A stretch of DNA of 64,000 bases from an uncultured Desulfosarcina sp. (GCA_963674945.2 CAXXWQ010000003.1:2556931-2620930), one strand, 5' to 3'; counted from the first letter of the stretch, positions 1 through 64,000 are shown. Notes: generated by a model from the sequence alone, not told the origin. Made by a program: numbers and translations.

Positions 1-114
1 ACCGGTGTCTATCCCTGTGATTCGCCGGGCGGATGGAATATTATCGGTATGACCGATCCGGACCTGCTCATCCCGGTGGTACCGGGTGATACGGTCTGTT
101 TTTCACGAGCGTAA
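1..114 (+). CDS. pxpB: 3' end of 5-oxoprolinase subunit B (partial, begins before window)
   Basis: Frame 1 reads TGVYPCDSPGGWNIIG...PGDTVCFSRA*, the PxpB/KipI C-terminal signature; directly upstream of pxpA. Confidence 0.85.
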   Translation, partial: TGVYPCDSPGGWNIIGMTDPDLLIPVVPGDTVCFSRA

Positions 115-126
115 GGAACGAAGAAA

Positions 127-852
127 ATGATTCCCGTTAACTGTGACTTGGGCGAACGCGGACCGGAACATCCGGTGGACATCCGGTTGATGAAACATAT
201 TCAGATCGCCAACATCGCCTGCGGCGGTCACGCGGGCGACGAAGAATCCATTGCGGCCTTCCGAAAACTGGCCGGGGACAACGGTGTGATGGTATCGGCC
301 CACCTCTCCTACCCTGACCGGAAAAACTTCGGGCGGCGCAGCATCGCCCTGGATGAAGCGGCGTTGCGAAAAAGCCTGGATGAACAACGGGCCCTGATGC
401 CCGACGTGACGACGGTCAAGTTTCATGGCGCACTTTACAACGACAGCGTGAAAGATCCTGTTCTGGCTGAACGATTGGGACAATGGGCAAAAGAGAACAA
501 CATCGAGACGATGATCGCGCCGGCTGATGCCGAGATGGCCCGGGTCTGCCGCAAACTCGGGATCCGCCTCATGGCCGAGGCCTTTGCCGAGCGGCGCTAC
601 ACCGTGGATCCGATAAGCGGGCGGCTCGTGCTGACCAGCCGGAAAAAGGCGTATGCCTGCATCCACGACTGCGCTGCTGCCGTGGCCCAGGCACAGACCA
701 TCGCCAACGACAAACGGGTGCAGGCGATCATGGAGGATGAGAACGGCCGTCTCGATTATCGGGCGGTGGCCATTGATGCGGCCACGATCTGCATTCATTC
801 CGATTCATCCATAGCACTGGAACTGGCGCAGGCACTTGCGGAAAAACAATAA
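127..852 (+). CDS. pxpA: 5-oxoprolinase subunit A (LamB/YcsF family)
   Basis: NCDLGE, ANIACGGHAGD, AHLSYPDRKNFGRR, VKFHGALYN and TICIHSD motifs. Confidence 0.93.
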   Translation: MIPVNCDLGERGPEHPVDIRLMKHIQIANIACGGHAGDEESIAAFRKLAGDNGVMVSAHLSYPDRKNFGRRSIALDEAALRKSLDEQRALMPDVTTVKFHGALYNDSVKDPVLAERLGQWAKENNIETMIAPADAEMARVCRKLGIRLMAEAFAERRYTVDPISGRLVLTSRKKAYACIHDCAAAVAQAQTIANDKRVQAIMEDENGRLDYRAVAIDAATICIHSDSSIALELAQALAEKQ

Positions 853-903
853 GGCACTTTATGGAGGATAATGTTGGGCAAACACATTAAAAGTCGAATT
901 TCG

Positions 904-1167
904 GACGGTTTCGAAAAAAGTTCGAGATCAAGGCTTGCGAGCCCCGAGGAATGAATCGTATGGTTGGAACCGCCGCAGTGACGAGGGACGAAGCGTAACG
1001 CAGATATCGGGCTTCTAAGGAACTCGTTCATTTTCCCAATTAAAAAGGATTTTTTTATAAAAAGCGTTTCCCTCTTTTCCGTCTATCGGCGGAGAAAATA
1101 ATAACGAGTTTCTTTCATGCGATTGTTGGGCCATATTTGGCCTGGAAAAGCTTTTTACGAAACCGTC
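904..1167. repeat. MITE-like composite element with 17-bp terminal inverted repeats
   Basis: GACGGTTTCGAAAAAAG at 904 and CTTTTTACGAAACCGTC at 1151-1167 (16/17); both internal modules recur at 56391-56618. Confidence 0.8.
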
Positions 1168-2046
1168 ATGTTTAAAGCTGTAAGCCAAGGCATATTTCAG
1201 ATTGTGGGGCCACCGGAATACGGACACCAGGATGTCGGCATCTCCCCTGCCGGCTGCATGGACCGTTTCTCCTATGAAACGGGAAATCTTCTGCTGGGAA
1301 ACCCGGAAGACAGCCCGGCCATGGAGATCATCCTCGCCCCGATACTCCAAGCGCAATCGTCCCTCTACTTCGTTCTAACCGGCGCAGGTCACGAACCGGT
1401 AACCCTTGCAACCGGGAACAAAGGGAATACATCCGGTATGACTGTCGAACACGGTCGCGTGACCTTTGCGCCCGAAGGCAGCCGATTGATTTTCGGCAGC
1501 AAATCCTATGGATTCCGCACCTATCTGTGCTGGCGTGAGGCAGACGCGGATGCGGATTTATATTCCAAAGAGGACATCCGCCGCGGAACCTTCGAAGAGA
1601 TTGCCCATTGGCCGGATCCCGACGGAATGATACGGGTGCTGAAAGGTCCTGAATACCGGTTCGTACCAAACCCGGAAGGATTCACCGGACAGGGTTGGGA
1701 GATCGCCGGCGACTCCAATCAGATGGGGCTCAGGCTGATGCATACCCGCACACCCTTGACAATCCATATGGGAAGTATGATATCGGCGCCGGTCAGCGAC
1801 GGCACCGTCCAATTGACGCCCAAGGGCCCCATCGTCCTTTTACGGCACCGCCAGACCATCGGCGGCTATCCACGGATATTCAACGTGATCGGCGCCGATG
1901 TGGACCTTCTGGCCCAGTATATGCCCGGACAAATCGTTCGATTCAAAATTGTGGATATGGATACCGCATTGGCGGCGGCCGGACAAAAACGCAACGACTT
2001 GATGTCACTAAAAAGCTTTTCCGAGCCACAGGCGGCCAGACATTAG
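1168..2046 (+). CDS. pxpC: 5-oxoprolinase subunit C (KipA/AHS2 family)
   Basis: G..PAGCMD, NLLLGN, GFRTYL, SNQMGLRL, GTVQLTPKGPIVLLRHRQTIGGYPRI; start set to ATG 1168 because the upstream part of the ORF lies in the repeat. Confidence 0.9.
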   Translation: MFKAVSQGIFQIVGPPEYGHQDVGISPAGCMDRFSYETGNLLLGNPEDSPAMEIILAPILQAQSSLYFVLTGAGHEPVTLATGNKGNTSGMTVEHGRVTFAPEGSRLIFGSKSYGFRTYLCWREADADADLYSKEDIRRGTFEEIAHWPDPDGMIRVLKGPEYRFVPNPEGFTGQGWEIAGDSNQMGLRLMHTRTPLTIHMGSMISAPVSDGTVQLTPKGPIVLLRHRQTIGGYPRIFNVIGADVDLLAQYMPGQIVRFKIVDMDTALAAAGQKRNDLMSLKSFSEPQAARH

Positions 2047-2231
2047 TTCAAAAGAAACTCATTTTTCCTATCGTTTATGGATCGCCGAAAATGGGAAAAG
2101 CTTTTTTGATAAAAAATTTTTTGATAGTTCTTGACGAACGCGTTTCCAAGTAGTGTTCAACCAGAACTAGGGAAATTTGGCCATTTCAGTATGAGCACTA
2201 AGTAGCGATGAGAAATGAAAGGACACAAATA

Positions 2232-3077
2232 ATGGACACATATTATATCGACGGAGAGTACGTTTTGGAAGAAGATGCGAAGATCTCCGTAAAAGACATG
2301 AGTATTTTACGGGGATACGGGGTTTTCGATTTCCTGCGGACCTATAACCGTCGGCCCTTTTATCTCGACACTCACATCGGACGACTGGCCCGTTCGGCCC
2401 GCCTCATCAATCTGGCCATGCCTTTGGGAAATGAGCAGATCGAGAAGATCGTCATGGAAACCATGGCGAAAAACCCCCACCATGACGAAGCCAACATCCG
2501 TCTCGTGGTCACCGGCGGCGTCAGCCCCGACTCCATTACGCCGGCGGACAACCCAAAACTGATGGTCATGGTCACCGGACTGCATGCCTGCCCTGCCGAA
2601 TGGTACGACGAGGGCGTGGCCATCATCACCACCCATGCCGAAAGATATATGCCCGGCGCCAAGAGCATCAACTATATCCCGGCCATATTGGCCTTGAGCC
2701 GCGCGAGACAGCAAGACGCCATCGAATCCATTTACGTCGATCACCTCGGACGTCTGCTGGAAGGCACGACCACGAACTTCTTCGCCTTTATCGGCGATAC
2801 GCTGGTGACGCCGTCCGTATCGATCCTGCCAGGCGTTACCCGCCAGGTGATCATCTCCCTGGTCGAAAAGGAGTTCGATCTTCAGATCCGAGACGTTCAC
2901 AAGGATGAAATCCGCTTGATGGACGAGGCGTTTCTCACCGCATCCAACAAGGAGGTGGTCCCGGTTGTCAGGATGGACGACTACCGGTTCGGCGACGGAA
3001 ACCCGGGCGAGCGCACCCTCCGCATCATGGCGCTCTTTTCGGAATTTACCCGTAAATATGGAGAAGAGAGGGTGTGA
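2232..3077 (+). CDS. PLP fold-type IV aminotransferase (D-amino acid/branched-chain family)
   Basis: RGYGVFD, HIGRLARSA, AKSINY (PLP lysine), EGTTTNFF, ILPGVTR; AAAGGA before ATG 2232. Confidence 0.9.
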   Translation: MDTYYIDGEYVLEEDAKISVKDMSILRGYGVFDFLRTYNRRPFYLDTHIGRLARSARLINLAMPLGNEQIEKIVMETMAKNPHHDEANIRLVVTGGVSPDSITPADNPKLMVMVTGLHACPAEWYDEGVAIITTHAERYMPGAKSINYIPAILALSRARQQDAIESIYVDHLGRLLEGTTTNFFAFIGDTLVTPSVSILPGVTRQVIISLVEKEFDLQIRDVHKDEIRLMDEAFLTASNKEVVPVVRMDDYRFGDGNPGERTLRIMALFSEFTRKYGEERV

Positions 3078-3105
3078 TTGCCGGATTGCATCAAATCTTA
3101 GGGAC

Positions 3106-3206
3106 TTGAACGTCGAACTTCCAACATTGAACATTGGATTCTATCTTTTTTGAAAACGATGGAGCGAAGCGATTGCCTCATGGGACGTTGGACGTTCGAC
3201 GTTCAA
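3106..3206. repeat. Inverted repeat built from 7-bp units (GAACGTC-like)
   Basis: TTGAACGTCGAACTTCCAAC (3106-3125) vs GTTGGACGTTCGACGTTCAA (3187-3206), 19/20 complementary. Confidence 0.75.
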
Positions 3207-3280
3207 AGCGGTTATCCTAGTGGTTTGTCAGATACCAATGGACATCGCCCAACGGTTTGTATATATTCGGCCCTCATCAG

Positions 3281-3350
3281 GGGCAATTTGAAAACGTCCC
3301 CTCTGACTCAATATCGGCGTTGGGGCGAGTTGCCCAATCCTCGAAATACG
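3281..3350 (-). repeat. Half copy of the intergenic hairpin family
   Basis: Reverse complement TATTTCGAGGATTGGGCAACTCGCCCCAACGCCGATATTG closely matches 30311-30350. Confidence 0.7.
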
Positions 3351-3381
3351 ACATCGGATTAGCAGGAAAGGAACACACGAC

Positions 3382-4251
3382 ATGGCGCGAGAAGATGTGA
3401 ACAAGGGATTTGCGGAGATGTTTAAAAACGGTGTGATCATGGACGTGACCAACGCCGACCAGGCGCGCATCGCGGAAGATGCCGGCGCATGTTCGGTCAT
3501 GGCCCTGGAACGTGTTCCTTCGGACATTCGAAGCGACGGACAGGTGGCCCGCATGAGTGATCCGGCCATGATCCAGCAGATCATGGAGGCCGTGAGCATA
3601 CCGGTCATGGCCAAGGTGCGCATCGGACACTTCATGGAGGCCCGCATCCTGCAGGCCATGGGCGTGGATTTCGTGGACGAGAGCGAGGTCCTGACGCCGG
3701 CAGACGAGAAACGCCACGTGGACAAACGGGATTTCGAGGTCCCCTTTGTCTGCGGCGCCCGTAATCTGGGAGAGGCCCTTCGGCGCATCGACGAAGGCGC
3801 TGCCATGATTCGAACCAAGGGGGAAGCCGGCACGGGAAATATCGTCAATGCGGTAACGCACATGCGCGCCATCAACGAAGAGATCGAAGCGCTTTTGGGC
3901 CTGGATGATTTCAAGATGACCCACGCCGCCGGCCAGATGCGCGTGCCGGTGGAACTGGTCCGCCAAACCCGCGAACTGGGCCGGTTGCCTGTCGTCAACT
4001 TCGCCGCCGGAGGGATCGCCACCCCCGCCGATGCCGCCCTGATGATGGCCCTGGGATCCGACGGCGTCTTCGTCGGGTCGGGAATCTTCAAATCGGAGAA
4101 TCCGCCGAAGATGGCCCACGCCATCGTCCAATCGGTGATTCACTACCAGGACCCGGCAAAACTGGTGGAGATCTCCAAGGGACTGGGGACCGCCATGATC
4201 GGCCTGGAGAACGATTCGTTGGACGTCAAGATGGCCGAACGGGGCGTGTAG
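3382..4251 (+). CDS. pdxS: Pyridoxal 5'-phosphate synthase lyase subunit
   Basis: [59 protein letters not shown]. Confidence 0.98.
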
Positions 4252-4252
4252 C

Positions 4253-4810
4253 ATGCGCGTCGGCTTGCTCGGCCTGCAAGGCGCCTTTCTCGATCATCTC
4301 CCTCACCTCTCCCGCTGCGGTGTGGGCACGACCATTGTCCGCACCGCCGAGGCCCTGGAAGAGATCGACCGTCTGATCATCCCCGGCGGTGAGAGCACGG
4401 TGATGGCAAAGTTCCTGGACGAATTCGCCATGACGTCTCCCCTCACCCGGCGTATTGAAGCGGGTATGCCGGTATGGGGGATCTGTGCCGGAAGTATCTT
4501 ACTGGCAGACCGAGTGGACGGCAGGCCCGGCCATTTGCGAGTTCTCCCGGCGTCCGTGACCCGCAATGCCTACGGCCGCCAGATCGCCAGCCTGGAATTT
4601 CCCATCGATGTCCCCATTCTCGGAATCAAAGACTACAACGCCATCTTCATCCGCTCCCCGCGATTCGAGCGGGTGGATGAATCCGTTCAGGTGTATGCCT
4701 ATCGTGACACAGATCCCGTCTTCCTACGCCATAACAATATCATGGCCACTACGTTTCATCCGGAATTGAATGAGGATGATCTGTTCCATCGTTACTTTTT
4801 GTCGCTGTAA
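4253..4810 (+). CDS. pdxT: Pyridoxal 5'-phosphate synthase glutaminase subunit
   Basis: LQGAF..H, IIPGGEST, GICAG, RNAYGRQ, FHPEL; adjacent to pdxS. Confidence 0.97.
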   Translation: MRVGLLGLQGAFLDHLPHLSRCGVGTTIVRTAEALEEIDRLIIPGGESTVMAKFLDEFAMTSPLTRRIEAGMPVWGICAGSILLADRVDGRPGHLRVLPASVTRNAYGRQIASLEFPIDVPILGIKDYNAIFIRSPRFERVDESVQVYAYRDTDPVFLRHNNIMATTFHPELNEDDLFHRYFLSL

Positions 4811-5051
4811 ATTTCATTTCTTTGTTGAAAATCTATTATCTTTTCGTTACTTATCTAAGTATTTTCTTGTTTCACCATTTCCAAAAAAATAAAGTTACAT
4901 CGGATGTCTATTTGACCCGTTAGCTGCTTATCTTTTTTATTCAGCTCATGGTCGAAGGAGTAAGATAATGATGTGGCTGTGTTTCTTGACCGTGTCTGAC
5001 TTTGATTGAACGATTTTCGTGCATACTGCAAGTTCAACTTGATAGAAGCTC

Positions 5052-8000
5052 GTGATGATTCTGGCGCAAGCGACAGCGAAACTGCAGAGCCCGCAGGTAT
5101 CCAACGTCTATTATCGCAAACACTTGTTTGCATGGTTGAATCAAGCTCGTAAGCAGCCGGCAGTTTGGATTTCCGCAGGAGCGGGTTCCGGTAAAACAAC
5201 ATTGGTGGCCAGCTATTTAAAGGAAAGTGGTCATCCCACCATCTGGTACCAGGTGGACAGTGGCGATGAGGATATCGCCTCTTTCTTTTTTAATCTTGGC
5301 CTTGCAGGCAAAAAGGCTGGGCCGAAAAAAAGGAAATCTCTTCCCCTGTTCACCCCCGAATACGCTCAAAATCTCTCCACCTTTACGCGCAATTTCTTTC
5401 GTGCCTTCTATGGCAGACTGCCGCAAAATTCCGTTATTGTGCTGGATAACTATGAATCCGTTTCCGAAAATTCGGACCTACATGAAATCCTGCGCATCGG
5501 GTTGGAGGAAATTCTTCAAGATCTCAATGTGTTCGTGATCAGCCGACAGGACCCGCCACCCGTCTTTGCACGGTTGAGAGCCTGCGGCAACCTACCGATG
5601 CTGCACTGGGCAGACCTCCATTTGTCCAGAAAAGAGTGTGCCGCCATCATCCGACTCAAGACAGATAGAAAATTGTCTGAGAAAGAGTTACAGACGCTGT
5701 ATGATCGAACCAATGGTTGGGTGGCGGGATTAGTCTTGGCTATTGAAGAGCTCTCACAAAAAGGTCATTCCTGCTCGCCGATGGACTTTTCCAACCATTC
5801 GCTTTTTTACGACTATTTCGACAAAGAGATTTTCAGGAACATTGACCCCGCTTGTCAAGAGTTCATGCTGAAAACGGCCATATTCCCCCAGATGACGATT
5901 CGCATGGCAAAGGATCTGAGCGGAATTGACGATACAGAGAAAATCCTCAATTTTCTAGTAAAGAAGAATTTTTTTACGGTTTTCAAGCCTGATGCGTCTC
6001 CTTCGTATGTCTACCACGATCTTTTTCGCTCATTTCTCAACGCCAAGGCAGCCGACGTATTTAATAAACCTCACTATAAAAAAGTCGTTCAAAAAGCTGC
6101 GTCCCTCTTGAAGGAAACGGGTCAGGACGAATACGCCGTAGAACTGTATCATCGATCAGAGGATTGGCAGTCGTTGTTGGAACTGGTTATCAACAATGCA
6201 CAAGCATTGCTGGAAAAAGGCAAGGTGCATACCCTGGAAAAATGGATCGGTCTGCTTCCCGAACCATACCGGCAGAGCCATCCCTGGATCCTCCACTGGA
6301 TGGGAGCATGCCGTATATCCTTGGATCCATTGAATTCAAGAAAATGCTACGAAAAAGCATTCCATCTGTTTCGCAATAAAAAGGATCCAATTGGAACATG
6401 TCAATCATGGGCTGGAATTATCGAGTCCTATATCTTTTTCCTGGATAATTTAAAGGATTTGGGTAAAAGGGTGAAAGAATTCATGACATTTATCCAGGAG
6501 TTCCCCGAATTTCCCGATCCTGAAATCGAAGTTCGCGTGGTCAACTGCATGATCAGTGCACTGGTGTATTGCAACACACACCACGAAGAGCTCACAAAAT
6601 GGGCAATTCGGGCAAAAGAGATCATCAAGGCATCATCCGGTTCCGATATCGCGATCAAGTTGAACGGCCTACTCATCCCCTATTGCGGATGGATCGGCAA
6701 ATTCCCGTTGTACAGGTTTGTTGTTGATCTGCAGCGGGATGTATTAAAGAAAACGAAATCATTATACCTATCCCAACTGAAATTTTATATCGCCGAGGCC
6801 CACTTGGGGTGGCTGACCGCCGAATGGGAGGTTTGTGACAGCGCAGTTACAAAAGGCAAAAATTTATCCAAACAGACCGGTATTAGATTGTTGGACAACG
6901 AATTCATCTCTGCTGAAATCTACCGTCATGCGTCTTCCACATTCGATATCCAACGCTTGGACAGATTGCTGGTCCAAATGGAGTCATATACTGACTCGAC
7001 CCCTTCCATCATGAGGGCAAATATCTACTTTCTAAAAGGGTGGATCGCCTTTGTGAAAAAAGATATGGACCAGGCCTTTCATAATGTTGACAAGGCAATG
7101 AAAACAGTAGAGGTGAACTGCGGCCCTCCGTTTAATTATGCCCTTAGCCATCTGGCAATGGTTTATGTTCAGCTCGTATATGATAACAATGAAAAGGTGG
7201 AAGAGAGTTTACATATAGCCCTCACAATCGGCAACCACATTGGAGCCGACAATCTGTTGTACCACGGGTATTGTTTGCAGGCATACCAAAAGTTTAAAAA
7301 TGGTAGTGACCAAAAAGGACTGGCATCCTTGAAAAAGGCGATGGCTGTGGGCAGCAATGCAAAGATCTACAACTTTCCCTGGTGGAGTCCCAAAATCATG
7401 ACCTTCTTATGTCAGAAAGCCTTGGAAAATGGGATCGAACCGTCATTCGTCAGCTACCTGATTCAAAAACGTGATCTATTTCCCAAGACCCCACCTTTAC
7501 ATATTTACAACTGGCCCTGGCCTGTTAAGATCTATACTTTGGGAAAATTCAGCATCTTTAAAAAAGACGAGGAAATCCGCTTTTCTGGAAAGGCCCAGAA
7601 AAAGCCCATTGACCTTCTCAAGTCACTGCTCGCCTTCGGCAGCATTGATGTCCCGGTGAACCGATTGGCCGACGCCCTATGGCCGGACTCGGAAGGGGAC
7701 GCGGCCTATCAATCCTTTACCATGGCGTTGAAGCGGCTTCGAAAGCTTCTCGGCGGAAAGGATACGATCATTCTCAGCGAGGGTCTGGTCTCTTTGAATC
7801 CGAGAATATGCTGGACGGACATCCGAGCATTTGAGTTTGCCCTCGAAAAAAACACCGCCGAAAAAGATCGTCTAAGTAAAGCCGTTGACCTATACAAAGG
7901 ACCATTTCTCGCCGAAGATACTGATTCGTTTTGGGCGGCCCCCATGCAGATCCGTCAGAATCATAAATATCTTGCGGCGATCAAAGCACTTGCAAAGATC

Positions 8001-8237
8001 CACGAAAAATCGGGAGACTGGGACAACGTCATCGACTGCTATGAAAAAGGGCTCGATGCCGATGATTTGTCAGAACCACTGTATCGTGAATTAATGAGTT
8101 GCTACGAACGACTCGGTCAGATGTCTCAAGTTGTCGGCATCTTCGATCGCTGTAAAAAAATTCTGAGAGCCAAGTGCGATATCGAACCATCCAGAGAAAC
8201 GATCGATCTATATCGTAAATTAATAAAGCCAAACTAA
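5052..8237 (+). CDS. MalT-like STAND ATPase / TPR / wHTH-BTAD transcriptional regulator
   Basis: N-terminal P-loop AGAGSGKTT, VLDNY, TNGWVAGL; C-terminal TLGKF, ADALWPDS, LKRLRKLL, DLYKGPFL, EPSRET typical of SARP/BTAD. Confidence 0.9.
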   Translation: MMILAQATAKLQSPQVSNVYYRKHLFAWLNQARKQPAVWISAGAGSGKTTLVASYLKESGHPTIWYQVDSGDEDIASFFFNLGLAGKKAGPKKRKSLPLFTPEYAQNLSTFTRNFFRAFYGRLPQNSVIVLDNYESVSENSDLHEILRIGLEEILQDLNVFVISRQDPPPVFARLRACGNLPMLHWADLHLSRKECAAIIRLKTDRKLSEKELQTLYDRTNGWVAGLVLAIEELSQKGHSCSPMDFSNHSLFYDYFDKEIFRNIDPACQEFMLKTAIFPQMTIRMAKDLSGIDDTEKILNFLVKKNFFTVFKPDASPSYVYHDLFRSFLNAKAADVFNKPHYKKVVQKAASLLKETGQDEYAVELYHRSEDWQSLLELVINNAQALLEKGKVHTLEKWIGLLPEPYRQSHPWILHWMGACRISLDPLNSRKCYEKAFHLFRNKKDPIGTCQSWAGIIESYIFFLDNLKDLGKRVKEFMTFIQEFPEFPDPEIEVRVVNCMISALVYCNTHHEELTKWAIRAKEIIKASSGSDIAIKLNGLLIPYCGWIGKFPLYRFVVDLQRDVLKKTKSLYLSQLKFYIAEAHLGWLTAEWEVCDSAVTKGKNLSKQTGIRLLDNEFISAEIYRHASSTFDIQRLDRLLVQMESYTDSTPSIMRANIYFLKGWIAFVKKDMDQAFHNVDKAMKTVEVNCGPPFNYALSHLAMVYVQLVYDNNEKVEESLHIALTIGNHIGADNLLYHGYCLQAYQKFKNGSDQKGLASLKKAMAVGSNAKIYNFPWWSPKIMTFLCQKALENGIEPSFVSYLIQKRDLFPKTPPLHIYNWPWPVKIYTLGKFSIFKKDEEIRFSGKAQKKPIDLLKSLLAFGSIDVPVNRLADALWPDSEGDAAYQSFTMALKRLRKLLGGKDTIILSEGLVSLNPRICWTDIRAFEFALEKNTAEKDRLSKAVDLYKGPFLAEDTDSFWAAPMQIRQNHKYLAAIKALAKIHEKSGDWDNVIDCYEKGLDADDLSEPLYRELMSCYERLGQMSQVVGIFDRCKKILRAKCDIEPSRETIDLYRKLIKPN

Positions 8238-8254
8238 ATTTTAATTATTTTTCC

Positions 8255-8276
8255 CATCCGTTAGTCATCCGTTAGT
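8255..8276 (+). promoter_or_regulatory. Perfect 11-bp direct repeat (CATCCGTTAGT x2), candidate BTAD/SARP operator
   Basis: Seen directly between the regulator stop and the lipoprotein gene; role inferred from helical-turn spacing. Confidence 0.5.
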
Positions 8277-8453
8277 TTCGATCGGTTATTGCCTCTTTGT
8301 CGATGAATTCCAGATGTATTTTTAGGTGGGAGCACCTCAAGACTTCTTTATTTTAAATTCAAAAGTAAGAAGTATACGAGGTTATAAATTATAACGACTT
8401 TGATCTTATTGATATTTATCTCATTTCGCGACCAAGAAAAGTGAGGTGGAATT

Positions 8454-9110
8454 ATGAATCGATTCGGGAATGTATCTTTTTTTTGCGGTGTTGTAATGGT
8501 TCTATTTTTTCTTTCCTGCGGCGGTGGTGAGGACGATGCTAATGACGATGTTGTCATCGACCCAGTCGAATATGAAGGGGAAATAAAAGGATATGTATTT
8601 TTTCCAGCATATATCTCATATTCTGATTGGAAAGAAAATATGAGAAGGTGCGCCCTTCAAGTGACGGGCCAATGTGATGGAAGGGGGTATGCACGTTCCG
8701 TAGATTACACAATTTCAGATTTACTTCTCTGTGATGAAGGCTATTGCGAATATACATATGGGTCTTCTCGATGGGACAAAGATCCCGAATATTCCGGAGA
8801 CCAAAATGAAAGCATACTCGTTACACTCTATGATAGTAGTTATGAATTCGTTGATGACATATTAACATCCAGTGATGGCTATTACAATTTCAGCAAACTT
8901 CCAGATGGTTACTATTTTTTAAATGCATATTGCGAACGGTTAAGTGAATCAGATCCTGATGAAACTATCGACACATTCGAAGCTTGGTCAGTTATAATCG
9001 AAGTTAGTGAGGAAGGGCCAGAAGGTTTATTCCCACTGAAAGATTTGTATCAAGTGTATATAACGTCGATCCCAAAATCTGAAGGGATCATGAATGAGGT
9101 GTTTTGGTAA
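8454..9110 (+). CDS. Hypothetical acidic lipoprotein
   Basis: Hydrophobic signal ending FLSC-GGGEDD (lipobox-like); GAGGTG RBS; carboxypeptidase-regulatory/Cna-like TSSDGYYNFSKLPDGYY segment. Confidence 0.7.
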   Translation: MNRFGNVSFFCGVVMVLFFLSCGGGEDDANDDVVIDPVEYEGEIKGYVFFPAYISYSDWKENMRRCALQVTGQCDGRGYARSVDYTISDLLLCDEGYCEYTYGSSRWDKDPEYSGDQNESILVTLYDSSYEFVDDILTSSDGYYNFSKLPDGYYFLNAYCERLSESDPDETIDTFEAWSVIIEVSEEGPEGLFPLKDLYQVYITSIPKSEGIMNEVFW

Positions 9111-9243
9111 AACACACAATAATTCGGTGATAGATTAACATCTAAATTCTATATGTTTGTTTACAAAATAAAACTTAATTGTTTCGAATTTGATGTAAAA
9201 TAAATATTAGCAGGAGTAATTTAGTATCAACTTAGGCAAAATT

Positions 9244-10728
9244 ATGAATTTTAAGTATCTTTTTATTACATTAAAAATAACACTATATCTTTTTACTGTC
9301 TTCTTAATTTTATCTTTAACAAAAGATCCGATATTGTTAGCTGAGAATTATAAAGGATTAAAAGTTGTAAAAACTATAAATGGAAAAAATGTTATACTTT
9401 ATAAAGAAAGCCATGCATTGATTATTGGGATCAGTAATTATATAGCAGGATGGCCAAGGTTGGAAAGCGTAACATCTGAAATTCAAAAAGTTGATTTAAT
9501 GTTAAATAAAATTGGATTTAATACAACATTGATATCGAATCCTAATAGTGAACAACTCTACACTGCATTTAAATCTTTTATAAATAGATATGGACTGGAT
9601 AGTGAGAATAGATTGTTGATCTTTTATTCTGGTCATGGACATTCTAGAAATAATGGGAAAAAAGGTTATATTGTACCTATAGATGCCCCAGTCCCACAGG
9701 AGAATGAAAAAGAATTTGTTAGGAAAGCCATAAGTATGGATCAAATTATAACATGGTCAAAAAGAATAGAAGCCAAACATGCTTTATTTGTTTTTGATAG
9801 TTGTTTCTCAGGTACGATCTTCAAGACTAAATCGTTACCTGAGCATCCACCACACATCTCAGATAAAACATCAAGACCGGTTAGACAGTACATAACAGCT
9901 GGGAGTTCTGGAGAAGTGGTTCCTGCAAGAAGTGTTTTTACTCCTTCGTTCATTCGGGCATTATCTGGTGAGGGTGATATGGATAATGATGGATATGTTA
10001 CTGGGACAGAACTTGGCTTATATCTTCATAAAAAAGTAATGTCTTATTCTGTTGGTCAACATCCACAGTATGGTAAAATCAAAGATCCTGATTTAGATGA
10101 AGGCGATTTTGTTTTCATAATTAAAAGTCGTAAAGATGACATAAATATAGATACTCTGGTTGATAGCAAATTTGATGATCCCTTATATTCACAAAAAGAT
10201 ATTAATCTAAAATTAACTATCCTTCCAGATAATAATAATACTGTATTAAGAATTAATGGAAGAGAATACGATAATAGAGAAATCAAATTTTCCCATCAAA
10301 ATAAAATTAGTTTGTCAATAATCAATAAAGAGACGATTTGGGATCCTTACCAAAAAAAAGATGTTAACAAATGGAAAAATTTTGATAAACTTATCATGAT
10401 CGATCCGAATCATAACTACAATATTTATGTTAAGTTAGACGAATGGAAACCTGGTATTAAAAAAGTCATTGACTTTCCAGTCATAACTAAAACCCAATCT
10501 GTATATCTTCCAGCAAAAGACTTATTTTTTATTAAAAGAGGGGAAGGATATGTATCTAAAACCATAATTGATCGAGATGAAATGTCTCATATTCTAATTG
10601 ATAAGTATGGCTTGAGTCCGATTGAGGCTGATAAAATCGTAAATAAAGCAAAAAAATCATCGGATTACCTAACTGTCAAGATTGAACAACCTGGTAAATG
10701 GTTAATCGGACAGTTCTCTATAAATTAA
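9244..10728 (+). CDS. Exported caspase-family (peptidase C14) protein
   Basis: ALIIGISNY, FYSGHG (His), FDSCFSG (Cys), QHPQYG; N-terminal hydrophobic signal. Confidence 0.9.
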   Translation: MNFKYLFITLKITLYLFTVFLILSLTKDPILLAENYKGLKVVKTINGKNVILYKESHALIIGISNYIAGWPRLESVTSEIQKVDLMLNKIGFNTTLISNPNSEQLYTAFKSFINRYGLDSENRLLIFYSGHGHSRNNGKKGYIVPIDAPVPQENEKEFVRKAISMDQIITWSKRIEAKHALFVFDSCFSGTIFKTKSLPEHPPHISDKTSRPVRQYITAGSSGEVVPARSVFTPSFIRALSGEGDMDNDGYVTGTELGLYLHKKVMSYSVGQHPQYGKIKDPDLDEGDFVFIIKSRKDDINIDTLVDSKFDDPLYSQKDINLKLTILPDNNNTVLRINGREYDNREIKFSHQNKISLSIINKETIWDPYQKKDVNKWKNFDKLIMIDPNHNYNIYVKLDEWKPGIKKVIDFPVITKTQSVYLPAKDLFFIKRGEGYVSKTIIDRDEMSHILIDKYGLSPIEADKIVNKAKKSSDYLTVKIEQPGKWLIGQFSIN

Positions 10729-10979
10729 CCACAATTAACTCGCCAACAACTTAACAGATATCAGATCGAAAGAGAAAATATAACAAGTAGTTATAATAGT
10801 TATCAACCTGCTATATTAAGGTCAAAAATAAAATTCGAATTGACTTGATATTTACGAAAATTTCTTACTCTTAAAAAAATGTGACCGATTAAGTTCTGGC
10901 TGTTATTCCAGCTTCAAATCCGATTTTAAATGATAGAAACAATAATTATAATATTTTTAAATAAAAATTGGAGGTAAAT

Positions 10980-11756
10980 ATGAAAAAGCTAAAGGTTTGC
11001 GGAATTGGTTTGATTCTTTCATTCTTATCTTTGTTTAATATTTTAATACCTAACGTCCTTAGAGCAGAACTATTTGAGTCTAAAATACAAACAGAAAAAA
11101 GTATTAAAACGGTTTTGGAAACTCTTAAAACAAGTCTTGTTAAGGAAGAAATAATTAAATACGGATTGGATGAAAGTGAGGCACAGCGACTGATAAATGC
11201 TTTTACTGATATTGAATTCATTGATTCATTATCGAAAATTGAAAATATACTACTAAACAAAAGACTTGATAAGGCAAAAAAACATTCAATAAATATGCTA
11301 ATGAAGCAACTAAAACTTACTTTTGATAAGCATGCTGACGACGACTTAAAAATCAAACTTACAAATTTCCATGAGCAAGCTCATCTGTATCAAAATATTA
11401 TAACTTCAGAATTGAGTGACGGTAGATCATCTAATAAACTAAATATATACACTTTGCAAAGAGAAATAACACTTGATAAACTTGTCACTATGGGAACTAA
11501 TGAAGCAAACGCATTCAACATAGTTGATAAGCTAAGCAAAATTGATCTTGATAGGATTTTTGATAAGGATATTCACATAGAATATGCCGCTGGTTACAAA
11601 ATGGGCAAGGGGTTAGCTTGGGGATTAATAATTGCTGGATCTGCGTTAATTGCATCTGCCATGGGAAGCGAGGGTAGCTTTTGGGCCTTAACGGCAGGAG
11701 GTTTTGCATGCATTTTAGTTGCTTTTTGGGGTCTCGGAGTATTGGATAATATATAG
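10980..11756 (+). CDS. PA2779-like protein with duplicated helical domain and hydrophobic Gly-rich tail
   Basis: Signal peptide; two repeats resembling L...V...L...G....A...V..LS/TD; YAAG then two hydrophobic segments; GGAGGT RBS; upstream of a C39 peptidase. Confidence 0.6.
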   Translation: MKKLKVCGIGLILSFLSLFNILIPNVLRAELFESKIQTEKSIKTVLETLKTSLVKEEIIKYGLDESEAQRLINAFTDIEFIDSLSKIENILLNKRLDKAKKHSINMLMKQLKLTFDKHADDDLKIKLTNFHEQAHLYQNIITSELSDGRSSNKLNIYTLQREITLDKLVTMGTNEANAFNIVDKLSKIDLDRIFDKDIHIEYAAGYKMGKGLAWGLIIAGSALIASAMGSEGSFWALTAGGFACILVAFWGLGVLDNI

Positions 11757-11841
11757 GAGAGGGATCTAAGCTATAAATCATGGATTTTCTATTCGCATAT
11801 GTTTTCCCATATCTTTTCGATAATTAAATAGGCTTCTATCA

Positions 11842-12831
11842 ATGAACATGGTGAGATACCTTACATTTTGTTTGTCACTTAATATTCTTTTCATATTTAA
11901 CGGATGCACGTATTCATGCCCGAAAATTGATTTTTCTAAGCACACATCTGAAAAAATATCAGATTTTGGGGTTGTTTACGAGGAAGCGAATAAAATTAAT
12001 GATGCGGCCGTTTTATATAAAAAAGCAATTGAAAAAAATCCATGTAATTATGTTGCTTTAACTAATTTAGGCAATATTCTATACAAAAAAGGTATGATAG
12101 AAGATTCTGTTCTGAAATATGAGTCAGCGTTAAAACATAACCCTGATTATATCCCAGCGTTAAATAATTTGGGTAACTTACTAATGCTACAAAAGGATTA
12201 TGAAAATGCAGAGATTAAGCTAAAGTTAGCTTATAGTATTTCAAATGAGAAACGTGAACAAAAAGCGATTTCTAATAGTCTTGGTGTGTTATATATACAA
12301 CAAGGTAATGAAATAGAAGCTGAAAAATGGTTTAATATGTCAAATAATATTAAATTAGAATATATAATTGATGATGTTCCATTTTTCCAACAAATAGAAA
12401 ACGGATGTGGCCCATCTGCTCTAGCATCAATATACAATTTTTTAGGTATTAAACAATCTCCAGCACAAATTTCTGAGAGAATTTATAATAAAAATAAACG
12501 AGGAACTTTAAATTTAAGAATACTTATAGACGCTAGAGAACAAGGATTAGAGGCGTCAATTTACAGTGGTTCAATTGAAGATATTAAAGCATCAATTGAT
12601 TACGGAATTCCTATAATATTAATGATAAATTCAGGATATTCATGCTATCATTATATTATAGTGATAGGTTATAAGGGCATAGATATGTCTTCCTTAGTAG
12701 TTCACGATGGATATAATAGAAATAAAATATACAGCAAAGAATTCCTATTAAAATCGTGGGAATTGACGAATTATTGCACAATTTCTATACAAAAAGCATT
12801 TTCACAAACCTTTCGCCATAGTTCCAATTGA
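11842..12831 (+). CDS. TPR + C39-like cysteine peptidase lipoprotein (PA2778-like)
   Basis: FNGC lipobox, TPR repeats (ALTNLGNIL, ALNNLGNLL), DVPFFQQ...GCGPSALA, HYIIVIGY, VVHDG. Confidence 0.85.
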   Translation: MNMVRYLTFCLSLNILFIFNGCTYSCPKIDFSKHTSEKISDFGVVYEEANKINDAAVLYKKAIEKNPCNYVALTNLGNILYKKGMIEDSVLKYESALKHNPDYIPALNNLGNLLMLQKDYENAEIKLKLAYSISNEKREQKAISNSLGVLYIQQGNEIEAEKWFNMSNNIKLEYIIDDVPFFQQIENGCGPSALASIYNFLGIKQSPAQISERIYNKNKRGTLNLRILIDAREQGLEASIYSGSIEDIKASIDYGIPIILMINSGYSCYHYIIVIGYKGIDMSSLVVHDGYNRNKIYSKEFLLKSWELTNYCTISIQKAFSQTFRHSSN

Positions 12832-13138
12832 TGAGGATAAATGCCGTTTCGTCCACAGTATTCGGCTGTCTTATATTAGTTCCGGGACAAGCTTTCTACT
12901 ACGGCAGCAAACTTGTCTCGCTCATTCCAGATCTCTTGTTTGCTATCGCTGTCTGAAATCGAAATCCTATTTTTCACGATTCCTATCATCAATTATATAT
13001 GGCAGCAACACCGCTCTCTTTTCTCTGGTTAATATCGTATGTATAAACCTGCTGTCCCTTTTATAATTCTTCAAGCCTCTTACTTTATTGGAGATCATTA
13101 CTGAATTGAGAAACTTCATTCTTGAAGGTGAGAAAAAT

Positions 13139-15451
13139 ATGATGAAGAGAAGGAAACCTGATTCTTTAAGGTTTTTTACCGTGTATGTCATTTTTATTCT
13201 TTCTTCGGTATCAGTAATCTGCAGTGCAGATAGTAGAGACAATCAGAGTTTGCCCATTATAGAGACTGACGTTGGATTTAGAACCACCTCAAGGGATATG
13301 TCCGAAATGGACGAGGGGATGCCAAGAAATATATCCCGTTTTCCAGAAGATCATGAAATCTATATCCCCTTACCACTGCCTATTTCCCAAAATCAATCTT
13401 CCTTATTTCTTGATCACAGCAATGCAGGGAACAAAGCGATATCATATGACTTAATTGCCAAGGAGGAGACAGAACATAATGCGCTATCCACACCAATGCC
13501 CGACCAGGTATGCTCTTTGATTAAAGGATATGAGTTTGGAATAGATCCTAACCATATCTGGAACCAGGACGAAAACGATTTCATTGAAAATGATGAAATA
13601 GAACCCAAAACATTTTCAAGTCTCTCAAAGGTTGCCAATATAAAAGATTTTCCATGGAGGGCTAATGTAAAGCTGTATATGACTTTTAATAGTGGCCGAA
13701 AAGCCTCTTGTTCTGGTGTTATGATCGATTCGATGCACGTACTGACAGCAGGCCACTGCGTACACGAAATCCTTAGAGGAGGAACATGGGCCAGTTCCAT
13801 TGTTGTTGTACCTGCATACGATACCGGCGACCGCCCGTACGGAGATGCATCGGCAGTTGAATTGCATTCGTGGACTGGATGGACGCAAAGATCTGAATTT
13901 GATCATGATGTCGGAGTCATTGATCTTGACAGACCCGTAGGGGCACTTACTGGATGGTTTGGCTATGGGTATCATAATAATCCTGATTTTTATACTGGCA
14001 ATGTATTTAATAGCGCAGGTTATCCAGGAGAATATCCATATGACGGTAAGTCCATGTATTATTGGTCCGGTAATTTTGATTCAACTGAGTCAATCTCAGG
14101 TCTGTGGTATGGCAATGAGGTTCATTTTAATAATAGATCCTATGGCGGCCAGAGTGGAAGTGGAATGTATTCTTTCGATGGCAAGTCCAGTAGAATTGTG
14201 TATGCAGTTCTATCCAACGGTGTTGATCAACCAGGTGGCCCCACGGGTTGTCCCCGATTAACCTCTGATAAGTTCATGGATGTCAGAGATAATATCATTG
14301 GAGATGACATACCTTCAAGCGTTGATCTCATTCCCTTGAATGTGGCCGCTTTTCCATCGAGCATTGCTGCTGGAAGTTCACTGTCGTTGATGACCTATCA
14401 AGTCCACAACTACTCCTCAGCCACATGGACTGGCACGGTCGATGTTGATGTTTACCTGTCAACCGATAATAATATCTCTACATGTGACACCATTATTCAA
14501 AGCCATAGTTTTACTTCGAGTATTGGCCCGAAATCTTCGGTTATTCTCAACGTATCTACAAAGCCAATTATTCCCGAATCTACTCCGAGCGGAGAATATT
14601 TTTTGGGTGTGATTCTGAACCAACCGGACTGGGATGACACCAATAACGAATCGGATGGGCAGGATTCATTTCAACTTTCCGTTTTTGACAATACGCCTCC
14701 ACCTGCTCCAATTATTTCCAGCTCGACCCATCCCGATGAAAATACGTGGTATTATAGCAGCAATCCTTCGTTTACATGGACAACCCCGCCCGATACATCA
14801 GGAATTGCCGGGTATAGTTATTTAATAGACAATTCATCGAATACCACCCCAGACACAATTATGGATACCTCCGGAAACGCTGCATCGGGTTCTAACCTTG
14901 CCGCCGGAGAATGGTATCTGCATGTAAGGGCTCTGGATAATGCCGACAATTGGGGCGTTGCCGACCATTTCAGAGTTAGAATCAAAGCAAACAGTTCACC
15001 AGTTCTCGATCCCGTCGGAGATCAATCTGTCATTGAAGGCAATCTGCTACAATTCACTATTACCGCATCTGATCCTGATGGTGACAATCTAAGTTTGAAT
15101 GCAGGCAACATCCCAAACGATGCCGTGTTTACAGATATGGGTGATGGTACCGCCGGTTTTCGCTGGCAGACCGGCACAGGTGATGAAGGCACCTATAAAA
15201 ATATTGTTTTCACTGTAACAGATGATGGTGCCAAACCCTTAAGTGATTCAATAAATATCAACATTACAGTCGAAAGCACTAGTAGTAGCGGTGACGAGGG
15301 TGGAGGTAGTGGATGTTTTATAAACACAACAGACTCGGACATCATGGGAAAACCACAGGTTCATGGAAAATTTCATTTACATTCCAATGGTTTATTGGAT
15401 AACTTGTGGGATGTATACTCTGCAATTTTGGTCTGGGGGTCGGTCGGGTAA
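13139..15451 (+). CDS. Secreted trypsin-like (V8/glutamyl endopeptidase type) serine protease with Ig/CARDB/cadherin-like modules
   Basis: CSGVMI, LTAGHCV, HDVGVI, GGQSGSG catalytic motifs; ASDPDGD cadherin-like repeat; C-terminal GGGSGCFI. Confidence 0.88.
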   Translation: MMKRRKPDSLRFFTVYVIFILSSVSVICSADSRDNQSLPIIETDVGFRTTSRDMSEMDEGMPRNISRFPEDHEIYIPLPLPISQNQSSLFLDHSNAGNKAISYDLIAKEETEHNALSTPMPDQVCSLIKGYEFGIDPNHIWNQDENDFIENDEIEPKTFSSLSKVANIKDFPWRANVKLYMTFNSGRKASCSGVMIDSMHVLTAGHCVHEILRGGTWASSIVVVPAYDTGDRPYGDASAVELHSWTGWTQRSEFDHDVGVIDLDRPVGALTGWFGYGYHNNPDFYTGNVFNSAGYPGEYPYDGKSMYYWSGNFDSTESISGLWYGNEVHFNNRSYGGQSGSGMYSFDGKSSRIVYAVLSNGVDQPGGPTGCPRLTSDKFMDVRDNIIGDDIPSSVDLIPLNVAAFPSSIAAGSSLSLMTYQVHNYSSATWTGTVDVDVYLSTDNNISTCDTIIQSHSFTSSIGPKSSVILNVSTKPIIPESTPSGEYFLGVILNQPDWDDTNNESDGQDSFQLSVFDNTPPPAPIISSSTHPDENTWYYSSNPSFTWTTPPDTSGIAGYSYLIDNSSNTTPDTIMDTSGNAASGSNLAAGEWYLHVRALDNADNWGVADHFRVRIKANSSPVLDPVGDQSVIEGNLLQFTITASDPDGDNLSLNAGNIPNDAVFTDMGDGTAGFRWQTGTGDEGTYKNIVFTVTDDGAKPLSDSININITVESTSSSGDEGGGSGCFINTTDSDIMGKPQVHGKFHLHSNGLLDNLWDVYSAILVWGSVG

Positions 15452-15495
15452 AAAGCTGAAAAACCCGGGGATGAAATTAAGCGATTCCATAAAGG

Positions 15496-15735
15496 GTGGT
15501 CACAAAACCAGTTCATCCTGGGGAAATTTTACATAAGGAATTTCTTGAACCAATGGGTTCGAGCCAGAATAAACTGGCTTTAGCCCTCCATGTTCCTGCA
15601 CGGAGGATTAACCAAATCGTATTGGGCAAACGACGGGTTACCGCTGACACAGCACTACGTCTTGCGCGATATTTTGGCACGTCCGCACAGTTTTGGCTTG
15701 GTCTTCAAATGGACTATGAGATAGATGTTGCGGAG
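15496..15735 (+). pseudogene. higA: Orphan, 3'-truncated HigA-family antitoxin
   Basis: PVHPGEIL..EFLEP, RRINQIVLGKRRVTADTALRLARYFGTSAQFWLGLQMDYE; homology stops at about 15735 and no toxin gene lies upstream. Confidence 0.75.
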
Positions 15736-15981
15736 GTTGTTTCGTTTAACAATGCCATAAACCGTTACCACTCAAAATCCTGTACCCTGCCCTATCTTCT
15801 TTGTTGTAAAAAACGGATCAAAGATGTGCGACATGGTCTTTTTATCCATTCCGCAGCCATTGTCAGTTATGGTAAGCTGGACATATTCCCCTTGTGTCAT
15901 ATCGACATTTTTACGGCTATCCTTGTCAAGGATGAAAACCATATTTTCGTGTTGAAGGAATTTCAAATATTGGGGCCGCAA
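15736..15981 (-). pseudogene. Histidine kinase HATPase fragment
   Basis: [16 protein letters not shown]...[27 protein letters not shown] with an in-frame stop; no N-terminal part. Confidence 0.85.
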
Positions 15982-16099
15982 AGGATCGAATAGTTATTGA
16001 CGGGATTTGCGTTTATTGGTTAGGAAAGATCATGTTGATTCGTGATACAATTGTTACATTTTTACCCAAATTGAACGTTTCACGCAAAAAGGAAAAACA

Positions 16100-16537
16100 A
16101 TGAAAGCTGAAATATGGGCTTTTCTTACCGCAATTTGCTGGGGAACCGGATCGCTGCTTGAGAAAAAGGGAGTCAAACTTGGAGCGCTTGCCCCGGTCAT
16201 GGGCACCGCGATCAGAACAACGTTTTCTCTCCTGTTTTTGTTGGCCGTTTCTTTTCCTTTCTGGGGGCAGGTGAAAATGGCCGGTATCAGGTCAGTTTCA
16301 CTGATCGCTTTCGGCGGCGGCATACTTGCCGGTGGGCTGGGAATCGTTTTTCTGTACACTGGACTAAAAGCGGGCAATCTCTCAACGGTGATGACCATCG
16401 CATTTTGTCTGGCCCCGGTTATCGGCACAATCCTCGGATACTTGGTCCTTCATGAAAGGTTGACGCCTGTGCAGATTGTGGGAATCGCTCTCTGCGTGAC
16501 AGGGGCCGCCCTGGTTACATATTTTAAACAGACATGA
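16100..16537 (+). CDS. EamA/DMT family small transporter
   Basis: About five hydrophobic helices, AICWG, LHERLTPVQIVGI. Confidence 0.85.
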   Translation: MKAEIWAFLTAICWGTGSLLEKKGVKLGALAPVMGTAIRTTFSLLFLLAVSFPFWGQVKMAGIRSVSLIAFGGGILAGGLGIVFLYTGLKAGNLSTVMTIAFCLAPVIGTILGYLVLHERLTPVQIVGIALCVTGAALVTYFKQT

Positions 16538-16563
16538 AATTGGACGTTACCCAGAAACAACTT

Positions 16564-18252
16564 TCATTTTTTCAATACCACACGCATGGTCCGGGCCAAA
16601 TCTCTCATCACGAACGGTTTCATCAAGAGCGCTTTGCTTCCGATCTGTCTGGCTTTTTTTTCGGTAATGGTATTGCTGAATCCGGTGCAGAGGACAACGG
16701 GCAATTCCGGACGGATCGCTAACAGCTTCTGGGTTAGTTTGTCTCCGGACAGTCCCGGCATAGTGATATCAGTGATTACCAGGTCAAAATCCTGCGGCCG
16801 CTCCTCGAAGGTCTGTAATGCAGACAAACCTTCCCGGCAAACGGTTACATTGTATCCCAGTTCCTTGAGAAACTCTGTGACGATTTCAACAAGGGCCGGT
16901 TCATCATCCACAAGAAGAACATTCTCAGAACCTCTTTCCGGCAAGTCAACACAGGAGCCATCCAGGGCATCTTCAGATTCAATAACCGGAAAAAACACCT
17001 GAAACGTCGTTCCTTGGGATGGATTGCTTTGAACGGTAATCAAACCACCAATCTGTTTGATGATGCCGTGAACCACGGAAAGCCCCAAGCCGGTTCCCTC
17101 GCCCATTTGTTTCGTTGAAAAATAGGGTTCGAAAATACGCGGTAGTAACTCTTGTGGTATTCCCACCCCGTCATCGCGCACTTCCAGTTTCAGGTATGAA
17201 CCCGGTGTAACGTCGCAGTGAGAAACGCAAAAATCGTCATCGAGTTCCACATCGGTCATATTGATTGCAATGGCACCACCCTCATCTGTCGCATGCACGG
17301 CATTGGTGCAGAGGTTCATCAGTACTTGAAGTATTTGGGTGGGGCTGGCCATCACCAGGGCGTCACTCTCCAGATTGGTGTAAATATTGATTTGCTTTGG
17401 CAGAGACGGCTGCATCAACGTAAGCGCTTCTTCTACAATGGCTTTGATTTGGATGGGTTTACCGGTGATATCTTTTTGTCGACTGAAGGTCAAAATCTGA
17501 TTGACCAACTCTTTCGCGCGATCGCATGCCTTGAGTACCTCTTGAAGGTGCTTCTCGCTGGCTCCGCCATTTCGGCTGTGAATCAGTGCGATTTCCGTAT
17601 AACCCGTGATTGCCATCAAAAAATTATTGAAGTCATGGGCAATTCCGCTGGCCAGATTGCCGATGGCCTCCATTTTCTGGGATTGAAGGAGCTGTTTTTC
17701 AAGGCTGGACAATTTGTTCTCTGTGGCTCTATGCTCCTTGATCTCATTTTCAAGGGCCTTGTTGGTGTTCTCCAATTGGAGCAGTTTTTCTTCCAGTTTA
17801 TGGATAAGTGTTTCGTTATATCTCCTAAGATAGACATCTTCCGACGGGACAGCCATATCGGCGGGGGATGATGTTTCAGATTGAGAATGGTCCAACAATT
17901 CTCGAACGGCATCTGTTAAAACGTCCGGCGGTACCGGTTTGACGATGAAGCGTTCGGCGCCCAGACTCAAGCCGAACGCTTCATCGTCCGCATCCGTGTA
18001 TGTGGCGGTGTAAAAAATGAAGGGAATCGATTTGAGGCGGTTATTCAGCTTCCATTGACGACATAATGCATAGCCGTCCATGACAGGCATGAGGATGTCT
18101 GCAATGATCAGGTCCGGTGGCTCATTTAAGGCCGCCTCCAGCGCTTCGGCGCCGTTGGTGGCAGTCTCCACCTGGTATCCATTGCCGGTGAGAAGCACTT
18201 TTGCCATATAGCGGTTCTGGTCGTTATCATCCACAACAAGAATTTTGGTCAT
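16564..18252 (-). CDS. Hybrid sensor kinase (REC-HisKA-HATPase-REC)
   Basis: ILVVDD/DILMP, QKMEAIGNLASGIAHDFNN, NLCTNA, GTGLGLS, C-terminal REC. Confidence 0.95.
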   Translation of the reverse strand: MTKILVVDDNDQNRYMAKVLLTGNGYQVETATNGAEALEAALNEPPDLIIADILMPVMDGYALCRQWKLNNRLKSIPFIFYTATYTDADDEAFGLSLGAERFIVKPVPPDVLTDAVRELLDHSQSETSSPADMAVPSEDVYLRRYNETLIHKLEEKLLQLENTNKALENEIKEHRATENKLSSLEKQLLQSQKMEAIGNLASGIAHDFNNFLMAITGYTEIALIHSRNGGASEKHLQEVLKACDRAKELVNQILTFSRQKDITGKPIQIKAIVEEALTLMQPSLPKQINIYTNLESDALVMASPTQILQVLMNLCTNAVHATDEGGAIAINMTDVELDDDFCVSHCDVTPGSYLKLEVRDDGVGIPQELLPRIFEPYFSTKQMGEGTGLGLSVVHGIIKQIGGLITVQSNPSQGTTFQVFFPVIESEDALDGSCVDLPERGSENVLLVDDEPALVEIVTEFLKELGYNVTVCREGLSALQTFEERPQDFDLVITDITMPGLSGDKLTQKLLAIRPELPVVLCTGFSNTITEKKARQIGSKALLMKPFVMRDLARTMRVVLKK

Positions 18253-18287
18253 GCGCTACCCCCTGATTTTAATTGCATTGCCGACCT

Positions 18288-18659
18288 TCACTCACATTTT
18301 GCATATTGACAGATCTCATCTATGAAGGTCGCAGGATTGATCGGTTTTTCGATATACCCGGTGCAACCGGCAATCAATGCTTTCTCACGATCTCCCACCA
18401 TGGCGTAGGAGGTTACGGCGATGATGGGAATGCTCTTGACTTCGTCGATTGTTCGTAACTTGCGTGCCACCTCATAGCCGTTCATTACGGGCAACTGAAT
18501 ATCCAGCAAAATAAGCTCGGGAAGCTGTCGGCAGGCCATGTCGATGCCGTCTGGACCATTGCGCGCTTCGAGCACGGCAAAACCGGCCTTCTTTAATATA
18601 AAAGTGATCAGGTAAAGATTCTGATCGTTATCTTCTATGACAAGAACTGTTGTTTTCAT
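18288..18659 (-). CDS. Single-domain response regulator (DivK-like)
   Basis: VLVIEDN, LLDIQLP, AVTSYAMVGDREKAL.AGC..YIEKP. Confidence 0.93.
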   Translation of the reverse strand: MKTTVLVIEDNDQNLYLITFILKKAGFAVLEARNGPDGIDMACRQLPELILLDIQLPVMNGYEVARKLRTIDEVKSIPIIAVTSYAMVGDREKALIAGCTGYIEKPINPATFIDEICQYAKCE

Positions 18660-21106
18660 CCCTGATGTTCTCCTGTCGGTAAGGAAAATGAAAACGTGGC
18701 ACCTTTGCCAAGGCCCTCGCTATGCGCCTGAATTTTTCCCCCCAGCAATTCCACCAGTCGTTTACAGATGGAAAGGCCCAGGCCGGTGCCCTCATATCGG
18801 CGGGAAAGTCCGGTCTCAATTTGATGAAATGCGCTGAACAGTTTGGGCATGTCTGCCGGTGCGATACCGATACCGGTATCCGCTACCGTGGCGGTTACCC
18901 ACTTTGAATCGGCCTCACATGTCAATTGCACTCGTCCTCGATCGGTGAACTTGACGGCATTGTTCATCAGATTGAGCAGAATCTGTTCGACGCGCCGTCG
19001 ATCACTGGTAAGGATGATGGCGTCGGAGGGCATCTTTACGGATATTTCCACTTTCTTTTGCTGCGCCATGGGAGAAATCGTCTGCTCCACCTTATTGACA
19101 CAAGCCTGCATCGCAAAGGATTCCGAAGCAACCGCCAATTGTCCTGCTTCAATTTTGGAAATATCCAACACGTCATTAATCAGACCCAACAAGTGATGGG
19201 CGCTGTTTTGCACCATGGTCAGCTGTTTGGACTGTTCGTGATTTAACGGTCCCACCAATTCTTGAAGGATAATCCCGGTAAACCCGATGATGGAGTTCAA
19301 GGGGGTGCGCAATTCGTGTGACATGGAGGCCAGGAATGCGGATTTGAGCCTGTCAGACTCCTCTGCTCTCTCTTTCGCCACTGCCAGTTCGGCGGTACGA
19401 CGGGCAACTTTGCGTTCCAGCAAGTCATGGGCATGTTGCAAAGCGTCCTGGGCCCGTTTGCGCTCGGTAATATCCCGGATAATGACCATGTCGGCCGGTT
19501 TCCCCTGATAAGTGATTCGGCCGGCATTCACTTCGGCGTAAATCTTTCTCCCATCCTTTCGGACGAAAATGGTCTCGTAGATTCTGTCCGGCACATCTTC
19601 GGCCATGCGTTGTTCATATAATCGTGCGACCTTTTCTTTCTCCTCCGGATGAAGATAGACGGTAAAGGGTTGATCGATTACTTCAGTGGCGGCCTGACCG
19701 GACATTGCAAGCAAGCTGGGATTGGCAAACCGGATCAACCCATTCTGGATGATGATGATGCCGTCATTGGCTCGTTCCACTAAATTCCGGTATTGGTTTT
19801 CACTGGCACGCAGTGCCTTCTCCGCCTCCAATCGCTCATCGATCTCCTTTTGGATCCGCATCACCTGCCGGGCATTGGCCATCGCCAGGCCAACTGTTTT
19901 GCCGATGGACAACAAGGTCTTTTTTTCAGATGCGGAAATCGCGTATTGGCCTTTGTAGATCATGTTCATGGCGCCCAAGACCTGGTCCCGGGCAAGCAGG
20001 GGGATCGACAGAACACTTTTCAGACTTTGCTCCGAAAGTGCCTTTCGCACCTCCGGCACCAACCGCATATCCGTGCCCAAATCCACGGTGGACACCACCT
20101 GCTTTTCTCGTACGGCGATGCCGGTCAAAGATCCCTCCAGCGGCAATACCGCTGACACATCCAGTGTCTGCCGATCGAATCCTTGGGCGTGAATCAGTTC
20201 CAACTGTTGTAATGACGCATTGAGACTGAAAACCGCCACTGCCGGAGATTGGCTGTACTCCATCATCGCCTGGACCGCGTGGCGAGCAACGGTTTGCGTG
20301 TCAAGGGAGCGATAGACTGCATCGGCGATCGTGTTAACGGCCGTTAACTGCCCCTGTTTGATTTTGAAATTGCCCAGCATGCGATTGAAAGAATCGGCCA
20401 ACCGACCGATTTCATCTTTGCTTTCATACGTCAGGGATAGGTCACGTTCCCCGTTGTCGGCCAGTTTCTTTGCCTGATCGGCCAGGACACGGATGGGCGC
20501 GCTGATCAGCCTGGCCGTGATCAAAGCCATGGCGGAACCAATACACACCACCAGCAGTGCGACGATGACGACACGTCGTTTATACAGCACCATCTGCCCC
20601 CTTTCCTGATCAAGGGAGAATCCGATATACAGAAAACCGAAACTCTTGTCTTCGATGGTAAGGGGAGCAGACGCCGCATAACAATTCTCTGTTATGGCAT
20701 GAATCTGCCTGGATCGCCCTTTCGCAGCGGACGGTTCGACCGACATGGGCGCAGGCAAACTGTCCGTGGATTTACCATCCATACGGTGGTCGTTGTGGGC
20801 CAGTATTCGACGTTTTCCGCTGTCTACCACCATTGCATAGTTTACGTTGTGCATACGGCCCAGCGCGTCGACAAAATGATCCAGAAATTGTTTATTGTTG
20901 ACGTCAAGGGCGTTGGACAATGACAAGCCAATCGAACCGGTCAGTGCATCGGCCGTTCCTACGGCCTCTGTGATGATGGCCCTTTCAACCGCCGCCATCA
21001 CCGGAAAGACAATGACGGCTGCGGCAATCACCGCCGGAAGCACCGTCAGTAAGGTGAGTTTGAACCAAATGCTTCGATCTTTAAAGACAAGCCTGACTAG
21101 TTGCAT
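18656..21106 (-). CDS. Membrane sensor kinase (HAMP-GAF-PAS-HisKA-HATPase)
   Basis: Two TM segments, DEIGRLADSFNRM, PAS ending RDITERK, SHELRTPLN, NAVKFT, GTGLGL. Confidence 0.95.
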   Translation of the reverse strand: MQLVRLVFKDRSIWFKLTLLTVLPAVIAAAVIVFPVMAAVERAIITEAVGTADALTGSIGLSLSNALDVNNKQFLDHFVDALGRMHNVNYAMVVDSGKRRILAHNDHRMDGKSTDSLPAPMSVEPSAAKGRSRQIHAITENCYAASAPLTIEDKSFGFLYIGFSLDQERGQMVLYKRRVVIVALLVVCIGSAMALITARLISAPIRVLADQAKKLADNGERDLSLTYESKDEIGRLADSFNRMLGNFKIKQGQLTAVNTIADAVYRSLDTQTVARHAVQAMMEYSQSPAVAVFSLNASLQQLELIHAQGFDRQTLDVSAVLPLEGSLTGIAVREKQVVSTVDLGTDMRLVPEVRKALSEQSLKSVLSIPLLARDQVLGAMNMIYKGQYAISASEKKTLLSIGKTVGLAMANARQVMRIQKEIDERLEAEKALRASENQYRNLVERANDGIIIIQNGLIRFANPSLLAMSGQAATEVIDQPFTVYLHPEEKEKVARLYEQRMAEDVPDRIYETIFVRKDGRKIYAEVNAGRITYQGKPADMVIIRDITERKRAQDALQHAHDLLERKVARRTAELAVAKERAEESDRLKSAFLASMSHELRTPLNSIIGFTGIILQELVGPLNHEQSKQLTMVQNSAHHLLGLINDVLDISKIEAGQLAVASESFAMQACVNKVEQTISPMAQQKKVEISVKMPSDAIILTSDRRRVEQILLNLMNNAVKFTDRGRVQLTCEADSKWVTATVADTGIGIAPADMPKLFSAFHQIETGLSRRYEGTGLGLSICKRLVELLGGKIQAHSEGLGKGATFSFSLPTGEHQG

Positions 21107-21553
21107 CCGTATTTCCCATCAAGATAAACATTGCACATTGCGAACATTGTGGATTGCCAGGACGTGTAATTGTATCACCCGTTTCCTCGGGCCGTACCAT
21201 CCATGTTTTTCTGCAATCCCGTTAGTGTTAGGAAATTGTGCTCCAGGCAATGCTGAATGTGACGTTAGGGGCAGACCAAGTTGTTCAAATAGAATATCGA
21301 CCTGGCGCCTCCTTGTCAATTTGATATTGAGGATGGTGCATAGAGGATTAAAATACCAGTAATAAGAACTTCTTGAGTATTTCTTACCTTATGGATCGAA
21401 AAGTACTTTCCGATCGACGTCCAGTGCCGGACCGACTTTTTTTCAGCGGTTACATAATTTTTCTCGTTGCCCTGTAGACTCGAACGGATCCATGAAAACA
21501 TGCAAGAATTTGATACGACCGGTTCGCATCATTTGCTGGATTGCGGTTTTGAA

Positions 21554-22429
21554 TCATTTCTCCAACGCCTGTTTTACGGCGAGTCCAATTTTCTCCATGG
21601 TAAAAGGCTTCTTAACAAATTTTCCCGCACCTAACATTTCGGCCTTTTCACCTCCTCTGTTTCGGCGTATCCACTGACGATAACGGCCTTTTGATTCGGA
21701 TGAATCGATCACCAGTTTCAAGGCCTGAAACTTGGACATTTCCCGAGCGGATCGATATGTGGTCAGAAAATTGGTGAGATTGAACAAGGGCTTTAACTCG
21801 ATGGTGGCCTGAATACGACCATGTCTGATTTCCGTTCGTACCGAACCGATGTTGTCGTATCCCGTAACGATGATTTTCTTTTTCGGTCCGATCCGGTTAA
21901 TTGCCTGGATAGCGCCTAACGCCATGGAATCATTTGCGCAGATGATGGCATCGACATCGGGGTTTTTGGACAGCAACCTGGCTGTAAGGGAAAAGGATTC
22001 GTCCGTGTGCCAGTTGGCACTTTCCGATGCACCAATTTCAATGGAACTTCCCGCCGTGAGAGCTCTGATGAACCCTTTTTTTCGCGAATCTGAATTCTCC
22101 ACGCCCCATATGCCTTCTATCACGAGGACGCGACCCGAACCATTGCGTCTTGCCTTGACATAATTCCCAATCAGTTGCGATCCGGCAAAATTGTCGGAAC
22201 CGATAAAAGGAATGGAGATACCGACCATGTTCATGGTCGGTGTGTGCAACGGATTGTCTATATTGATGACGACGATGTTTCGATCCAGTGCCTTTTTGCA
22301 TAGGGGGACAAGTTTTTTTGCCATCTCATATTCGATGCCCTCTCTGGCATGAAAAACAATAGGCTGATGGAATGACTGGCGTATTCTGGGAGTACGCTTG
22401 CCTGCTGGAAGGATTCGCACCATCAGCAT
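21554..22429 (-). pseudogene. Deletion relic: RbsB-like sugar-binding domain joined to a REC C-terminus
   Basis: FIGSDNFAG, ANWHTD, CANDSMALGA, TGYDNI, then LGAGKFVKKPFTMEKIGLAVKQAL; both domains incomplete. Confidence 0.75.
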
Positions 22430-22873
22430 GAAGAATTAGCACAAAGAAATCAATGGGAATGGTCCGTTTTTTCTTGGCAATTTCGTTCAGAAACGATAAA
22501 ATGTCCAAAATACAAAGCGGCATGGCTATTTTCCGTTTTATTTAAAAGATAAATTTGTACCAAGTCAAATAGCACATGCCTCCCCCCTTTTATCTCTCAA
22601 AACGGGGGAAGGATACAAGACATAGCAAGGTTCCCGCGGCTGCTGTCGGCTGAACAGTTTCGTTTGGATTGGTTATCTGTGGTGATTAAGTACGTCTTGA
22701 TTGAAAAGCGCGTTGGCGGTCTGTCATTTCTTCGCATCTCAATAGCGGATGCCTGTATTCTTTCCTTATCGCAGAAGCAATCTACCTTTTTCTTTTCTCA
22801 TGCCGGACAAAGAGACACTTTACAACGTCGCTATATGTCAAATGATACGACACAATGAAAAACCGGGTAAACT

Positions 22874-25618
22874 ATGAAGAAAATTTGTATTATTCTGACC
22901 TTATTTTTCACCAACCTTGCCCATGCAGAAGTCGTCCTGAACAAAACCGACGGTCGCGTTTTCATAGGGAACCAACTGGAATATCATGAAGATACAGACA
23001 ACTTGAGTTTTGAGGAGATTGCAAGTCTGAAATCAGGCTGGCAAACCAGCGCTTACAAAAGCATCGGCCTGGGATTTACAAAATCAGTCTGCTGGATACG
23101 CTTCGACCTTACAAATAAAACAGATCGGGAACTGTTTTTGACGTTCAATGCAATCAACACGGATTCGATCAACCTCTATATATTGAATAATGATGGAAGT
23201 TATACTGAAAAAACAGGCGGCAGCATCTATCCATTTCAACATAGGGAGGTCTACGATAAAGATATTTTTTTTGTGATTCCCGAACACTCCGGGCACAGGA
23301 CGCTATATGCCAGGATCATGTCGAATTATATACTTGAAATAACACCGGAAATTGTGCCAAGCAACAAAATGCCGGAAAGGGCTGTGAAAACATACCTGCC
23401 CATTGCCCTGTATCATGGAATATTACTGGCGTTGATTGTCTACCATCTTTTTATCTTTTTTTCGTCGAAAGAGAAAACTTATTTTGTTCTTGTCCTTCTC
23501 ATAACAGGCTTCTGTCTTTATGATCTTGCACACGATGGCCTGGGGTTCATGTTTTTGTGGCCGAAATCAATTTATTTCGAAAGTATTGTCATCCCCCTTT
23601 CAGTGACTATCGTTCAGATAACAAGCGGAATTTATATTCAATTGTCCGTCGGACGCATGCGAGCGTTCAGGACTGTCTACCGGTTAATCAATTCATATGT
23701 GATTGCGGGTTTCGTTCAACTTCTACTGCTATTTTTTGCAGCAAAGTACATTAATACGGCAATCACAATCGTATTCTCCCTATATGCAACCCTGGTAAGT
23801 TTATCGTGCCTGTTTTATATGGGAGTTGTCAAAAGAAACCGAACCGCTTTCTTTCTTTTCCTTGGTTTCTTTCTATTTGAAATAGGCAGTATTATTGCAA
23901 TTGCGACAACGAATTCCACATTAATCCGATTCATTCCCTTCTTAGCGAATTATCTGCTTGTTTTGCTCATTATGAAATTTACAAAAATTTGGTTTGTTTT
24001 AATATTCTCATTCACTCTGGCCGACAAGATAAATATAATGAGAAGAAATCTCGAGATAAGCGAGGAAACGTACAAATCAATATTTAACGGGACAAACGAA
24101 GCGTTTGCAATTCTGGACAATGAATCATATGCGCTTGTGGACTGCAACGAACGTTTGCTCAACATGCTTACTATAGAACGTTCCGATATTATAAACAAAT
24201 CACTTGATGCAACCGGGGCGGTCGAAGACAGTTATACAAAAGAAAAAGCGATAGGAATCATCGGCAAGATGAAAGGCAAGGATTCGGTCCTGTTTGACTG
24301 GCGATTCAAAAAACCGAATGGTGACAAGCTATGGGCGGAAGTGGCACTCAGCAATGTTATACTAGGTGGAAAGAAAAGAATACTGGGTGTCATCCGCGAT
24401 ATCAGCGACCGTAAAAAAAATGAGGATGAACGCAAACAATTGATGGAGCAGCTTGCACAGTCCCAGAAAATGGAAGCAGTTGGTTCACTTGCAGGCGGTC
24501 TTGCACATGACTTTAACAATATTCTGACAGGAATAATGGGTAGCAGCAGCATGCTTGAATTGGAGATAAAGGAAAAGGAAATCAATATATCCAAGATTGA
24601 AAAATACATTGCCATTATTCTCGAGTCATCGCAAAAAGCAGCAGCAATTGTAAGGCGTTTGCTTACGATGACAAAAAAGTCGGAATTGATCTTCAATCCC
24701 GTTGACCTCAACCGGTCTCTGACGAATGTGATCGAAATATGTTTGAACAGTTTTCCCAAATCGGTAATGATACAGACAAAATATTACGACAAACCCGCCA
24801 TCATCAAAGCCGATACAACCGGACTCGAGCAGGCATTGCTGAACATACTTGTCAATGCATCCCATGCGCTCACCATCATGCGCCGGCATTCCAAATCCCA
24901 GGGAGGTATAATTGCAGTCAAGATCGACAAGCAACTGGCAGACGAAACATTCTGCAAGACGAACCTGGATGCGAAAGAGAATACGACTTACTTTTCAGTC
25001 TCAGTAAAGGATAATGGCTGCGGCATTGATAAAAATACAATCGATAAAATTTTCGATCCTTTTTTTACCACAAAAAGCGAGCAGAATGGCAGCGGCCTTG
25101 GATTATCAATGGTTTTCAACATTGTCAAACTGCACAACGGTTTTATCAACGTACATTCGGAAAAAAATGCGGGAACGACTTTCATTGTTTATCTTCCTGA
25201 AGACAATACCGGCAAACTTCCGGAACAGACAGACAGCGATACCGTTGTTCAATGGCATGGCCGGATTCTTGTCATCGATGATGAGATGTTTATCAGAACA
25301 ATCGCGACGGACATGCTGTCAGACTGCGGATATGAAGTTCTTACGGCGTCCGACGGCAATGAGGGCATCGAAATATTCAAAAAAGACACCGGCGGTGTTG
25401 ATGCAATATTGCTTGACACGTCAATGCCTGGGCTCTCAGGACTTGAAACATTCAAAAAATTAAGAAAGATCGATCCTTCCATAAAAATTATCATGTCTTC
25501 CGGATTCAGCATGGATAAGAGGGTGCAAAAAGCGCTTGACCTTGGCGCTGATTCGTTTATTCAAAAACCCTACACCAACATTCAGCTTTCAAGGGTGGTT
25601 TACGATGTGATTTCGTAA
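22874..25618 (+). CDS. 7TM-DISM PAS hybrid sensor kinase
   Basis: Signal peptide, GLGFTKSVCWIRF (DISM extracellular), seven hydrophobic helices, PAS, AHDFNN, HATPase, REC. Confidence 0.92.
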   Translation: MKKICIILTLFFTNLAHAEVVLNKTDGRVFIGNQLEYHEDTDNLSFEEIASLKSGWQTSAYKSIGLGFTKSVCWIRFDLTNKTDRELFLTFNAINTDSINLYILNNDGSYTEKTGGSIYPFQHREVYDKDIFFVIPEHSGHRTLYARIMSNYILEITPEIVPSNKMPERAVKTYLPIALYHGILLALIVYHLFIFFSSKEKTYFVLVLLITGFCLYDLAHDGLGFMFLWPKSIYFESIVIPLSVTIVQITSGIYIQLSVGRMRAFRTVYRLINSYVIAGFVQLLLLFFAAKYINTAITIVFSLYATLVSLSCLFYMGVVKRNRTAFFLFLGFFLFEIGSIIAIATTNSTLIRFIPFLANYLLVLLIMKFTKIWFVLIFSFTLADKINIMRRNLEISEETYKSIFNGTNEAFAILDNESYALVDCNERLLNMLTIERSDIINKSLDATGAVEDSYTKEKAIGIIGKMKGKDSVLFDWRFKKPNGDKLWAEVALSNVILGGKKRILGVIRDISDRKKNEDERKQLMEQLAQSQKMEAVGSLAGGLAHDFNNILTGIMGSSSMLELEIKEKEINISKIEKYIAIILESSQKAAAIVRRLLTMTKKSELIFNPVDLNRSLTNVIEICLNSFPKSVMIQTKYYDKPAIIKADTTGLEQALLNILVNASHALTIMRRHSKSQGGIIAVKIDKQLADETFCKTNLDAKENTTYFSVSVKDNGCGIDKNTIDKIFDPFFTTKSEQNGSGLGLSMVFNIVKLHNGFINVHSEKNAGTTFIVYLPEDNTGKLPEQTDSDTVVQWHGRILVIDDEMFIRTIATDMLSDCGYEVLTASDGNEGIEIFKKDTGGVDAILLDTSMPGLSGLETFKKLRKIDPSIKIIMSSGFSMDKRVQKALDLGADSFIQKPYTNIQLSRVVYDVIS

Positions 25619-25817
25619 AAATGATCTTTGCGTTTTCCCTATGAACCGAAAACATGTCGTCTTCTGTTGCAGTAGAGCCCAACAGACTGCAGTCTGAGAG
25701 ATACTGTGGAACCGAAAAGCAAAATGATATCGCTCAGGAGCACGACCGGGTGGTTGCCTGCCGCAATTCAGGATCACTTTTCGTTAGCAATCACTCATTT
25801 GTCATCATCGTGGGGTT

Positions 25818-27209
25818 TCAGACCTCTTTAATGATCTCCTCCTCCCACGCCTCCTGCCGCCCCAATTCGGCAATGAGGTCCAGAATCGTATAGCGACTGC
25901 GGATCCAGCGGCCGAAGCGGTAACCAAACGCCACTTCTTTTTCCGATATCCCCAGATCCGCGGCCCGGACAATGGCGCCGGCTTCGGTAAGATACGATCG
26001 GGATGCGGCGGCGGAGATGACGACATCCGCCACGGCTTTGCGTATGGCCGGCCAACGGGCCTGGATGAGACGTCGCCGCTTTTGCAAGGACGGGAGATCG
26101 AGGTATTTTTGAAGGGCAAAGGGCATCACTGCCGGGGCGATATCACCAAACGCAGCATTGATTCTCTCTTCGAACCGTTCCTTTCCCTCAACGCTGGCGT
26201 CGGCCCGGCAAAGGTGTTCGATGGCGGTATCGTCCAGAGCCAGCAGCTTTTCATAGAGTTTCAGGCTGATCAGGGTGGTAACGCCGGTCTGCTGGCCGTG
26301 CAGCGCCGGGGTTCGGTCTACCCAGTGGGCGGTCATGTCCCACAGGTGGCTGATCAGATGCTCGCCTCCCGAGGCCGGACTGCTGGAACCGGCAAGCACC
26401 ATGGAGATGCCCGATCGAACCAGGGCTTCTGCCAGTACTGCCATCCCGTCGGGCGCGTTTTTCCGGATTTCTTCAGCCGCGGCGATGCATCGTTTTACCG
26501 CGTCATCGGCGACGGCGGCGGCAAAGCCGCAGTAGTATTCGTCAAACAGATGGTGGCCCAACAGCCAATCGGCGGTGGAGGCGTTTTTGGAGAGCAGGTC
26601 GCCGAACCCGGCTGCAGTCATGGCAGCCGGGGCCGTGGCCAGGATGTGCGGGTCGGCGATGATGGCCACCGGTGGCCGGCATGGTTCCGTAACTTTCACA
26701 CCGTTGACGGTCAAGGCCGCAATGGCCGAAGGGTAACCGTTCATGCTGGCAGCGGTCGCCACGGTGATCTGCGGGCATCCCGACGCCGTGGCCGCGCTCT
26801 TTGCGATATCGTTGATGGTGCCGGATCCCACGGCCAAAAGGCCGGTGGCCTTGCTGCCGTGAATTGCTTCGGCAAGGGCTTGTACCGCGTGGCCGTCTGC
26901 GTGTACGATCGGAGAAGATGAATCGACCATGTACAGCGCCACCTTCCGACCGGCATCTTGCAGCAAGGCCACGGCGGTTTCCCCCCCGATGGTCCATGTA
27001 TTGGCATCCGCCACGCAGAGAATCGTGCCTGCGGGCAAACGGCGTTCAACCAGTGTCGGCAGCTGGTGCAGTGCACCTGGATGCAACAGTACCTCCCGGA
27101 TTGGAATGTGGTGTTCCTTGCCGCAGACACAGCCGCTGCGCCGCGTCGCGAGCAATTCGTCCAGCGGCGCGTTGGCCCGCTCAAAGAAGACCGTTTCGCC
27201 AGCGCTCAT
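25818..27209 (-). CDS. sn-glycerol-1-phosphate dehydrogenase homolog (AraM/EgsA family)
   Basis: CVCGKEH, AVGSGTINDIAK, TAASMNGY, AGFGDLLSK, SSPASGGEHLISHLWDM, LHGQQTG. Confidence 0.85.
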   Translation of the reverse strand: MSAGETVFFERANAPLDELLATRRSGCVCGKEHHIPIREVLLHPGALHQLPTLVERRLPAGTILCVADANTWTIGGETAVALLQDAGRKVALYMVDSSSPIVHADGHAVQALAEAIHGSKATGLLAVGSGTINDIAKSAATASGCPQITVATAASMNGYPSAIAALTVNGVKVTEPCRPPVAIIADPHILATAPAAMTAAGFGDLLSKNASTADWLLGHHLFDEYYCGFAAAVADDAVKRCIAAAEEIRKNAPDGMAVLAEALVRSGISMVLAGSSSPASGGEHLISHLWDMTAHWVDRTPALHGQQTGVTTLISLKLYEKLLALDDTAIEHLCRADASVEGKERFEERINAAFGDIAPAVMPFALQKYLDLPSLQKRRRLIQARWPAIRKAVADVVISAAASRSYLTEAGAIVRAADLGISEKEVAFGYRFGRWIRSRYTILDLIAELGRQEAWEEEIIKEV

Positions 27210-27228
27210 GGTATATCTCCCGATTTGA

Positions 27229-28308
27229 TTAAAGCAGTATTTTGCATTTTTGCGGATTCAAATGAAGATAGAGTTCCTGTCCCTCTTCCCGGGACAGATG
27301 ATGGGGCACCTGCACGCGGATCGTTTCGTCATTGACGTTAACGAAGAAGTAGAGAAAATTCCCCAGGTAGGCCCGATGATGGATGATCCCCTTGAAGACG
27401 TTTACGTTGTCTGCCGGAGCATCGGTAAACACCGCCACGTCCTCGGGACGGATGGAGGCGAAGACCTTGGCGCCCACATCGATGTGCTGCATGGGCGGAT
27501 GGCATAGAAGATGTTCGGAAAACGCGGTACGTACGCTGGTCGTATTGGTTGACGAATCCGTTGGCCCCATGGTCGCGGGGATAAAATTCATGGTGCCGAT
27601 GAAGTCGGCCACGAAGGAATCGGCCGGTTCGGCGTATATCTGCTGCGGTGTGTCGATTTGAACGATGTTCCCGGACTTCATTACGGCAATGCGGTCGGAA
27701 ATGACCATGGCCTCGGCCTGATCATGGGTGACATACACCGATGTGATGCCCATCCGCCGTGTGAGGCTTTTGATCTCAAAACGCATTTTTTCCCTGAGCT
27801 TGGCATCCAGGTTACTTAACGGTTCGTCCAGCAGCAGAACTTTGGGATTGCCGATCAGGGCCCGCGCCAGGGCCACCCGTTGCTGCTGGCCGCCGCTCAA
27901 TTGGCCCGGATATCGCTCTTCCATGCCCCCCAGTCCCACCATTTCCAATACTTCCATGGTCTTGGTGCGGATCTCGGACTTTGGTCTCTTTCTGAGCTTC
28001 AGGCCATAGGCCACGTTGCTGAACACCTTCATGTGGGGCCAGACCGCATAGTTTTGGAATACCATGCCGATACCGCGTTTGGACGGCGGCACGAAGCCTT
28101 TTTCGATCATGGGCTGACCGTCGATGACGATCTCTCCCCCCTGGGGCGTTTCCAATCCGGCGATGCAGCGCAAGGTGGTGGTCTTGCCGCATCCGCTGGG
28201 TCCCAGGAGGGTGAGCATTTCGCCTTTTTCGACAAGAAGATCGATGCGGTTGACGGCGATGGTCTTGCGGTAGGTTTTAAGGAGCTGCTGAATTTCGATA
28301 AATGCCAT
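27229..28308 (-). CDS. ABC transporter ATP-binding protein (FbpC/PotA type, TOBE domain)
   Basis: GPSGCGKTT, LSGGQQQRVALARAL, LLLDEPLSNLDAKLR. Confidence 0.95.
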   Translation of the reverse strand: MAFIEIQQLLKTYRKTIAVNRIDLLVEKGEMLTLLGPSGCGKTTTLRCIAGLETPQGGEIVIDGQPMIEKGFVPPSKRGIGMVFQNYAVWPHMKVFSNVAYGLKLRKRPKSEIRTKTMEVLEMVGLGGMEERYPGQLSGGQQQRVALARALIGNPKVLLLDEPLSNLDAKLREKMRFEIKSLTRRMGITSVYVTHDQAEAMVISDRIAVMKSGNIVQIDTPQQIYAEPADSFVADFIGTMNFIPATMGPTDSSTNTTSVRTAFSEHLLCHPPMQHIDVGAKVFASIRPEDVAVFTDAPADNVNVFKGIIHHRAYLGNFLYFFVNVNDETIRVQVPHHLSREEGQELYLHLNPQKCKILL

Positions 28309-28365
28309 GTACCGGACTCCTTTGCATGCAACTGTGCTAAAAAAAATGCTGTTACGCTTTCCTCT

Positions 28366-28377
28366 CCCCCCCCCCCC
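28366..28377. repeat. C12 homopolymer (G12 on coding strand)
   Basis: Twelve consecutive C about 58 bp upstream of the ATPase start. Confidence 0.8.
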
Positions 28378-28400
28378 ACTGTACCCCGATTTTAGTTAGT

Positions 28401-28564
28401 GTCTATCCAGAAATAGGAAAATTTGGTCGAGATCAAGGCGCACGAAAAATTTTACCGCAGGTTGCCGAAGGAAATACCCTTGGGGTGCATATGGTTGATA
28501 TTTCGAGGATAAAATTTTTCGCGCAACGCCGATATCGGGCAAATTGGTCATTTTCTGGATGGTC
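28401..28564. repeat. Long imperfect hairpin element (intergenic family)
   Basis: ATCCAGAAA...TTTCTGGAT outer arms; TCAAGGC-GCACGAAAAATTTTA-CCGCAGG...TTTCGAGGA-TAAAATTTTTCGCGC-AACGC. Confidence 0.8.
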
Positions 28565-30243
28565 TAGTTACCTTCTCCCGGTCCCCATGCAGCCTTGAGG
28601 ATATTGCCGCCGATCCTGGAGATGATCAGCAAAAGGACAAAGGTGATGACGATCATCAAAAAGGCCATGGCAGCGGCGATGCCGAACTCCATGCCGCGGT
28701 GCCAGTTCAGGTAGATACCGATGGGCAAGGTCTCCCATCCGCCCCGGTAGAGGAAAATGGCGGTGGATATCTCCTGGAAGGCCATGATGAAAAACATGAT
28801 CACGCCCACCAGCACGCCCTTTAACAGAAGCGGCAGGGAAATGTAGACGAATGTCCTGAATTTGCCCGCGCCCGACACTTCCGAGGCCTCTTCCAGGCTG
28901 CTGTCCAGTTGCAGGTAGGATGAGTGGGCCATGCGCAAAAAGTAGGGCAACCGGCGGGCAAACAGGGCAAGGGGCATGATGATCCAATGGGTCGCCAGGG
29001 GGATCCCCTTCCAGAAGGCCAGCAGATAGCTCACCCCCACGGCCATGCCCGGAAAGGCCAGCATGAGGGTGATGACAAAGTCGAGGGCATCTTTGCCCGG
29101 CGCGCGTGTTCGCACCACCAGGTAGGCCGTGGGCAGGCCGAAGGCGATTCCGAAGAGAAGGGCCAGTCCGCTGAAGAGAAAGGAATTTTTAATCAGCAGG
29201 GGCGTTTCCAGTATGATGGCCCTGAAGTTGTCCAGGGTCCAATAAGTGGGAAATGGTTCAAACACCCACCTTCTGGAAAAGGCCGCAAGGCCGAGCACTA
29301 CGGGAATCAGCAGCACGAGGATGGCGATGAAGATCATATATCCGTAGGCACTGGTTTTTAGCAGCGGCCCCGGCTCCAAAACCCGACCTTCGGAGGTCGT
29401 CCCCTTGGACAACCCGGTGTACTTTCGTTTTTCCACGGCCCAGCGGGCGAGCAGAAAGAGGCTGATGCAAACCAGTGACGACACTACCACCGCCACGATG
29501 CCCATGTACTTTCGGTGCATATCCGTGAAGTGATAGGCGATGTTGATATAGGCCACGGACGGCAGAAAGTCCACCTGGCCCAGAATCAGCGGCGTCAACC
29601 AATCCGTAAAGGGCCATAGAAAGACGATGACGGCGCCGGCCAGGTAATTGGGGGTGCAAAGTGGCAGGCTGATGGTCATAAACCGCCTGAAATTGCTGGC
29701 GCCCTCCACCTCCGCGGCTTCTTCGAAAGAGGGATCGATGTTGGTGAACCCGGCGGTCAGGCTCAGAACGATAAAGGGTAGCATGTGCAGCGCCTGGACG
29801 AACACCACCCCGTGCAGGCCGTAAATGAAATTGATGGGCTGTTGGATCAGCCCGAAATCCATCAGCAGCAGATTGAGGGTACCGTATTTTCCGAAGAAGA
29901 TGATGAAGGCAAATACGCCCGCATAGGCCGGCAGCACGATGGGAAGCAGAATCAGGGCCGTAAAGACGGTCTTTCCATACTGGCGGTAACGCGCAAGAAT
30001 GTAGGCCAAGGGAATGCCGAACACCGTGGTCGTGATCAGCACCAGCAAACTCAAGAGAAGGGTATTGCCGAAGGTTTTCAGGTAGTAGCCGTCTTTGAAG
30101 AATCCCAGATAGTTGGATATGCCCCAGCCGCCGGTTTCGGCGATCTTGAAGCTCTCGAGCACCAGAAAGGAGAGCGGATAGATCACGAGAAAGGCCACCA
30201 CCGACCAGAGGATGAGCGAAAGGGTAAAGTTGTTTCTGGGCAT
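28564..30243 (-). CDS. ABC transporter permease, two-domain FbpB/AfuB type
   Basis: Two EAA loops (FEEAAEVEGA, LEEASEVSGA), about 12 TM helices; start moved to ATG 30243. Confidence 0.93.
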   Translation of the reverse strand: MPRNNFTLSLILWSVVAFLVIYPLSFLVLESFKIAETGGWGISNYLGFFKDGYYLKTFGNTLLLSLLVLITTTVFGIPLAYILARYRQYGKTVFTALILLPIVLPAYAGVFAFIIFFGKYGTLNLLLMDFGLIQQPINFIYGLHGVVFVQALHMLPFIVLSLTAGFTNIDPSFEEAAEVEGASNFRRFMTISLPLCTPNYLAGAVIVFLWPFTDWLTPLILGQVDFLPSVAYINIAYHFTDMHRKYMGIVAVVVSSLVCISLFLLARWAVEKRKYTGLSKGTTSEGRVLEPGPLLKTSAYGYMIFIAILVLLIPVVLGLAAFSRRWVFEPFPTYWTLDNFRAIILETPLLIKNSFLFSGLALLFGIAFGLPTAYLVVRTRAPGKDALDFVITLMLAFPGMAVGVSYLLAFWKGIPLATHWIIMPLALFARRLPYFLRMAHSSYLQLDSSLEEASEVSGAGKFRTFVYISLPLLLKGVLVGVIMFFIMAFQEISTAIFLYRGGWETLPIGIYLNWHRGMEFGIAAAMAFLMIVITFVLLLIISRIGGNILKAAWGPGEGN

Positions 30244-30250
30244 CACGAAT

Positions 30251-30379
30251 CCTTCGACCGTGTTCAAAGTCAAGGCGGGGCGAGATGGCCAACCGCAGGA
30301 ATACTACTGGTATTTTGAGGATTGGCCTGCTCGCCCCAACGCTGGATTTGGGCGCGAGGGGAGGTTTTTGAAACGACTT
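30251..30379. repeat. Hairpin element (intergenic family)
   Basis: TCAAGGC-GGGGCGAGATGGCCAA-CCGCAGG-AATAC..GTATT-TTGAGGA-TTGGCCTGCTCGCCCC-AACGC. Confidence 0.8.
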
Positions 30380-31681
30380 CTATGGTTTGGCCAGCAAGTT
30401 GCGGGCCTGCGTGGCCGTCAGACGGGCAGCCGCATAGTTTCCGTCCACTTCGAAAAGCTTGCGTGCCTCATTGATCTTGGCCTCTGCCTTGCCCGCCTTC
30501 ATCTTCATGGCCTTGGCCGCATCGACTTCGCCCTCTACTTCTTCGATAAGGCGCAGGCTGTTCTTGAGTTCGTTCCACTTGCGGTAGATTTCGTATTCAA
30601 AGGTGCGGTTGACATCGTCCCAGCGTTTTGTGGCCAGATCCAGATCGTATTCGATGAATCCGACATCCAGATCCCAGAAGGAGTCGACGCCCAGGGCGCC
30701 TTTGGCATGTTTGGCCATGCCTACACCCTCTTTTTCCCATTGGGAAAACTTGATGTCCGTACGGGCGGCAAAGTATCCGCCTTCCAGGACGTACTTCTGG
30801 CCTTCCATGCTGAAGAGCCAGTCCAGAAAAATCTTTCCGATTTTGGCATTGGGAGCGTTTTTCAACAGCGCCACCGCCTCGGGTACCAGGATGGTCTTGT
30901 CCGGCAGCAGGTCGCTGACCGGATAACCGTCCCGGCGCGCAACCATTGCGTTCATCTGCGGCTGTGCCAGTCCGATGGGCGATTCCCCACGGTTGACGAT
31001 CTGGGTGGTGTCGGTACTACCGGTTGAAAATCGGTCCAACTGGGCTGCCAACAAACGGAGATATGCCCATCCCTCCTTCTCTCCCATGCTCTGCAGGATG
31101 ATTTCCACGGTTTCGTGCATGGTACCCGAGGCATAGGGCAGGGTCGTGACGATGTTGCCCCGATAGATGGGGTTGAGCAACTCCTTCCAGGTTTTGGGCG
31201 GAGGCAGCTTCAGGGCTTTGAGGACCTTCTGGTTGTAGAGGTTGGTAACAATCCAGGGGGCAAAGCATGTCCAGTAATCATCCTTGTCCTTCACCTTCAT
31301 GCCGTGCCAGTCCAGCGGAACCTTGTCCCAGTCCTTGGGCCGGTAAGGCACAATGAGTCCTTCCTGCTTAAGGACTTCATGGGCCGGCGCGCCGGCTCCG
31401 AGGAAGATATCCGCATCCGGCTTGTCCCCCCATGTTCGTACCTTATCCAGACAGACCGGCCAGCCGCCGGGCCGCACGAAGGTGATTTCTACTTCTTTTC
31501 CGTACGTCTCTTTGTAATATGCACTGAATCCCCGGGTGAGACTGTCGGAGAGTTCTTTATACACAGGTCCCACCCATCCGATCTTGTCAGCTGCCATGGT
31601 TTGCGTTGAAAATGACGGCACGATCAACAGCGCCGCCAGAACCCCTGTCAAAAAAGCAGAGACCACAAGTCGCCTTTTCAT
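30380..31681 (-). CDS. ABC transporter substrate-binding protein (Fbp/Afu/TbpA-like)
   Basis: Signal peptide MKRRLVV..TMAA, ADIFLG, PKTWKELLNP.Y.G, AVALLKNAPN...FLDWLFS.EGQ. Confidence 0.9.
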   Translation of the reverse strand: MKRRLVVSAFLTGVLAALLIVPSFSTQTMAADKIGWVGPVYKELSDSLTRGFSAYYKETYGKEVEITFVRPGGWPVCLDKVRTWGDKPDADIFLGAGAPAHEVLKQEGLIVPYRPKDWDKVPLDWHGMKVKDKDDYWTCFAPWIVTNLYNQKVLKALKLPPPKTWKELLNPIYRGNIVTTLPYASGTMHETVEIILQSMGEKEGWAYLRLLAAQLDRFSTGSTDTTQIVNRGESPIGLAQPQMNAMVARRDGYPVSDLLPDKTILVPEAVALLKNAPNAKIGKIFLDWLFSMEGQKYVLEGGYFAARTDIKFSQWEKEGVGMAKHAKGALGVDSFWDLDVGFIEYDLDLATKRWDDVNRTFEYEIYRKWNELKNSLRLIEEVEGEVDAAKAMKMKAGKAEAKINEARKLFEVDGNYAAARLTATQARNLLAKP

Positions 31682-31861
31682 CTTGCCCCCTTTGTTGTGT
31701 GTGTTTCTATAGGGTGGAGAATTTTCGGAAAGCGGGGCAGAAAAGCCCCTTTTACAGTCGGATGCAACAAGTATGTCAGTAGTGCCGACTCGTGTCAATA
31801 TTGAAGGTATGCTGCCGCAGGCGAACCGAATCTGGATCGATTTTATAATTTCTTAATCTTC

Positions 31862-31915
31862 TTGACAATATTTAGTTTATTGAATAAACTTTTTGGTATA
31901 TTCAGTAAACTAAAT
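31862..31915 (+). promoter_or_regulatory. Sigma70-type promoter overlapped by a 17-bp inverted repeat operator
   Basis: TTGACA(31862)-N17-TAAACT(31885); ATTTAGTTTATTGAATA (31870) vs TATTCAGTAAACTAAAT (31899), 16/17. Confidence 0.7.
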
Positions 31916-32058
31916 TATTGATGTAACCGTTATTTTTCGCAGCCAAAATCTGCTCGATGCTATTCTGATTTATAACTTTTCACATTGTCAGACTTTTTAC
32001 GGTTACTGCCGGATACCGTTTCATTTGATCGCAAGTACGTAATTGGAGGGTACCGAAG

Positions 32059-33396
32059 ATGAGACCAGTCAGGAGATTACAGGCTGATGTGATTATCGCA
32101 GGGGGAGGGCCTGGGGGGTGTGTCCTTGCCAAAGATCTGACCCGGCGGGGGAAAAAGGTCATCCTCGTGGAAAAGGGAAGAAATGACATGAAGGGTTACG
32201 GCAGTTTGTGGGGCCCGATCATGGGAAAACATGTAGAGTCCGGTCCGGGACTGGATCCGAGAAAGAGAACCATCGAGGGCGACACAATTATCTGCGGAAC
32301 GGGTGTTGGGGGAGGATCAAAAATATATGTAGGCGCGGCCTTTACACCCGATGAAGCCGCATGGAAAGATGCGGGCGTCGATCTCGGTCCCTTTGTCCAT
32401 GCCGCCATGGCAGAATCATGGGTAAACGAGGTTCCCGATGAGTTTTACGGCCCTGTAAATCGCCGTCTTACCGAAACGGCAAACCTGCTCGGCCATCCCT
32501 GGAAACGGTTCACCAAGCATATCGATTACAACAAATGTGACCCAAATTGCCAAAAATGTTTCCTTGGATGCACCAGGGGTGCCAAATGGGGGGGGCAGTA
32601 TCCTGCGAATGAGGCGGAAAAAGAGGGAGCCACCATACTTACCGGACTCACCGTGAGAGATGTCATCTCGGAAAACGGCGTAGCCGTCGGAATACGAGGA
32701 CGGCATCGAAACGGAGAACCGTACGAAATCCATGGCGAGATCGTCATCCTGGCAGCCGGCGGGATCGGCACCGCCAACATATTGCAGCGGTCGGGCGTAT
32801 ATAATGCCGGAATGTTGCTTGCCGGCGACCCGTCGCTCATGATGTGCGGCTTTCTTGATAAGGAACCGGGCCATTATAATGAGCATCCGATGGTAAATGG
32901 ACATATGGATGATGAGCGTGGCGTTATTATTGCCGGCGGTTTTCCAGGCCCTCGCACTTTATGGCTATTCACATTTTCGGAATACGAGGGAATATGGAAA
33001 ACGATCAGAAAGATCGGCCGCTATAAAACGGTGGTCGGCGCATGGACCAAAACACACGATGATGGACTGGGGCGAGTCAGCCTCGATGGCAGTATTTCAA
33101 AAACCTTCACTACACCTGACTGGAAGAAACTGGATTATTCCAGATCGGTCATAGAAAGCATTCTCATCAAGATGGGGTGCGACCCCTACAATATCCTTCA
33201 GGGAAAAATCATCATCGGTCATCCAAGCGGAACCGCTCCGATTGGCAAGGTCGTGGACACGAATCTACAGACGCCGATCAAGAACCTGTATTGCTGTGAC
33301 ACCAGCGTCTCACCGGGAGCACCCGGCAGGCCACCTACCCTCACAATCGTCACCCTTGCCAAACGTCTGGCGGCACATCTGGAGAATAAAATTTAA
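32059..33396 (+). CDS. GMC-family FAD oxidoreductase
   Basis: GGGPGG Rossmann, GTGVGGGS, CDPNCQKCFLGC, LAAGGIGT, GHPSGT, DTSVSPGAPGRPPTLT. Confidence 0.88.
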   Translation: MRPVRRLQADVIIAGGGPGGCVLAKDLTRRGKKVILVEKGRNDMKGYGSLWGPIMGKHVESGPGLDPRKRTIEGDTIICGTGVGGGSKIYVGAAFTPDEAAWKDAGVDLGPFVHAAMAESWVNEVPDEFYGPVNRRLTETANLLGHPWKRFTKHIDYNKCDPNCQKCFLGCTRGAKWGGQYPANEAEKEGATILTGLTVRDVISENGVAVGIRGRHRNGEPYEIHGEIVILAAGGIGTANILQRSGVYNAGMLLAGDPSLMMCGFLDKEPGHYNEHPMVNGHMDDERGVIIAGGFPGPRTLWLFTFSEYEGIWKTIRKIGRYKTVVGAWTKTHDDGLGRVSLDGSISKTFTTPDWKKLDYSRSVIESILIKMGCDPYNILQGKIIIGHPSGTAPIGKVVDTNLQTPIKNLYCCDTSVSPGAPGRPPTLTIVTLAKRLAAHLENKI

Positions 33397-33459
33397 AATT
33401 CACATATATTGCCAAAAAAGAATGAGAATGAATGCATTGAAAATAACGGAGGTTGAGAG

Positions 33460-33786
33460 ATGAGCGCACTGCAAGAACTGATTGACATAAGCAAAAGTGT
33501 TTCCAATCCAGCTATCGAGCAGTGGAAAACGGAAGGAAAGAAGATCGTCGGATTCTTCTGCCCCTATATCCCGGAGGAGGTTCTCTACGCAGCGGATGTA
33601 CTGCCTTACAGACTGAGAACTCCGGGATGTACCGAGACAACCTCGGCAGACGTCTACATGAGCAACATCAACTGCAGCCTCGTCCGTTCCTGTTTGCAGT
33701 ATATTCTTGAAGGCAAATACGATCTTCCCGATGCGTCGCCAAGCGTTCAGGCCGTTTCCAAATTACTGCAAAAAATAGCCTTATGA
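33460..33786 (+). pseudogene. Truncated 2-hydroxyacyl-CoA dehydratase subunit (HgdB/BcrC family)
   Basis: WKTEGKKIVGFFCPYIPEEVLYAA, NCSLVRSC, GKYD; only 108 aa, far shorter than full-length family members. Confidence 0.85.
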
Positions 33787-33827
33787 TATCTTACTCTTAT
33801 AGAGTAATATGGAGGAAATACGCCCAA

Positions 33828-36800
33828 ATGCGAGCCATCAGTCGATTTTCAACGCAATACCCGAAAACAATACTATTTCTCGTTTTTGTCATAACCGCTG
33901 TATCTATTTATCAGATTTATTCCAAGGCCTATGTTGAGACGGACATGACCAAATTTGTCCCCACTGATTTGCAGTCTGTCAAAGCCAATGACTATTATAG
34001 AAAGAATTTCAACTACAAAGAATCATTAATCATCGGTTTGGAAGCGAAAAACGGTCGCATCATGGAGCCGGATATACTCCGCGCCAATGAGAGTATTGTT
34101 CGGGATATCAAATCATTGAAAAAACGCAAAACCATAAAGAGCAAAATTACCGGTAAAACAGAAATCATAGCGTTGCCCATCGGAATCGATGGTGAAAATA
34201 TCAGCAGTATATCCGGATTGGAGGATGGGATACTGGATAGGGAAACAGGGGCTGTGATTACAGGAAGTGTAATCGCCAAATTAAAAAAAGAGGCTGGAAT
34301 TCCCTATACGAAAGAGAATGCTGAATTACTTCCTGAATCGGATGAAGATCTTAAGAAGATCATTCCGAGATTGGAACAATATATTCTCAATGATCGCCTT
34401 TTCAAAGGCAATATTCTTTCGGAGGACGGAAAAGCCACTTCCATTGTTGTACCCATGGTGAACAAATGGCAATATATGCAGCTTTATACACAAAGAGAGC
34501 TGACAGCTGCCATGGACCCTGATGCTTTGAGAGCGAGGTTTCAGGGAAAAACATCTGTTTTTCCTTTTGACGTCTTTGGAAAAACCATCGATAACGTTAT
34601 TTATGATGATACTTTCATCTCTAAACATTCAGCGAAAGTAGCGAAAAAGCTGAAGGAATATCTTGAAAAAGAATTGAAGCCTTCATTTGAAAACCACCCC
34701 AATTTAAAGGAATTGATGTCCGGAAACATCACGCCCGAAAAGTATAATGAGATTATTCGAACTACCCAGGATAAGAACTTTTTTATGAACCCAGACCTGG
34801 CCACCTGGGATAGTTATACCATCAAATTGTATGAATTCATGCTGGAAGTTATCGATCCTTTGAGTCGTGAAAACCTGCAATTTCAGTTGCCGGATGTGTA
34901 TGGGATATATAATTTTTTATATGTCTATGAACGAATTCAAAAAATCCTGGAAAAACATCAAAACGTCGGTATTAAAACCTATGTTGCGGGGCATCCTGTT
35001 GTTTCCGCCGTGATATCGCAGGTGATTAAAAAAGATATGTCGGTATTAATGCCCATCGGCTTTTTCTTAATACTCGTTACGCTGGCAATCAGTTTTAGAA
35101 ATGTCATGGGAGTTGTGATACCGTTAACCACAGTTGTATTGTCTGTCATCTGGTCTCTGGGCCTGTTTGTGTCGACAGGAACGCCAATCACCGCCGCAAC
35201 CTCAATGGTTCCGATCATTTTATTGGCTGTTGGAAGCGCCTATGGTATCCATTTTCTCAATCGGTATCAGGAAGATGCGAAAGATTCATCTGATCGCAGA
35301 CTGGTGTTGCGTCGAACCATAGAAGGAGTCGGAGCCGCCATCATCATGGCAGGACTGACGACGTTTGCCGGATTTATATCCCTTTCTTCGTCTTCGGTGT
35401 TAACCGTCCGGCATTTTTCTCTGGCAACCGCCTTTGGTATTTTGGTCGCCCTTTTGTTAACGCTTACACTGACACCCGCCATTCTCTGTTATTGGAAATC
35501 ACCCCACAAAACGATGAAAGAAAGCCAGGGCATTCATCAAACGGCAAGGTTTGATACCATATTGTCGCGTTGGTCAAAATGGCTGCTACATTCCCCTAAG
35601 AAGATTTTGGTGATTTTTGTCATTCTATCGATTTTTAACCTGATCTTGATGCAAAATCTGAGATTCGAAGGCAGTATCATGGAAGGGTTTAAGAAAGATA
35701 CCCAGATCCGGATGAGTGATGATTTTATCAATCGTTTCTTGTCAGGAACGGGGGAGATTAGCTTGCTTTTCAAGTTCAGAGATAATGTAAATCTTGATAA
35801 TTCTTGGGTTAGAAGCGAGTTGCGTACCCGAAGCCTTGATTTCAATCGTAGTTGGAAACTTCTGATACAAAAGGACGCCACGCTGGAACAATCCCGGATC
35901 AATGAAGTTGAACAGCGTATTGTTCGGTTTTCCGAAAACCCTGAAAAGGACGGAAATGAACTGGCTACATCAATCGCTCTCTTTAATGATATTCTCAATG
36001 AAGAATACATGGTTGAAATCGATCAGGAGAAAACCGTATCCGCGCAAACGCCAAAATCTGAAATCAATGCTCTGTCATCCAACGAAGGGGCTGAAGTCGG
36101 AGCTGATGAAAGCGGTCTTGGGGGGCTTGCGGATCTGGCGGAAACAAAGGAAAACGTTTTATCGAATGAAACCTCCGGGCCTTTTGCCGCCTATTCGTCA
36201 GGGCAGGTGAATGGAATTAAAAAAATAAACGAAAGACTTGGTTTGGCTGAATCAGCCTGGAAGGAAACGGGAAAAACGATTCTGGCGTTACGAGATTTCA
36301 AATCAACCGCCGATGGCAAGAAAATGATCCAGCGCTGGAACCTCCTGCAAGACCTGTTTGCGGCGGATATCAAACAACCGTATGTCCTGCGTAAACTAGA
36401 ATCGATCAGAGAGGCGTTGATTAACGTAAATGAGCCGCGCATAATGATTAACGGGGTGACTGTGCGGCCTACGGGCTCTGTGTTTGGCCCTGTCGATATG
36501 ATACGAAAAACCTATAGCGTTTTTTATCATGACGAAAATCCTGCATTCCAGAAAATTCCCGACGTCGAAAAAGATAATCTGGGAGACCCGACATTAACCG
36601 ACAGGAGTGTGATCGGGGTCGTTCTAAATCAGGTACAAAACGCCAGCCGGGACAGGTTTGAATCCATGATCAGTCCAAATCGTAAGGAGTTTCAATTTTC
36701 CGTTATGCTTCGAAGCAGTTTGACTTCGCATGCGGCCCCATATTTGAATGAAGTCAAAAATATTCTATCGCGGGAATTTCCCAAAGATGATCCCTATATT

Positions 36801-37382
36801 GCATCAGTCTCGGTTGGCGGACATTTGCCTGTCATAATGGAGATGAGTTATATCGTCTCAAAATCCCAAGTGAGCAGTATTGCCCAGGCAATGCTTTTTG
36901 TATTAATCATCACCTTTTTTATTTTTCGTTCTATCAGGGGAGGACTCTACTCATTAATTCCATTGGTTTTTACACTTCTTGCCAATTTTGGAATGATGAT
37001 AGCGCTTGGTTGGACAATCAATACAGCCACTGTAATGGTGGCTTCCATTTCCATTGGAATCGGCATTGACTATACGATTCACTTTCTGGAACGCTTTAAA
37101 TCGCATTTAAGAACCGGTGATGATTTTCACGATGCTTATTTCAATACCATTCGATCGGTCGGAAAAGCCATCCTTATTAACGCCGTTTCCGTATCCGCCG
37201 GATTTTTACTGCTTCTGACCTCAGATATTGGTGGCAACCGCTCTTTGGGATTGCTGATGGCCGGATCCATGGGATTCAGTTCTCTGGCAGCGCTGACGCT
37301 TTTACCGGCCCTAATTTTTGTCACCAAACCGAAATTTCTGGCCAACATCGTTGATAGGGCCCAAACAAACATTTGGAATTGA
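33828..37382 (+). CDS. MMPL/RND family transporter with large periplasmic insertions
   Basis: Two TM blocks, AVGSAYGIH, AGLTTFAGF, IGIGIDYTIH, LTLLPAL; GGAGG RBS before ATG 33828. Confidence 0.9.
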   Translation: MRAISRFSTQYPKTILFLVFVITAVSIYQIYSKAYVETDMTKFVPTDLQSVKANDYYRKNFNYKESLIIGLEAKNGRIMEPDILRANESIVRDIKSLKKRKTIKSKITGKTEIIALPIGIDGENISSISGLEDGILDRETGAVITGSVIAKLKKEAGIPYTKENAELLPESDEDLKKIIPRLEQYILNDRLFKGNILSEDGKATSIVVPMVNKWQYMQLYTQRELTAAMDPDALRARFQGKTSVFPFDVFGKTIDNVIYDDTFISKHSAKVAKKLKEYLEKELKPSFENHPNLKELMSGNITPEKYNEIIRTTQDKNFFMNPDLATWDSYTIKLYEFMLEVIDPLSRENLQFQLPDVYGIYNFLYVYERIQKILEKHQNVGIKTYVAGHPVVSAVISQVIKKDMSVLMPIGFFLILVTLAISFRNVMGVVIPLTTVVLSVIWSLGLFVSTGTPITAATSMVPIILLAVGSAYGIHFLNRYQEDAKDSSDRRLVLRRTIEGVGAAIIMAGLTTFAGFISLSSSSVLTVRHFSLATAFGILVALLLTLTLTPAILCYWKSPHKTMKESQGIHQTARFDTILSRWSKWLLHSPKKILVIFVILSIFNLILMQNLRFEGSIMEGFKKDTQIRMSDDFINRFLSGTGEISLLFKFRDNVNLDNSWVRSELRTRSLDFNRSWKLLIQKDATLEQSRINEVEQRIVRFSENPEKDGNELATSIALFNDILNEEYMVEIDQEKTVSAQTPKSEINALSSNEGAEVGADESGLGGLADLAETKENVLSNETSGPFAAYSSGQVNGIKKINERLGLAESAWKETGKTILALRDFKSTADGKKMIQRWNLLQDLFAADIKQPYVLRKLESIREALINVNEPRIMINGVTVRPTGSVFGPVDMIRKTYSVFYHDENPAFQKIPDVEKDNLGDPTLTDRSVIGVVLNQVQNASRDRFESMISPNRKEFQFSVMLRSSLTSHAAPYLNEVKNILSREFPKDDPYIASVSVGGHLPVIMEMSYIVSKSQVSSIAQAMLFVLIITFFIFRSIRGGLYSLIPLVFTLLANFGMMIALGWTINTATVMVASISIGIGIDYTIHFLERFKSHLRTGDDFHDAYFNTIRSVGKAILINAVSVSAGFLLLLTSDIGGNRSLGLLMAGSMGFSSLAALTLLPALIFVTKPKFLANIVDRAQTNIWN

Positions 37383-37457
37383 AAAGCTGATTTTCTCGAC
37401 CCGACATGATGGACGTAAAAACATCCCGGCACATAACTTAATTGAAGGATCTCGAAA

Positions 37458-38801
37458 ATGAGCCAAATCCAAAAAATGGAAACAGAGGTGGCAATCGCAG
37501 GTGCTGGCCCAACGTCCTGTGTTCTGGCAAAAGAGCTGGCCCAAAAGGGCAAGAATGTAGTCGTCCTGGAGCAAGGAGACGATTCAAGGTTATTCATAGG
37601 CAGAATAATGGCCATGGCTTGTGGAAAACATACCATGAACACGTTTCCAAAGTCGATGTATGGGGTTTTAACGGAAGACGGAGATGAAGTGGTCATCGGC
37701 AAGGGTATCGGCGGCGGAACAAAACTCTACGGAGGATTGGTCGGCCCGGTTGATTTTGACATGTGGAACAAATATGGTATCGACCTTGAACCTTACCATG
37801 AATCGGCCATGAAGGAGACGTGGGTAACGGAAGAGCCTTACGATTTCACCGGCCTTCAGGGCAAGCGCCTGGACGCGGCTTATGCGCGGCATGGTATCCA
37901 CATGAAAACAATGAAAAAACATATGAACTACAAATATTGTAAGATAGGCTGTAATCTGTGTACTTTCGGCTGTAAGCGAGGGGCAAAGTGGGAAGGAAGA
38001 TACGCCCTCAAAGATGCCGAGGCATACGGTGCCAAGATACTGATCAATACAAAAGTCGAGCGTGCCATCATTGAAAATGGAAGGGCTGTGGGCTTCAGGG
38101 CTAGGAGAAAAAACGCCACGATCGAGGTACGTGCAGATGTGGTGGTATGCAGTTGCGGTGGATGGGGCAGTGTCCCCATCGCCAAAAGAGCCGGGCTGGA
38201 AAAAGCCGGCACCTGGTTCACAGGAGATCCATGTGTCTATCAATTCGGTTTCACAAAAAAAAGGGGAGTAAAAGACAAAAGGTCAAGCATGGGATCTACT
38301 TATTTTAACGATCTGGACCGTGGTTGTTTGTTTCTAGGTGGAGAACCGCCTAGTTTTCTCTTGTGGATGGTGATGTATCTCCAGCAGGAAGGTATCGGCG
38401 CCGTTAAAGACGCTTGGCGTCATAATAAGCTGTTGGCCACGGGTTTTAAGATCCACGATGACGACAAGGGTTACATAAAAGAGGACGGCTCAATGAAAAA
38501 AATCTATACAACACAAGATAAAGAACGCCTGGAGTACGTCTCAAATACCTGCCGGGATATATTGATCTCGGCAGGTTGCGACCCCAACGATATTCACACT
38601 TCAAACATTCTATTAGGGCACCCGAGTGGAACGATTCCCATCGGGAAACTTCTTACTGAATATTGCGAGTCAATGGACATCCCGAACCTATATTTTTGTG
38701 ACGCCAGCGTCTTGCCGGAAGCACCGGGGGTACCCCCCACCCTAAATCTGGTATGTCTTGCCAAATATTTTGCCAACCATTTGTTGACAAAGGTCCTGTG
38801 A
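37458..38801 (+). CDS. GMC-family FAD oxidoreductase (paralog of 32059..33396)
   Basis: GAGPTS, GKGIGGGT, CKIGCNLCTFGC, GHPSGT, DASVLPEAPGVPPTL. Confidence 0.88.
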   Translation: MSQIQKMETEVAIAGAGPTSCVLAKELAQKGKNVVVLEQGDDSRLFIGRIMAMACGKHTMNTFPKSMYGVLTEDGDEVVIGKGIGGGTKLYGGLVGPVDFDMWNKYGIDLEPYHESAMKETWVTEEPYDFTGLQGKRLDAAYARHGIHMKTMKKHMNYKYCKIGCNLCTFGCKRGAKWEGRYALKDAEAYGAKILINTKVERAIIENGRAVGFRARRKNATIEVRADVVVCSCGGWGSVPIAKRAGLEKAGTWFTGDPCVYQFGFTKKRGVKDKRSSMGSTYFNDLDRGCLFLGGEPPSFLLWMVMYLQQEGIGAVKDAWRHNKLLATGFKIHDDDKGYIKEDGSMKKIYTTQDKERLEYVSNTCRDILISAGCDPNDIHTSNILLGHPSGTIPIGKLLTEYCESMDIPNLYFCDASVLPEAPGVPPTLNLVCLAKYFANHLLTKVL

Positions 38802-38890
38802 AAGAAAGACCAACGAAATAACTTGACGAGAGTGTAAATTTGCTGTGAAGAAGGAAGAGAGAATATAACCGAACAATCCGTATTAATGCT

Positions 38891-39367
38891 ATGAATCAGG
38901 AATGCACAAATATGGTTAAAGAATCACCGGCGCCAATGGATCGGGTAATCGCTGCAATACTTCGCTTCCCTCCGATATTTCGTAAAATGCACAGGGAGAT
39001 ATTTGCCAGGGGACAACAAAAAGTGGGCATTGCCATAGCTAGTCACCACGTCATGATTATGAAGATATTACACGAAGCCGGCATTCTTAGCAGCACCGAA
39101 ATTGGGGAGGTATTGTGCGTCTCCAAATCTCAGATGACACACTCCACAGAAAAATTGATGAAGATGGGGTTGATCGAGAAAATACCGGACATCATTGACC
39201 GCAGAAAGGTCAATATCGCTCTTACGCCAAAGGGAAAGGCAGCGACTCAGGAAATTGACAATGTTTTGCTGGATATAATCCACGAGCGTCTATCGAGTTT
39301 TTCAGATGAGGATCTGGAAAAACTGGCCGAATCCTTTGACAATATTGTCGAGGTATTTTCAAAATGA
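38891..39367 (+). CDS. MarR family transcriptional regulator
   Basis: wHTH with SKSQMT...KL...GLIEK..D..DRRKV.I.LTPKG. Confidence 0.92.
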   Translation: MNQECTNMVKESPAPMDRVIAAILRFPPIFRKMHREIFARGQQKVGIAIASHHVMIMKILHEAGILSSTEIGEVLCVSKSQMTHSTEKLMKMGLIEKIPDIIDRRKVNIALTPKGKAATQEIDNVLLDIIHERLSSFSDEDLEKLAESFDNIVEVFSK

Positions 39368-39386
39368 AATAGATGGTTAGCTTATA

Positions 39387-41137
39387 CCTGAATTTTGCAC
39401 GCAATTAGCTTTAATTGGCCACGGTGGCCAATTTTTTCAAAATGACGAAGAGTTCGTTTTCTACTCTAACACATGATCGTTGCCTTTAGTGTGAAGTATA
39501 CGGTTTGCACGTGTTTCGTTTAACTGCCCATATACAAAGGAAATTGTCGTGAAAAAAAATTCTTGCATGATATTTTCCCGAGTTACGCAGACGTTCAACA
39601 TGCCACTTGTCTCCACGGCTTCGGTTTCAATCGCGCTTGATCCAGGAAGTCGAGAAAATGGATCATCGCGGGCGTTCTCGCATCGTGTACGGAGAACTTG
39701 ACCTTGTCACGGTTTTGATCTTTGACAACTTTTGCGGCAATGAAAAGCAGCTTCAACCTGGCGATCCGGATTGTATTGGATGCCACCGTTTTTAAATGCG
39801 GCATCTTTTTTCTGTCCTGGCTCATGGCGGCAAGCATCTTGATGTAACGCCAAATGTTATACGACAGCACTACAAGTTGAAAGAACGCATAATTGTTTTT
39901 GAACTTTGCTGATGGGATGGCCTCAAGCCCTTCACGTTTGGCCTCACCCACCAGGTTTTCAACGTCAGCGCGTTTATCATACTTGCTGACCACCTCATGG
40001 GCCGGCCCTGAAAGGTTCGTGCAGAATATCCGGTATGTATAGTTGTCGTCTTCAAAGAGTAGGCATTGCACTTGCTGGTTTGAAGTTGATTTGGCTTTCG
40101 GTATACGCATGGCCACAAACCGGCACGGGGTATCCCAACCAAGGGGCTGATAGACGCAGCTGTTATACTCAACATCCTTGCGTTTCCAGGGCCGATACCA
40201 ACCTCTCGGATCAAAGGGCGGGTCGCATCTCTTGTTGGCGATGATGAAGTCATAGCCGCAGTGTCTTGCAGTCTGGACACTTTCCCAGCTCAGGAACTCT
40301 CCATCGGCCCGCAGCAGGACTTGGCGAACACAACCGGGTAAATGGGATTTTGTCTGGAGGATAAAGGCAGCGGTCTGTTTGCCACTGAGTGTTTCACCTT
40401 TTCGAAGCTTTCCGATAAGACACTCCCGGGTCTGCTCAATGAAGCACAGCACCGGACGGTAACCTTTCTTTCCCCGGTTTTTGGTGTTATGGCCTTTCCT
40501 GCCTCCTTGCTGATTGCCGTACAGCGTCTCGACGGTGGTGTCGATATCGATGCATATCCGGTAATAATTGAAACCCAGTTGTTGCCACACCCGTTCTCGC
40601 AGAATGCTCATGAGCTTCTGAAGGGACTGGGCTTGGTTAATTCCCAAGCTGTCAAGGTATCGCCAGAAGGTGCTCGACACCGGCAACTTTGTCAGTCGGA
40701 AAAATCCACACAGCATGGCATCGAGTCGGATGTAGGTAAAATGCCAGATTCTGTTAAAGCCTATAAACAGTAGCATCAGAAGTCCTGCCACCATCGAATA
40801 GTGGCCCAGCTTTGGCTGCCGGACAGGCGCATGATAGGTGGAGTTAAATATTTGTTTGAAATCGATCAAATCGAAAAATTTGATCATCGCTAAAAGCCCG
40901 CCAAATGGACTTAGTTGCTCGCTGCATGTCTCATGCGGCGTAGAAGCGTTGATTTTTCTGGCCTTGGCAGCGTTTTTCTTAAACCCTTTGTTCTTGCGGT
41001 TTTTACGGCTTTTTGATTTACTTGATTTTACCATCTGGGTACCTCCTGTTTTTATTGTGGAAGCATGTCACCTCCCTTTATAACAGGATTCCCAGATGGT
41101 TTCTTCCTTATTTATGATTCGTCGTGCAAAATTTAGG
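39387..41137 (-). mobile_element. IS1380-family insertion sequence, 1751 bp
   Basis: TIRs CCTGAATTTTGCACG / CGTGCAAAATTTAGG (14/15); 5-bp target duplication TTATA on both sides. Confidence 0.93.
39595..41034 (-). CDS. IS1380-family DDE transposase
   Basis: SPFGGL, IDIDTT...YG.Q.G, GYRP, LRADGEF, Y.KRADVEN...EAK. Confidence 0.9.
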   Translation of the reverse strand: MVKSSKSKSRKNRKNKGFKKNAAKARKINASTPHETCSEQLSPFGGLLAMIKFFDLIDFKQIFNSTYHAPVRQPKLGHYSMVAGLLMLLFIGFNRIWHFTYIRLDAMLCGFFRLTKLPVSSTFWRYLDSLGINQAQSLQKLMSILRERVWQQLGFNYYRICIDIDTTVETLYGNQQGGRKGHNTKNRGKKGYRPVLCFIEQTRECLIGKLRKGETLSGKQTAAFILQTKSHLPGCVRQVLLRADGEFLSWESVQTARHCGYDFIIANKRCDPPFDPRGWYRPWKRKDVEYNSCVYQPLGWDTPCRFVAMRIPKAKSTSNQQVQCLLFEDDNYTYRIFCTNLSGPAHEVVSKYDKRADVENLVGEAKREGLEAIPSAKFKNNYAFFQLVVLSYNIWRYIKMLAAMSQDRKKMPHLKTVASNTIRIARLKLLFIAAKVVKDQNRDKVKFSVHDARTPAMIHFLDFLDQARLKPKPWRQVAC

Positions 41138-41250
41138 TTATACTTTTTTGGCTGTTCCTGCACTTTCACGATTTTTTAAAACAGCAGCCGCCTGCAAGTT
41201 CGATAGCCGGGCATTTGCCATTTTTTCGCAAATACCCGGCTACGATCCGT

Positions 41251-41772
41251 TTAGAGATCTTCTTCGGCGATGATTTCGACCACCTTCTCCGCCGTCTTGC
41301 CCGTAACAACTTTGCATTTATCATGAAGACCCGCCGCCGCCTTCCGCAACCCATCTATGTCGGACATCAACTGAGTAAAAAATTCTTCAGGAATCGTATC
41401 AGCAGGGGCGTCCATCCCCATCTGGATTTTTCGGCAGACAGTGGTGCCGAATTCCTTCTCGAACCATGTCAATAGCTTGTAGGCCGGCATAATGCCCTTA
41501 ACGATACCGGGTATTTCCTCTTTTATATCCTCACGGCCACGACGAAGTCCCAGTATCATAAGTCCCGCTGCGAGCGCGCCACAGAACTTGCCGTTAAATG
41601 CCATCCCGCCACAAAGGTTGCTCGCCGACAGAAACACCTTTTCGTCCTCCATCCCCAGCGTTTCCTGCAGGGCGAGAAGGGTCGCCTGCGCACAACCACC
41701 ATACTCGAATTCGTATCGCGCCGCCTTTTCCCTTGCCTCCTCCTTGCGTTTTTCGACTTCTTTTTTATCCAC
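41251..41772 (-). CDS. C-GCAxxG-C-C family putative redox protein
   Basis: GCAQA, LCGG, CGALAAG, FGTTVCR, KCK. Confidence 0.85.
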   Translation of the reverse strand: MDKKEVEKRKEEAREKAARYEFEYGGCAQATLLALQETLGMEDEKVFLSASNLCGGMAFNGKFCGALAAGLMILGLRRGREDIKEEIPGIVKGIMPAYKLLTWFEKEFGTTVCRKIQMGMDAPADTIPEEFFTQLMSDIDGLRKAAAGLHDKCKVVTGKTAEKVVEIIAEEDL

Positions 41773-41845
41773 GTATTATCTCCTTGTCCAATATTCTCAT
41801 AGAAGTTGCTGCCAACCAACTGCAACTTTAAAAGTCTCTTTCGAT

Positions 41846-42382
41846 TTATGCTTCCGCCTCCAGGCCAAAAACGTTCGATATCGTATTGATGTAGTTGAAA
41901 TAGGCCGTTATCGCAATAGCCTCAAGAATCTGGCTATCCGTATATCCCGCCTCTTTGACTGCGTCGATATCCGATTTCAGAATTTTGTAGGAATCCTTCC
42001 GGGAAGCACGCAGGCAAAATCTGAGCAAGACTTTCTCCGTGTCCTCACATTCAATCTTATCAATGCCATCCATGGCCTCCTGAACCTGTTCCTCACTCAT
42101 GCCAAGCTGTTTTGCCAGCTTCCTATGTGTGTCGACACATATTTTGCAGCTGTTTTCCATGGAAACCAGTATGGCAATACGTTCTTTGGTGGGAAAAGGG
42201 AGTTCTGTGTTGGAAAAAAGATAGGAAGTGGCCATGTTCGTGGTGGAAAAAAAGACATCTTCTCGCAATGCAAGCAACCGGGCGGTTTCACCGAGCGTTC
42301 CTTTTTCTTCAAATCCCGGTTTTAAAAGTTCCTGCATTTTTGGCGACAGTTGGCCAAACTCCGGAAGTGTGATATTTGCCAT
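41846..42382 (-). CDS. AhpD/carboxymuconolactone decarboxylase family peroxidase-related protein
   Basis: KERIAILVSMENSCKICVDTH, GYTDSQILE, FNYINTI. Confidence 0.88.
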   Translation of the reverse strand: MANITLPEFGQLSPKMQELLKPGFEEKGTLGETARLLALREDVFFSTTNMATSYLFSNTELPFPTKERIAILVSMENSCKICVDTHRKLAKQLGMSEEQVQEAMDGIDKIECEDTEKVLLRFCLRASRKDSYKILKSDIDAVKEAGYTDSQILEAIAITAYFNYINTISNVFGLEAEA

Positions 42383-42399
42383 ATTCTATTTGTCCTTGT

Positions 42400-43467
42400 C
42401 TATTCTCCAGGCAGCTTTTTCCCGTCGGTTTCAACCAACTCCCAGTGGTATCCGAAGAGTTCTTCACTATCGAGATAGGCAATGCCGAATGGATACTCAA
42501 ATCCGGCGATGCTGGCTTCAAGGTTGTTTCCTCTCGCCTTCAATCGGGTAAGCTCGGCATCTACATTTGCCACACGGCATCCGATGTGTTGTATCCGCAT
42601 AACGTTACGCTTTTTCACAAATTCGCCGTAGACACTCTCACCTTTTGTCGGCTCCATAAATTCAAAGCGGATCGGACCGGCTTTATAGTATGCCAATGCC
42701 TGCGTGCCGTCCACTTGTCTGCCGCGGATGTAGTGGTACGGCAGGGGATAGTCCCTTGTCGTGGAATAGTCTTCCGCAGGGGGCAATGTCATGTACGGCT
42801 TCCATCCGAAAACCTTATCGACCGTCTCCATGGCCTTGATTATGTCGGGTACGGCCACGGTGATCTCGAATACATGAGGACCACTGTTCACAAACTGGTA
42901 GTCCCGGCTGGTTTCCGGAACGGGATCATTCGGGGTCGTTCCCGGCATGGGGCCGTTGGCTTCAACCAGTTCAAAGTGGAAGCCGAACAGCTCCTCCGTA
43001 TCCAGATAGGCAATACTGAAAGGATATTCATGTCCGCAAAGGGTCGCCTGCACGTTGATGCCCCTTTCTTTCAGCGCGGCAAGTTCGGCCTCCAGATTTG
43101 ACACGCGACATCCCACGTGTTGGATGCGCATCGCGTTATGCCTTTTGGCAAATTCGCCGTAGATGCTCTCTCCGTCTGTCCCCTCCGTGAATTCAAACCG
43201 GATCGGACCGGCTTTGTAGTAAGCAAGCGCATTGGTGCCTTTCACTTCCTTTCCTTTAAATACATGATGCGGAAGAGGATAGCTTCGGGTCGTTTCATAA
43301 TCTTCCACCGGTGGCATCGTACTGTACGGGACCCACCCATACTGCTTCTCCACCGTCTCCATGGCCTTTGGAAGATCGGGGACGGCCACGGTGATCTCAA
43401 ATACGTGGGGTCCGGATCCTACAAATTTGTATTCCTGTTCTCCATAATGCTTCGTAAAATCAACCAT
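42400..43467 (-). CDS. VOC (methylmalonyl-CoA epimerase-like) protein with two complete tandem copies
   Basis: Repeated SGPHVFEITVAVPD..KAMETV, AYYKAGPIRFEF, MRIQH.GCRV, IAYLD.EELFG.H.ELVE. Confidence 0.88.
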   Translation of the reverse strand: MVDFTKHYGEQEYKFVGSGPHVFEITVAVPDLPKAMETVEKQYGWVPYSTMPPVEDYETTRSYPLPHHVFKGKEVKGTNALAYYKAGPIRFEFTEGTDGESIYGEFAKRHNAMRIQHVGCRVSNLEAELAALKERGINVQATLCGHEYPFSIAYLDTEELFGFHFELVEANGPMPGTTPNDPVPETSRDYQFVNSGPHVFEITVAVPDIIKAMETVDKVFGWKPYMTLPPAEDYSTTRDYPLPYHYIRGRQVDGTQALAYYKAGPIRFEFMEPTKGESVYGEFVKKRNVMRIQHIGCRVANVDAELTRLKARGNNLEASIAGFEYPFGIAYLDSEELFGYHWELVETDGKKLPGE

Positions 43468-44122
43468 TTTCTACCCCTCCTTTTGTAAATCGAAGTATAA
43501 ATTTGTACCCCCAATAATGTTCACATTGATTGTCGTGGTAATTTCACCCCCGATTTCTGATCTGCCATCATTTCCTCCTTTTTTCGTCACCAACGCTGTT
43601 TTCAATATCCTATGCAAGCTGATCCAAAAATTTTGATACCGCGATCTGGCATAGCTTTCGTTTTGAAAACAATTTCCCCACGAATTGCCATTTGTCAAAA
43701 AAATTCGATGCATCACCTTTCTGGAACGCTCACACAGCGACATGAGGTGGTTCTGTTTCCAGAACGACGGATGGAATTGCCAAAACAATCAGTATATCAA
43801 ATCATTTTCTTTTTATATGAAAGAAATTGTAGCTCGTTTTTTTGAAAAAGATCATAACTCAAAACATTTGTCAACAGGTTATTGCAAAGGGAACCAACCC
43901 CTTGTTGATTATTATTTAATTATAGTTTTTTCAGGTATATATAAATATTTCGGGCTATGTTTCGGAGTATGTTTGATAATACTCCATCGAATCAAATAAA
44001 AGGTGTTGACAACCGTTTTGGAGCATGACATTTTTTTTCATATGAAAATACGAAGGAGTGTATATGCCCAATTTCAGAATTCAAACCCATTTTTTACAAA
44101 AGAAAGAAATAAAAGGTGACAG

Positions 44123-45497
44123 ATGACGTCTGAACAGAAATTCGAGAGGCTCTTTGCGCCTGGTCGTATTGGTGAAATGGAGCTGAAGAACCGGATCGTG
44201 ATGCTTCCGGCCGGAACGAATTTCGCCACCCAGGATGGCGGTTACGTGACCGAACGGATGAAGGCGTACTATGAGGCACGGGCCAAGGGCGGGGCCGGAT
44301 TGATCACCATCGAAATCTCTTGTGTGGATTACCCGGCAGGCAAGTGTCTGGCTGCCATGCATAGCGTTGCCGATGACGATCACATTCCCGGCCTGAGTGA
44401 ATTGGCCATGTCGATTCAAAAACATGGGGCCAAGGCCGTTGTGCAGATCGGTGCTTCGGGACAGGTAGCGCTTCCAGCCATTACGGGGCTTCCACCTGCA
44501 GGCCCCACCGGATACCCCGAGGGAAATGAAAACCTTCCTTTCGAATGCGCCGCAGCTCCCCGAGAGTTGTCAATCAGTGAGATTGAAACCATCGTTACCC
44601 GCTTTGCCCAGGGCGCCAAACGGGTAAAGAATGCCGGGTTCGATGGTGTGGAGATCCATGCGGCCCATTTATATCTGGTGGCGCAGTTCTTATCAGCCCT
44701 CTGGAATAAGCGCCGGGACGCCTACGGCGGGAGCCTGGAGAATAGAGCAAGGCTGTTGCTTGAGATAATCGGGGCAGTCAAGCAAGCGGTTGGCCCGGAC
44801 TTCCCAGTCTGGTGCCGCATCAACGGGCACCATTCGTTCCTTGGGAATGACGGCATTACCATAGAGGAGGCACAGCAGATTGCCAGGATGACCGAAGAAG
44901 CAGGCGCTGCTGCGATCAGCGTCTCAGGCTTCGGGTCAACCTACCGCATTTTCTCCGATGTTCCAGGCCACCTGCTTCCATTGGCCGAGGCGGTGAAGAG
45001 CGTTGTCACCGTACCGGTGATCGCTGCCGGCAGACTCACTCCTGAAGTGGGGGAGGCAGCCCTTCGTGAAAACAAGACAGATTTTATCGGTATGATGCGG
45101 GCACTGATCGCCGATCCCGAACTTCCCAACAAAGTGTTGTCGGGAAGTCTGGAAGATATCAGGCCCTGCATCTCCTGTCAGAACTGCACAGACAGTGTCG
45201 CACCGGGTCTGTCTTGCAAGCCCCTTCAATGTTCCGTAAATCCTACCGCCGGGAACGAGTGGGAATGCGAGATCAAGCCTGCGTAAAATACGAAGGGATA
45301 ACCGAAACAAGGAGGGGAAGAAGGACACGATCGAAGCCGATACCGTAGTGATTGCCGCCGGCGCGAGGCCAAATCCCAGGCTTTACGAAGCGTTTACAGG
45401 ACAGGTGGCTGAGATGTATGCCACAGGCGATTGCATCGAACCCGGCAAGATACCAACCGCTGTTGGTGACGGATCTCGCATTTCTCGTTCGCTATAA
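44123..45497 (+). pseudogene. 2,4-dienoyl-CoA reductase-like flavin/Fe-S oxidoreductase with internal deletion
   Basis: Intact OYE barrel and CISCQNC..C to stop at 45286; then, in another frame, TIEADTVVIAAGARPN...TGDCIEPGKI..AV.DG*, the extreme C-terminus of the FAD domain; the intervening Rossmann folds are absent. Confidence 0.8.
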
Positions 45498-45522
45498 AGA
45501 TGTGAAACAAAGGTGGTTGCCT

Positions 45523-46671
45523 ATGATTTCCGTAGAAGATGCGCTTACCAAGGTTCTGAGTCATTTTCGCATTTTGGAACCGGAACGAAAACCCATTTTG
45601 GATTGTTTGGGGCAAGTGCTGGCCGAGGATGTCGTCTCAAAAATCAATATTCCTCCATATAATAGCTCAGCCATGGACGGTTACGCCGTTCGATACGATG
45701 ACATCAAAAATGCCAGCGAATTCAATCCTACCGTCGTTCGCATGATAGGAAGGGTGGCCGCCGGATATCCGCCCACCGAAAACGTAGTCCCCGGCACCGC
45801 AATTCGCATCATGACAGGCGCTTCGATTCCCAAGGGCGCCGATACAGTGGTACAATTCGAACACACCCATGAAGCGATTCACCGTAAAGGTGGCGGGCTT
45901 TCCAGTGAAATAGGAATACTTCGTTCCACCACAAAAGGCAAAAATGTTCGCAAGGTAGGTGAATATGCGAAAAAAGGAGATCGGATATTTCAAAAAGGAA
46001 CGGTTTTGCAGCCACGAGAGATTGGCGTACTTGCATCTTTGGGGCTTGATCGCGTGGCGGTAGTCCGTCGTCCGGTGATCGCAATTTTAGCCACCGGTGA
46101 CGAATTGGTTGAGGTGGGACAACCCTTGATGGATGGGAAGATTTACAACGCCAATGCTTATTCCGAGGCGGCACAGGTGATCTGCCATGGGGGTGTCCCA
46201 AAGATGATAGGCGTCGCCTGTGACAACCGTGAGGACTTATCTTCCAAGATCGCTCTTGCAATGGATTGTGACTTGCTCATCACATCAGGAGGCGTATCGA
46301 TGGGTGATTACGATATTGTCAAGGAGATACTGTCGGAAAATTGCGCCATTGGATTTTGGGCGATGAAAATAAAGCCAGGCAGGCGGCTGGCTTTTGGTGT
46401 GTTGTACAACAATGGCAGGGAGGTGCCTTGCTTAGGATTTTCTGGCAATCCGGTGAGTTCTATTCTTTCCTTCGAGCAGTTTGCCCGTCCGGCCATCCTG
46501 AAAATGCAGGGAAAAATGAATTTTACAAAGAACGATAGAGGGGGTATTCGCCGAAGGCGATATGAGAATATAGATAGTCGCCGGTTCAGCGCTGATGGCT
46601 CGATGATAAAAGAGAACAGTCAGTACGATGCCATCTCTTTTGTACCAAAAGAAACAAGCACGTTACACTAG
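45523..46671 (+). CDS. moeA: Molybdopterin molybdotransferase with degraded C-terminus
   Basis: SAMDGYAV, IMTGA.IP.GAD.VV.FE, TGDEL, TSGGVSMGDYD; homology-like MSGTNAQVIV continues after the TAG at 46669. Confidence 0.85.
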   Translation: MISVEDALTKVLSHFRILEPERKPILDCLGQVLAEDVVSKINIPPYNSSAMDGYAVRYDDIKNASEFNPTVVRMIGRVAAGYPPTENVVPGTAIRIMTGASIPKGADTVVQFEHTHEAIHRKGGGLSSEIGILRSTTKGKNVRKVGEYAKKGDRIFQKGTVLQPREIGVLASLGLDRVAVVRRPVIAILATGDELVEVGQPLMDGKIYNANAYSEAAQVICHGGVPKMIGVACDNREDLSSKIALAMDCDLLITSGGVSMGDYDIVKEILSENCAIGFWAMKIKPGRRLAFGVLYNNGREVPCLGFSGNPVSSILSFEQFARPAILKMQGKMNFTKNDRGGIRRRRYENIDSRRFSADGSMIKENSQYDAISFVPKETSTLH

Positions 46672-46741
46672 ATGTCCGGAACTAACGCTCAGGTCATCGT
46701 ACTCATGAATACCGATGCCGGGCTTTTGTCGAAGGAGATAA

Positions 46742-47431
46742 TTGATCCATCACACAGATCAAGAAAAGATATTGATTACGATGGTAGACAAAGAAAACAT
46801 ATGCAGCTATTGCAAGGTCAAGGCATGTATCCATGGCAACATGAATGATGCTCCTAAATTCTGCCCAACTATTTCTTATGCTGAACTGCTCGAAGAAGCC
46901 AAGCACAAACTAAAGGAAAACGAAAATCTGCGCACTGCTCAGAACGTGGCGCGTACATGGCAAAACCTTGGAAAACGATCGCGAATCGAGATGCTCATCC
47001 TCTTCGCCAAGTTTGAGGGTTTTCGCAAATTGGGGCTGGCCTTCTGTGCATCTCTGGGCGAAGAAGCAAGGTTCTTCACAAACTTACTTCTCAATGAAGG
47101 CTTCGAGGTGGCTTCGGTGTGCTGTATGTGCGGTGCCCTCAGTAGTGAAGATGTAGAATTACCAGAGAAGGATAAGTATCTCGGCAACCTTGTAGGCTCC
47201 CGCCAGCCGCAGTGCAATCCCATAGGCCAGGCTATGTTGCTCAATGCACAAAAATGTGATCTGAACATTTTGCTCGGTCACTGCGTGGGCGACGACACGC
47301 TCTTCATAAAGCACAGCCATGCCCCTGTCACCGTATTGGCAGTTAAAGACCTGGCGCTGGCTCACAACCCTCTTAAGGCGCTGGACACAACGACGGAAAT
47401 CGGAAAACGCTTGAACTTCAGCAAACCATAG
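46742..47431 (+). CDS. DUF1847 family Cys-rich protein
   Basis: KLGLAFC, SVCCMCG, CNPIGQA.LLN, LGHCVGDD.LF.KHS.APVT.L.VKD..L.HNP. Confidence 0.85.
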   Translation: MIHHTDQEKILITMVDKENICSYCKVKACIHGNMNDAPKFCPTISYAELLEEAKHKLKENENLRTAQNVARTWQNLGKRSRIEMLILFAKFEGFRKLGLAFCASLGEEARFFTNLLLNEGFEVASVCCMCGALSSEDVELPEKDKYLGNLVGSRQPQCNPIGQAMLLNAQKCDLNILLGHCVGDDTLFIKHSHAPVTVLAVKDLALAHNPLKALDTTTEIGKRLNFSKP

Positions 47432-47500
47432 ATGCCCGCGGGCAAGCACTGTCCACAGGTATGAAGCGGTGAATACTTACTAAGAACCAGGAGGTTTACC

Positions 47501-49912
47501 ATGTCAAAGACAGCGATGTTTCAAGAAAAACAGCGCTCTGGACGAGTAAACCGGTTGAAACGTGAGTGGCACGAAACTCCTCCAAGGCTGTCCATGGAAT
47601 GGCTACGATTCATGAAGGACACTTACAGGGAGAATGCAACAGAACCGCCCACCATGGTCCGTGCCAGATTGCTGGAAAATGTCCTCGCCAATTTGACCAT
47701 ATTCATCGACGCTAATCCGATCGTGGGTTCTACCGTGGAGCACCGGAGGGGTGCCATTCCCCACCCGGAATGGTCCTGCGGATGGTCAAAGGAAAATACC
47801 CACAGCCATACTCACATTGATGAACTGTTCATAGCGGATGAAGACCTGCCGCTTTTGGAAGAGGCCGTGGCGTTCTGGAGGGGAAGGTGCACGGAGGACA
47901 AGACAAACGCACTATTTGAACAGATGCATCCCGATGCCCCGAGCTGTGCACAGCTCGGCCAATGCGGCGTGCTGCTCCTTGTGACGACTCCCATAATTCA
48001 AACGGTGGTGAACTGGAAAAAAGTACTGACTTTAGGCTTAACCGGCATTATCCGAGAGGCGGAAGACAATCTACGGCTCTTGCCGGTTGGGGATAGTGTA
48101 TCCCGAAACAAGCGAAATTTTTTGCGAGCCGCCATTATAACGCTTAGGGCAACTATTGCTTTTGCTCACCGATATTCCGGACTGGCCAGTGATCTCGCGG
48201 CAAAGGAAATGAATTCTCAACGAAAAACAGAACTGGAGAAAATTGCCGATACTTGCCGGTGGGTGCCGGAGAATCCACCCAGAACATTTTATGAAGCAAT
48301 CCAATCGTGGTGGTTTGTATTTGTTGTTAACTGGATGGAGTCAGACACCGGTACCGGTATGGGAAGAATTACCGATGATTTCTATCCTTTTTATGCGGAA
48401 GACAAGAAAAAGGGAAGAATTACACAGGAGCAGGCGATTGAGCTTCTTCAGTTGCTTTTCCTAAAGGTTTCGGAATGTGGGAAAGCAATATTTACGGGTC
48501 AGTGATCTTTGGTGTATGGATGGCAGAATTTAGGTGCCCAAATAGGCATTGGAGGGGTAGATGCAAGAGGAGATGACGCTACCAACGAGTTGGATTTTCT
48601 AGTGCTGGAAGCGCAGCGGCGTGCTCAGTTACCGGAGATTACGTTGGGACTGCTGTACCACGATAAGATGGATGAAGAATTTCTGACGGATTGCGTTGAC
48701 CTTATTCGAACGGGTATCGGTCAACCGGCTTTTTACAATAACGATGTTTTCGTTCAGCGCGCTCTGTTCGACTATCCGGGAATATCCTTGGAACAGGCCC
48801 GATACGTCACTCCCATAGGATGTCTTCAGCAGGGCTTGTGCGGTCCGATGTTTTACGCAGGTCTCGGATTCATGAACTCTGCCAAAATGCTGGAACTGGC
48901 CCTGAACAATGGTAAGGATCCCCTTAAAGGGATTCAACTTGGCCCGCTCACAGGAGATGCCAGGACATTCAAGTCCTATCAAGAGCTTCATGACGCCGTC
49001 AGACGGCAGTTCAAATTCTTCGTTCCGCTTTGGCTGGAACGGATGCGCATCCATTTTGATAATCTTTCCGAGATTACACCGATGGTCTTTCAGTCGGCAT
49101 TGGTGGATGGTTGTCTGGAGAATGGGAAAGATATCTTTAGCGGAGGCGCAAGGTACAATCAGTCCGGCGGAGACTTTGTGGCAACCGTGGACCTTGCCAA
49201 TTCGCTGGCGGCTATAAAGAAACTTGTCTTTGATGACAAGCGGATAACCATGGCAGCGCTTATCGACGCATTGCAGGCAAATTTTGAGGGAGAAGAAGGT
49301 GCGAAGATTCAGCGAATGTGTCTCAATTCTCCGAAGTATGGCAACGAAGATCCATACGCGGGCGATATCGTTAAAGAGTGGTACGAGATATTGTACCAGG
49401 AACACCGGAAAGCAAGCAGGCCTTATCCCACGGAAAATTCTGCAATCGTACCGCAAGCATACTCGAACGCAATGCATTTCGGGATGGGCCTCCATATGGG
49501 GGCACTGCCCAATGGCAGAAAAGCAAGGGTGGCTTTGACCGATGCCAGTGTATCGGCCATGCCGGGTACAGATACCGAAGGCCCGACTGCCCTTATGAAT
49601 TCCGCTGCTTCGGCAATTGACTGTGTCAAGTATGGGTCGAATCACCTGAATATGAAATTTCATCCTGCCATGCTCAAGAGGCCGGAGGGAGCCCTAAAAC
49701 TACTTGCACTCATCAAGACCTATATGGACCGAGGCGGTCATCATGTGCAGTTCAATTGCGTCAGCGCGGAGACACTACTGGATGCCCAGGCCCACCCGGA
49801 AGAACATAAGAACCTGGTAGTACGGGTTGCTGGTTTCAGTGCCTATTTTATCCATCTGCCCACAGGGGTCCAGGACGAGATCATAAAAAGGACAGAGCTG
49901 GGCTTCGATTAA
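47501..49912 (+). pseudogene. Glycyl radical enzyme interrupted by a single in-frame TGA (48503-48505)
   Basis: ORFs 47501..48505 and 48509..49912 share a frame; PPRTFYEAIQ, IGGVD..G.DATN, GCLQ, PNGRKA, HVQFN, RVAGFSAYF; 803 codons if read through. Confidence 0.88.
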
Positions 49913-50032
49913 CCGATGGAAGCCATGCTATAGTTCCCTTACAGTTATTAGGATTAAATACTCGCTCCAACGGCTCACTTTCCCATTTTTTCGTTCCATT
50001 ACGCCTACTACGGACAATTCAAGATAAAAATT

Positions 50033-51130
50033 CTATCCTGCGGTTTGTTTCGTGCAACATACACCCGAGCCATTCAGGCCCGCTTCCAGACAGCTGCCGT
50101 CGGAAAGACATCCGGATTTTCCCAAATCGCCTCGTTTCCACCGTTGAATCAGATTGGGTTCTCGAATAAATGGTCGGCATAAGGAAATGTAATCCGCCAC
50201 ATGCTCACTGAGCAGCTTGTTCGCAACCGTATATGATCGAATGCCTCCCACGAGGATGATGGGAATATTCAACGCCGCCTTGAAGGATTTTGCCTCGTTT
50301 TGAAAGTACGCCTCATCTTTTATTGACACGATTCCGGTTCTTGAAGATTTCAAGTGTCCCGATGCACGGGTCCCCCCACTGACTTCGATTGCGTCCAGCC
50401 CCAATTTTTCAAGCCGTTTTCCTGCATCCACGGAATCGGCAAGAGAGAGTCCCCCCTCAAAAAAGTCCTGTGAGTTGATTTTGACCAGCAGCGGATAATC
50501 ATCTCCCACCGTCTTTCGGATTCGGTAAAGGATCTCACAAAGGATTCGGCACCGGTTCTCGATGACACCCCCGTATTCGTCTTCACGACGGTTAAAACCC
50601 GGTGACAGAAACTGGTTCAACAAATACCCATGGGCGATATGGAGTTGGATACCGTCGAAACCGGCGGTCTTGGCCCGATGCGCCGCTTGAACGAAGGCGT
50701 CTACCACCTCTTCGATCTCTTTGGATGACAATTTCCGGGCAGGGTGGGAAACGAACCCTTCTCCGGTCGACGGTCCGACCGGAGTTTCGCAGATGAGTTT
50801 TGGATCGGCATACATACCGGCATGGGCCAGCTGGACGATGACCTTTCCACCGCAATCGTGGATTGCCGTAGTCAGCCGTTCAAGTCCGGCGATCTGTTCG
50901 TCACAATATATTCCCAGCTGGCGCGGACCGGCCTGCCCCCTTTTTTCCACATAGGCATGACCGGTGATGATCAGTCCCACGCCGCCTTCGGCAAGTTCTG
51001 TCAATCTCTCCGTCAGCTGTGGGGTGCAGGCACCATCCTCCCGGGCCAATCCCATCCATGTGGCCGATCGGATAAAGCGGTTTTTCAGTGCCATTTGGTT
51101 GAGATGGGTGGTTTCAAAGAGTTCGGGCAT
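50033..51130 (-). CDS. NADH:flavin oxidoreductase (Old Yellow Enzyme family)
   Basis: LKNRFIRSATW, GGVGLIITG, QLAHAG, AGFDGIQLHIAHGYLLNQFLSP, RPFIREP. Confidence 0.92.
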   Translation of the reverse strand: MPELFETTHLNQMALKNRFIRSATWMGLAREDGACTPQLTERLTELAEGGVGLIITGHAYVEKRGQAGPRQLGIYCDEQIAGLERLTTAIHDCGGKVIVQLAHAGMYADPKLICETPVGPSTGEGFVSHPARKLSSKEIEEVVDAFVQAAHRAKTAGFDGIQLHIAHGYLLNQFLSPGFNRREDEYGGVIENRCRILCEILYRIRKTVGDDYPLLVKINSQDFFEGGLSLADSVDAGKRLEKLGLDAIEVSGGTRASGHLKSSRTGIVSIKDEAYFQNEAKSFKAALNIPIILVGGIRSYTVANKLLSEHVADYISLCRPFIREPNLIQRWKRGDLGKSGCLSDGSCLEAGLNGSGVCCTKQTAG

Positions 51131-51372
51131 TTTTTTCTCCACTGGATATTGATCCGATCGCTTCTTGGCGATCAACCCTCAAAAAACCAAGGGGCGATCG
51201 CAAATATAGGTTGTCCTATAGCGGCATTATCGGAGCAATTATACAATCCTGACGTGCTTTTTAAGGCGATGACCATGGCAGCGACGATTCCATGCTTTGC
51301 CATGGGCAAAATAATTGAAGAATGAGTTTCTTTCACAATATTGTTTGGCCATCTTTGGCCTGGAAACGTTTT

Positions 51373-52533
51373 TTAGGGATAACTCTTTCTAATGGACTGC
51401 AAAAGTTCCGCCTCGCTCAATCCGTATCCGAGCAAAACCAGAGGAGTCTGCCCGCTTTCCGGATCCCGGGTAAAGTTGGGATGGGCCATGATTTGTCGGG
51501 TCCGATATATCATCTCGTCGGCGTTCATCTTGCCGGGAAGCGTCGATGCCTTCACGTTTTTCCGGTCGGTGTAGTAAAAGTAAATCAACGAATCGAAAAT
51601 TCGGCATAGCCGAAACGAATCCTTGAATTCCTCCCGGGTCTCGCTGGGAAAACCATAGATCACATGGGTTTCCAAGAAGGTGTCCGGGGATGCCTCCTTG
51701 ATGGATCTCACCATCTCGATGATGCGTGAAATTTCATAGTGTCGGTTCATCAGTCCCAGGACACGTTTTGCGGTCGACTGCACGGGGATATTCATGAAAT
51801 CGATCTGTCGAAAGACCCTCTCATCGATCTTCGGGAACAATTCACAAAATCCCCGTGGCTCCAGATAGTTGATGTTGAGCCGAATGTCATCGTGGGAAAG
51901 GGTGTTGAGCAGTTGGGCCAGATCGGTTTCCAGGTCCTTGCCGTAGCTGGCGCAATCATCGGCCAGAAGCATGAACCGCCGGTATCCTTGTTCCCGCGCC
52001 GCCTCCACCTCGCCGACGATCTGTGCGATGGGTTTGCTGGTCACCATGCCCTTGGCTTTTTTGATCCCGCAATAACTGCAGTTGTTGACACAACCCTGAC
52101 AGAGTTGAATGTAAAAGGAATCGACGAATCCGTATTGGGGGTCGATGAACCGCTGATCGAGTATACTGCCCGACACCTGATCGATGGGTACGGAAGCATT
52201 GAATATCTCGTTGAAACGGCCGAGCTCCTTGGGACCGATCAACACCACTTGAGAAAAATTGAATCGATCAGGACTGATCTTGGGGAGACATCCGCAGATG
52301 ATAATCCGTTTGTCCGACCCATAATTTTGCATGTGAGAATCGATCACCGACATGGAAATATCTTCCCGTTCCTGATCGAATCCACATGTGCTGATCACGA
52401 TGGCCTCGGCCCGGGCGGGATGATCCACCAAAGCGTGTCCGTTCTGTGCGAAAAAGTTTCGGATCTGTGTGCTCAAATAGCCGTTATTGTCGCACAGCTT
52501 GAATGTGGTGGTGAAGAATATGGGCTCTTTCAT
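51373..52533 (-). CDS. MiaB/RimO-like radical SAM protein lacking a TRAM domain
   Basis: N-terminal UPF0004-type cysteines (LCDNN, ISTCGF, CGCLP), GCVNNCSYC, IPVQS...VL..MNR.Y, GFPSET.EEF. Confidence 0.8.
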   Translation of the reverse strand: MKEPIFFTTTFKLCDNNGYLSTQIRNFFAQNGHALVDHPARAEAIVISTCGFDQEREDISMSVIDSHMQNYGSDKRIIICGCLPKISPDRFNFSQVVLIGPKELGRFNEIFNASVPIDQVSGSILDQRFIDPQYGFVDSFYIQLCQGCVNNCSYCGIKKAKGMVTSKPIAQIVGEVEAAREQGYRRFMLLADDCASYGKDLETDLAQLLNTLSHDDIRLNINYLEPRGFCELFPKIDERVFRQIDFMNIPVQSTAKRVLGLMNRHYEISRIIEMVRSIKEASPDTFLETHVIYGFPSETREEFKDSFRLCRIFDSLIYFYYTDRKNVKASTLPGKMNADEMIYRTRQIMAHPNFTRDPESGQTPLVLLGYGLSEAELLQSIRKSYP

Positions 52534-53116
52534 TTCCCTTGATACGATCGAATTCTTCCGGCGTGTTGACGTTGAGCAAGGCTCTTTTCCAGTCCCACCG
52601 ATGTTCTTCCATATCGATATAGTTTACACGGACATCGGGATAAAAGTCATATATGCGATATTCGCCTCGATCGAGCATTCGTTGCATGGCAGTCAGACAG
52701 TTTTTGTTGTAACAGGCAAATAGCGGTTCCAAACCATTGGCAGTTTGTGGAACGACGATATCGAATCCCCGGCTGACGGAAATCATGTACCGCACGAGAT
52801 CTTCGTCGGGAAAAGGGATGTCGCAGGAGGATACGAAAATCATTTCATTCCTGGCCATCAGCAGTCCCGTATAGACCCCGCCCAACGCACTGCCGGGGTG
52901 CCGGTCCGGATAACTGGGGACATCGGGTCGTTCCAGATCCGGCCGATCTCCTGCGATGATCACCCGGGCGAACAGACGGCGCATGATGCCCAGCAGATTG
53001 TCGAAGAAGGTAACGCCGCCGATCTTCAGGCCGGCCTTGTCCCTTCCCATGCGACGGCTCTTTCCACCGGCCAGGATGACGCCGGTGATGTGCTCCATTT
53101 TATGCGCACTGTCCAT
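52484..53116 (-). CDS. mobA: Molybdenum cofactor guanylyltransferase
   Basis: ILAGGKSRRMGRDKA, CDIPF, EPLFACY, NVNTPEE. Confidence 0.93.
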   Translation of the reverse strand: MDSAHKMEHITGVILAGGKSRRMGRDKAGLKIGGVTFFDNLLGIMRRLFARVIIAGDRPDLERPDVPSYPDRHPGSALGGVYTGLLMARNEMIFVSSCDIPFPDEDLVRYMISVSRGFDIVVPQTANGLEPLFACYNKNCLTAMQRMLDRGEYRIYDFYPDVRVNYIDMEEHRWDWKRALLNVNTPEEFDRIKGNERAHILHHHIQAVRQ

Positions 53117-53139
53117 TAAGATGGTTTTCCTTTTTTTCC

Positions 53140-54162
53140 CTATCCGCCAATCATGTGCATCCGGCCCAGCCCGCCGCAAACGCGAGAATCCGTCAACAGG
53201 TGCTGAGACGGTTTGTTTTTCACTGATTTGACAAAAATCGCGGCCAACTCGTGGTCCATGGCCCCGCTTCGCAAAGGTCCCTTGATATCCTCCTGGATGT
53301 TGTTGAGCAGACAGGAGCGCAGCTGACCGTCAGCTGTCAAGCGGAGCCGGTTGCAGCTTTCACAAAAGTGGTTGGTCATGCTGCTGATAAAACCGATCTC
53401 CCCCGGAGCCCCTTGGAAACGAAAGCGCAATGCCGGTCCGTCGTTTTTTCCTTTTTCCACCGGAACCAATTTTCCGAATCGTTCAAGCCGCTGTTTGATC
53501 TGCGATGCAGGGACGGTTCTGTTTTGCGCTGTCCCGTTTTCGACGCCGATGGGCATATATTCGATAAACCGGATGTGTAACGGCCTGGTCGTGGAGATCA
53601 TGGCCATGTCAACCACCTCATCGTCATTGACACCGTTGATGACGACCATATTGATTTTAATGGGAGAAAAGTTCATTTCCGCGGCCATATCGATGGCCTC
53701 CCATACCTCATCGAACCGGTCGGCGCCGGTGATGTTCCGGAAGCGATCCCGCTGCACGGTATCCATGCTGATGTTCAAGCGCCGGATCCCGCCGTCATGA
53801 ATCCGCTGCAGATTTTCTTTCAATCCGGCACCGTTGGTCGTCAGGGAAATATCATCCAGCCCCGGGATGCTCGCCAATCTGGGGATGAAATCCACCAGTC
53901 CATTGCGGACCAGGGGTTCACCGCCGGTAAGGCGGACTTTTCCGATCCCCAGACCCACGGCAATCCGAATCAACCGGTATATCTCTTCATAGGAAAGGAT
54001 GTCGATATGGCGCATGGTGGTGAAACGGCCCGGCGGTCTGCAGTAGAAGCAATTAAAATTGCAACGATCCGTTACGGACACACGAAGATAAGAGATGGTC
54101 CGTCCGAATTGATCGACCAGCGTGGGCCGAGCTCCTTCGTTTTTATTGATGCAACGCAGCAT
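53140..54162 (-). CDS. moaA: GTP 3',8-cyclase
   Basis: YLRVSVTDRCNFNCFYC, RLTGGEPL, FCESCNRLRLTADG.LRSCL, C-terminal MHMIGG. Confidence 0.96.
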   Translation of the reverse strand: MLRCINKNEGARPTLVDQFGRTISYLRVSVTDRCNFNCFYCRPPGRFTTMRHIDILSYEEIYRLIRIAVGLGIGKVRLTGGEPLVRNGLVDFIPRLASIPGLDDISLTTNGAGLKENLQRIHDGGIRRLNISMDTVQRDRFRNITGADRFDEVWEAIDMAAEMNFSPIKINMVVINGVNDDEVVDMAMISTTRPLHIRFIEYMPIGVENGTAQNRTVPASQIKQRLERFGKLVPVEKGKNDGPALRFRFQGAPGEIGFISSMTNHFCESCNRLRLTADGQLRSCLLNNIQEDIKGPLRSGAMDHELAAIFVKSVKNKPSQHLLTDSRVCGGLGRMHMIGG

Positions 54163-54175
54163 TTGGTATTCCTTT

Positions 54176-55207
54176 CTACACCGATTTACCGAAGGCGCAA
54201 TCGGGAAACCGACAGCGCTTGCACTGCAGGCAATAACCGCCGTGCCCCAATCGGGCGATGTCCCTGCGAGTGATCCGCTCGCCGGCCAAGATGCGGGGGT
54301 AGATCAGATCCAGCACCGTAGCCTTGGCGTACATGCCGCAGGCCGGTATTCCCAGAAACGGAACCCCCTCCAATACGCCGGTCATGAACATGGCGCCGGG
54401 CAATACGGCCGAACCATAAAGAATATCCTTTCCCCCGGCCTGCTCGATGGCCGGACGGGTTACATCGTCCGCATCCACGGACATGCCGCCTGTGGTGAAA
54501 AGGATGTCGACGCCACGATTCACCAGTTCCAGGGCTTCTTTGGCAATCCGATCCTTATCGTCAGGCAAAAAGACGACATCCAGGATTCTCCCACCAAATG
54601 CTTCCACCTTCTTTCGAATAATGGGTTCGAACCGATCCTTGATACGTCCTTCATAGACCTCGGTACCGACGATCAAAGCGCCCACATTGACCGATTTGAT
54701 GGGAAGGACCTTTAACACGCCGTCGCTTTCACCGCACACCTCTACGGCCCGTTTCACGCGGTCTTTGGCGATGAGCAGGGGAATGGAACGAGTCGCTCCG
54801 ATCTTTTGGCCCTTTCGTACATAGGAGTTGGTGTGGCGGGTGGCACACATTACATCACCGATCTCGTTGAACCGGGTGAGAGCGTCCACATCCACTTTGA
54901 ACAATCCGTCATATTGTGCTTTGAGTGTAATCTTTCCCTCCCTGGGCGGATTATCCCATCCCACCCCATCTCCGCAAAGGGCCGTTGCAATGGCTTCGGC
55001 GGCATCGTCCTCATGCATTTCATAGGCTTCGGGACGCAATACATAGAGATGGTTTTTCCCCAGACGGCGAAGATGTTCCACTTCTTCGGGTTGAAGGATA
55101 TGTCCCCGATGAAAGGCGGCGCCTTTGAATTCCCCGGGTCTGATTTCCGTAATGTCGTGTGCGAGGGGAAGCCCTATCGCCTTGTCCACAGCAATAATTT
55201 CGATCAT
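54176..55207 (-). CDS. Molybdopterin-binding (MoeA-like) protein
   Basis: LAHDITEI.PG.FKG, MHEDDAA, GTEVYEGRIKD.F, TGGMSVD.DD.T, VLPGAMF, GGYCLQC..C.FPDC.FGK. Confidence 0.88.
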   Translation of the reverse strand: MIEIIAVDKAIGLPLAHDITEIRPGEFKGAAFHRGHILQPEEVEHLRRLGKNHLYVLRPEAYEMHEDDAAEAIATALCGDGVGWDNPPREGKITLKAQYDGLFKVDVDALTRFNEIGDVMCATRHTNSYVRKGQKIGATRSIPLLIAKDRVKRAVEVCGESDGVLKVLPIKSVNVGALIVGTEVYEGRIKDRFEPIIRKKVEAFGGRILDVVFLPDDKDRIAKEALELVNRGVDILFTTGGMSVDADDVTRPAIEQAGGKDILYGSAVLPGAMFMTGVLEGVPFLGIPACGMYAKATVLDLIYPRILAGERITRRDIARLGHGGYCLQCKRCRFPDCAFGKSV

Positions 55208-55267
55208 GACAGCGTCTCCTTAGCTAAATGATGATCCAATTCGGATGAATCCGGTGATGAATTGTCT

Positions 55268-55972
55268 TCAAACCGGGTGCTTTTCACCTGGTAACAATCC
55301 GAACGATACAGCACTACTGTAATTTTTTTTTTCGGCGTAAGGCCAAAAATAAGTTCCACCTGCCTCACGGGTCGTCGATGCCTCCGATACCCAAGGTTTA
55401 GCGTAGCCTTTGCCGGCACAGTGCCGACAAAGAACGGCATTGCCGTATGAAACCTCTCGATGATCCCGGATCACCTGACCGCATTGCTCACATGTGGCAT
55501 AATGGCTCGCCTTTCCGGGCATTTCCCATTCGGGGATGGTGATGCGCACCCGCTGCACGTCAAAAAGGACGTCGTCGGGCATCCGGGTATAGCCGGCAAG
55601 CTGCTGTTTTCTGCGGTTGGTTTCTTCCGGGGCGTAATTGGCCGCTTCGTCACGGGATTTTTCCGTGGAAACGATCCGATAGGCCACCTGGGTTGAAAGG
55701 TTCCAGAATGTGGCAGCGTTAATCCCGAAATCCTTGAATTTCATCGTCCGTTTTCCCAACCGGCAGCCCGTGACGCTCTGGATGGCATCCGTGGCGCAGC
55801 GGTCTATCTCGACGAAGACCATGATCTTCTTTCGCCATTTCTCGGATCGCGGATTCTCGATCCCGATCAACCGGCACCCCAGCATGGCCATTCGGACACC
55901 GATCACCTGTCCGGCACACAAGTGTCCATGTTCGGCTACGGATGCTTCCAGCAACGCTTCGAATGTTCTCAT
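55268..55972 (-). CDS. FmdE family protein with C-terminal C4 zinc finger
   Basis: HGHLCAGQVIGVRM, EIDRCATDAI, GCRLGKRT, CEQCG...LCRHC. Confidence 0.88.
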   Translation of the reverse strand: MRTFEALLEASVAEHGHLCAGQVIGVRMAMLGCRLIGIENPRSEKWRKKIMVFVEIDRCATDAIQSVTGCRLGKRTMKFKDFGINAATFWNLSTQVAYRIVSTEKSRDEAANYAPEETNRRKQQLAGYTRMPDDVLFDVQRVRITIPEWEMPGKASHYATCEQCGQVIRDHREVSYGNAVLCRHCAGKGYAKPWVSEASTTREAGGTYFWPYAEKKNYSSAVSFGLLPGEKHPV

Positions 55973-56361
55973 TTCTCTTCTCCTCGCACAGGCATATAGT
56001 CCGATATCTTACCGAAAATTTCATTAAAGGTTTTGTCCACCTTCTCCGAGATGCCTTCCTGTTGGTTCTCGAAGAGTTCGATCAGGGCTTTTGCCGATTC
56101 GGTGATTCGCGCGGTAGCGCCCTCTTTGCCTCCCCTTCTGGTTTCCACCAGCGTTTCTCCCACAGCCTTTTCCATGTCGCGAATGGCACCGCGAACCCTG
56201 CGATAGGAGATCCGTGTCTCCTGGGCTGCCTTGAGGATGGATCCATGGCGATCGATGGCCCGAAGAACGGCAAGACGACCTTCTCCGATAAACGGTTTCT
56301 CATCCAGTTCCAGCCATACCTTTGATCTGACGGTCAGTTTTTTCCTGTTCAGTTTCAACAT
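55969..56361 (-). CDS. ModE-family winged-helix regulator (N-terminal domain only)
   Basis: SKVWLE, GEGR..VL.AI...GSI..AA....ISYRR, RGG..G.....T. Confidence 0.88.
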   Translation of the reverse strand: MLKLNRKKLTVRSKVWLELDEKPFIGEGRLAVLRAIDRHGSILKAAQETRISYRRVRGAIRDMEKAVGETLVETRRGGKEGATARITESAKALIELFENQQEGISEKVDKTFNEIFGKISDYMPVRGEEK

Positions 56362-56390
56362 CGCTCGCCCTTTTTCGAGTACGAGAGTTT

Positions 56391-56618
56391 GATGAATTCG
56401 TAAAAAGCTTTTCCTTGCCAAATACGGCCAAACATTCGCATGAAAGAAACTCGCTATGATTTCCTTCGCAGATAGACGGAAACGAGGGAATTAAAATCGA
56501 TTTTAATCCTTACGGCGAACATTTATATTCAATCCCGAGGAATGAGGCGTACATAAAGTACGCCGCAGTAACGAGGGACGAAGCGTAACGCCGATATCGG
56601 GCTTTTTACGAAGCCGTC
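56391..56618. repeat. MITE-like composite element related to 904-1167
   Basis: GATGAATTCGTAAAAAGC...GCTTTTTACGAAGCCGTC ends (15/18); shares CGCATGAAAGAAACTCG..GATAGACGGAAA and ACGAGGGACGAAGCGTAACG modules. Confidence 0.8.
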
Positions 56619-56624
56619 GACTTC

Positions 56625-57605
56625 TCATATCATCGGTGGTAGATATATCTTCGCCCTTGCATCGGGAATTGCCTTTTTCCCAAGATAATCCAGCCCTTCC
56701 ATCACAGTCTCCAGCTTGGAAAAGGGAATTCCCATGAACATGATCTCCTCGCCGATATCGGAAATCGCACGGCAGCCGTAACATCCCAACGAGGTGTTCA
56801 TTTCCCCCGTAGTATAGGGAAAAAGGGTACTCTCCACACACTGGGCATTGTAAGAACTCATCTGGAAACTCATTCGTTTTCCCGTATAGTACGTGGAGGA
56901 CATGCACAGCCACATCATGGTTTCCGGCGGCGCCATGACCACCACCACATCGGGCCTCATCACCGGACGATCCAACGGCACGATCAATGTGGCCCGCATG
57001 GAGTTTTCCGGTAGCATGGGACGTTCCGAGACCATCTGGGCGGCCGCCGCCTTGTCCGCCAGTTTGCCCAACTGAACGTAGATTTCGCCGGAGGCCAGCT
57101 TGGGGGGTACCCTGGAAAGCCCCAGGATGGATGTCCCATCCGGACAGGCGTGGGACCATCGGGGCATGAGCATGCTGTGGCCCCGACGGGCCATGATCAG
57201 TGCCTGGCAATAGCGCAGCCGTTTTCGCGGCACCTTGACGTGGGGCACCGGATCGTTCTTGGCGATCAGGTTGACGGCCACCGGTTTACTCCTAAGCCCG
57301 AGTACCTCTTTCATCTTGCGGGCAAAAGCTTTGCAGGTGTCCGCATCATCTTCACCGATGGGGACGAAGGGCCGGGTGTTGGCATCGTCGATATACGGTT
57401 TCTCGGGATCCTGCTGGCTGATGGTGATGGCGCGTGACGGACACTTTCCCGCGCAGGTCATGCAGGCCCAGCAATCCTGGGGACGGGCCGGACTCGGGTG
57501 AGACTTGCCATTGGATTGAACAAGATCAAAAACCGACATGGGGCACAGCTCGGCACATTGCCCGCATTGGATACATTTTTCACTCTCTATCTCTATCTTA
57601 ACCAT
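56625..57605 (-). CDS. 2x[4Fe-4S] ferredoxin fused to DUF169
   Basis: CIQCGQCAELCP, CWACMTCAGKCP; L...PVAV, RYCQA, ACPDG...LGL, PDVVV, N.SLGCYGCR. Confidence 0.85.
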   Translation of the reverse strand: MVKIEIESEKCIQCGQCAELCPMSVFDLVQSNGKSHPSPARPQDCWACMTCAGKCPSRAITISQQDPEKPYIDDANTRPFVPIGEDDADTCKAFARKMKEVLGLRSKPVAVNLIAKNDPVPHVKVPRKRLRYCQALIMARRGHSMLMPRWSHACPDGTSILGLSRVPPKLASGEIYVQLGKLADKAAAAQMVSERPMLPENSMRATLIVPLDRPVMRPDVVVVMAPPETMMWLCMSSTYYTGKRMSFQMSSYNAQCVESTLFPYTTGEMNTSLGCYGCRAISDIGEEIMFMGIPFSKLETVMEGLDYLGKKAIPDARAKIYLPPMI

Positions 57606-58431
57606 CGATCTTGGTCCTTGGGTCAAAGGAAGTGTTGGGTGGCGTGCTGGTGTAAAGCCCCACTTTTTCGATGAAATCCACTGTCCGCTGCGGTACTACC
57701 ACGTCTGGCTGAAACCGCGCCGTGTAGGCCATGGCATTGACCACGGTGATCATGTGGGCCAGGTCTTCCATTAAATCCACATCCGAAAGCGCCTCGAAAA
57801 GGGCGGTAGGCAGTTCTTTTCCCCGGGCGATGGCGATGAGGGCGTCCAGTGCGGAAACCCCTTCCGGATTATAAAAAACACCGGAAAAATCCATGTTGGC
57901 GGTCCGGGTAACGCCTACCAGGGATACACCGCCTGCCTGGCAGGGGGCCAGCACCATGGCACCCCTGTCCGACTCTTTTTCAAGGGTCTCCAGCCAGTCA
58001 AAGGCCCGAACAAGAAGATCGGGGGTGATCGCCGGCATGTCGCCACCGATACAAACCACGCTGTCGTAGTCCTTTTCGAAAAGCTGCCGGTAGCAGTCGT
58101 TGAAATGCTCATCGAAGTTGGCACCGCGGTCGATCACGTATTGAAACGTCTGTTCGGGGACCTCTTCATCGAACATGGCCCTGACCTGATTCATAATACT
58201 TTCCGGCGACGAGGAGATGAAAAAGTCAAAAGCTGCATCCGATCCGTTATTCCGGCACGTTTCAAGAGCATGGCACCCCACCGTGGCAGTATCGAGCACC
58301 ATTGCCTTATAGAGTTCTGCCGCCTCCTCGGGAGTTAAGGTTCCACCGTTTTCTTCCATCAACCGGGTTTTGGTGACGCCTGGCTGCGGATACTTCGTGA
58401 AAAGGGTCAAAGCGTGCTTTCTTGTTTTCAT
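57598..58431 (-). CDS. DUF2064 / TIGR04282-like CofC-type nucleotidyl- or glycosyltransferase
   Basis: LFTKYPQPGVTKTRL, A.ELY.AMVLDT, IGGDMP, VLAPCQAGG, LSDVD..EDL. Confidence 0.82.
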   Translation of the reverse strand: MKTRKHALTLFTKYPQPGVTKTRLMEENGGTLTPEEAAELYKAMVLDTATVGCHALETCRNNGSDAAFDFFISSSPESIMNQVRAMFDEEVPEQTFQYVIDRGANFDEHFNDCYRQLFEKDYDSVVCIGGDMPAITPDLLVRAFDWLETLEKESDRGAMVLAPCQAGGVSLVGVTRTANMDFSGVFYNPEGVSALDALIAIARGKELPTALFEALSDVDLMEDLAHMITVVNAMAYTARFQPDVVVPQRTVDFIEKVGLYTSTPPNTSFDPRTKIDG

Positions 58432-61046
58432 TTCGTGCCTTCCTTACGCATTATCGTGTTCTTACTATTGCGCATCATGGGTTGCGGCTTACAGGCGGAT
58501 CGATCCGGGCATCGACAACATTCTTCCTGTTGGTTTTCCGGCAGTACAATCCACTTCGTTTCGATAAATCCCAAGGTCCGGTAAAAGGAAACAGCTTCTC
58601 CGCGGGCAGCAACGGCGATGGGTTTCGTCCCCGATGAAATACTTTCAATCAGGCGTCGGCCGACGCCTTTTTGCCTGTGTTGTTGGGCGACCACCACAGG
58701 CCGAATCATCTGCAAATTCTCATGATCTTCCAGCCGCAAGCAGCCAAGAAGATCACTCCCATCCAGGGCCAGTCGATAGTCGCTTATAGGTTCGGCATGC
58801 TCCATTTCGCTCTCCCACAACAGACGGATCAGGGCATCACGGTCCCTTTCCACGGCGTACCGGATGGAAATGGGATTCTCTTTTGCTTTTACCTTGTAAA
58901 CCTTGCAGCACAGGTCTCGTGTCCCCCATTGACCGAGAATTGGATCGCACCGGTCCGTATGGGCCGAGGTCAAGACATTTGCATTGGATTCCCATACGCC
59001 TCCGAGTTCAGGCGCTGCCGATGATCGTTCCGGAAACCACCACCCGTATTCGATGCTTACGGTGTCCGGTCGCATGTCGGCAATTTTGAGTCTTTGCCGG
59101 ATACGCCCCTTATGGGTCTCGATCCACACCCAATCCCCCTGGGCCAGACCCAGTGCACTCGCCGTTGATGCCGACATCTCTGCAACGGGTTCGAGGCGCC
59201 TGCGCCGGAGAGAGGCTACCTGCCGGTGCTGGGAAGAGTAGTACGGCTGCCGTCTGACACCGCTCATCAGGGTCAAGGGGTATGTGTCATCGTCTCTCTC
59301 CACTGCGGTGTATGCCGGCAAAGGGTCGTGTCCCAGGTCTTTCAGGATCCTTGAAGAAAGTTCGATCTTACCGCTGGGCGTCGCGAATCCCTGCGCAATG
59401 TACTTGTGGTACACAGGCTCCGGGGCGTACAGACCTGTTTTGCAGAACTGGTCCCAAGTGAGCCCGCAGGGAGAAAAGATAGTGTCCAGAGCCTCCTCCA
59501 GGCTCTTCCAGGGCCAATGTTCGGTTTGGCCGCATCGCCGGCCCAAGTCGCACCAGAAATCAAAACCCGTCCGCCGTTCATGGCGGGGAGAGATGGCCGC
59601 CGGTCCGCCATAGGCGATGTTGGCTGTGCCTCCGTTGGTCTGAACCATGGACTGCTCCAGACTGCCGGCCATGGGCAGCACGTAGTCGGCCAGCATTGCC
59701 GTTGGTGTCAGAAAGTGCTCCAGGCAGACCAACAGATCCAAATTGCACAATGCCCCGTATATCCTGCGGGTGTCGGACTGACACAAAAGCGGGTTGCTGG
59801 CAAAGGTGATGAGCCCGCGGATCGGGTACGGTTGGCCGGTAATCATGGCCTGCCACGCCAGATGGGGATGCGCAGCGGTCAGGTATCGCGTTGGCAGAAC
59901 CTTGCCATGCCGCCGGGTATATTCATCGAGTCTTTCCAGACCTTCGTATCGCTGGAGGCCGAATAATCCCCTACCCAGCTTTTTCTTCCGTTGTTCGGGC
60001 GATAGCAGGTGCCCCAATTCCATGGCCACTTCCGGCATGAAATCCGGGTAATCATGAAGACAATTGGCACCCGGCGTGTCAAAATTTCCCGTAACGGCGC
60101 GAAGAATGGAAATGGCTCGAAGCGTTTGGGTGCAGTTTGCCCCACCCATGTCGATGCCCAGCCCCGTCAGTATGGATGCGGGTGGAGAGGTGGCGTAGAC
60201 GCGGGCTGCTTCGGTGATGGATGAAGGTGCAAGACCTGTTATGGCAGCTACCGTTTCCAACGGATAATCGTCGATGCGACGCGTCAAATCGTCGAAACCG
60301 GAACACCAGGTATGGACGAATCGTTCGTCAACCAACTTCTCTTTGACGATGACATGGAGCATGCCCAGGGCCAGGGCGCCGTCTGTTCCCGGTCGGATGG
60401 AGAGCCATTGTCCGGCCATGCGGGATGTACTGGTTTGCCGTGGATCCACGGTGATGAGGGTGCCACCGGAATCGATATAATCTCGCACCGTTTTCCAAAA
60501 CAGTGAGTTGTCCGATTCGGCAGGATTGACACCCCAAAGGATGGCACATCGCGTCTTGTTGGGGAGTATCTCATCTTCGATGGGCCATCCGAAGGTCAGA
60601 CTGTTCACCCATATCCTCGGATTCCAGCAGGATATTCCGATGCCGATATTGTTGGGGCTTCCCCAGACGTTCATGAACCGGTGAAGGGGCCAATAAATTG
60701 CGTGCGGTGCGCTGATGCTGGTGGCCAGAGATTCGGGACCGTATTGATCTCTCATGTTCTTCACGCCATCGGCAATACTTTCCATGGCCTCATCCCAACA
60801 GATGCGCTGCCACTTTCCCTCTCCCCTCTTCCCGATCCGTTTCAAGGGGTGGTTGATGCGATCCGGATGGTCGAGATACTCTCCAAGCGCCGAAAAACGC
60901 CGGCATCGGTTCACGATTTTCTTGTCATAGGGGTAGCGGGTCGGGTCGGGCGTGATGTTGTGAATCCTCTCCCTTTCATCGACATGCACTTCGACACCGC
61001 ACAGATAGCCGCAGTGATGGCAGTTGGATTTTTTCACCTCAACCAT
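58428..61046 (-). CDS. Mo/W-bisPGD oxidoreductase with C-terminal GNAT domain
   Basis: CHHCGYLC, HPDRI.HPLKR.G.RGEGKW, RPGTDGALALG, TPTAMLADYVLP, TPSGKIE, YGWWFPE; then VVVAQQHRQKGVGRRL..FYRTLGF. Confidence 0.9.
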   Translation of the reverse strand: MVEVKKSNCHHCGYLCGVEVHVDERERIHNITPDPTRYPYDKKIVNRCRRFSALGEYLDHPDRINHPLKRIGKRGEGKWQRICWDEAMESIADGVKNMRDQYGPESLATSISAPHAIYWPLHRFMNVWGSPNNIGIGISCWNPRIWVNSLTFGWPIEDEILPNKTRCAILWGVNPAESDNSLFWKTVRDYIDSGGTLITVDPRQTSTSRMAGQWLSIRPGTDGALALGMLHVIVKEKLVDERFVHTWCSGFDDLTRRIDDYPLETVAAITGLAPSSITEAARVYATSPPASILTGLGIDMGGANCTQTLRAISILRAVTGNFDTPGANCLHDYPDFMPEVAMELGHLLSPEQRKKKLGRGLFGLQRYEGLERLDEYTRRHGKVLPTRYLTAAHPHLAWQAMITGQPYPIRGLITFASNPLLCQSDTRRIYGALCNLDLLVCLEHFLTPTAMLADYVLPMAGSLEQSMVQTNGGTANIAYGGPAAISPRHERRTGFDFWCDLGRRCGQTEHWPWKSLEEALDTIFSPCGLTWDQFCKTGLYAPEPVYHKYIAQGFATPSGKIELSSRILKDLGHDPLPAYTAVERDDDTYPLTLMSGVRRQPYYSSQHRQVASLRRRRLEPVAEMSASTASALGLAQGDWVWIETHKGRIRQRLKIADMRPDTVSIEYGWWFPERSSAAPELGGVWESNANVLTSAHTDRCDPILGQWGTRDLCCKVYKVKAKENPISIRYAVERDRDALIRLLWESEMEHAEPISDYRLALDGSDLLGCLRLEDHENLQMIRPVVVAQQHRQKGVGRRLIESISSGTKPIAVAARGEAVSFYRTLGFIETKWIVLPENQQEECCRCPDRSACKPQPMMRNSKNTIMRKEGTK

Positions 61047-62347
61047 CCGTCCTCCTGCCTCCGTGAGGATAAAGTCTCCGGCCGTCGGTATCCGTCAGAT
61101 GGTAGGTACAAAATGGAATGGAATTTCCATCGGCCGTGGTCACCGCAAGGTTGCACCCCCGGGCCCTTTCCAGGTCCAGGGTCCAGGCATCCATGTACTC
61201 CATGATGAGGATGGGAAGCCCCGTGGGCAATTCTTCCGATGGGAAGGACTTGGCAACGATATCCGCAAACACCGCGCCCTGGGGACTGTCCTTTTCAAGC
61301 ATCTCCCGATAGGTCTTTTCATCCAGATACCTTGTAAACGGCTCGTAGTCATCTTTTTCTCCAATCAAATAGGTTGAGCCGTAACAAAGAGGGTGGCTGC
61401 TACCCACGGGCCAGAAATCACGCGCATGGATTCTCCCGTCCGACTGTTCGGAAATCAGTCGCGCCACATCTCCTATGGAAAGATGTTTCTGTTTTTCTAC
61501 TTCGAACCTTCCGGAGACAAACGCCGGTTGCAGCGCCAGGCCGTAAATAACGTCCATATTGTGCATGGCATAACGCAGAATGTTGCCCTGTTCATGGTCG
61601 TTGACGCCTTTTACGATCGTAACCGAAAGGATTACCGGTATCTGTTCCTGCCGGCAATTTTGAATCGCCATTTGTTTGTCTGCCAGCACATGTCTTCCCC
61701 GCAGTGTTTTGGTCGTTTCCGGATCCATTCCGTCAAATTGAAGATAAATATTGGTGAGACCGGCTTTTTTGAGGGACCTCACATATTCAATGTCCCTTCC
61801 GATCATAAGACCGTTGGTATTGAGTTTCCACGGCCGTGAAGCCAAGTTCTCTAGCGGCTGCGATAATCCTGGGCAAATCATGCCTGACCGTTGGCTCGCC
61901 CCCTGTGATCTGTATGGGAAGTCCGGGGCCATCAAAGTCCCGAATCGACTCCAACATGTGGATGATCTCTTCGAATGAGGGATCGGGCGGGACCCCGCCA
62001 TCGGACATGAAACAAACCGGACAGGACAAATTACACCGCCAGGTGACTTCGATCTCGGGGAGTGTAATCCGTCGTTGATGCATTGCACACAAGCCGCAGT
62101 CATGGGGGCATCCCTTTTGCCCTTTTCTTTGGGGGGTACGGGAGGAACGGGGAAACGCAAATGCCGCATGCCACTTGTAATGATCCGCATCCGGCCAGAG
62201 GTAGACGTCAAAGGCGCCGTGGTCCGGGCAGGTTTTCTGCATGTAGACTTGGCCATCTTTATCGTACACCCGCGCAGGCAACGTTTTCAGGCAATGGGGG
62301 CAGACGCTTTTCGTGGTTCGTATCGTATTCACTGGTGGATGATTCAC
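61039..62347 (-). pseudogene. MJ0619/Tes/TrsS-like multi-cluster radical SAM, split by a +1 frameshift near 61826
   Basis: SVCPHC, KTCPDHG, GCPHDCGLC..H, CNLSCPVC, GGEPT in one frame; LNTNG, YLQFDG, HPLC, GC......IPFC in another; removing one base from GAAA restores AVELNTNG. Confidence 0.85.
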
Positions 62348-62457
62348 TCTTTTTTAAGACGCAAATTCCCATGCATAAAAAGAAAGCGGCAGATTCTGCC
62401 ATTCTCAAATAAAAAATAACAAACGATTAATTTTATTTGCCGTAATTCCGGATTCGA

Positions 62458-63608
62458 TTAATTGGAAAAGGCCTTTAATTCGGAAGTTTGCAGCCTGAAA
62501 AAATTCTCATCGCCATTTTCTTCTTCCCACATGAGGGCTGACTTTTCGTCATATTCCTCATGGTCTACCGGGCATTCAAACAGCAACTCCAGGATGTGTC
62601 GAATTTCTTGACCCTGCCGGCCGGTCAACCGATGTGCGCAGGACATACAGTAGGTCACACAAAGGTTGGCGCCGGTCTCCGCCATCTCTTCCAGTCGTTT
62701 TTCCGCACGTCGCTCACATACTGTTGGATCGATGATGGAGACGATCCCACCGGATCCACAACAGATCGTCTCGGCCCCGTGGTGGGTCATCTCCCTGATC
62801 TTGCAGTTACCCAAGAGTTTACGATATGCTGTCCGATCTCACCGGAACGATCGGTACAGGAATCATGAACCGTCACCGTTTTGTCTTCTATTGCCGGTGC
62901 GCTGAATCCGGATTCCGCCATGATTTGAAACAGGGAGACGACCTCGATGTCGCCGTCGGGATCCAAGGCGGCCAACTGCGCCTGACAGGTGGGGCAGGCG
63001 GTGATGATTCGTCTCGCCCCGGTCGTCGCAAGGCTGTGCCACAATTCTTTTCCATAGGCGTCTTCTCTTTCGACCATGCCGATTTGGCCCAACGGTGCGC
63101 CGCAACACTCCACCGAAACGCCAATGGTTTTTCCACGGCGCCCGAGCCAATCCAACACCGATGTAACAAGAGAAGGCCCTTCGTTGGCCAGCATGCATCC
63201 GGGGAAAAAGAGGTCTTCGCAGTTCTTTTTGGCCAACGTCTGGTAAAATTCTTCAAGCCCATGATTGTGCCGAAAAAGACGAAACGCATTCCAATCGTGG
63301 TCGACCCATAACGGCCGATATGCATCAGCATCTATGGCAACGGTGTTGATCAAAGACCGACGGGCCTCACGGATCATCCGGGGAAAATCCAGTTTCTCGG
63401 GACAAATTTCACGACACAATCCACATAGGGAGCATTTGATAACAAAGGACACAACCGAATCGTCGACGCGGTTCTCCAAAAATGCCCTCGCGACCTCTTC
63501 TGGAATCATTTCATGAGACTGCAGATACTCGCATGCTTCGACGCAAAGTTTACATTGGCTGCATTTTCCTGCAATTGTTTGAAATACATTCCCGGACGTT
63601 GATTTCAT
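62458..63608 (-). pseudogene. HdrD/GlpC-like Fe-S protein with CCG domains, split by a -1 frameshift near 62823
   Basis: CSQCKLCVEAC, CSLCGLCREICP, FFPGC, ECCGAP, TACPTC, VHDSC then ICCGSGG, TYCMSC in another frame; adding one C gives HIRKLLGNC. Confidence 0.85.
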
Positions 63609-63616
63609 CTTCCGAC

Positions 63617-63862
63617 TCACATCTTTTGGTTTGTTCGTGTGTTTTGATATACCGTTGGTTTGAAAGCCGTGAGATTTTCCTTCTCGTACCTCACCAGAAT
63701 GTAGTAACCGATGATGGCGGCAGAGGCGATCGCGGTCAAAACCACCAGTGAAAAAGAGAGTGATCCGACTTCGAGGTAAAGCGTGGAGGCGTATGCCAAA
63801 TATAACTGGAACCCGCACGACAGTGCCAAATAAACGTATTTGATGACTTTATTGGTGTTCAT
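63617..63862 (-). CDS. Small two-TM membrane protein, unknown function
   Basis: GAGGAGG RBS before ATG, two hydrophobic segments, ends 8 bp before the next gene. Confidence 0.65.
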   Translation of the reverse strand: MNTNKVIKYVYLALSCGFQLYLAYASTLYLEVGSLSFSLVVLTAIASAAIIGYYILVRYEKENLTAFKPTVYQNTRTNQKM

Positions 63863-63928
63863 GGCAATGCCTCCTCGCTGATTTATTGTCGTTTCCGGAT
63901 CGCATACCGGTTATGGTAAGCGCCTGAA

Positions 63929-63954
63929 ATATGGCAATGATTCGAATGCCATAT
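63929..63954. promoter_or_regulatory. Inverted repeat ATATGGCA-N10-TGCCATAT, candidate operator
   Basis: Perfect 8-bp arms about 67 bp upstream of the first gene of the minus-strand cluster. Confidence 0.45.
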
Positions 63955-64000
63955 GTTGCATATTCGATAGAATTGCCGTCGCATTCATTTTTAATGATCA

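Follow-up and report, generated by a model that had tools for sequence, protein, structure and literature searches.

A conserved gene system with two molybdenum enzymes was found, whose downstream half lies in the window, that is, the whole 64,000-nucleotide stretch analysed from an uncultured Desulfosarcina sp., and whose upstream half lies on contig C4. The reading favoured here, held tentatively at a probability of about 0.45, is that the system builds and uses a small, nucleotide-activated cofactor or redox carrier tailored by radical SAM (rSAM) enzymes, with a predicted role in converting aromatic (catechol-type) compounds under anaerobic conditions. Its newness rests on gene composition. 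The sequence-only reading had expected the genes to co-occur in other genomes, had known no characterised pathway of this composition and had taken the set for a route to a small cofactor or metabolite; the core was found to recur across five phyla, no characterised pathway was found that matched the composition or covered the whole cluster, and the third proposal was supported. A search of the open literature, with Haft & Tolstoy 2025 (TrsS) outside its coverage, found no description of the system, and one supplementary file of PMC12771579 gave no match.

Twelve genes lie on the minus strand between 51373 and 63862 (Table 1). All twelve co-oriented genes previously proposed are real and belong to the families then named, the FmdE-family gene (55268-55972) having been left out of the earlier title, and the four overlapping stop/start pairs (61039/61046, 58428/58431, 57598/57605 and 55969/55972) proved exact: 8 nt for rSAM/MO2, 4 nt for MO2/DUF2064, 8 nt for DUF2064/DUF169 and 4 nt for ModE/FmdE. 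The CCG gene and the rSAM gene each appeared in two frames; short-read contigs from runs X1 and X2, both of one sample that may be the source of the window itself, lacked a base at 61825 and had an extra one after 62822, so these frameshifts are assembly errors and pseudogenes were ruled out. The difference at 61825 was also present in run X3, from another sample. Moreover, a 263-bp gap with a genome-wide repeat splits the run, and therefore no claim of a single operon is made. Promoter and terminator scans gave counts at chance level only, and Rfam gave no match.

Table 1. Features located in the window (positions counted from its first nucleotide).
Feature	Position	Strand	Evidence or remarks
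TRAM-less MiaB-like rSAM, lineage-specific	51373..52533	-	UPF0004 + CxxxCxxC; 9/78 loci
MobA-like guanylyltransferase	52484..53116	-	PF12804; MobA models below cut-off; 9/78 loci
MoaA	53140..54162	-	TIGR02666 356 bits, above cut-off 284; 12/78 loci
MoCF_biosynth-domain protein (MoeA-like)	54176..55207	-	8/78 loci; three genome paralogues, 42-60%
FmdE-family protein, C4 zinc finger	55268..55972	-	15/78 loci; paralogue at C3:162363
ModE-type HTH regulator	55969..56361	-	TIGR00637 77.8 bits, below cut-off 98.5; 6/78 loci
Dispersed repeat, intergenic, outside the system	56421..56623	.	158 blastn matches in genome; very high contig depth
2x[4Fe-4S] ferredoxin fused to DUF169, core	56625..57605	-	four conserved Cys and a His
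DUF2064-subfamily protein, CofC/FbiD nucleotidyltransferase fold, core	57598..58431	-	predicted model, homologues
MO2-GNAT, core	58428..61046	-	closest solved structure 2e7z, E 8e-121
Tes/TrsS-like rSAM, ~435 aa, core	61039..62347	-	frame break at 61825 due to assembly
2x[4Fe-4S] + two-CCG-domain protein, ~383 aa, core	62458..63608	-	Pfam Fer4_17/CCG; frame break at 62822 due to assembly
81-aa membrane protein	63617..63862	-	no Pfam/NCBIfam match; homologues at same position in 12 other loci

The window ends with the end of contig C3, and the conserved cluster continues upstream with five genes at C4:411-5113. This half comprises a Zn-ribbon protein, a PhnP-like hydrolase and a second Mo enzyme (MO1) with Fe-S and membrane subunits. 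The PhnP-like gene scored 104 bits with TIGR03307, below the cut-off of 272, and its solved relatives were 6b9v, PhnP (3g1p) and PqqB (4z7r). In Desulfobacterota, MO1 is swapped for an unrelated PsrA-like enzyme while the rest of the cluster is retained. In clusters of this type the 81-aa protein is conserved, with the NarI-like anchor on one side and the CCG gene on the other, and it is likely to serve the MO1 membrane complex as a small subunit. MO1b and MO2 group in one clade with acetylene hydratase and the catechol dehydroxylases.

The core, comprising MO2, DUF2064, ferredoxin-DUF169, the Tes/TrsS-like rSAM, the CCG protein and GNAT, was recognized in a total of 78 genome loci, where MO2 appeared in 64, ferredoxin-DUF169 in 62, the rSAM in 53, GNAT in 48 and the CCG protein in 46. 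Among the 45 loci of at least 15 kb, the counts were 41 for MO2, 40 for DUF169, 36 for CCG, 33 for GNAT, 31 each for the rSAM and MO1, and 23 for PhnP. A reverse search from MO2 found at least one partner in 74 of 76 MO2 loci, and among 201 Eggerthellaceae genomes MO2 occurred in 95, DUF2064 in 96 and both in 95, a co-occurrence that overstates independence because these genomes are related. The core genes co-occur far beyond chance. Members were named from Gordonibacter, Ellagibacter, Adlercreutzia, Raoultibacter, Paraeggerthella, Senegalimassilia and Denitrobacterium.

The Moco genes and the MiaB-like enzyme are lineage-specific extras; these and ModE, once counted as parts of the system, proved peripheral, each being carried by 6 to 12 of the 78 loci, and the FmdE-family gene is peripheral too. 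A single conserved unit of all twelve genes was rejected, the core plus MiaB-like enzyme being found in just 5 of 78 loci. ModE consists of the N-terminal HTH part alone, without the molybdate-binding domains. The MiaB-like protein has the three UPF0004 cysteines (C14, C50, C82) and the rSAM motif (C148/152/155); among 401 genomes of the window's phylum it occurred in the same two genomes as MO2, adjacent in both. Unlike the MiaB/RimO methylthiotransferases, which have a TRAM domain, it gave no TRAM match, and TIGR00089 reached 207 bits against a cut-off of 251. The rSAM partner varies, being MiaB-like here and BioB-like, B12-dependent or ArsS plus ArsM elsewhere.

MO2 of the window (aa 1-725) is a Mo/W-bisPGD enzyme of the acetylene-hydratase clade with Cys140 in a CWN motif, fused to an ArgA/ArsN2-like GNAT that is usually a separate gene elsewhere and had no solved relative at E 1e-4. 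Other fusions were MO2-DUF2064 (P0377) and CCG-MO2 (P0374). C9, C12, C16, C48 and C140 were invariant among 27 MO2 sequences. A Tat motif was absent from 55 MO2 sequences, and a simple motif scan found it in none of 83 MO2, MO1a and MO1b sequences.

For DUF2064, 126 homologues were found, the best 120 of which were all at least 46% identical. Its predicted model (pLDDT 91.9) matched CofC/FbiD proteins with Z scores of 20.9 (2i5e), 20.7 (7p97, rmsd 2.2, 190 aligned) and 19.2 (6bwg), and MobA with 11.8, so that the CofC/FbiD guanylyltransferases would be, judging from the model, its nearest characterised relatives. The ESM Atlas returned clusters for DUF169 and DUF2064 alone. A fold search with the full ferredoxin-DUF169 model matched solved folds by the ferredoxin part only, so it barely probed the DUF169 part. 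An intact rSAM orthologue (L029) scored 388 bits with TrsS (NF045646, cut-off 490) and 317 with Tes (NF045702, cut-off 450). Conserved in 49 rSAM sequences were C11, C14, C35 and H38; C75, C79 and C82; C100, C104 and C107; and C316, C393 and C408. The N-terminal CxxC..CxxH site, the auxiliary Cys sets and CxxxCxxC were all present in the alignment to 7tol. The best NCBIfam match of the CCG protein was NF045663, over its C-terminal part and below the cut-off.

The predicted aromatic role comes from the catechol dehydroxylases, whose clade was delimited here through gene order and the names of the sources rather than through sequences taken from the papers. Homologues of the Gordonibacter-type dehydroxylases occurred in 88 of the 201 Eggerthellaceae genomes, and 86 of these carry MO2; two genomes rich in Mo enzymes, G087 and G095, lack both. 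In unrelated lineages, the cluster has such dehydroxylase-type enzymes and aromatic-acid-type MFS carriers as direct neighbours. In the RNA-seq data of G. pamelaeae 3C (PMC7028382 Supp. 2d), a nine-gene block, C1877_13790 to 13750, was up with DOPAC, log2 values running from 4.6 down to 1.9 along it; the induction is modest (log2 1.2-1.3 in the second experiment), and about 100 genes rose with DOPAC, so it may be indirect. C1877_13770 (A0A369LRW2, P0308) is 45.8% identical to the window MO2. Outside Eggerthellaceae, the link is not obligatory: homologues of at least 45% identity occurred in 4 of 15 other cluster-bearing genomes, and the window's genome had no Gordonibacter-type dehydroxylase (best 33%). 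Of 401 genomes of its phylum, eight had homologues of 41-47%, one alone of these having MO2, and the DUF2064 subfamily was found in none of five checked among the eight. The Gordonibacter enzyme Cldh is reported active in E. lenta (PMC11887054); no Eggerthella-named member was among the best 120 matches of the homologue searches, most of which lacked an organism name.

In the proposed scheme, the CofC-fold DUF2064 protein may attach an NMP to a small acid that is phosphorylated, and the Tes-like rSAM would form a C-C or C-S bond. With the CCG protein and ferredoxin-DUF169 as its electron relay, MO2 could carry out a hydroxylation or dehydroxylation, GNAT would acylate an amine, and the PhnP-like enzyme might trim a nucleotide or cyclic phosphate, and exchangeable rSAM enzymes (MiaB-like here) would add lineage-specific decorations. 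The cytoplasm-facing MO1/Fe-S/membrane-anchor complex would either consume the product or draw on the quinone pool to reduce it again, its output possibly reaching soluble dehydroxylases without a membrane anchor. A narrower version is doubtful, namely that the cluster makes a nucleotide-tagged redox cofactor that is the missing electron carrier or prosthetic group of cytoplasmic catechol dehydroxylases, for gut polyphenols and sediment aromatics, with a methylthio or methylarsenic group perhaps added in some lineages.

A pathway that degrades or respires one organic substrate (phenolic or phosphoester/phosphonate), in which MO1 would be the terminal reductase, MO2 a dehydroxylase or hydratase and the remaining enzymes activating steps, would account for two Mo enzymes with electron-transfer partners, for the clade of MO2 and MO1b and for UbiD, amidohydrolase and aromatic-acid carriers close by. 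The C-P lyase pathway likewise includes PhnP and an acetyltransferase. This is nevertheless rather unlikely, as the lineages have no conserved substrate transporter or regulator in common and, in Desulfobacterota, the PsrA-like enzyme replaces MO1 while the other genes persist; three to four SAM-consuming enzymes would be costly for bulk flux, and several interchangeable rSAM enzymes would fit low-flux biosynthesis better. That the accessory genes instead tailor molybdopterin itself, through a different nucleotide, a modified pterin or an added ligand, to suit MO1, MO2 and their acetylene-hydratase-clade kin was judged unlikely. The Tes-like rSAM, CCG protein and nucleotidyltransferase do accompany two unrelated Mo families sharing the pyranopterin alone, a DUF2064 paralogue directly precedes moaA in L026 and L040, mobA lies between DUF2064 and the rSAM in L121, and the tungstate result in PMC7028382 is that DOPAC dehydroxylation in G. 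pamelaeae was not blocked. However, the DUF2064 model is much closer to CofC than to MobA, a MobA-like gene already stands beside DUF2064 in nine loci, and the activity of Cldh in E. lenta also argues against it.

An organoarsenical (arsenosugar-like nucleoside) as the compound made or transformed is quite improbable. It draws on the relation of DUF2064 to TIGR04282 (arsenosugar glycosyltransferase), on ArsS in the flanks of 8 and ArsM in those of 9 of 154 loci, in several lineages (with an above-cut-off ArsS near the cluster in G203), on two DUF3641 genes co-induced by DOPAC, and on a BioB-like plus ABC module adjoining arsC/acr3-like genes in the window's genome. Arsenic genes thus recur but are optional: ArsS and ArsM are missing from most loci and had no match in the window's genome at E 1e-15, TIGR04282 reached 92 bits against a cut-off of 134, and the recorded inducer is a catechol, so that the arsenic-containing product once proposed loses ground. 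The selenium-containing one fared no better, since no in-frame TGA aligned with Cys in any component (tblastn >80 bits, 78 genome loci) and no selenium link was thus seen; a selenoprotein reading was rejected on the same result, though the genome has two tRNA-Sec calls. Finally, it is highly improbable that the rSAM is a Tes-type lipid cross-linker with incidental neighbours: its best solved relative is the GDGT-macrocyclic archaeol synthase 7tol (E 4e-73), but it scores under the Tes cut-off, is about 70 aa shorter, has no lipid genes around it and stays with Mo enzymes across phyla.

If the cofactor reading is true, a new cofactor pathway would consist of six families without assigned function, which would be rare, giving first functions to DUF2064, DUF169 and a bacterial Tes-like rSAM clade. 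About half of the sampled Eggerthellaceae, bacteria that shape gut polyphenol metabolism, carry the system. Gordonibacter-type dehydroxylases are predicted cytoplasmic and without membrane anchor (PMC11887054). G. urolithinfaciens has an MO2 orthologue and is genetically tractable.

Compared with known systems, MO2 shares with acetylene hydratase (2e7z) the position of the Cys metal ligand and the four FS0 cysteines. In contrast, the Asp beside the second FS0 Cys of that enzyme, which we take to be its catalytic Asp13, is Gly in the window and Gly, Ser or Ala in orthologues, and MO2 has a conserved CWN motif and a large accessory cluster. The Gordonibacter-type dehydroxylases (Dodh, Cldh, Gp Hcdh, Eadh) belong to the same broad clade, are likewise cytoplasmic, and are co-distributed with the cluster, often adjacent and co-induced, whereas identity between MO2 and homologues of these enzymes is about 31-33% (the class expects about 40% or more) and MO2 lacks their WxxPGxH motif. 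The accessory genes DadhD-I, for Eggerthella-type enzymes, are of other families (PMC11887054). Exported CISM respiratory complexes bear a Tat signal on the catalytic subunit, unlike the MO1 and MO2 sequences scanned. With CofC/FbiD of the F420 pathway, DUF2064 shares the GT-A nucleotidyltransferase fold (Z 19-21 over 190-200 residues) and the FTKxP..TKTRL, GGDxP and DxD motifs, but identity is 16%, TIGR03552 reached 26 bits (cut-off 105), and no CofD, CofG or CofH was seen in the loci. The arsenosugar cluster (ArsM, ArsS, TIGR04282/TIGR04283) has the DUF2064 family in common, with ArsS/ArsM at times adjoining; here DUF2064 is a longer, distinct subfamily whose constant partners are Mo enzymes.

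The TrsS/DVU_1551-1559 aldehyde-oxidoreductase neighbourhood, whose models (NF045646, NF045663, NF045665-9) PMC13188914 credits to Haft & Tolstoy 2025, has a Tes-like rSAM and a CCG protein homologous to those of the window, and no functional characterisation of it was found in the literature searched. The same genome has a canonical copy (C3:229-242 kb, TrsS 667 bits), whose components parallel those of the cluster but surround a Mo enzyme unrelated to it; in both loci a Mo enzyme is accompanied by nucleotidyltransferase, phosphohydrolase, acyl-transfer and methyl-transfer functions. Its Mo enzyme is of the xanthine-oxidase family, while that of the window's system is of the DMSO-reductase family, and DVU_1551, DVU_1553 and DVU_1555 stand in place of DUF2064, DUF169, GNAT and PhnP. 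Furthermore, some TrsS members have selenocysteine, whereas none was found in the window's system, which stays below the TrsS-family cut-offs. The Hcg pathway of the FeGP cofactor combines radical SAM enzymes, GMP transfer and methyl and acyl transfer into a nucleotide-tagged cofactor. The cluster may follow a similar logic, a cofactor made for a co-encoded enzyme, although the client of Hcg is a hydrogenase.

The gene cluster is a real, widespread system. Its twelve minus-strand genes carry the families that the sequence-only reading had named, an FmdE gene being additional, and the four stop/start overlaps reported there were exact on recheck. The window's CofC-fold DUF2064 protein belongs to a tight subfamily with 126 matches. 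A pattern-based scan of one-per-species genomes with the DUF2064 alignment, by which many carriers were missed, yielded 78 loci in Desulfobacterota, Chloroflexota, Coriobacteriia, Clostridia and Acidobacteriota. In a strict tally of these loci, many of them short, the core partners were MO2, the acetylene-hydratase-clade Mo enzyme fused to GNAT in the window (64), ferredoxin-DUF169 (62), the Tes/TrsS-like radical SAM enzyme (rSAM, 53), GNAT (48) and the CCG protein (46); among the 45 loci of at least 15 kb, the respective counts were 41, 40, 31, 33 and 36. A second Mo enzyme (MO1) was found in 38 of the 78, PhnP-like proteins in 24, flavin-reductase-like proteins in 19 and FmdE in 15. The twelve-gene set had been expected to co-occur elsewhere, which held for the core and much less often for MoaA (12 of 78), MobA (9), the MiaB-like protein (9), the MoeA-like protein (8) and ModE (6). 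Moreover, a reverse scan by MO2 alignment confirmed 516 matches in metagenomes; the best 80 of these gave 76 loci (near-duplicates included), of which 74 had at least one cluster partner. MO2 was also tied by protein fusions to GNAT, DUF2064 and CCG, and in both of two genomes checked whose loci lacked MO2 the enzyme was encoded elsewhere. One Coriobacteriia-like locus (L070) comes from a Phocaeicola dorei record, probably through misbinning of its contig. Many Eggerthellaceae clusters (L181-L189) are accompanied by a flavin-reductase-like gene and by a candidate regulator of the PadR family whose N-terminus bears a His/Cys motif.

The conserved system is larger than the window, whose end is the end of contig C3. 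The usual gene order was PhnP, MO1, 4Fe-4S subunit, membrane anchor, CCG, rSAM, MO2, GNAT, DUF2064 and DUF169. In this genome, the upstream part (57-84% identical to orthologues) starts contig C4 and is read towards the contig interior; behind it come genes without relation to the system, an SDR gene among them, and an insertion element. The break in the cluster thus falls between the NarI-like gene and an 81-aa gene at the window end, which was kept at the junction position in 12 loci. MO1 is PsrA-like with a NarI-like anchor here, and an acetylene-hydratase-clade enzyme with NrfD in other lineages; a simple scan for the Tat motif was negative in all 83 MO1/MO2 sequences. The CCG and rSAM genes each appear as two reading frames in the window. 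Since single-base indels distinguish the window from contigs that were assembled separately from the short reads of X1 and X2 (two runs of one sample, possibly the window's own source), and the orthologues in other loci are intact, both breaks were read as assembly errors close to the contig end; run X3, from another sample, agrees on the break at 61825. The intergenic repeat listed below was very abundant also in other organisms' contigs from the same runs. A second OYE gene follows the MiaB-like gene, and OYE recurs in 7 of 154 loci.

Coordinates of features in the window, its genome and related loci
Location	Strand	Feature
Window 44123-47431 and 50033-51175	+ and -, respectively	Truncated OYE-type flavoenzyme, MoeA without C-terminal part, DUF1847 gene; second OYE after the MiaB-like gene
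Window 47501-49912	+	PFL2/dehydratase-type glycyl radical enzyme, split into two in-frame ORFs by one stop (48503-48505)
Window 56421-56623		Dispersed intergenic repeat, ~90-200 bp; 158 blastn matches in genome
Window 61825; 62822		Single-base indels (frame breaks)
C3:229500-242600 (L079)		Canonical TrsS / DVU_1551-1559 aldehyde-oxidoreductase locus
C3:572702; C3:722697		tRNA-Sec calls
C4:411-5113 (L083)		Upstream part of cluster
C4:1891021-1898550		BioB-like radical SAM and SsuA-type ABC importer, adjoining arsC-like, acr3-like and CCG genes
L132:533-3632		Adjoins selD-like, sulfurtransferase-like and cysteine-desulfurase-like genes (judged by sequence starts); only Se-related neighbourhood seen
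L172:9916-17291 (G203)		Dehydroxylase-like Mo enzyme, Fe-S partner, LuxR regulator and two MFS genes between cluster rSAM and DUF169

Among close kin of this genome the cluster was rare (2 of 61 relatives), and in a survey of 401 genomes of the phylum that scored just 2-4 candidates in each, MO2 was found in two genomes and the MiaB-like protein in those same two. Of 201 genomes of Eggerthellaceae (the family of G061), which are kin and not independent, 95 had MO2, 96 the DUF2064 subfamily and 95 both. A second, unlinked DUF2064 paralogue (34-39% identical) was present in most cluster-bearing Eggerthellaceae (L173-L179), often adjoining Usp and isochorismatase-family genes. Homologues of Gordonibacter-type catechol dehydroxylases occurred in 88 of the 201, 86 with MO2 and two without, while nine genomes had MO2 alone and 104 neither; both were absent from G087 and G095, which are rich in other Mo enzymes. 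Dehydroxylases of this kind were neighbours of the cluster in 8 or 9 of 154 loci, and MFS carriers of aromatic-acid type in 9 of 154, both from unrelated lineages. According to PMC7028382, DOPAC raised nine genes of G. pamelaeae 3C, C1877_13790 to 13750 (log2 4.6, 4.8, 4.5, 3.0, 2.9, 2.5, 1.9, 2.0 and 1.9), with dodh itself up 10.8. A repeat of the induction was weaker, with at least six of these genes raised by just 1.2-1.3; the authors remarked on the extra Mo enzymes, not studying them. The annotations follow the same sequence as the Eggerthellaceae cluster genes, and the fall of induction along the block would fit one transcript. C1877_13770 is UniProt A0A369LRW2 in a proteomics table (PMC11585353), equals protein P0308, and is 45.8% identical to the window MO2, the other eight genes being matched through annotation and order alone. 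A DUF1847 gene is also DOPAC-induced there, as is, among the most induced genes, a radical SAM and ABC block resembling the BioB-like module of C4 by gene type alone; that module also terminates the cluster in L005.

Nevertheless, the cluster stands alone, and the dehydroxylase clade as a whole does not strictly depend on it, given carriers without a dehydroxylase, dehydroxylase genomes without the cluster, and the reported activity of the Gordonibacter enzyme Cldh in E. lenta (PMC11887054). No Gordonibacter-type dehydroxylase was found in the window's genome (best match 33%), and outside Eggerthellaceae only 4 of 15 other carriers had one. Homologues of 41-47% identity, most with a different N-terminal motif, occurred in eight of the 401 phylum genomes, just one of them with MO2, and none of five checked had the DUF2064 subfamily. 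No Eggerthella-named protein appeared among the best 120 matches listed, most of which lack a species name.

A nucleotidyltransferase and an acyltransferase, together with a phosphodiesterase-like hydrolase, Fe-S redox proteins and a bond-forming radical SAM enzyme, make up the constant portion of the cluster; the tailoring enzymes are exchangeable. Cofactors are assembled by a comparable enzyme set in the Cof and Hcg pathways. From this resemblance, we tentatively propose, with a probability of about 45%, that the product may be a separate small cofactor or carrier, which the cluster enzymes would assemble through steps that are all inferred. A catabolic pathway is an unlikely reading. Slightly less probable is a tailoring of molybdopterin. 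The production or transformation of an organoarsenical is improbable. ArsM and radical SAM enzymes of ArsS, MiaB-like, BioB-like or B12-dependent type are optional neighbours. The suggested selenium link found no support, with no Cys/TGA pair in cluster components across the 78 genome loci. Finally, lipid cross-linking by the rSAM is very improbable; the Tes metal sites are present, and the protein scored below both the Tes and TrsS cut-offs.

The small cofactor or carrier would be the product of an apparently hitherto undescribed system. No description was found in the open literature searched; in passages of PMC13188914, PMC4001038, PMC5322559, PMC8762117, PMC10100899 and bioRxiv 2025.01.17.632430, the cluster families were named in passing or absent. 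None of the core proteins is named by an NCBIfam model with a score above cut-off. The DUF2064 model (pLDDT 91.9) aligned with an uncharacterised Desulfovibrio protein at Z 26.1, with CofC/FbiD guanylyltransferases at Z 19-21 and, far lower, with MobA at Z 11.8. GNAT is ArgA/ArsN2-like. Cys and His residues are conserved in DUF169; in a fold search with the ferredoxin-DUF169 model only the ferredoxin matched. The nearest solved structure to MO2 was acetylene hydratase, whose Cys ligand and FS0 cysteines are kept but whose Asp is missing, and the CWN motif was invariant among MO2 orthologues. Furthermore, the genome harbours a separate, complete canonical TrsS locus (L079), with all models above cut-off, which has a parallel parts list to the cluster, but around an aldehyde oxidoreductase.
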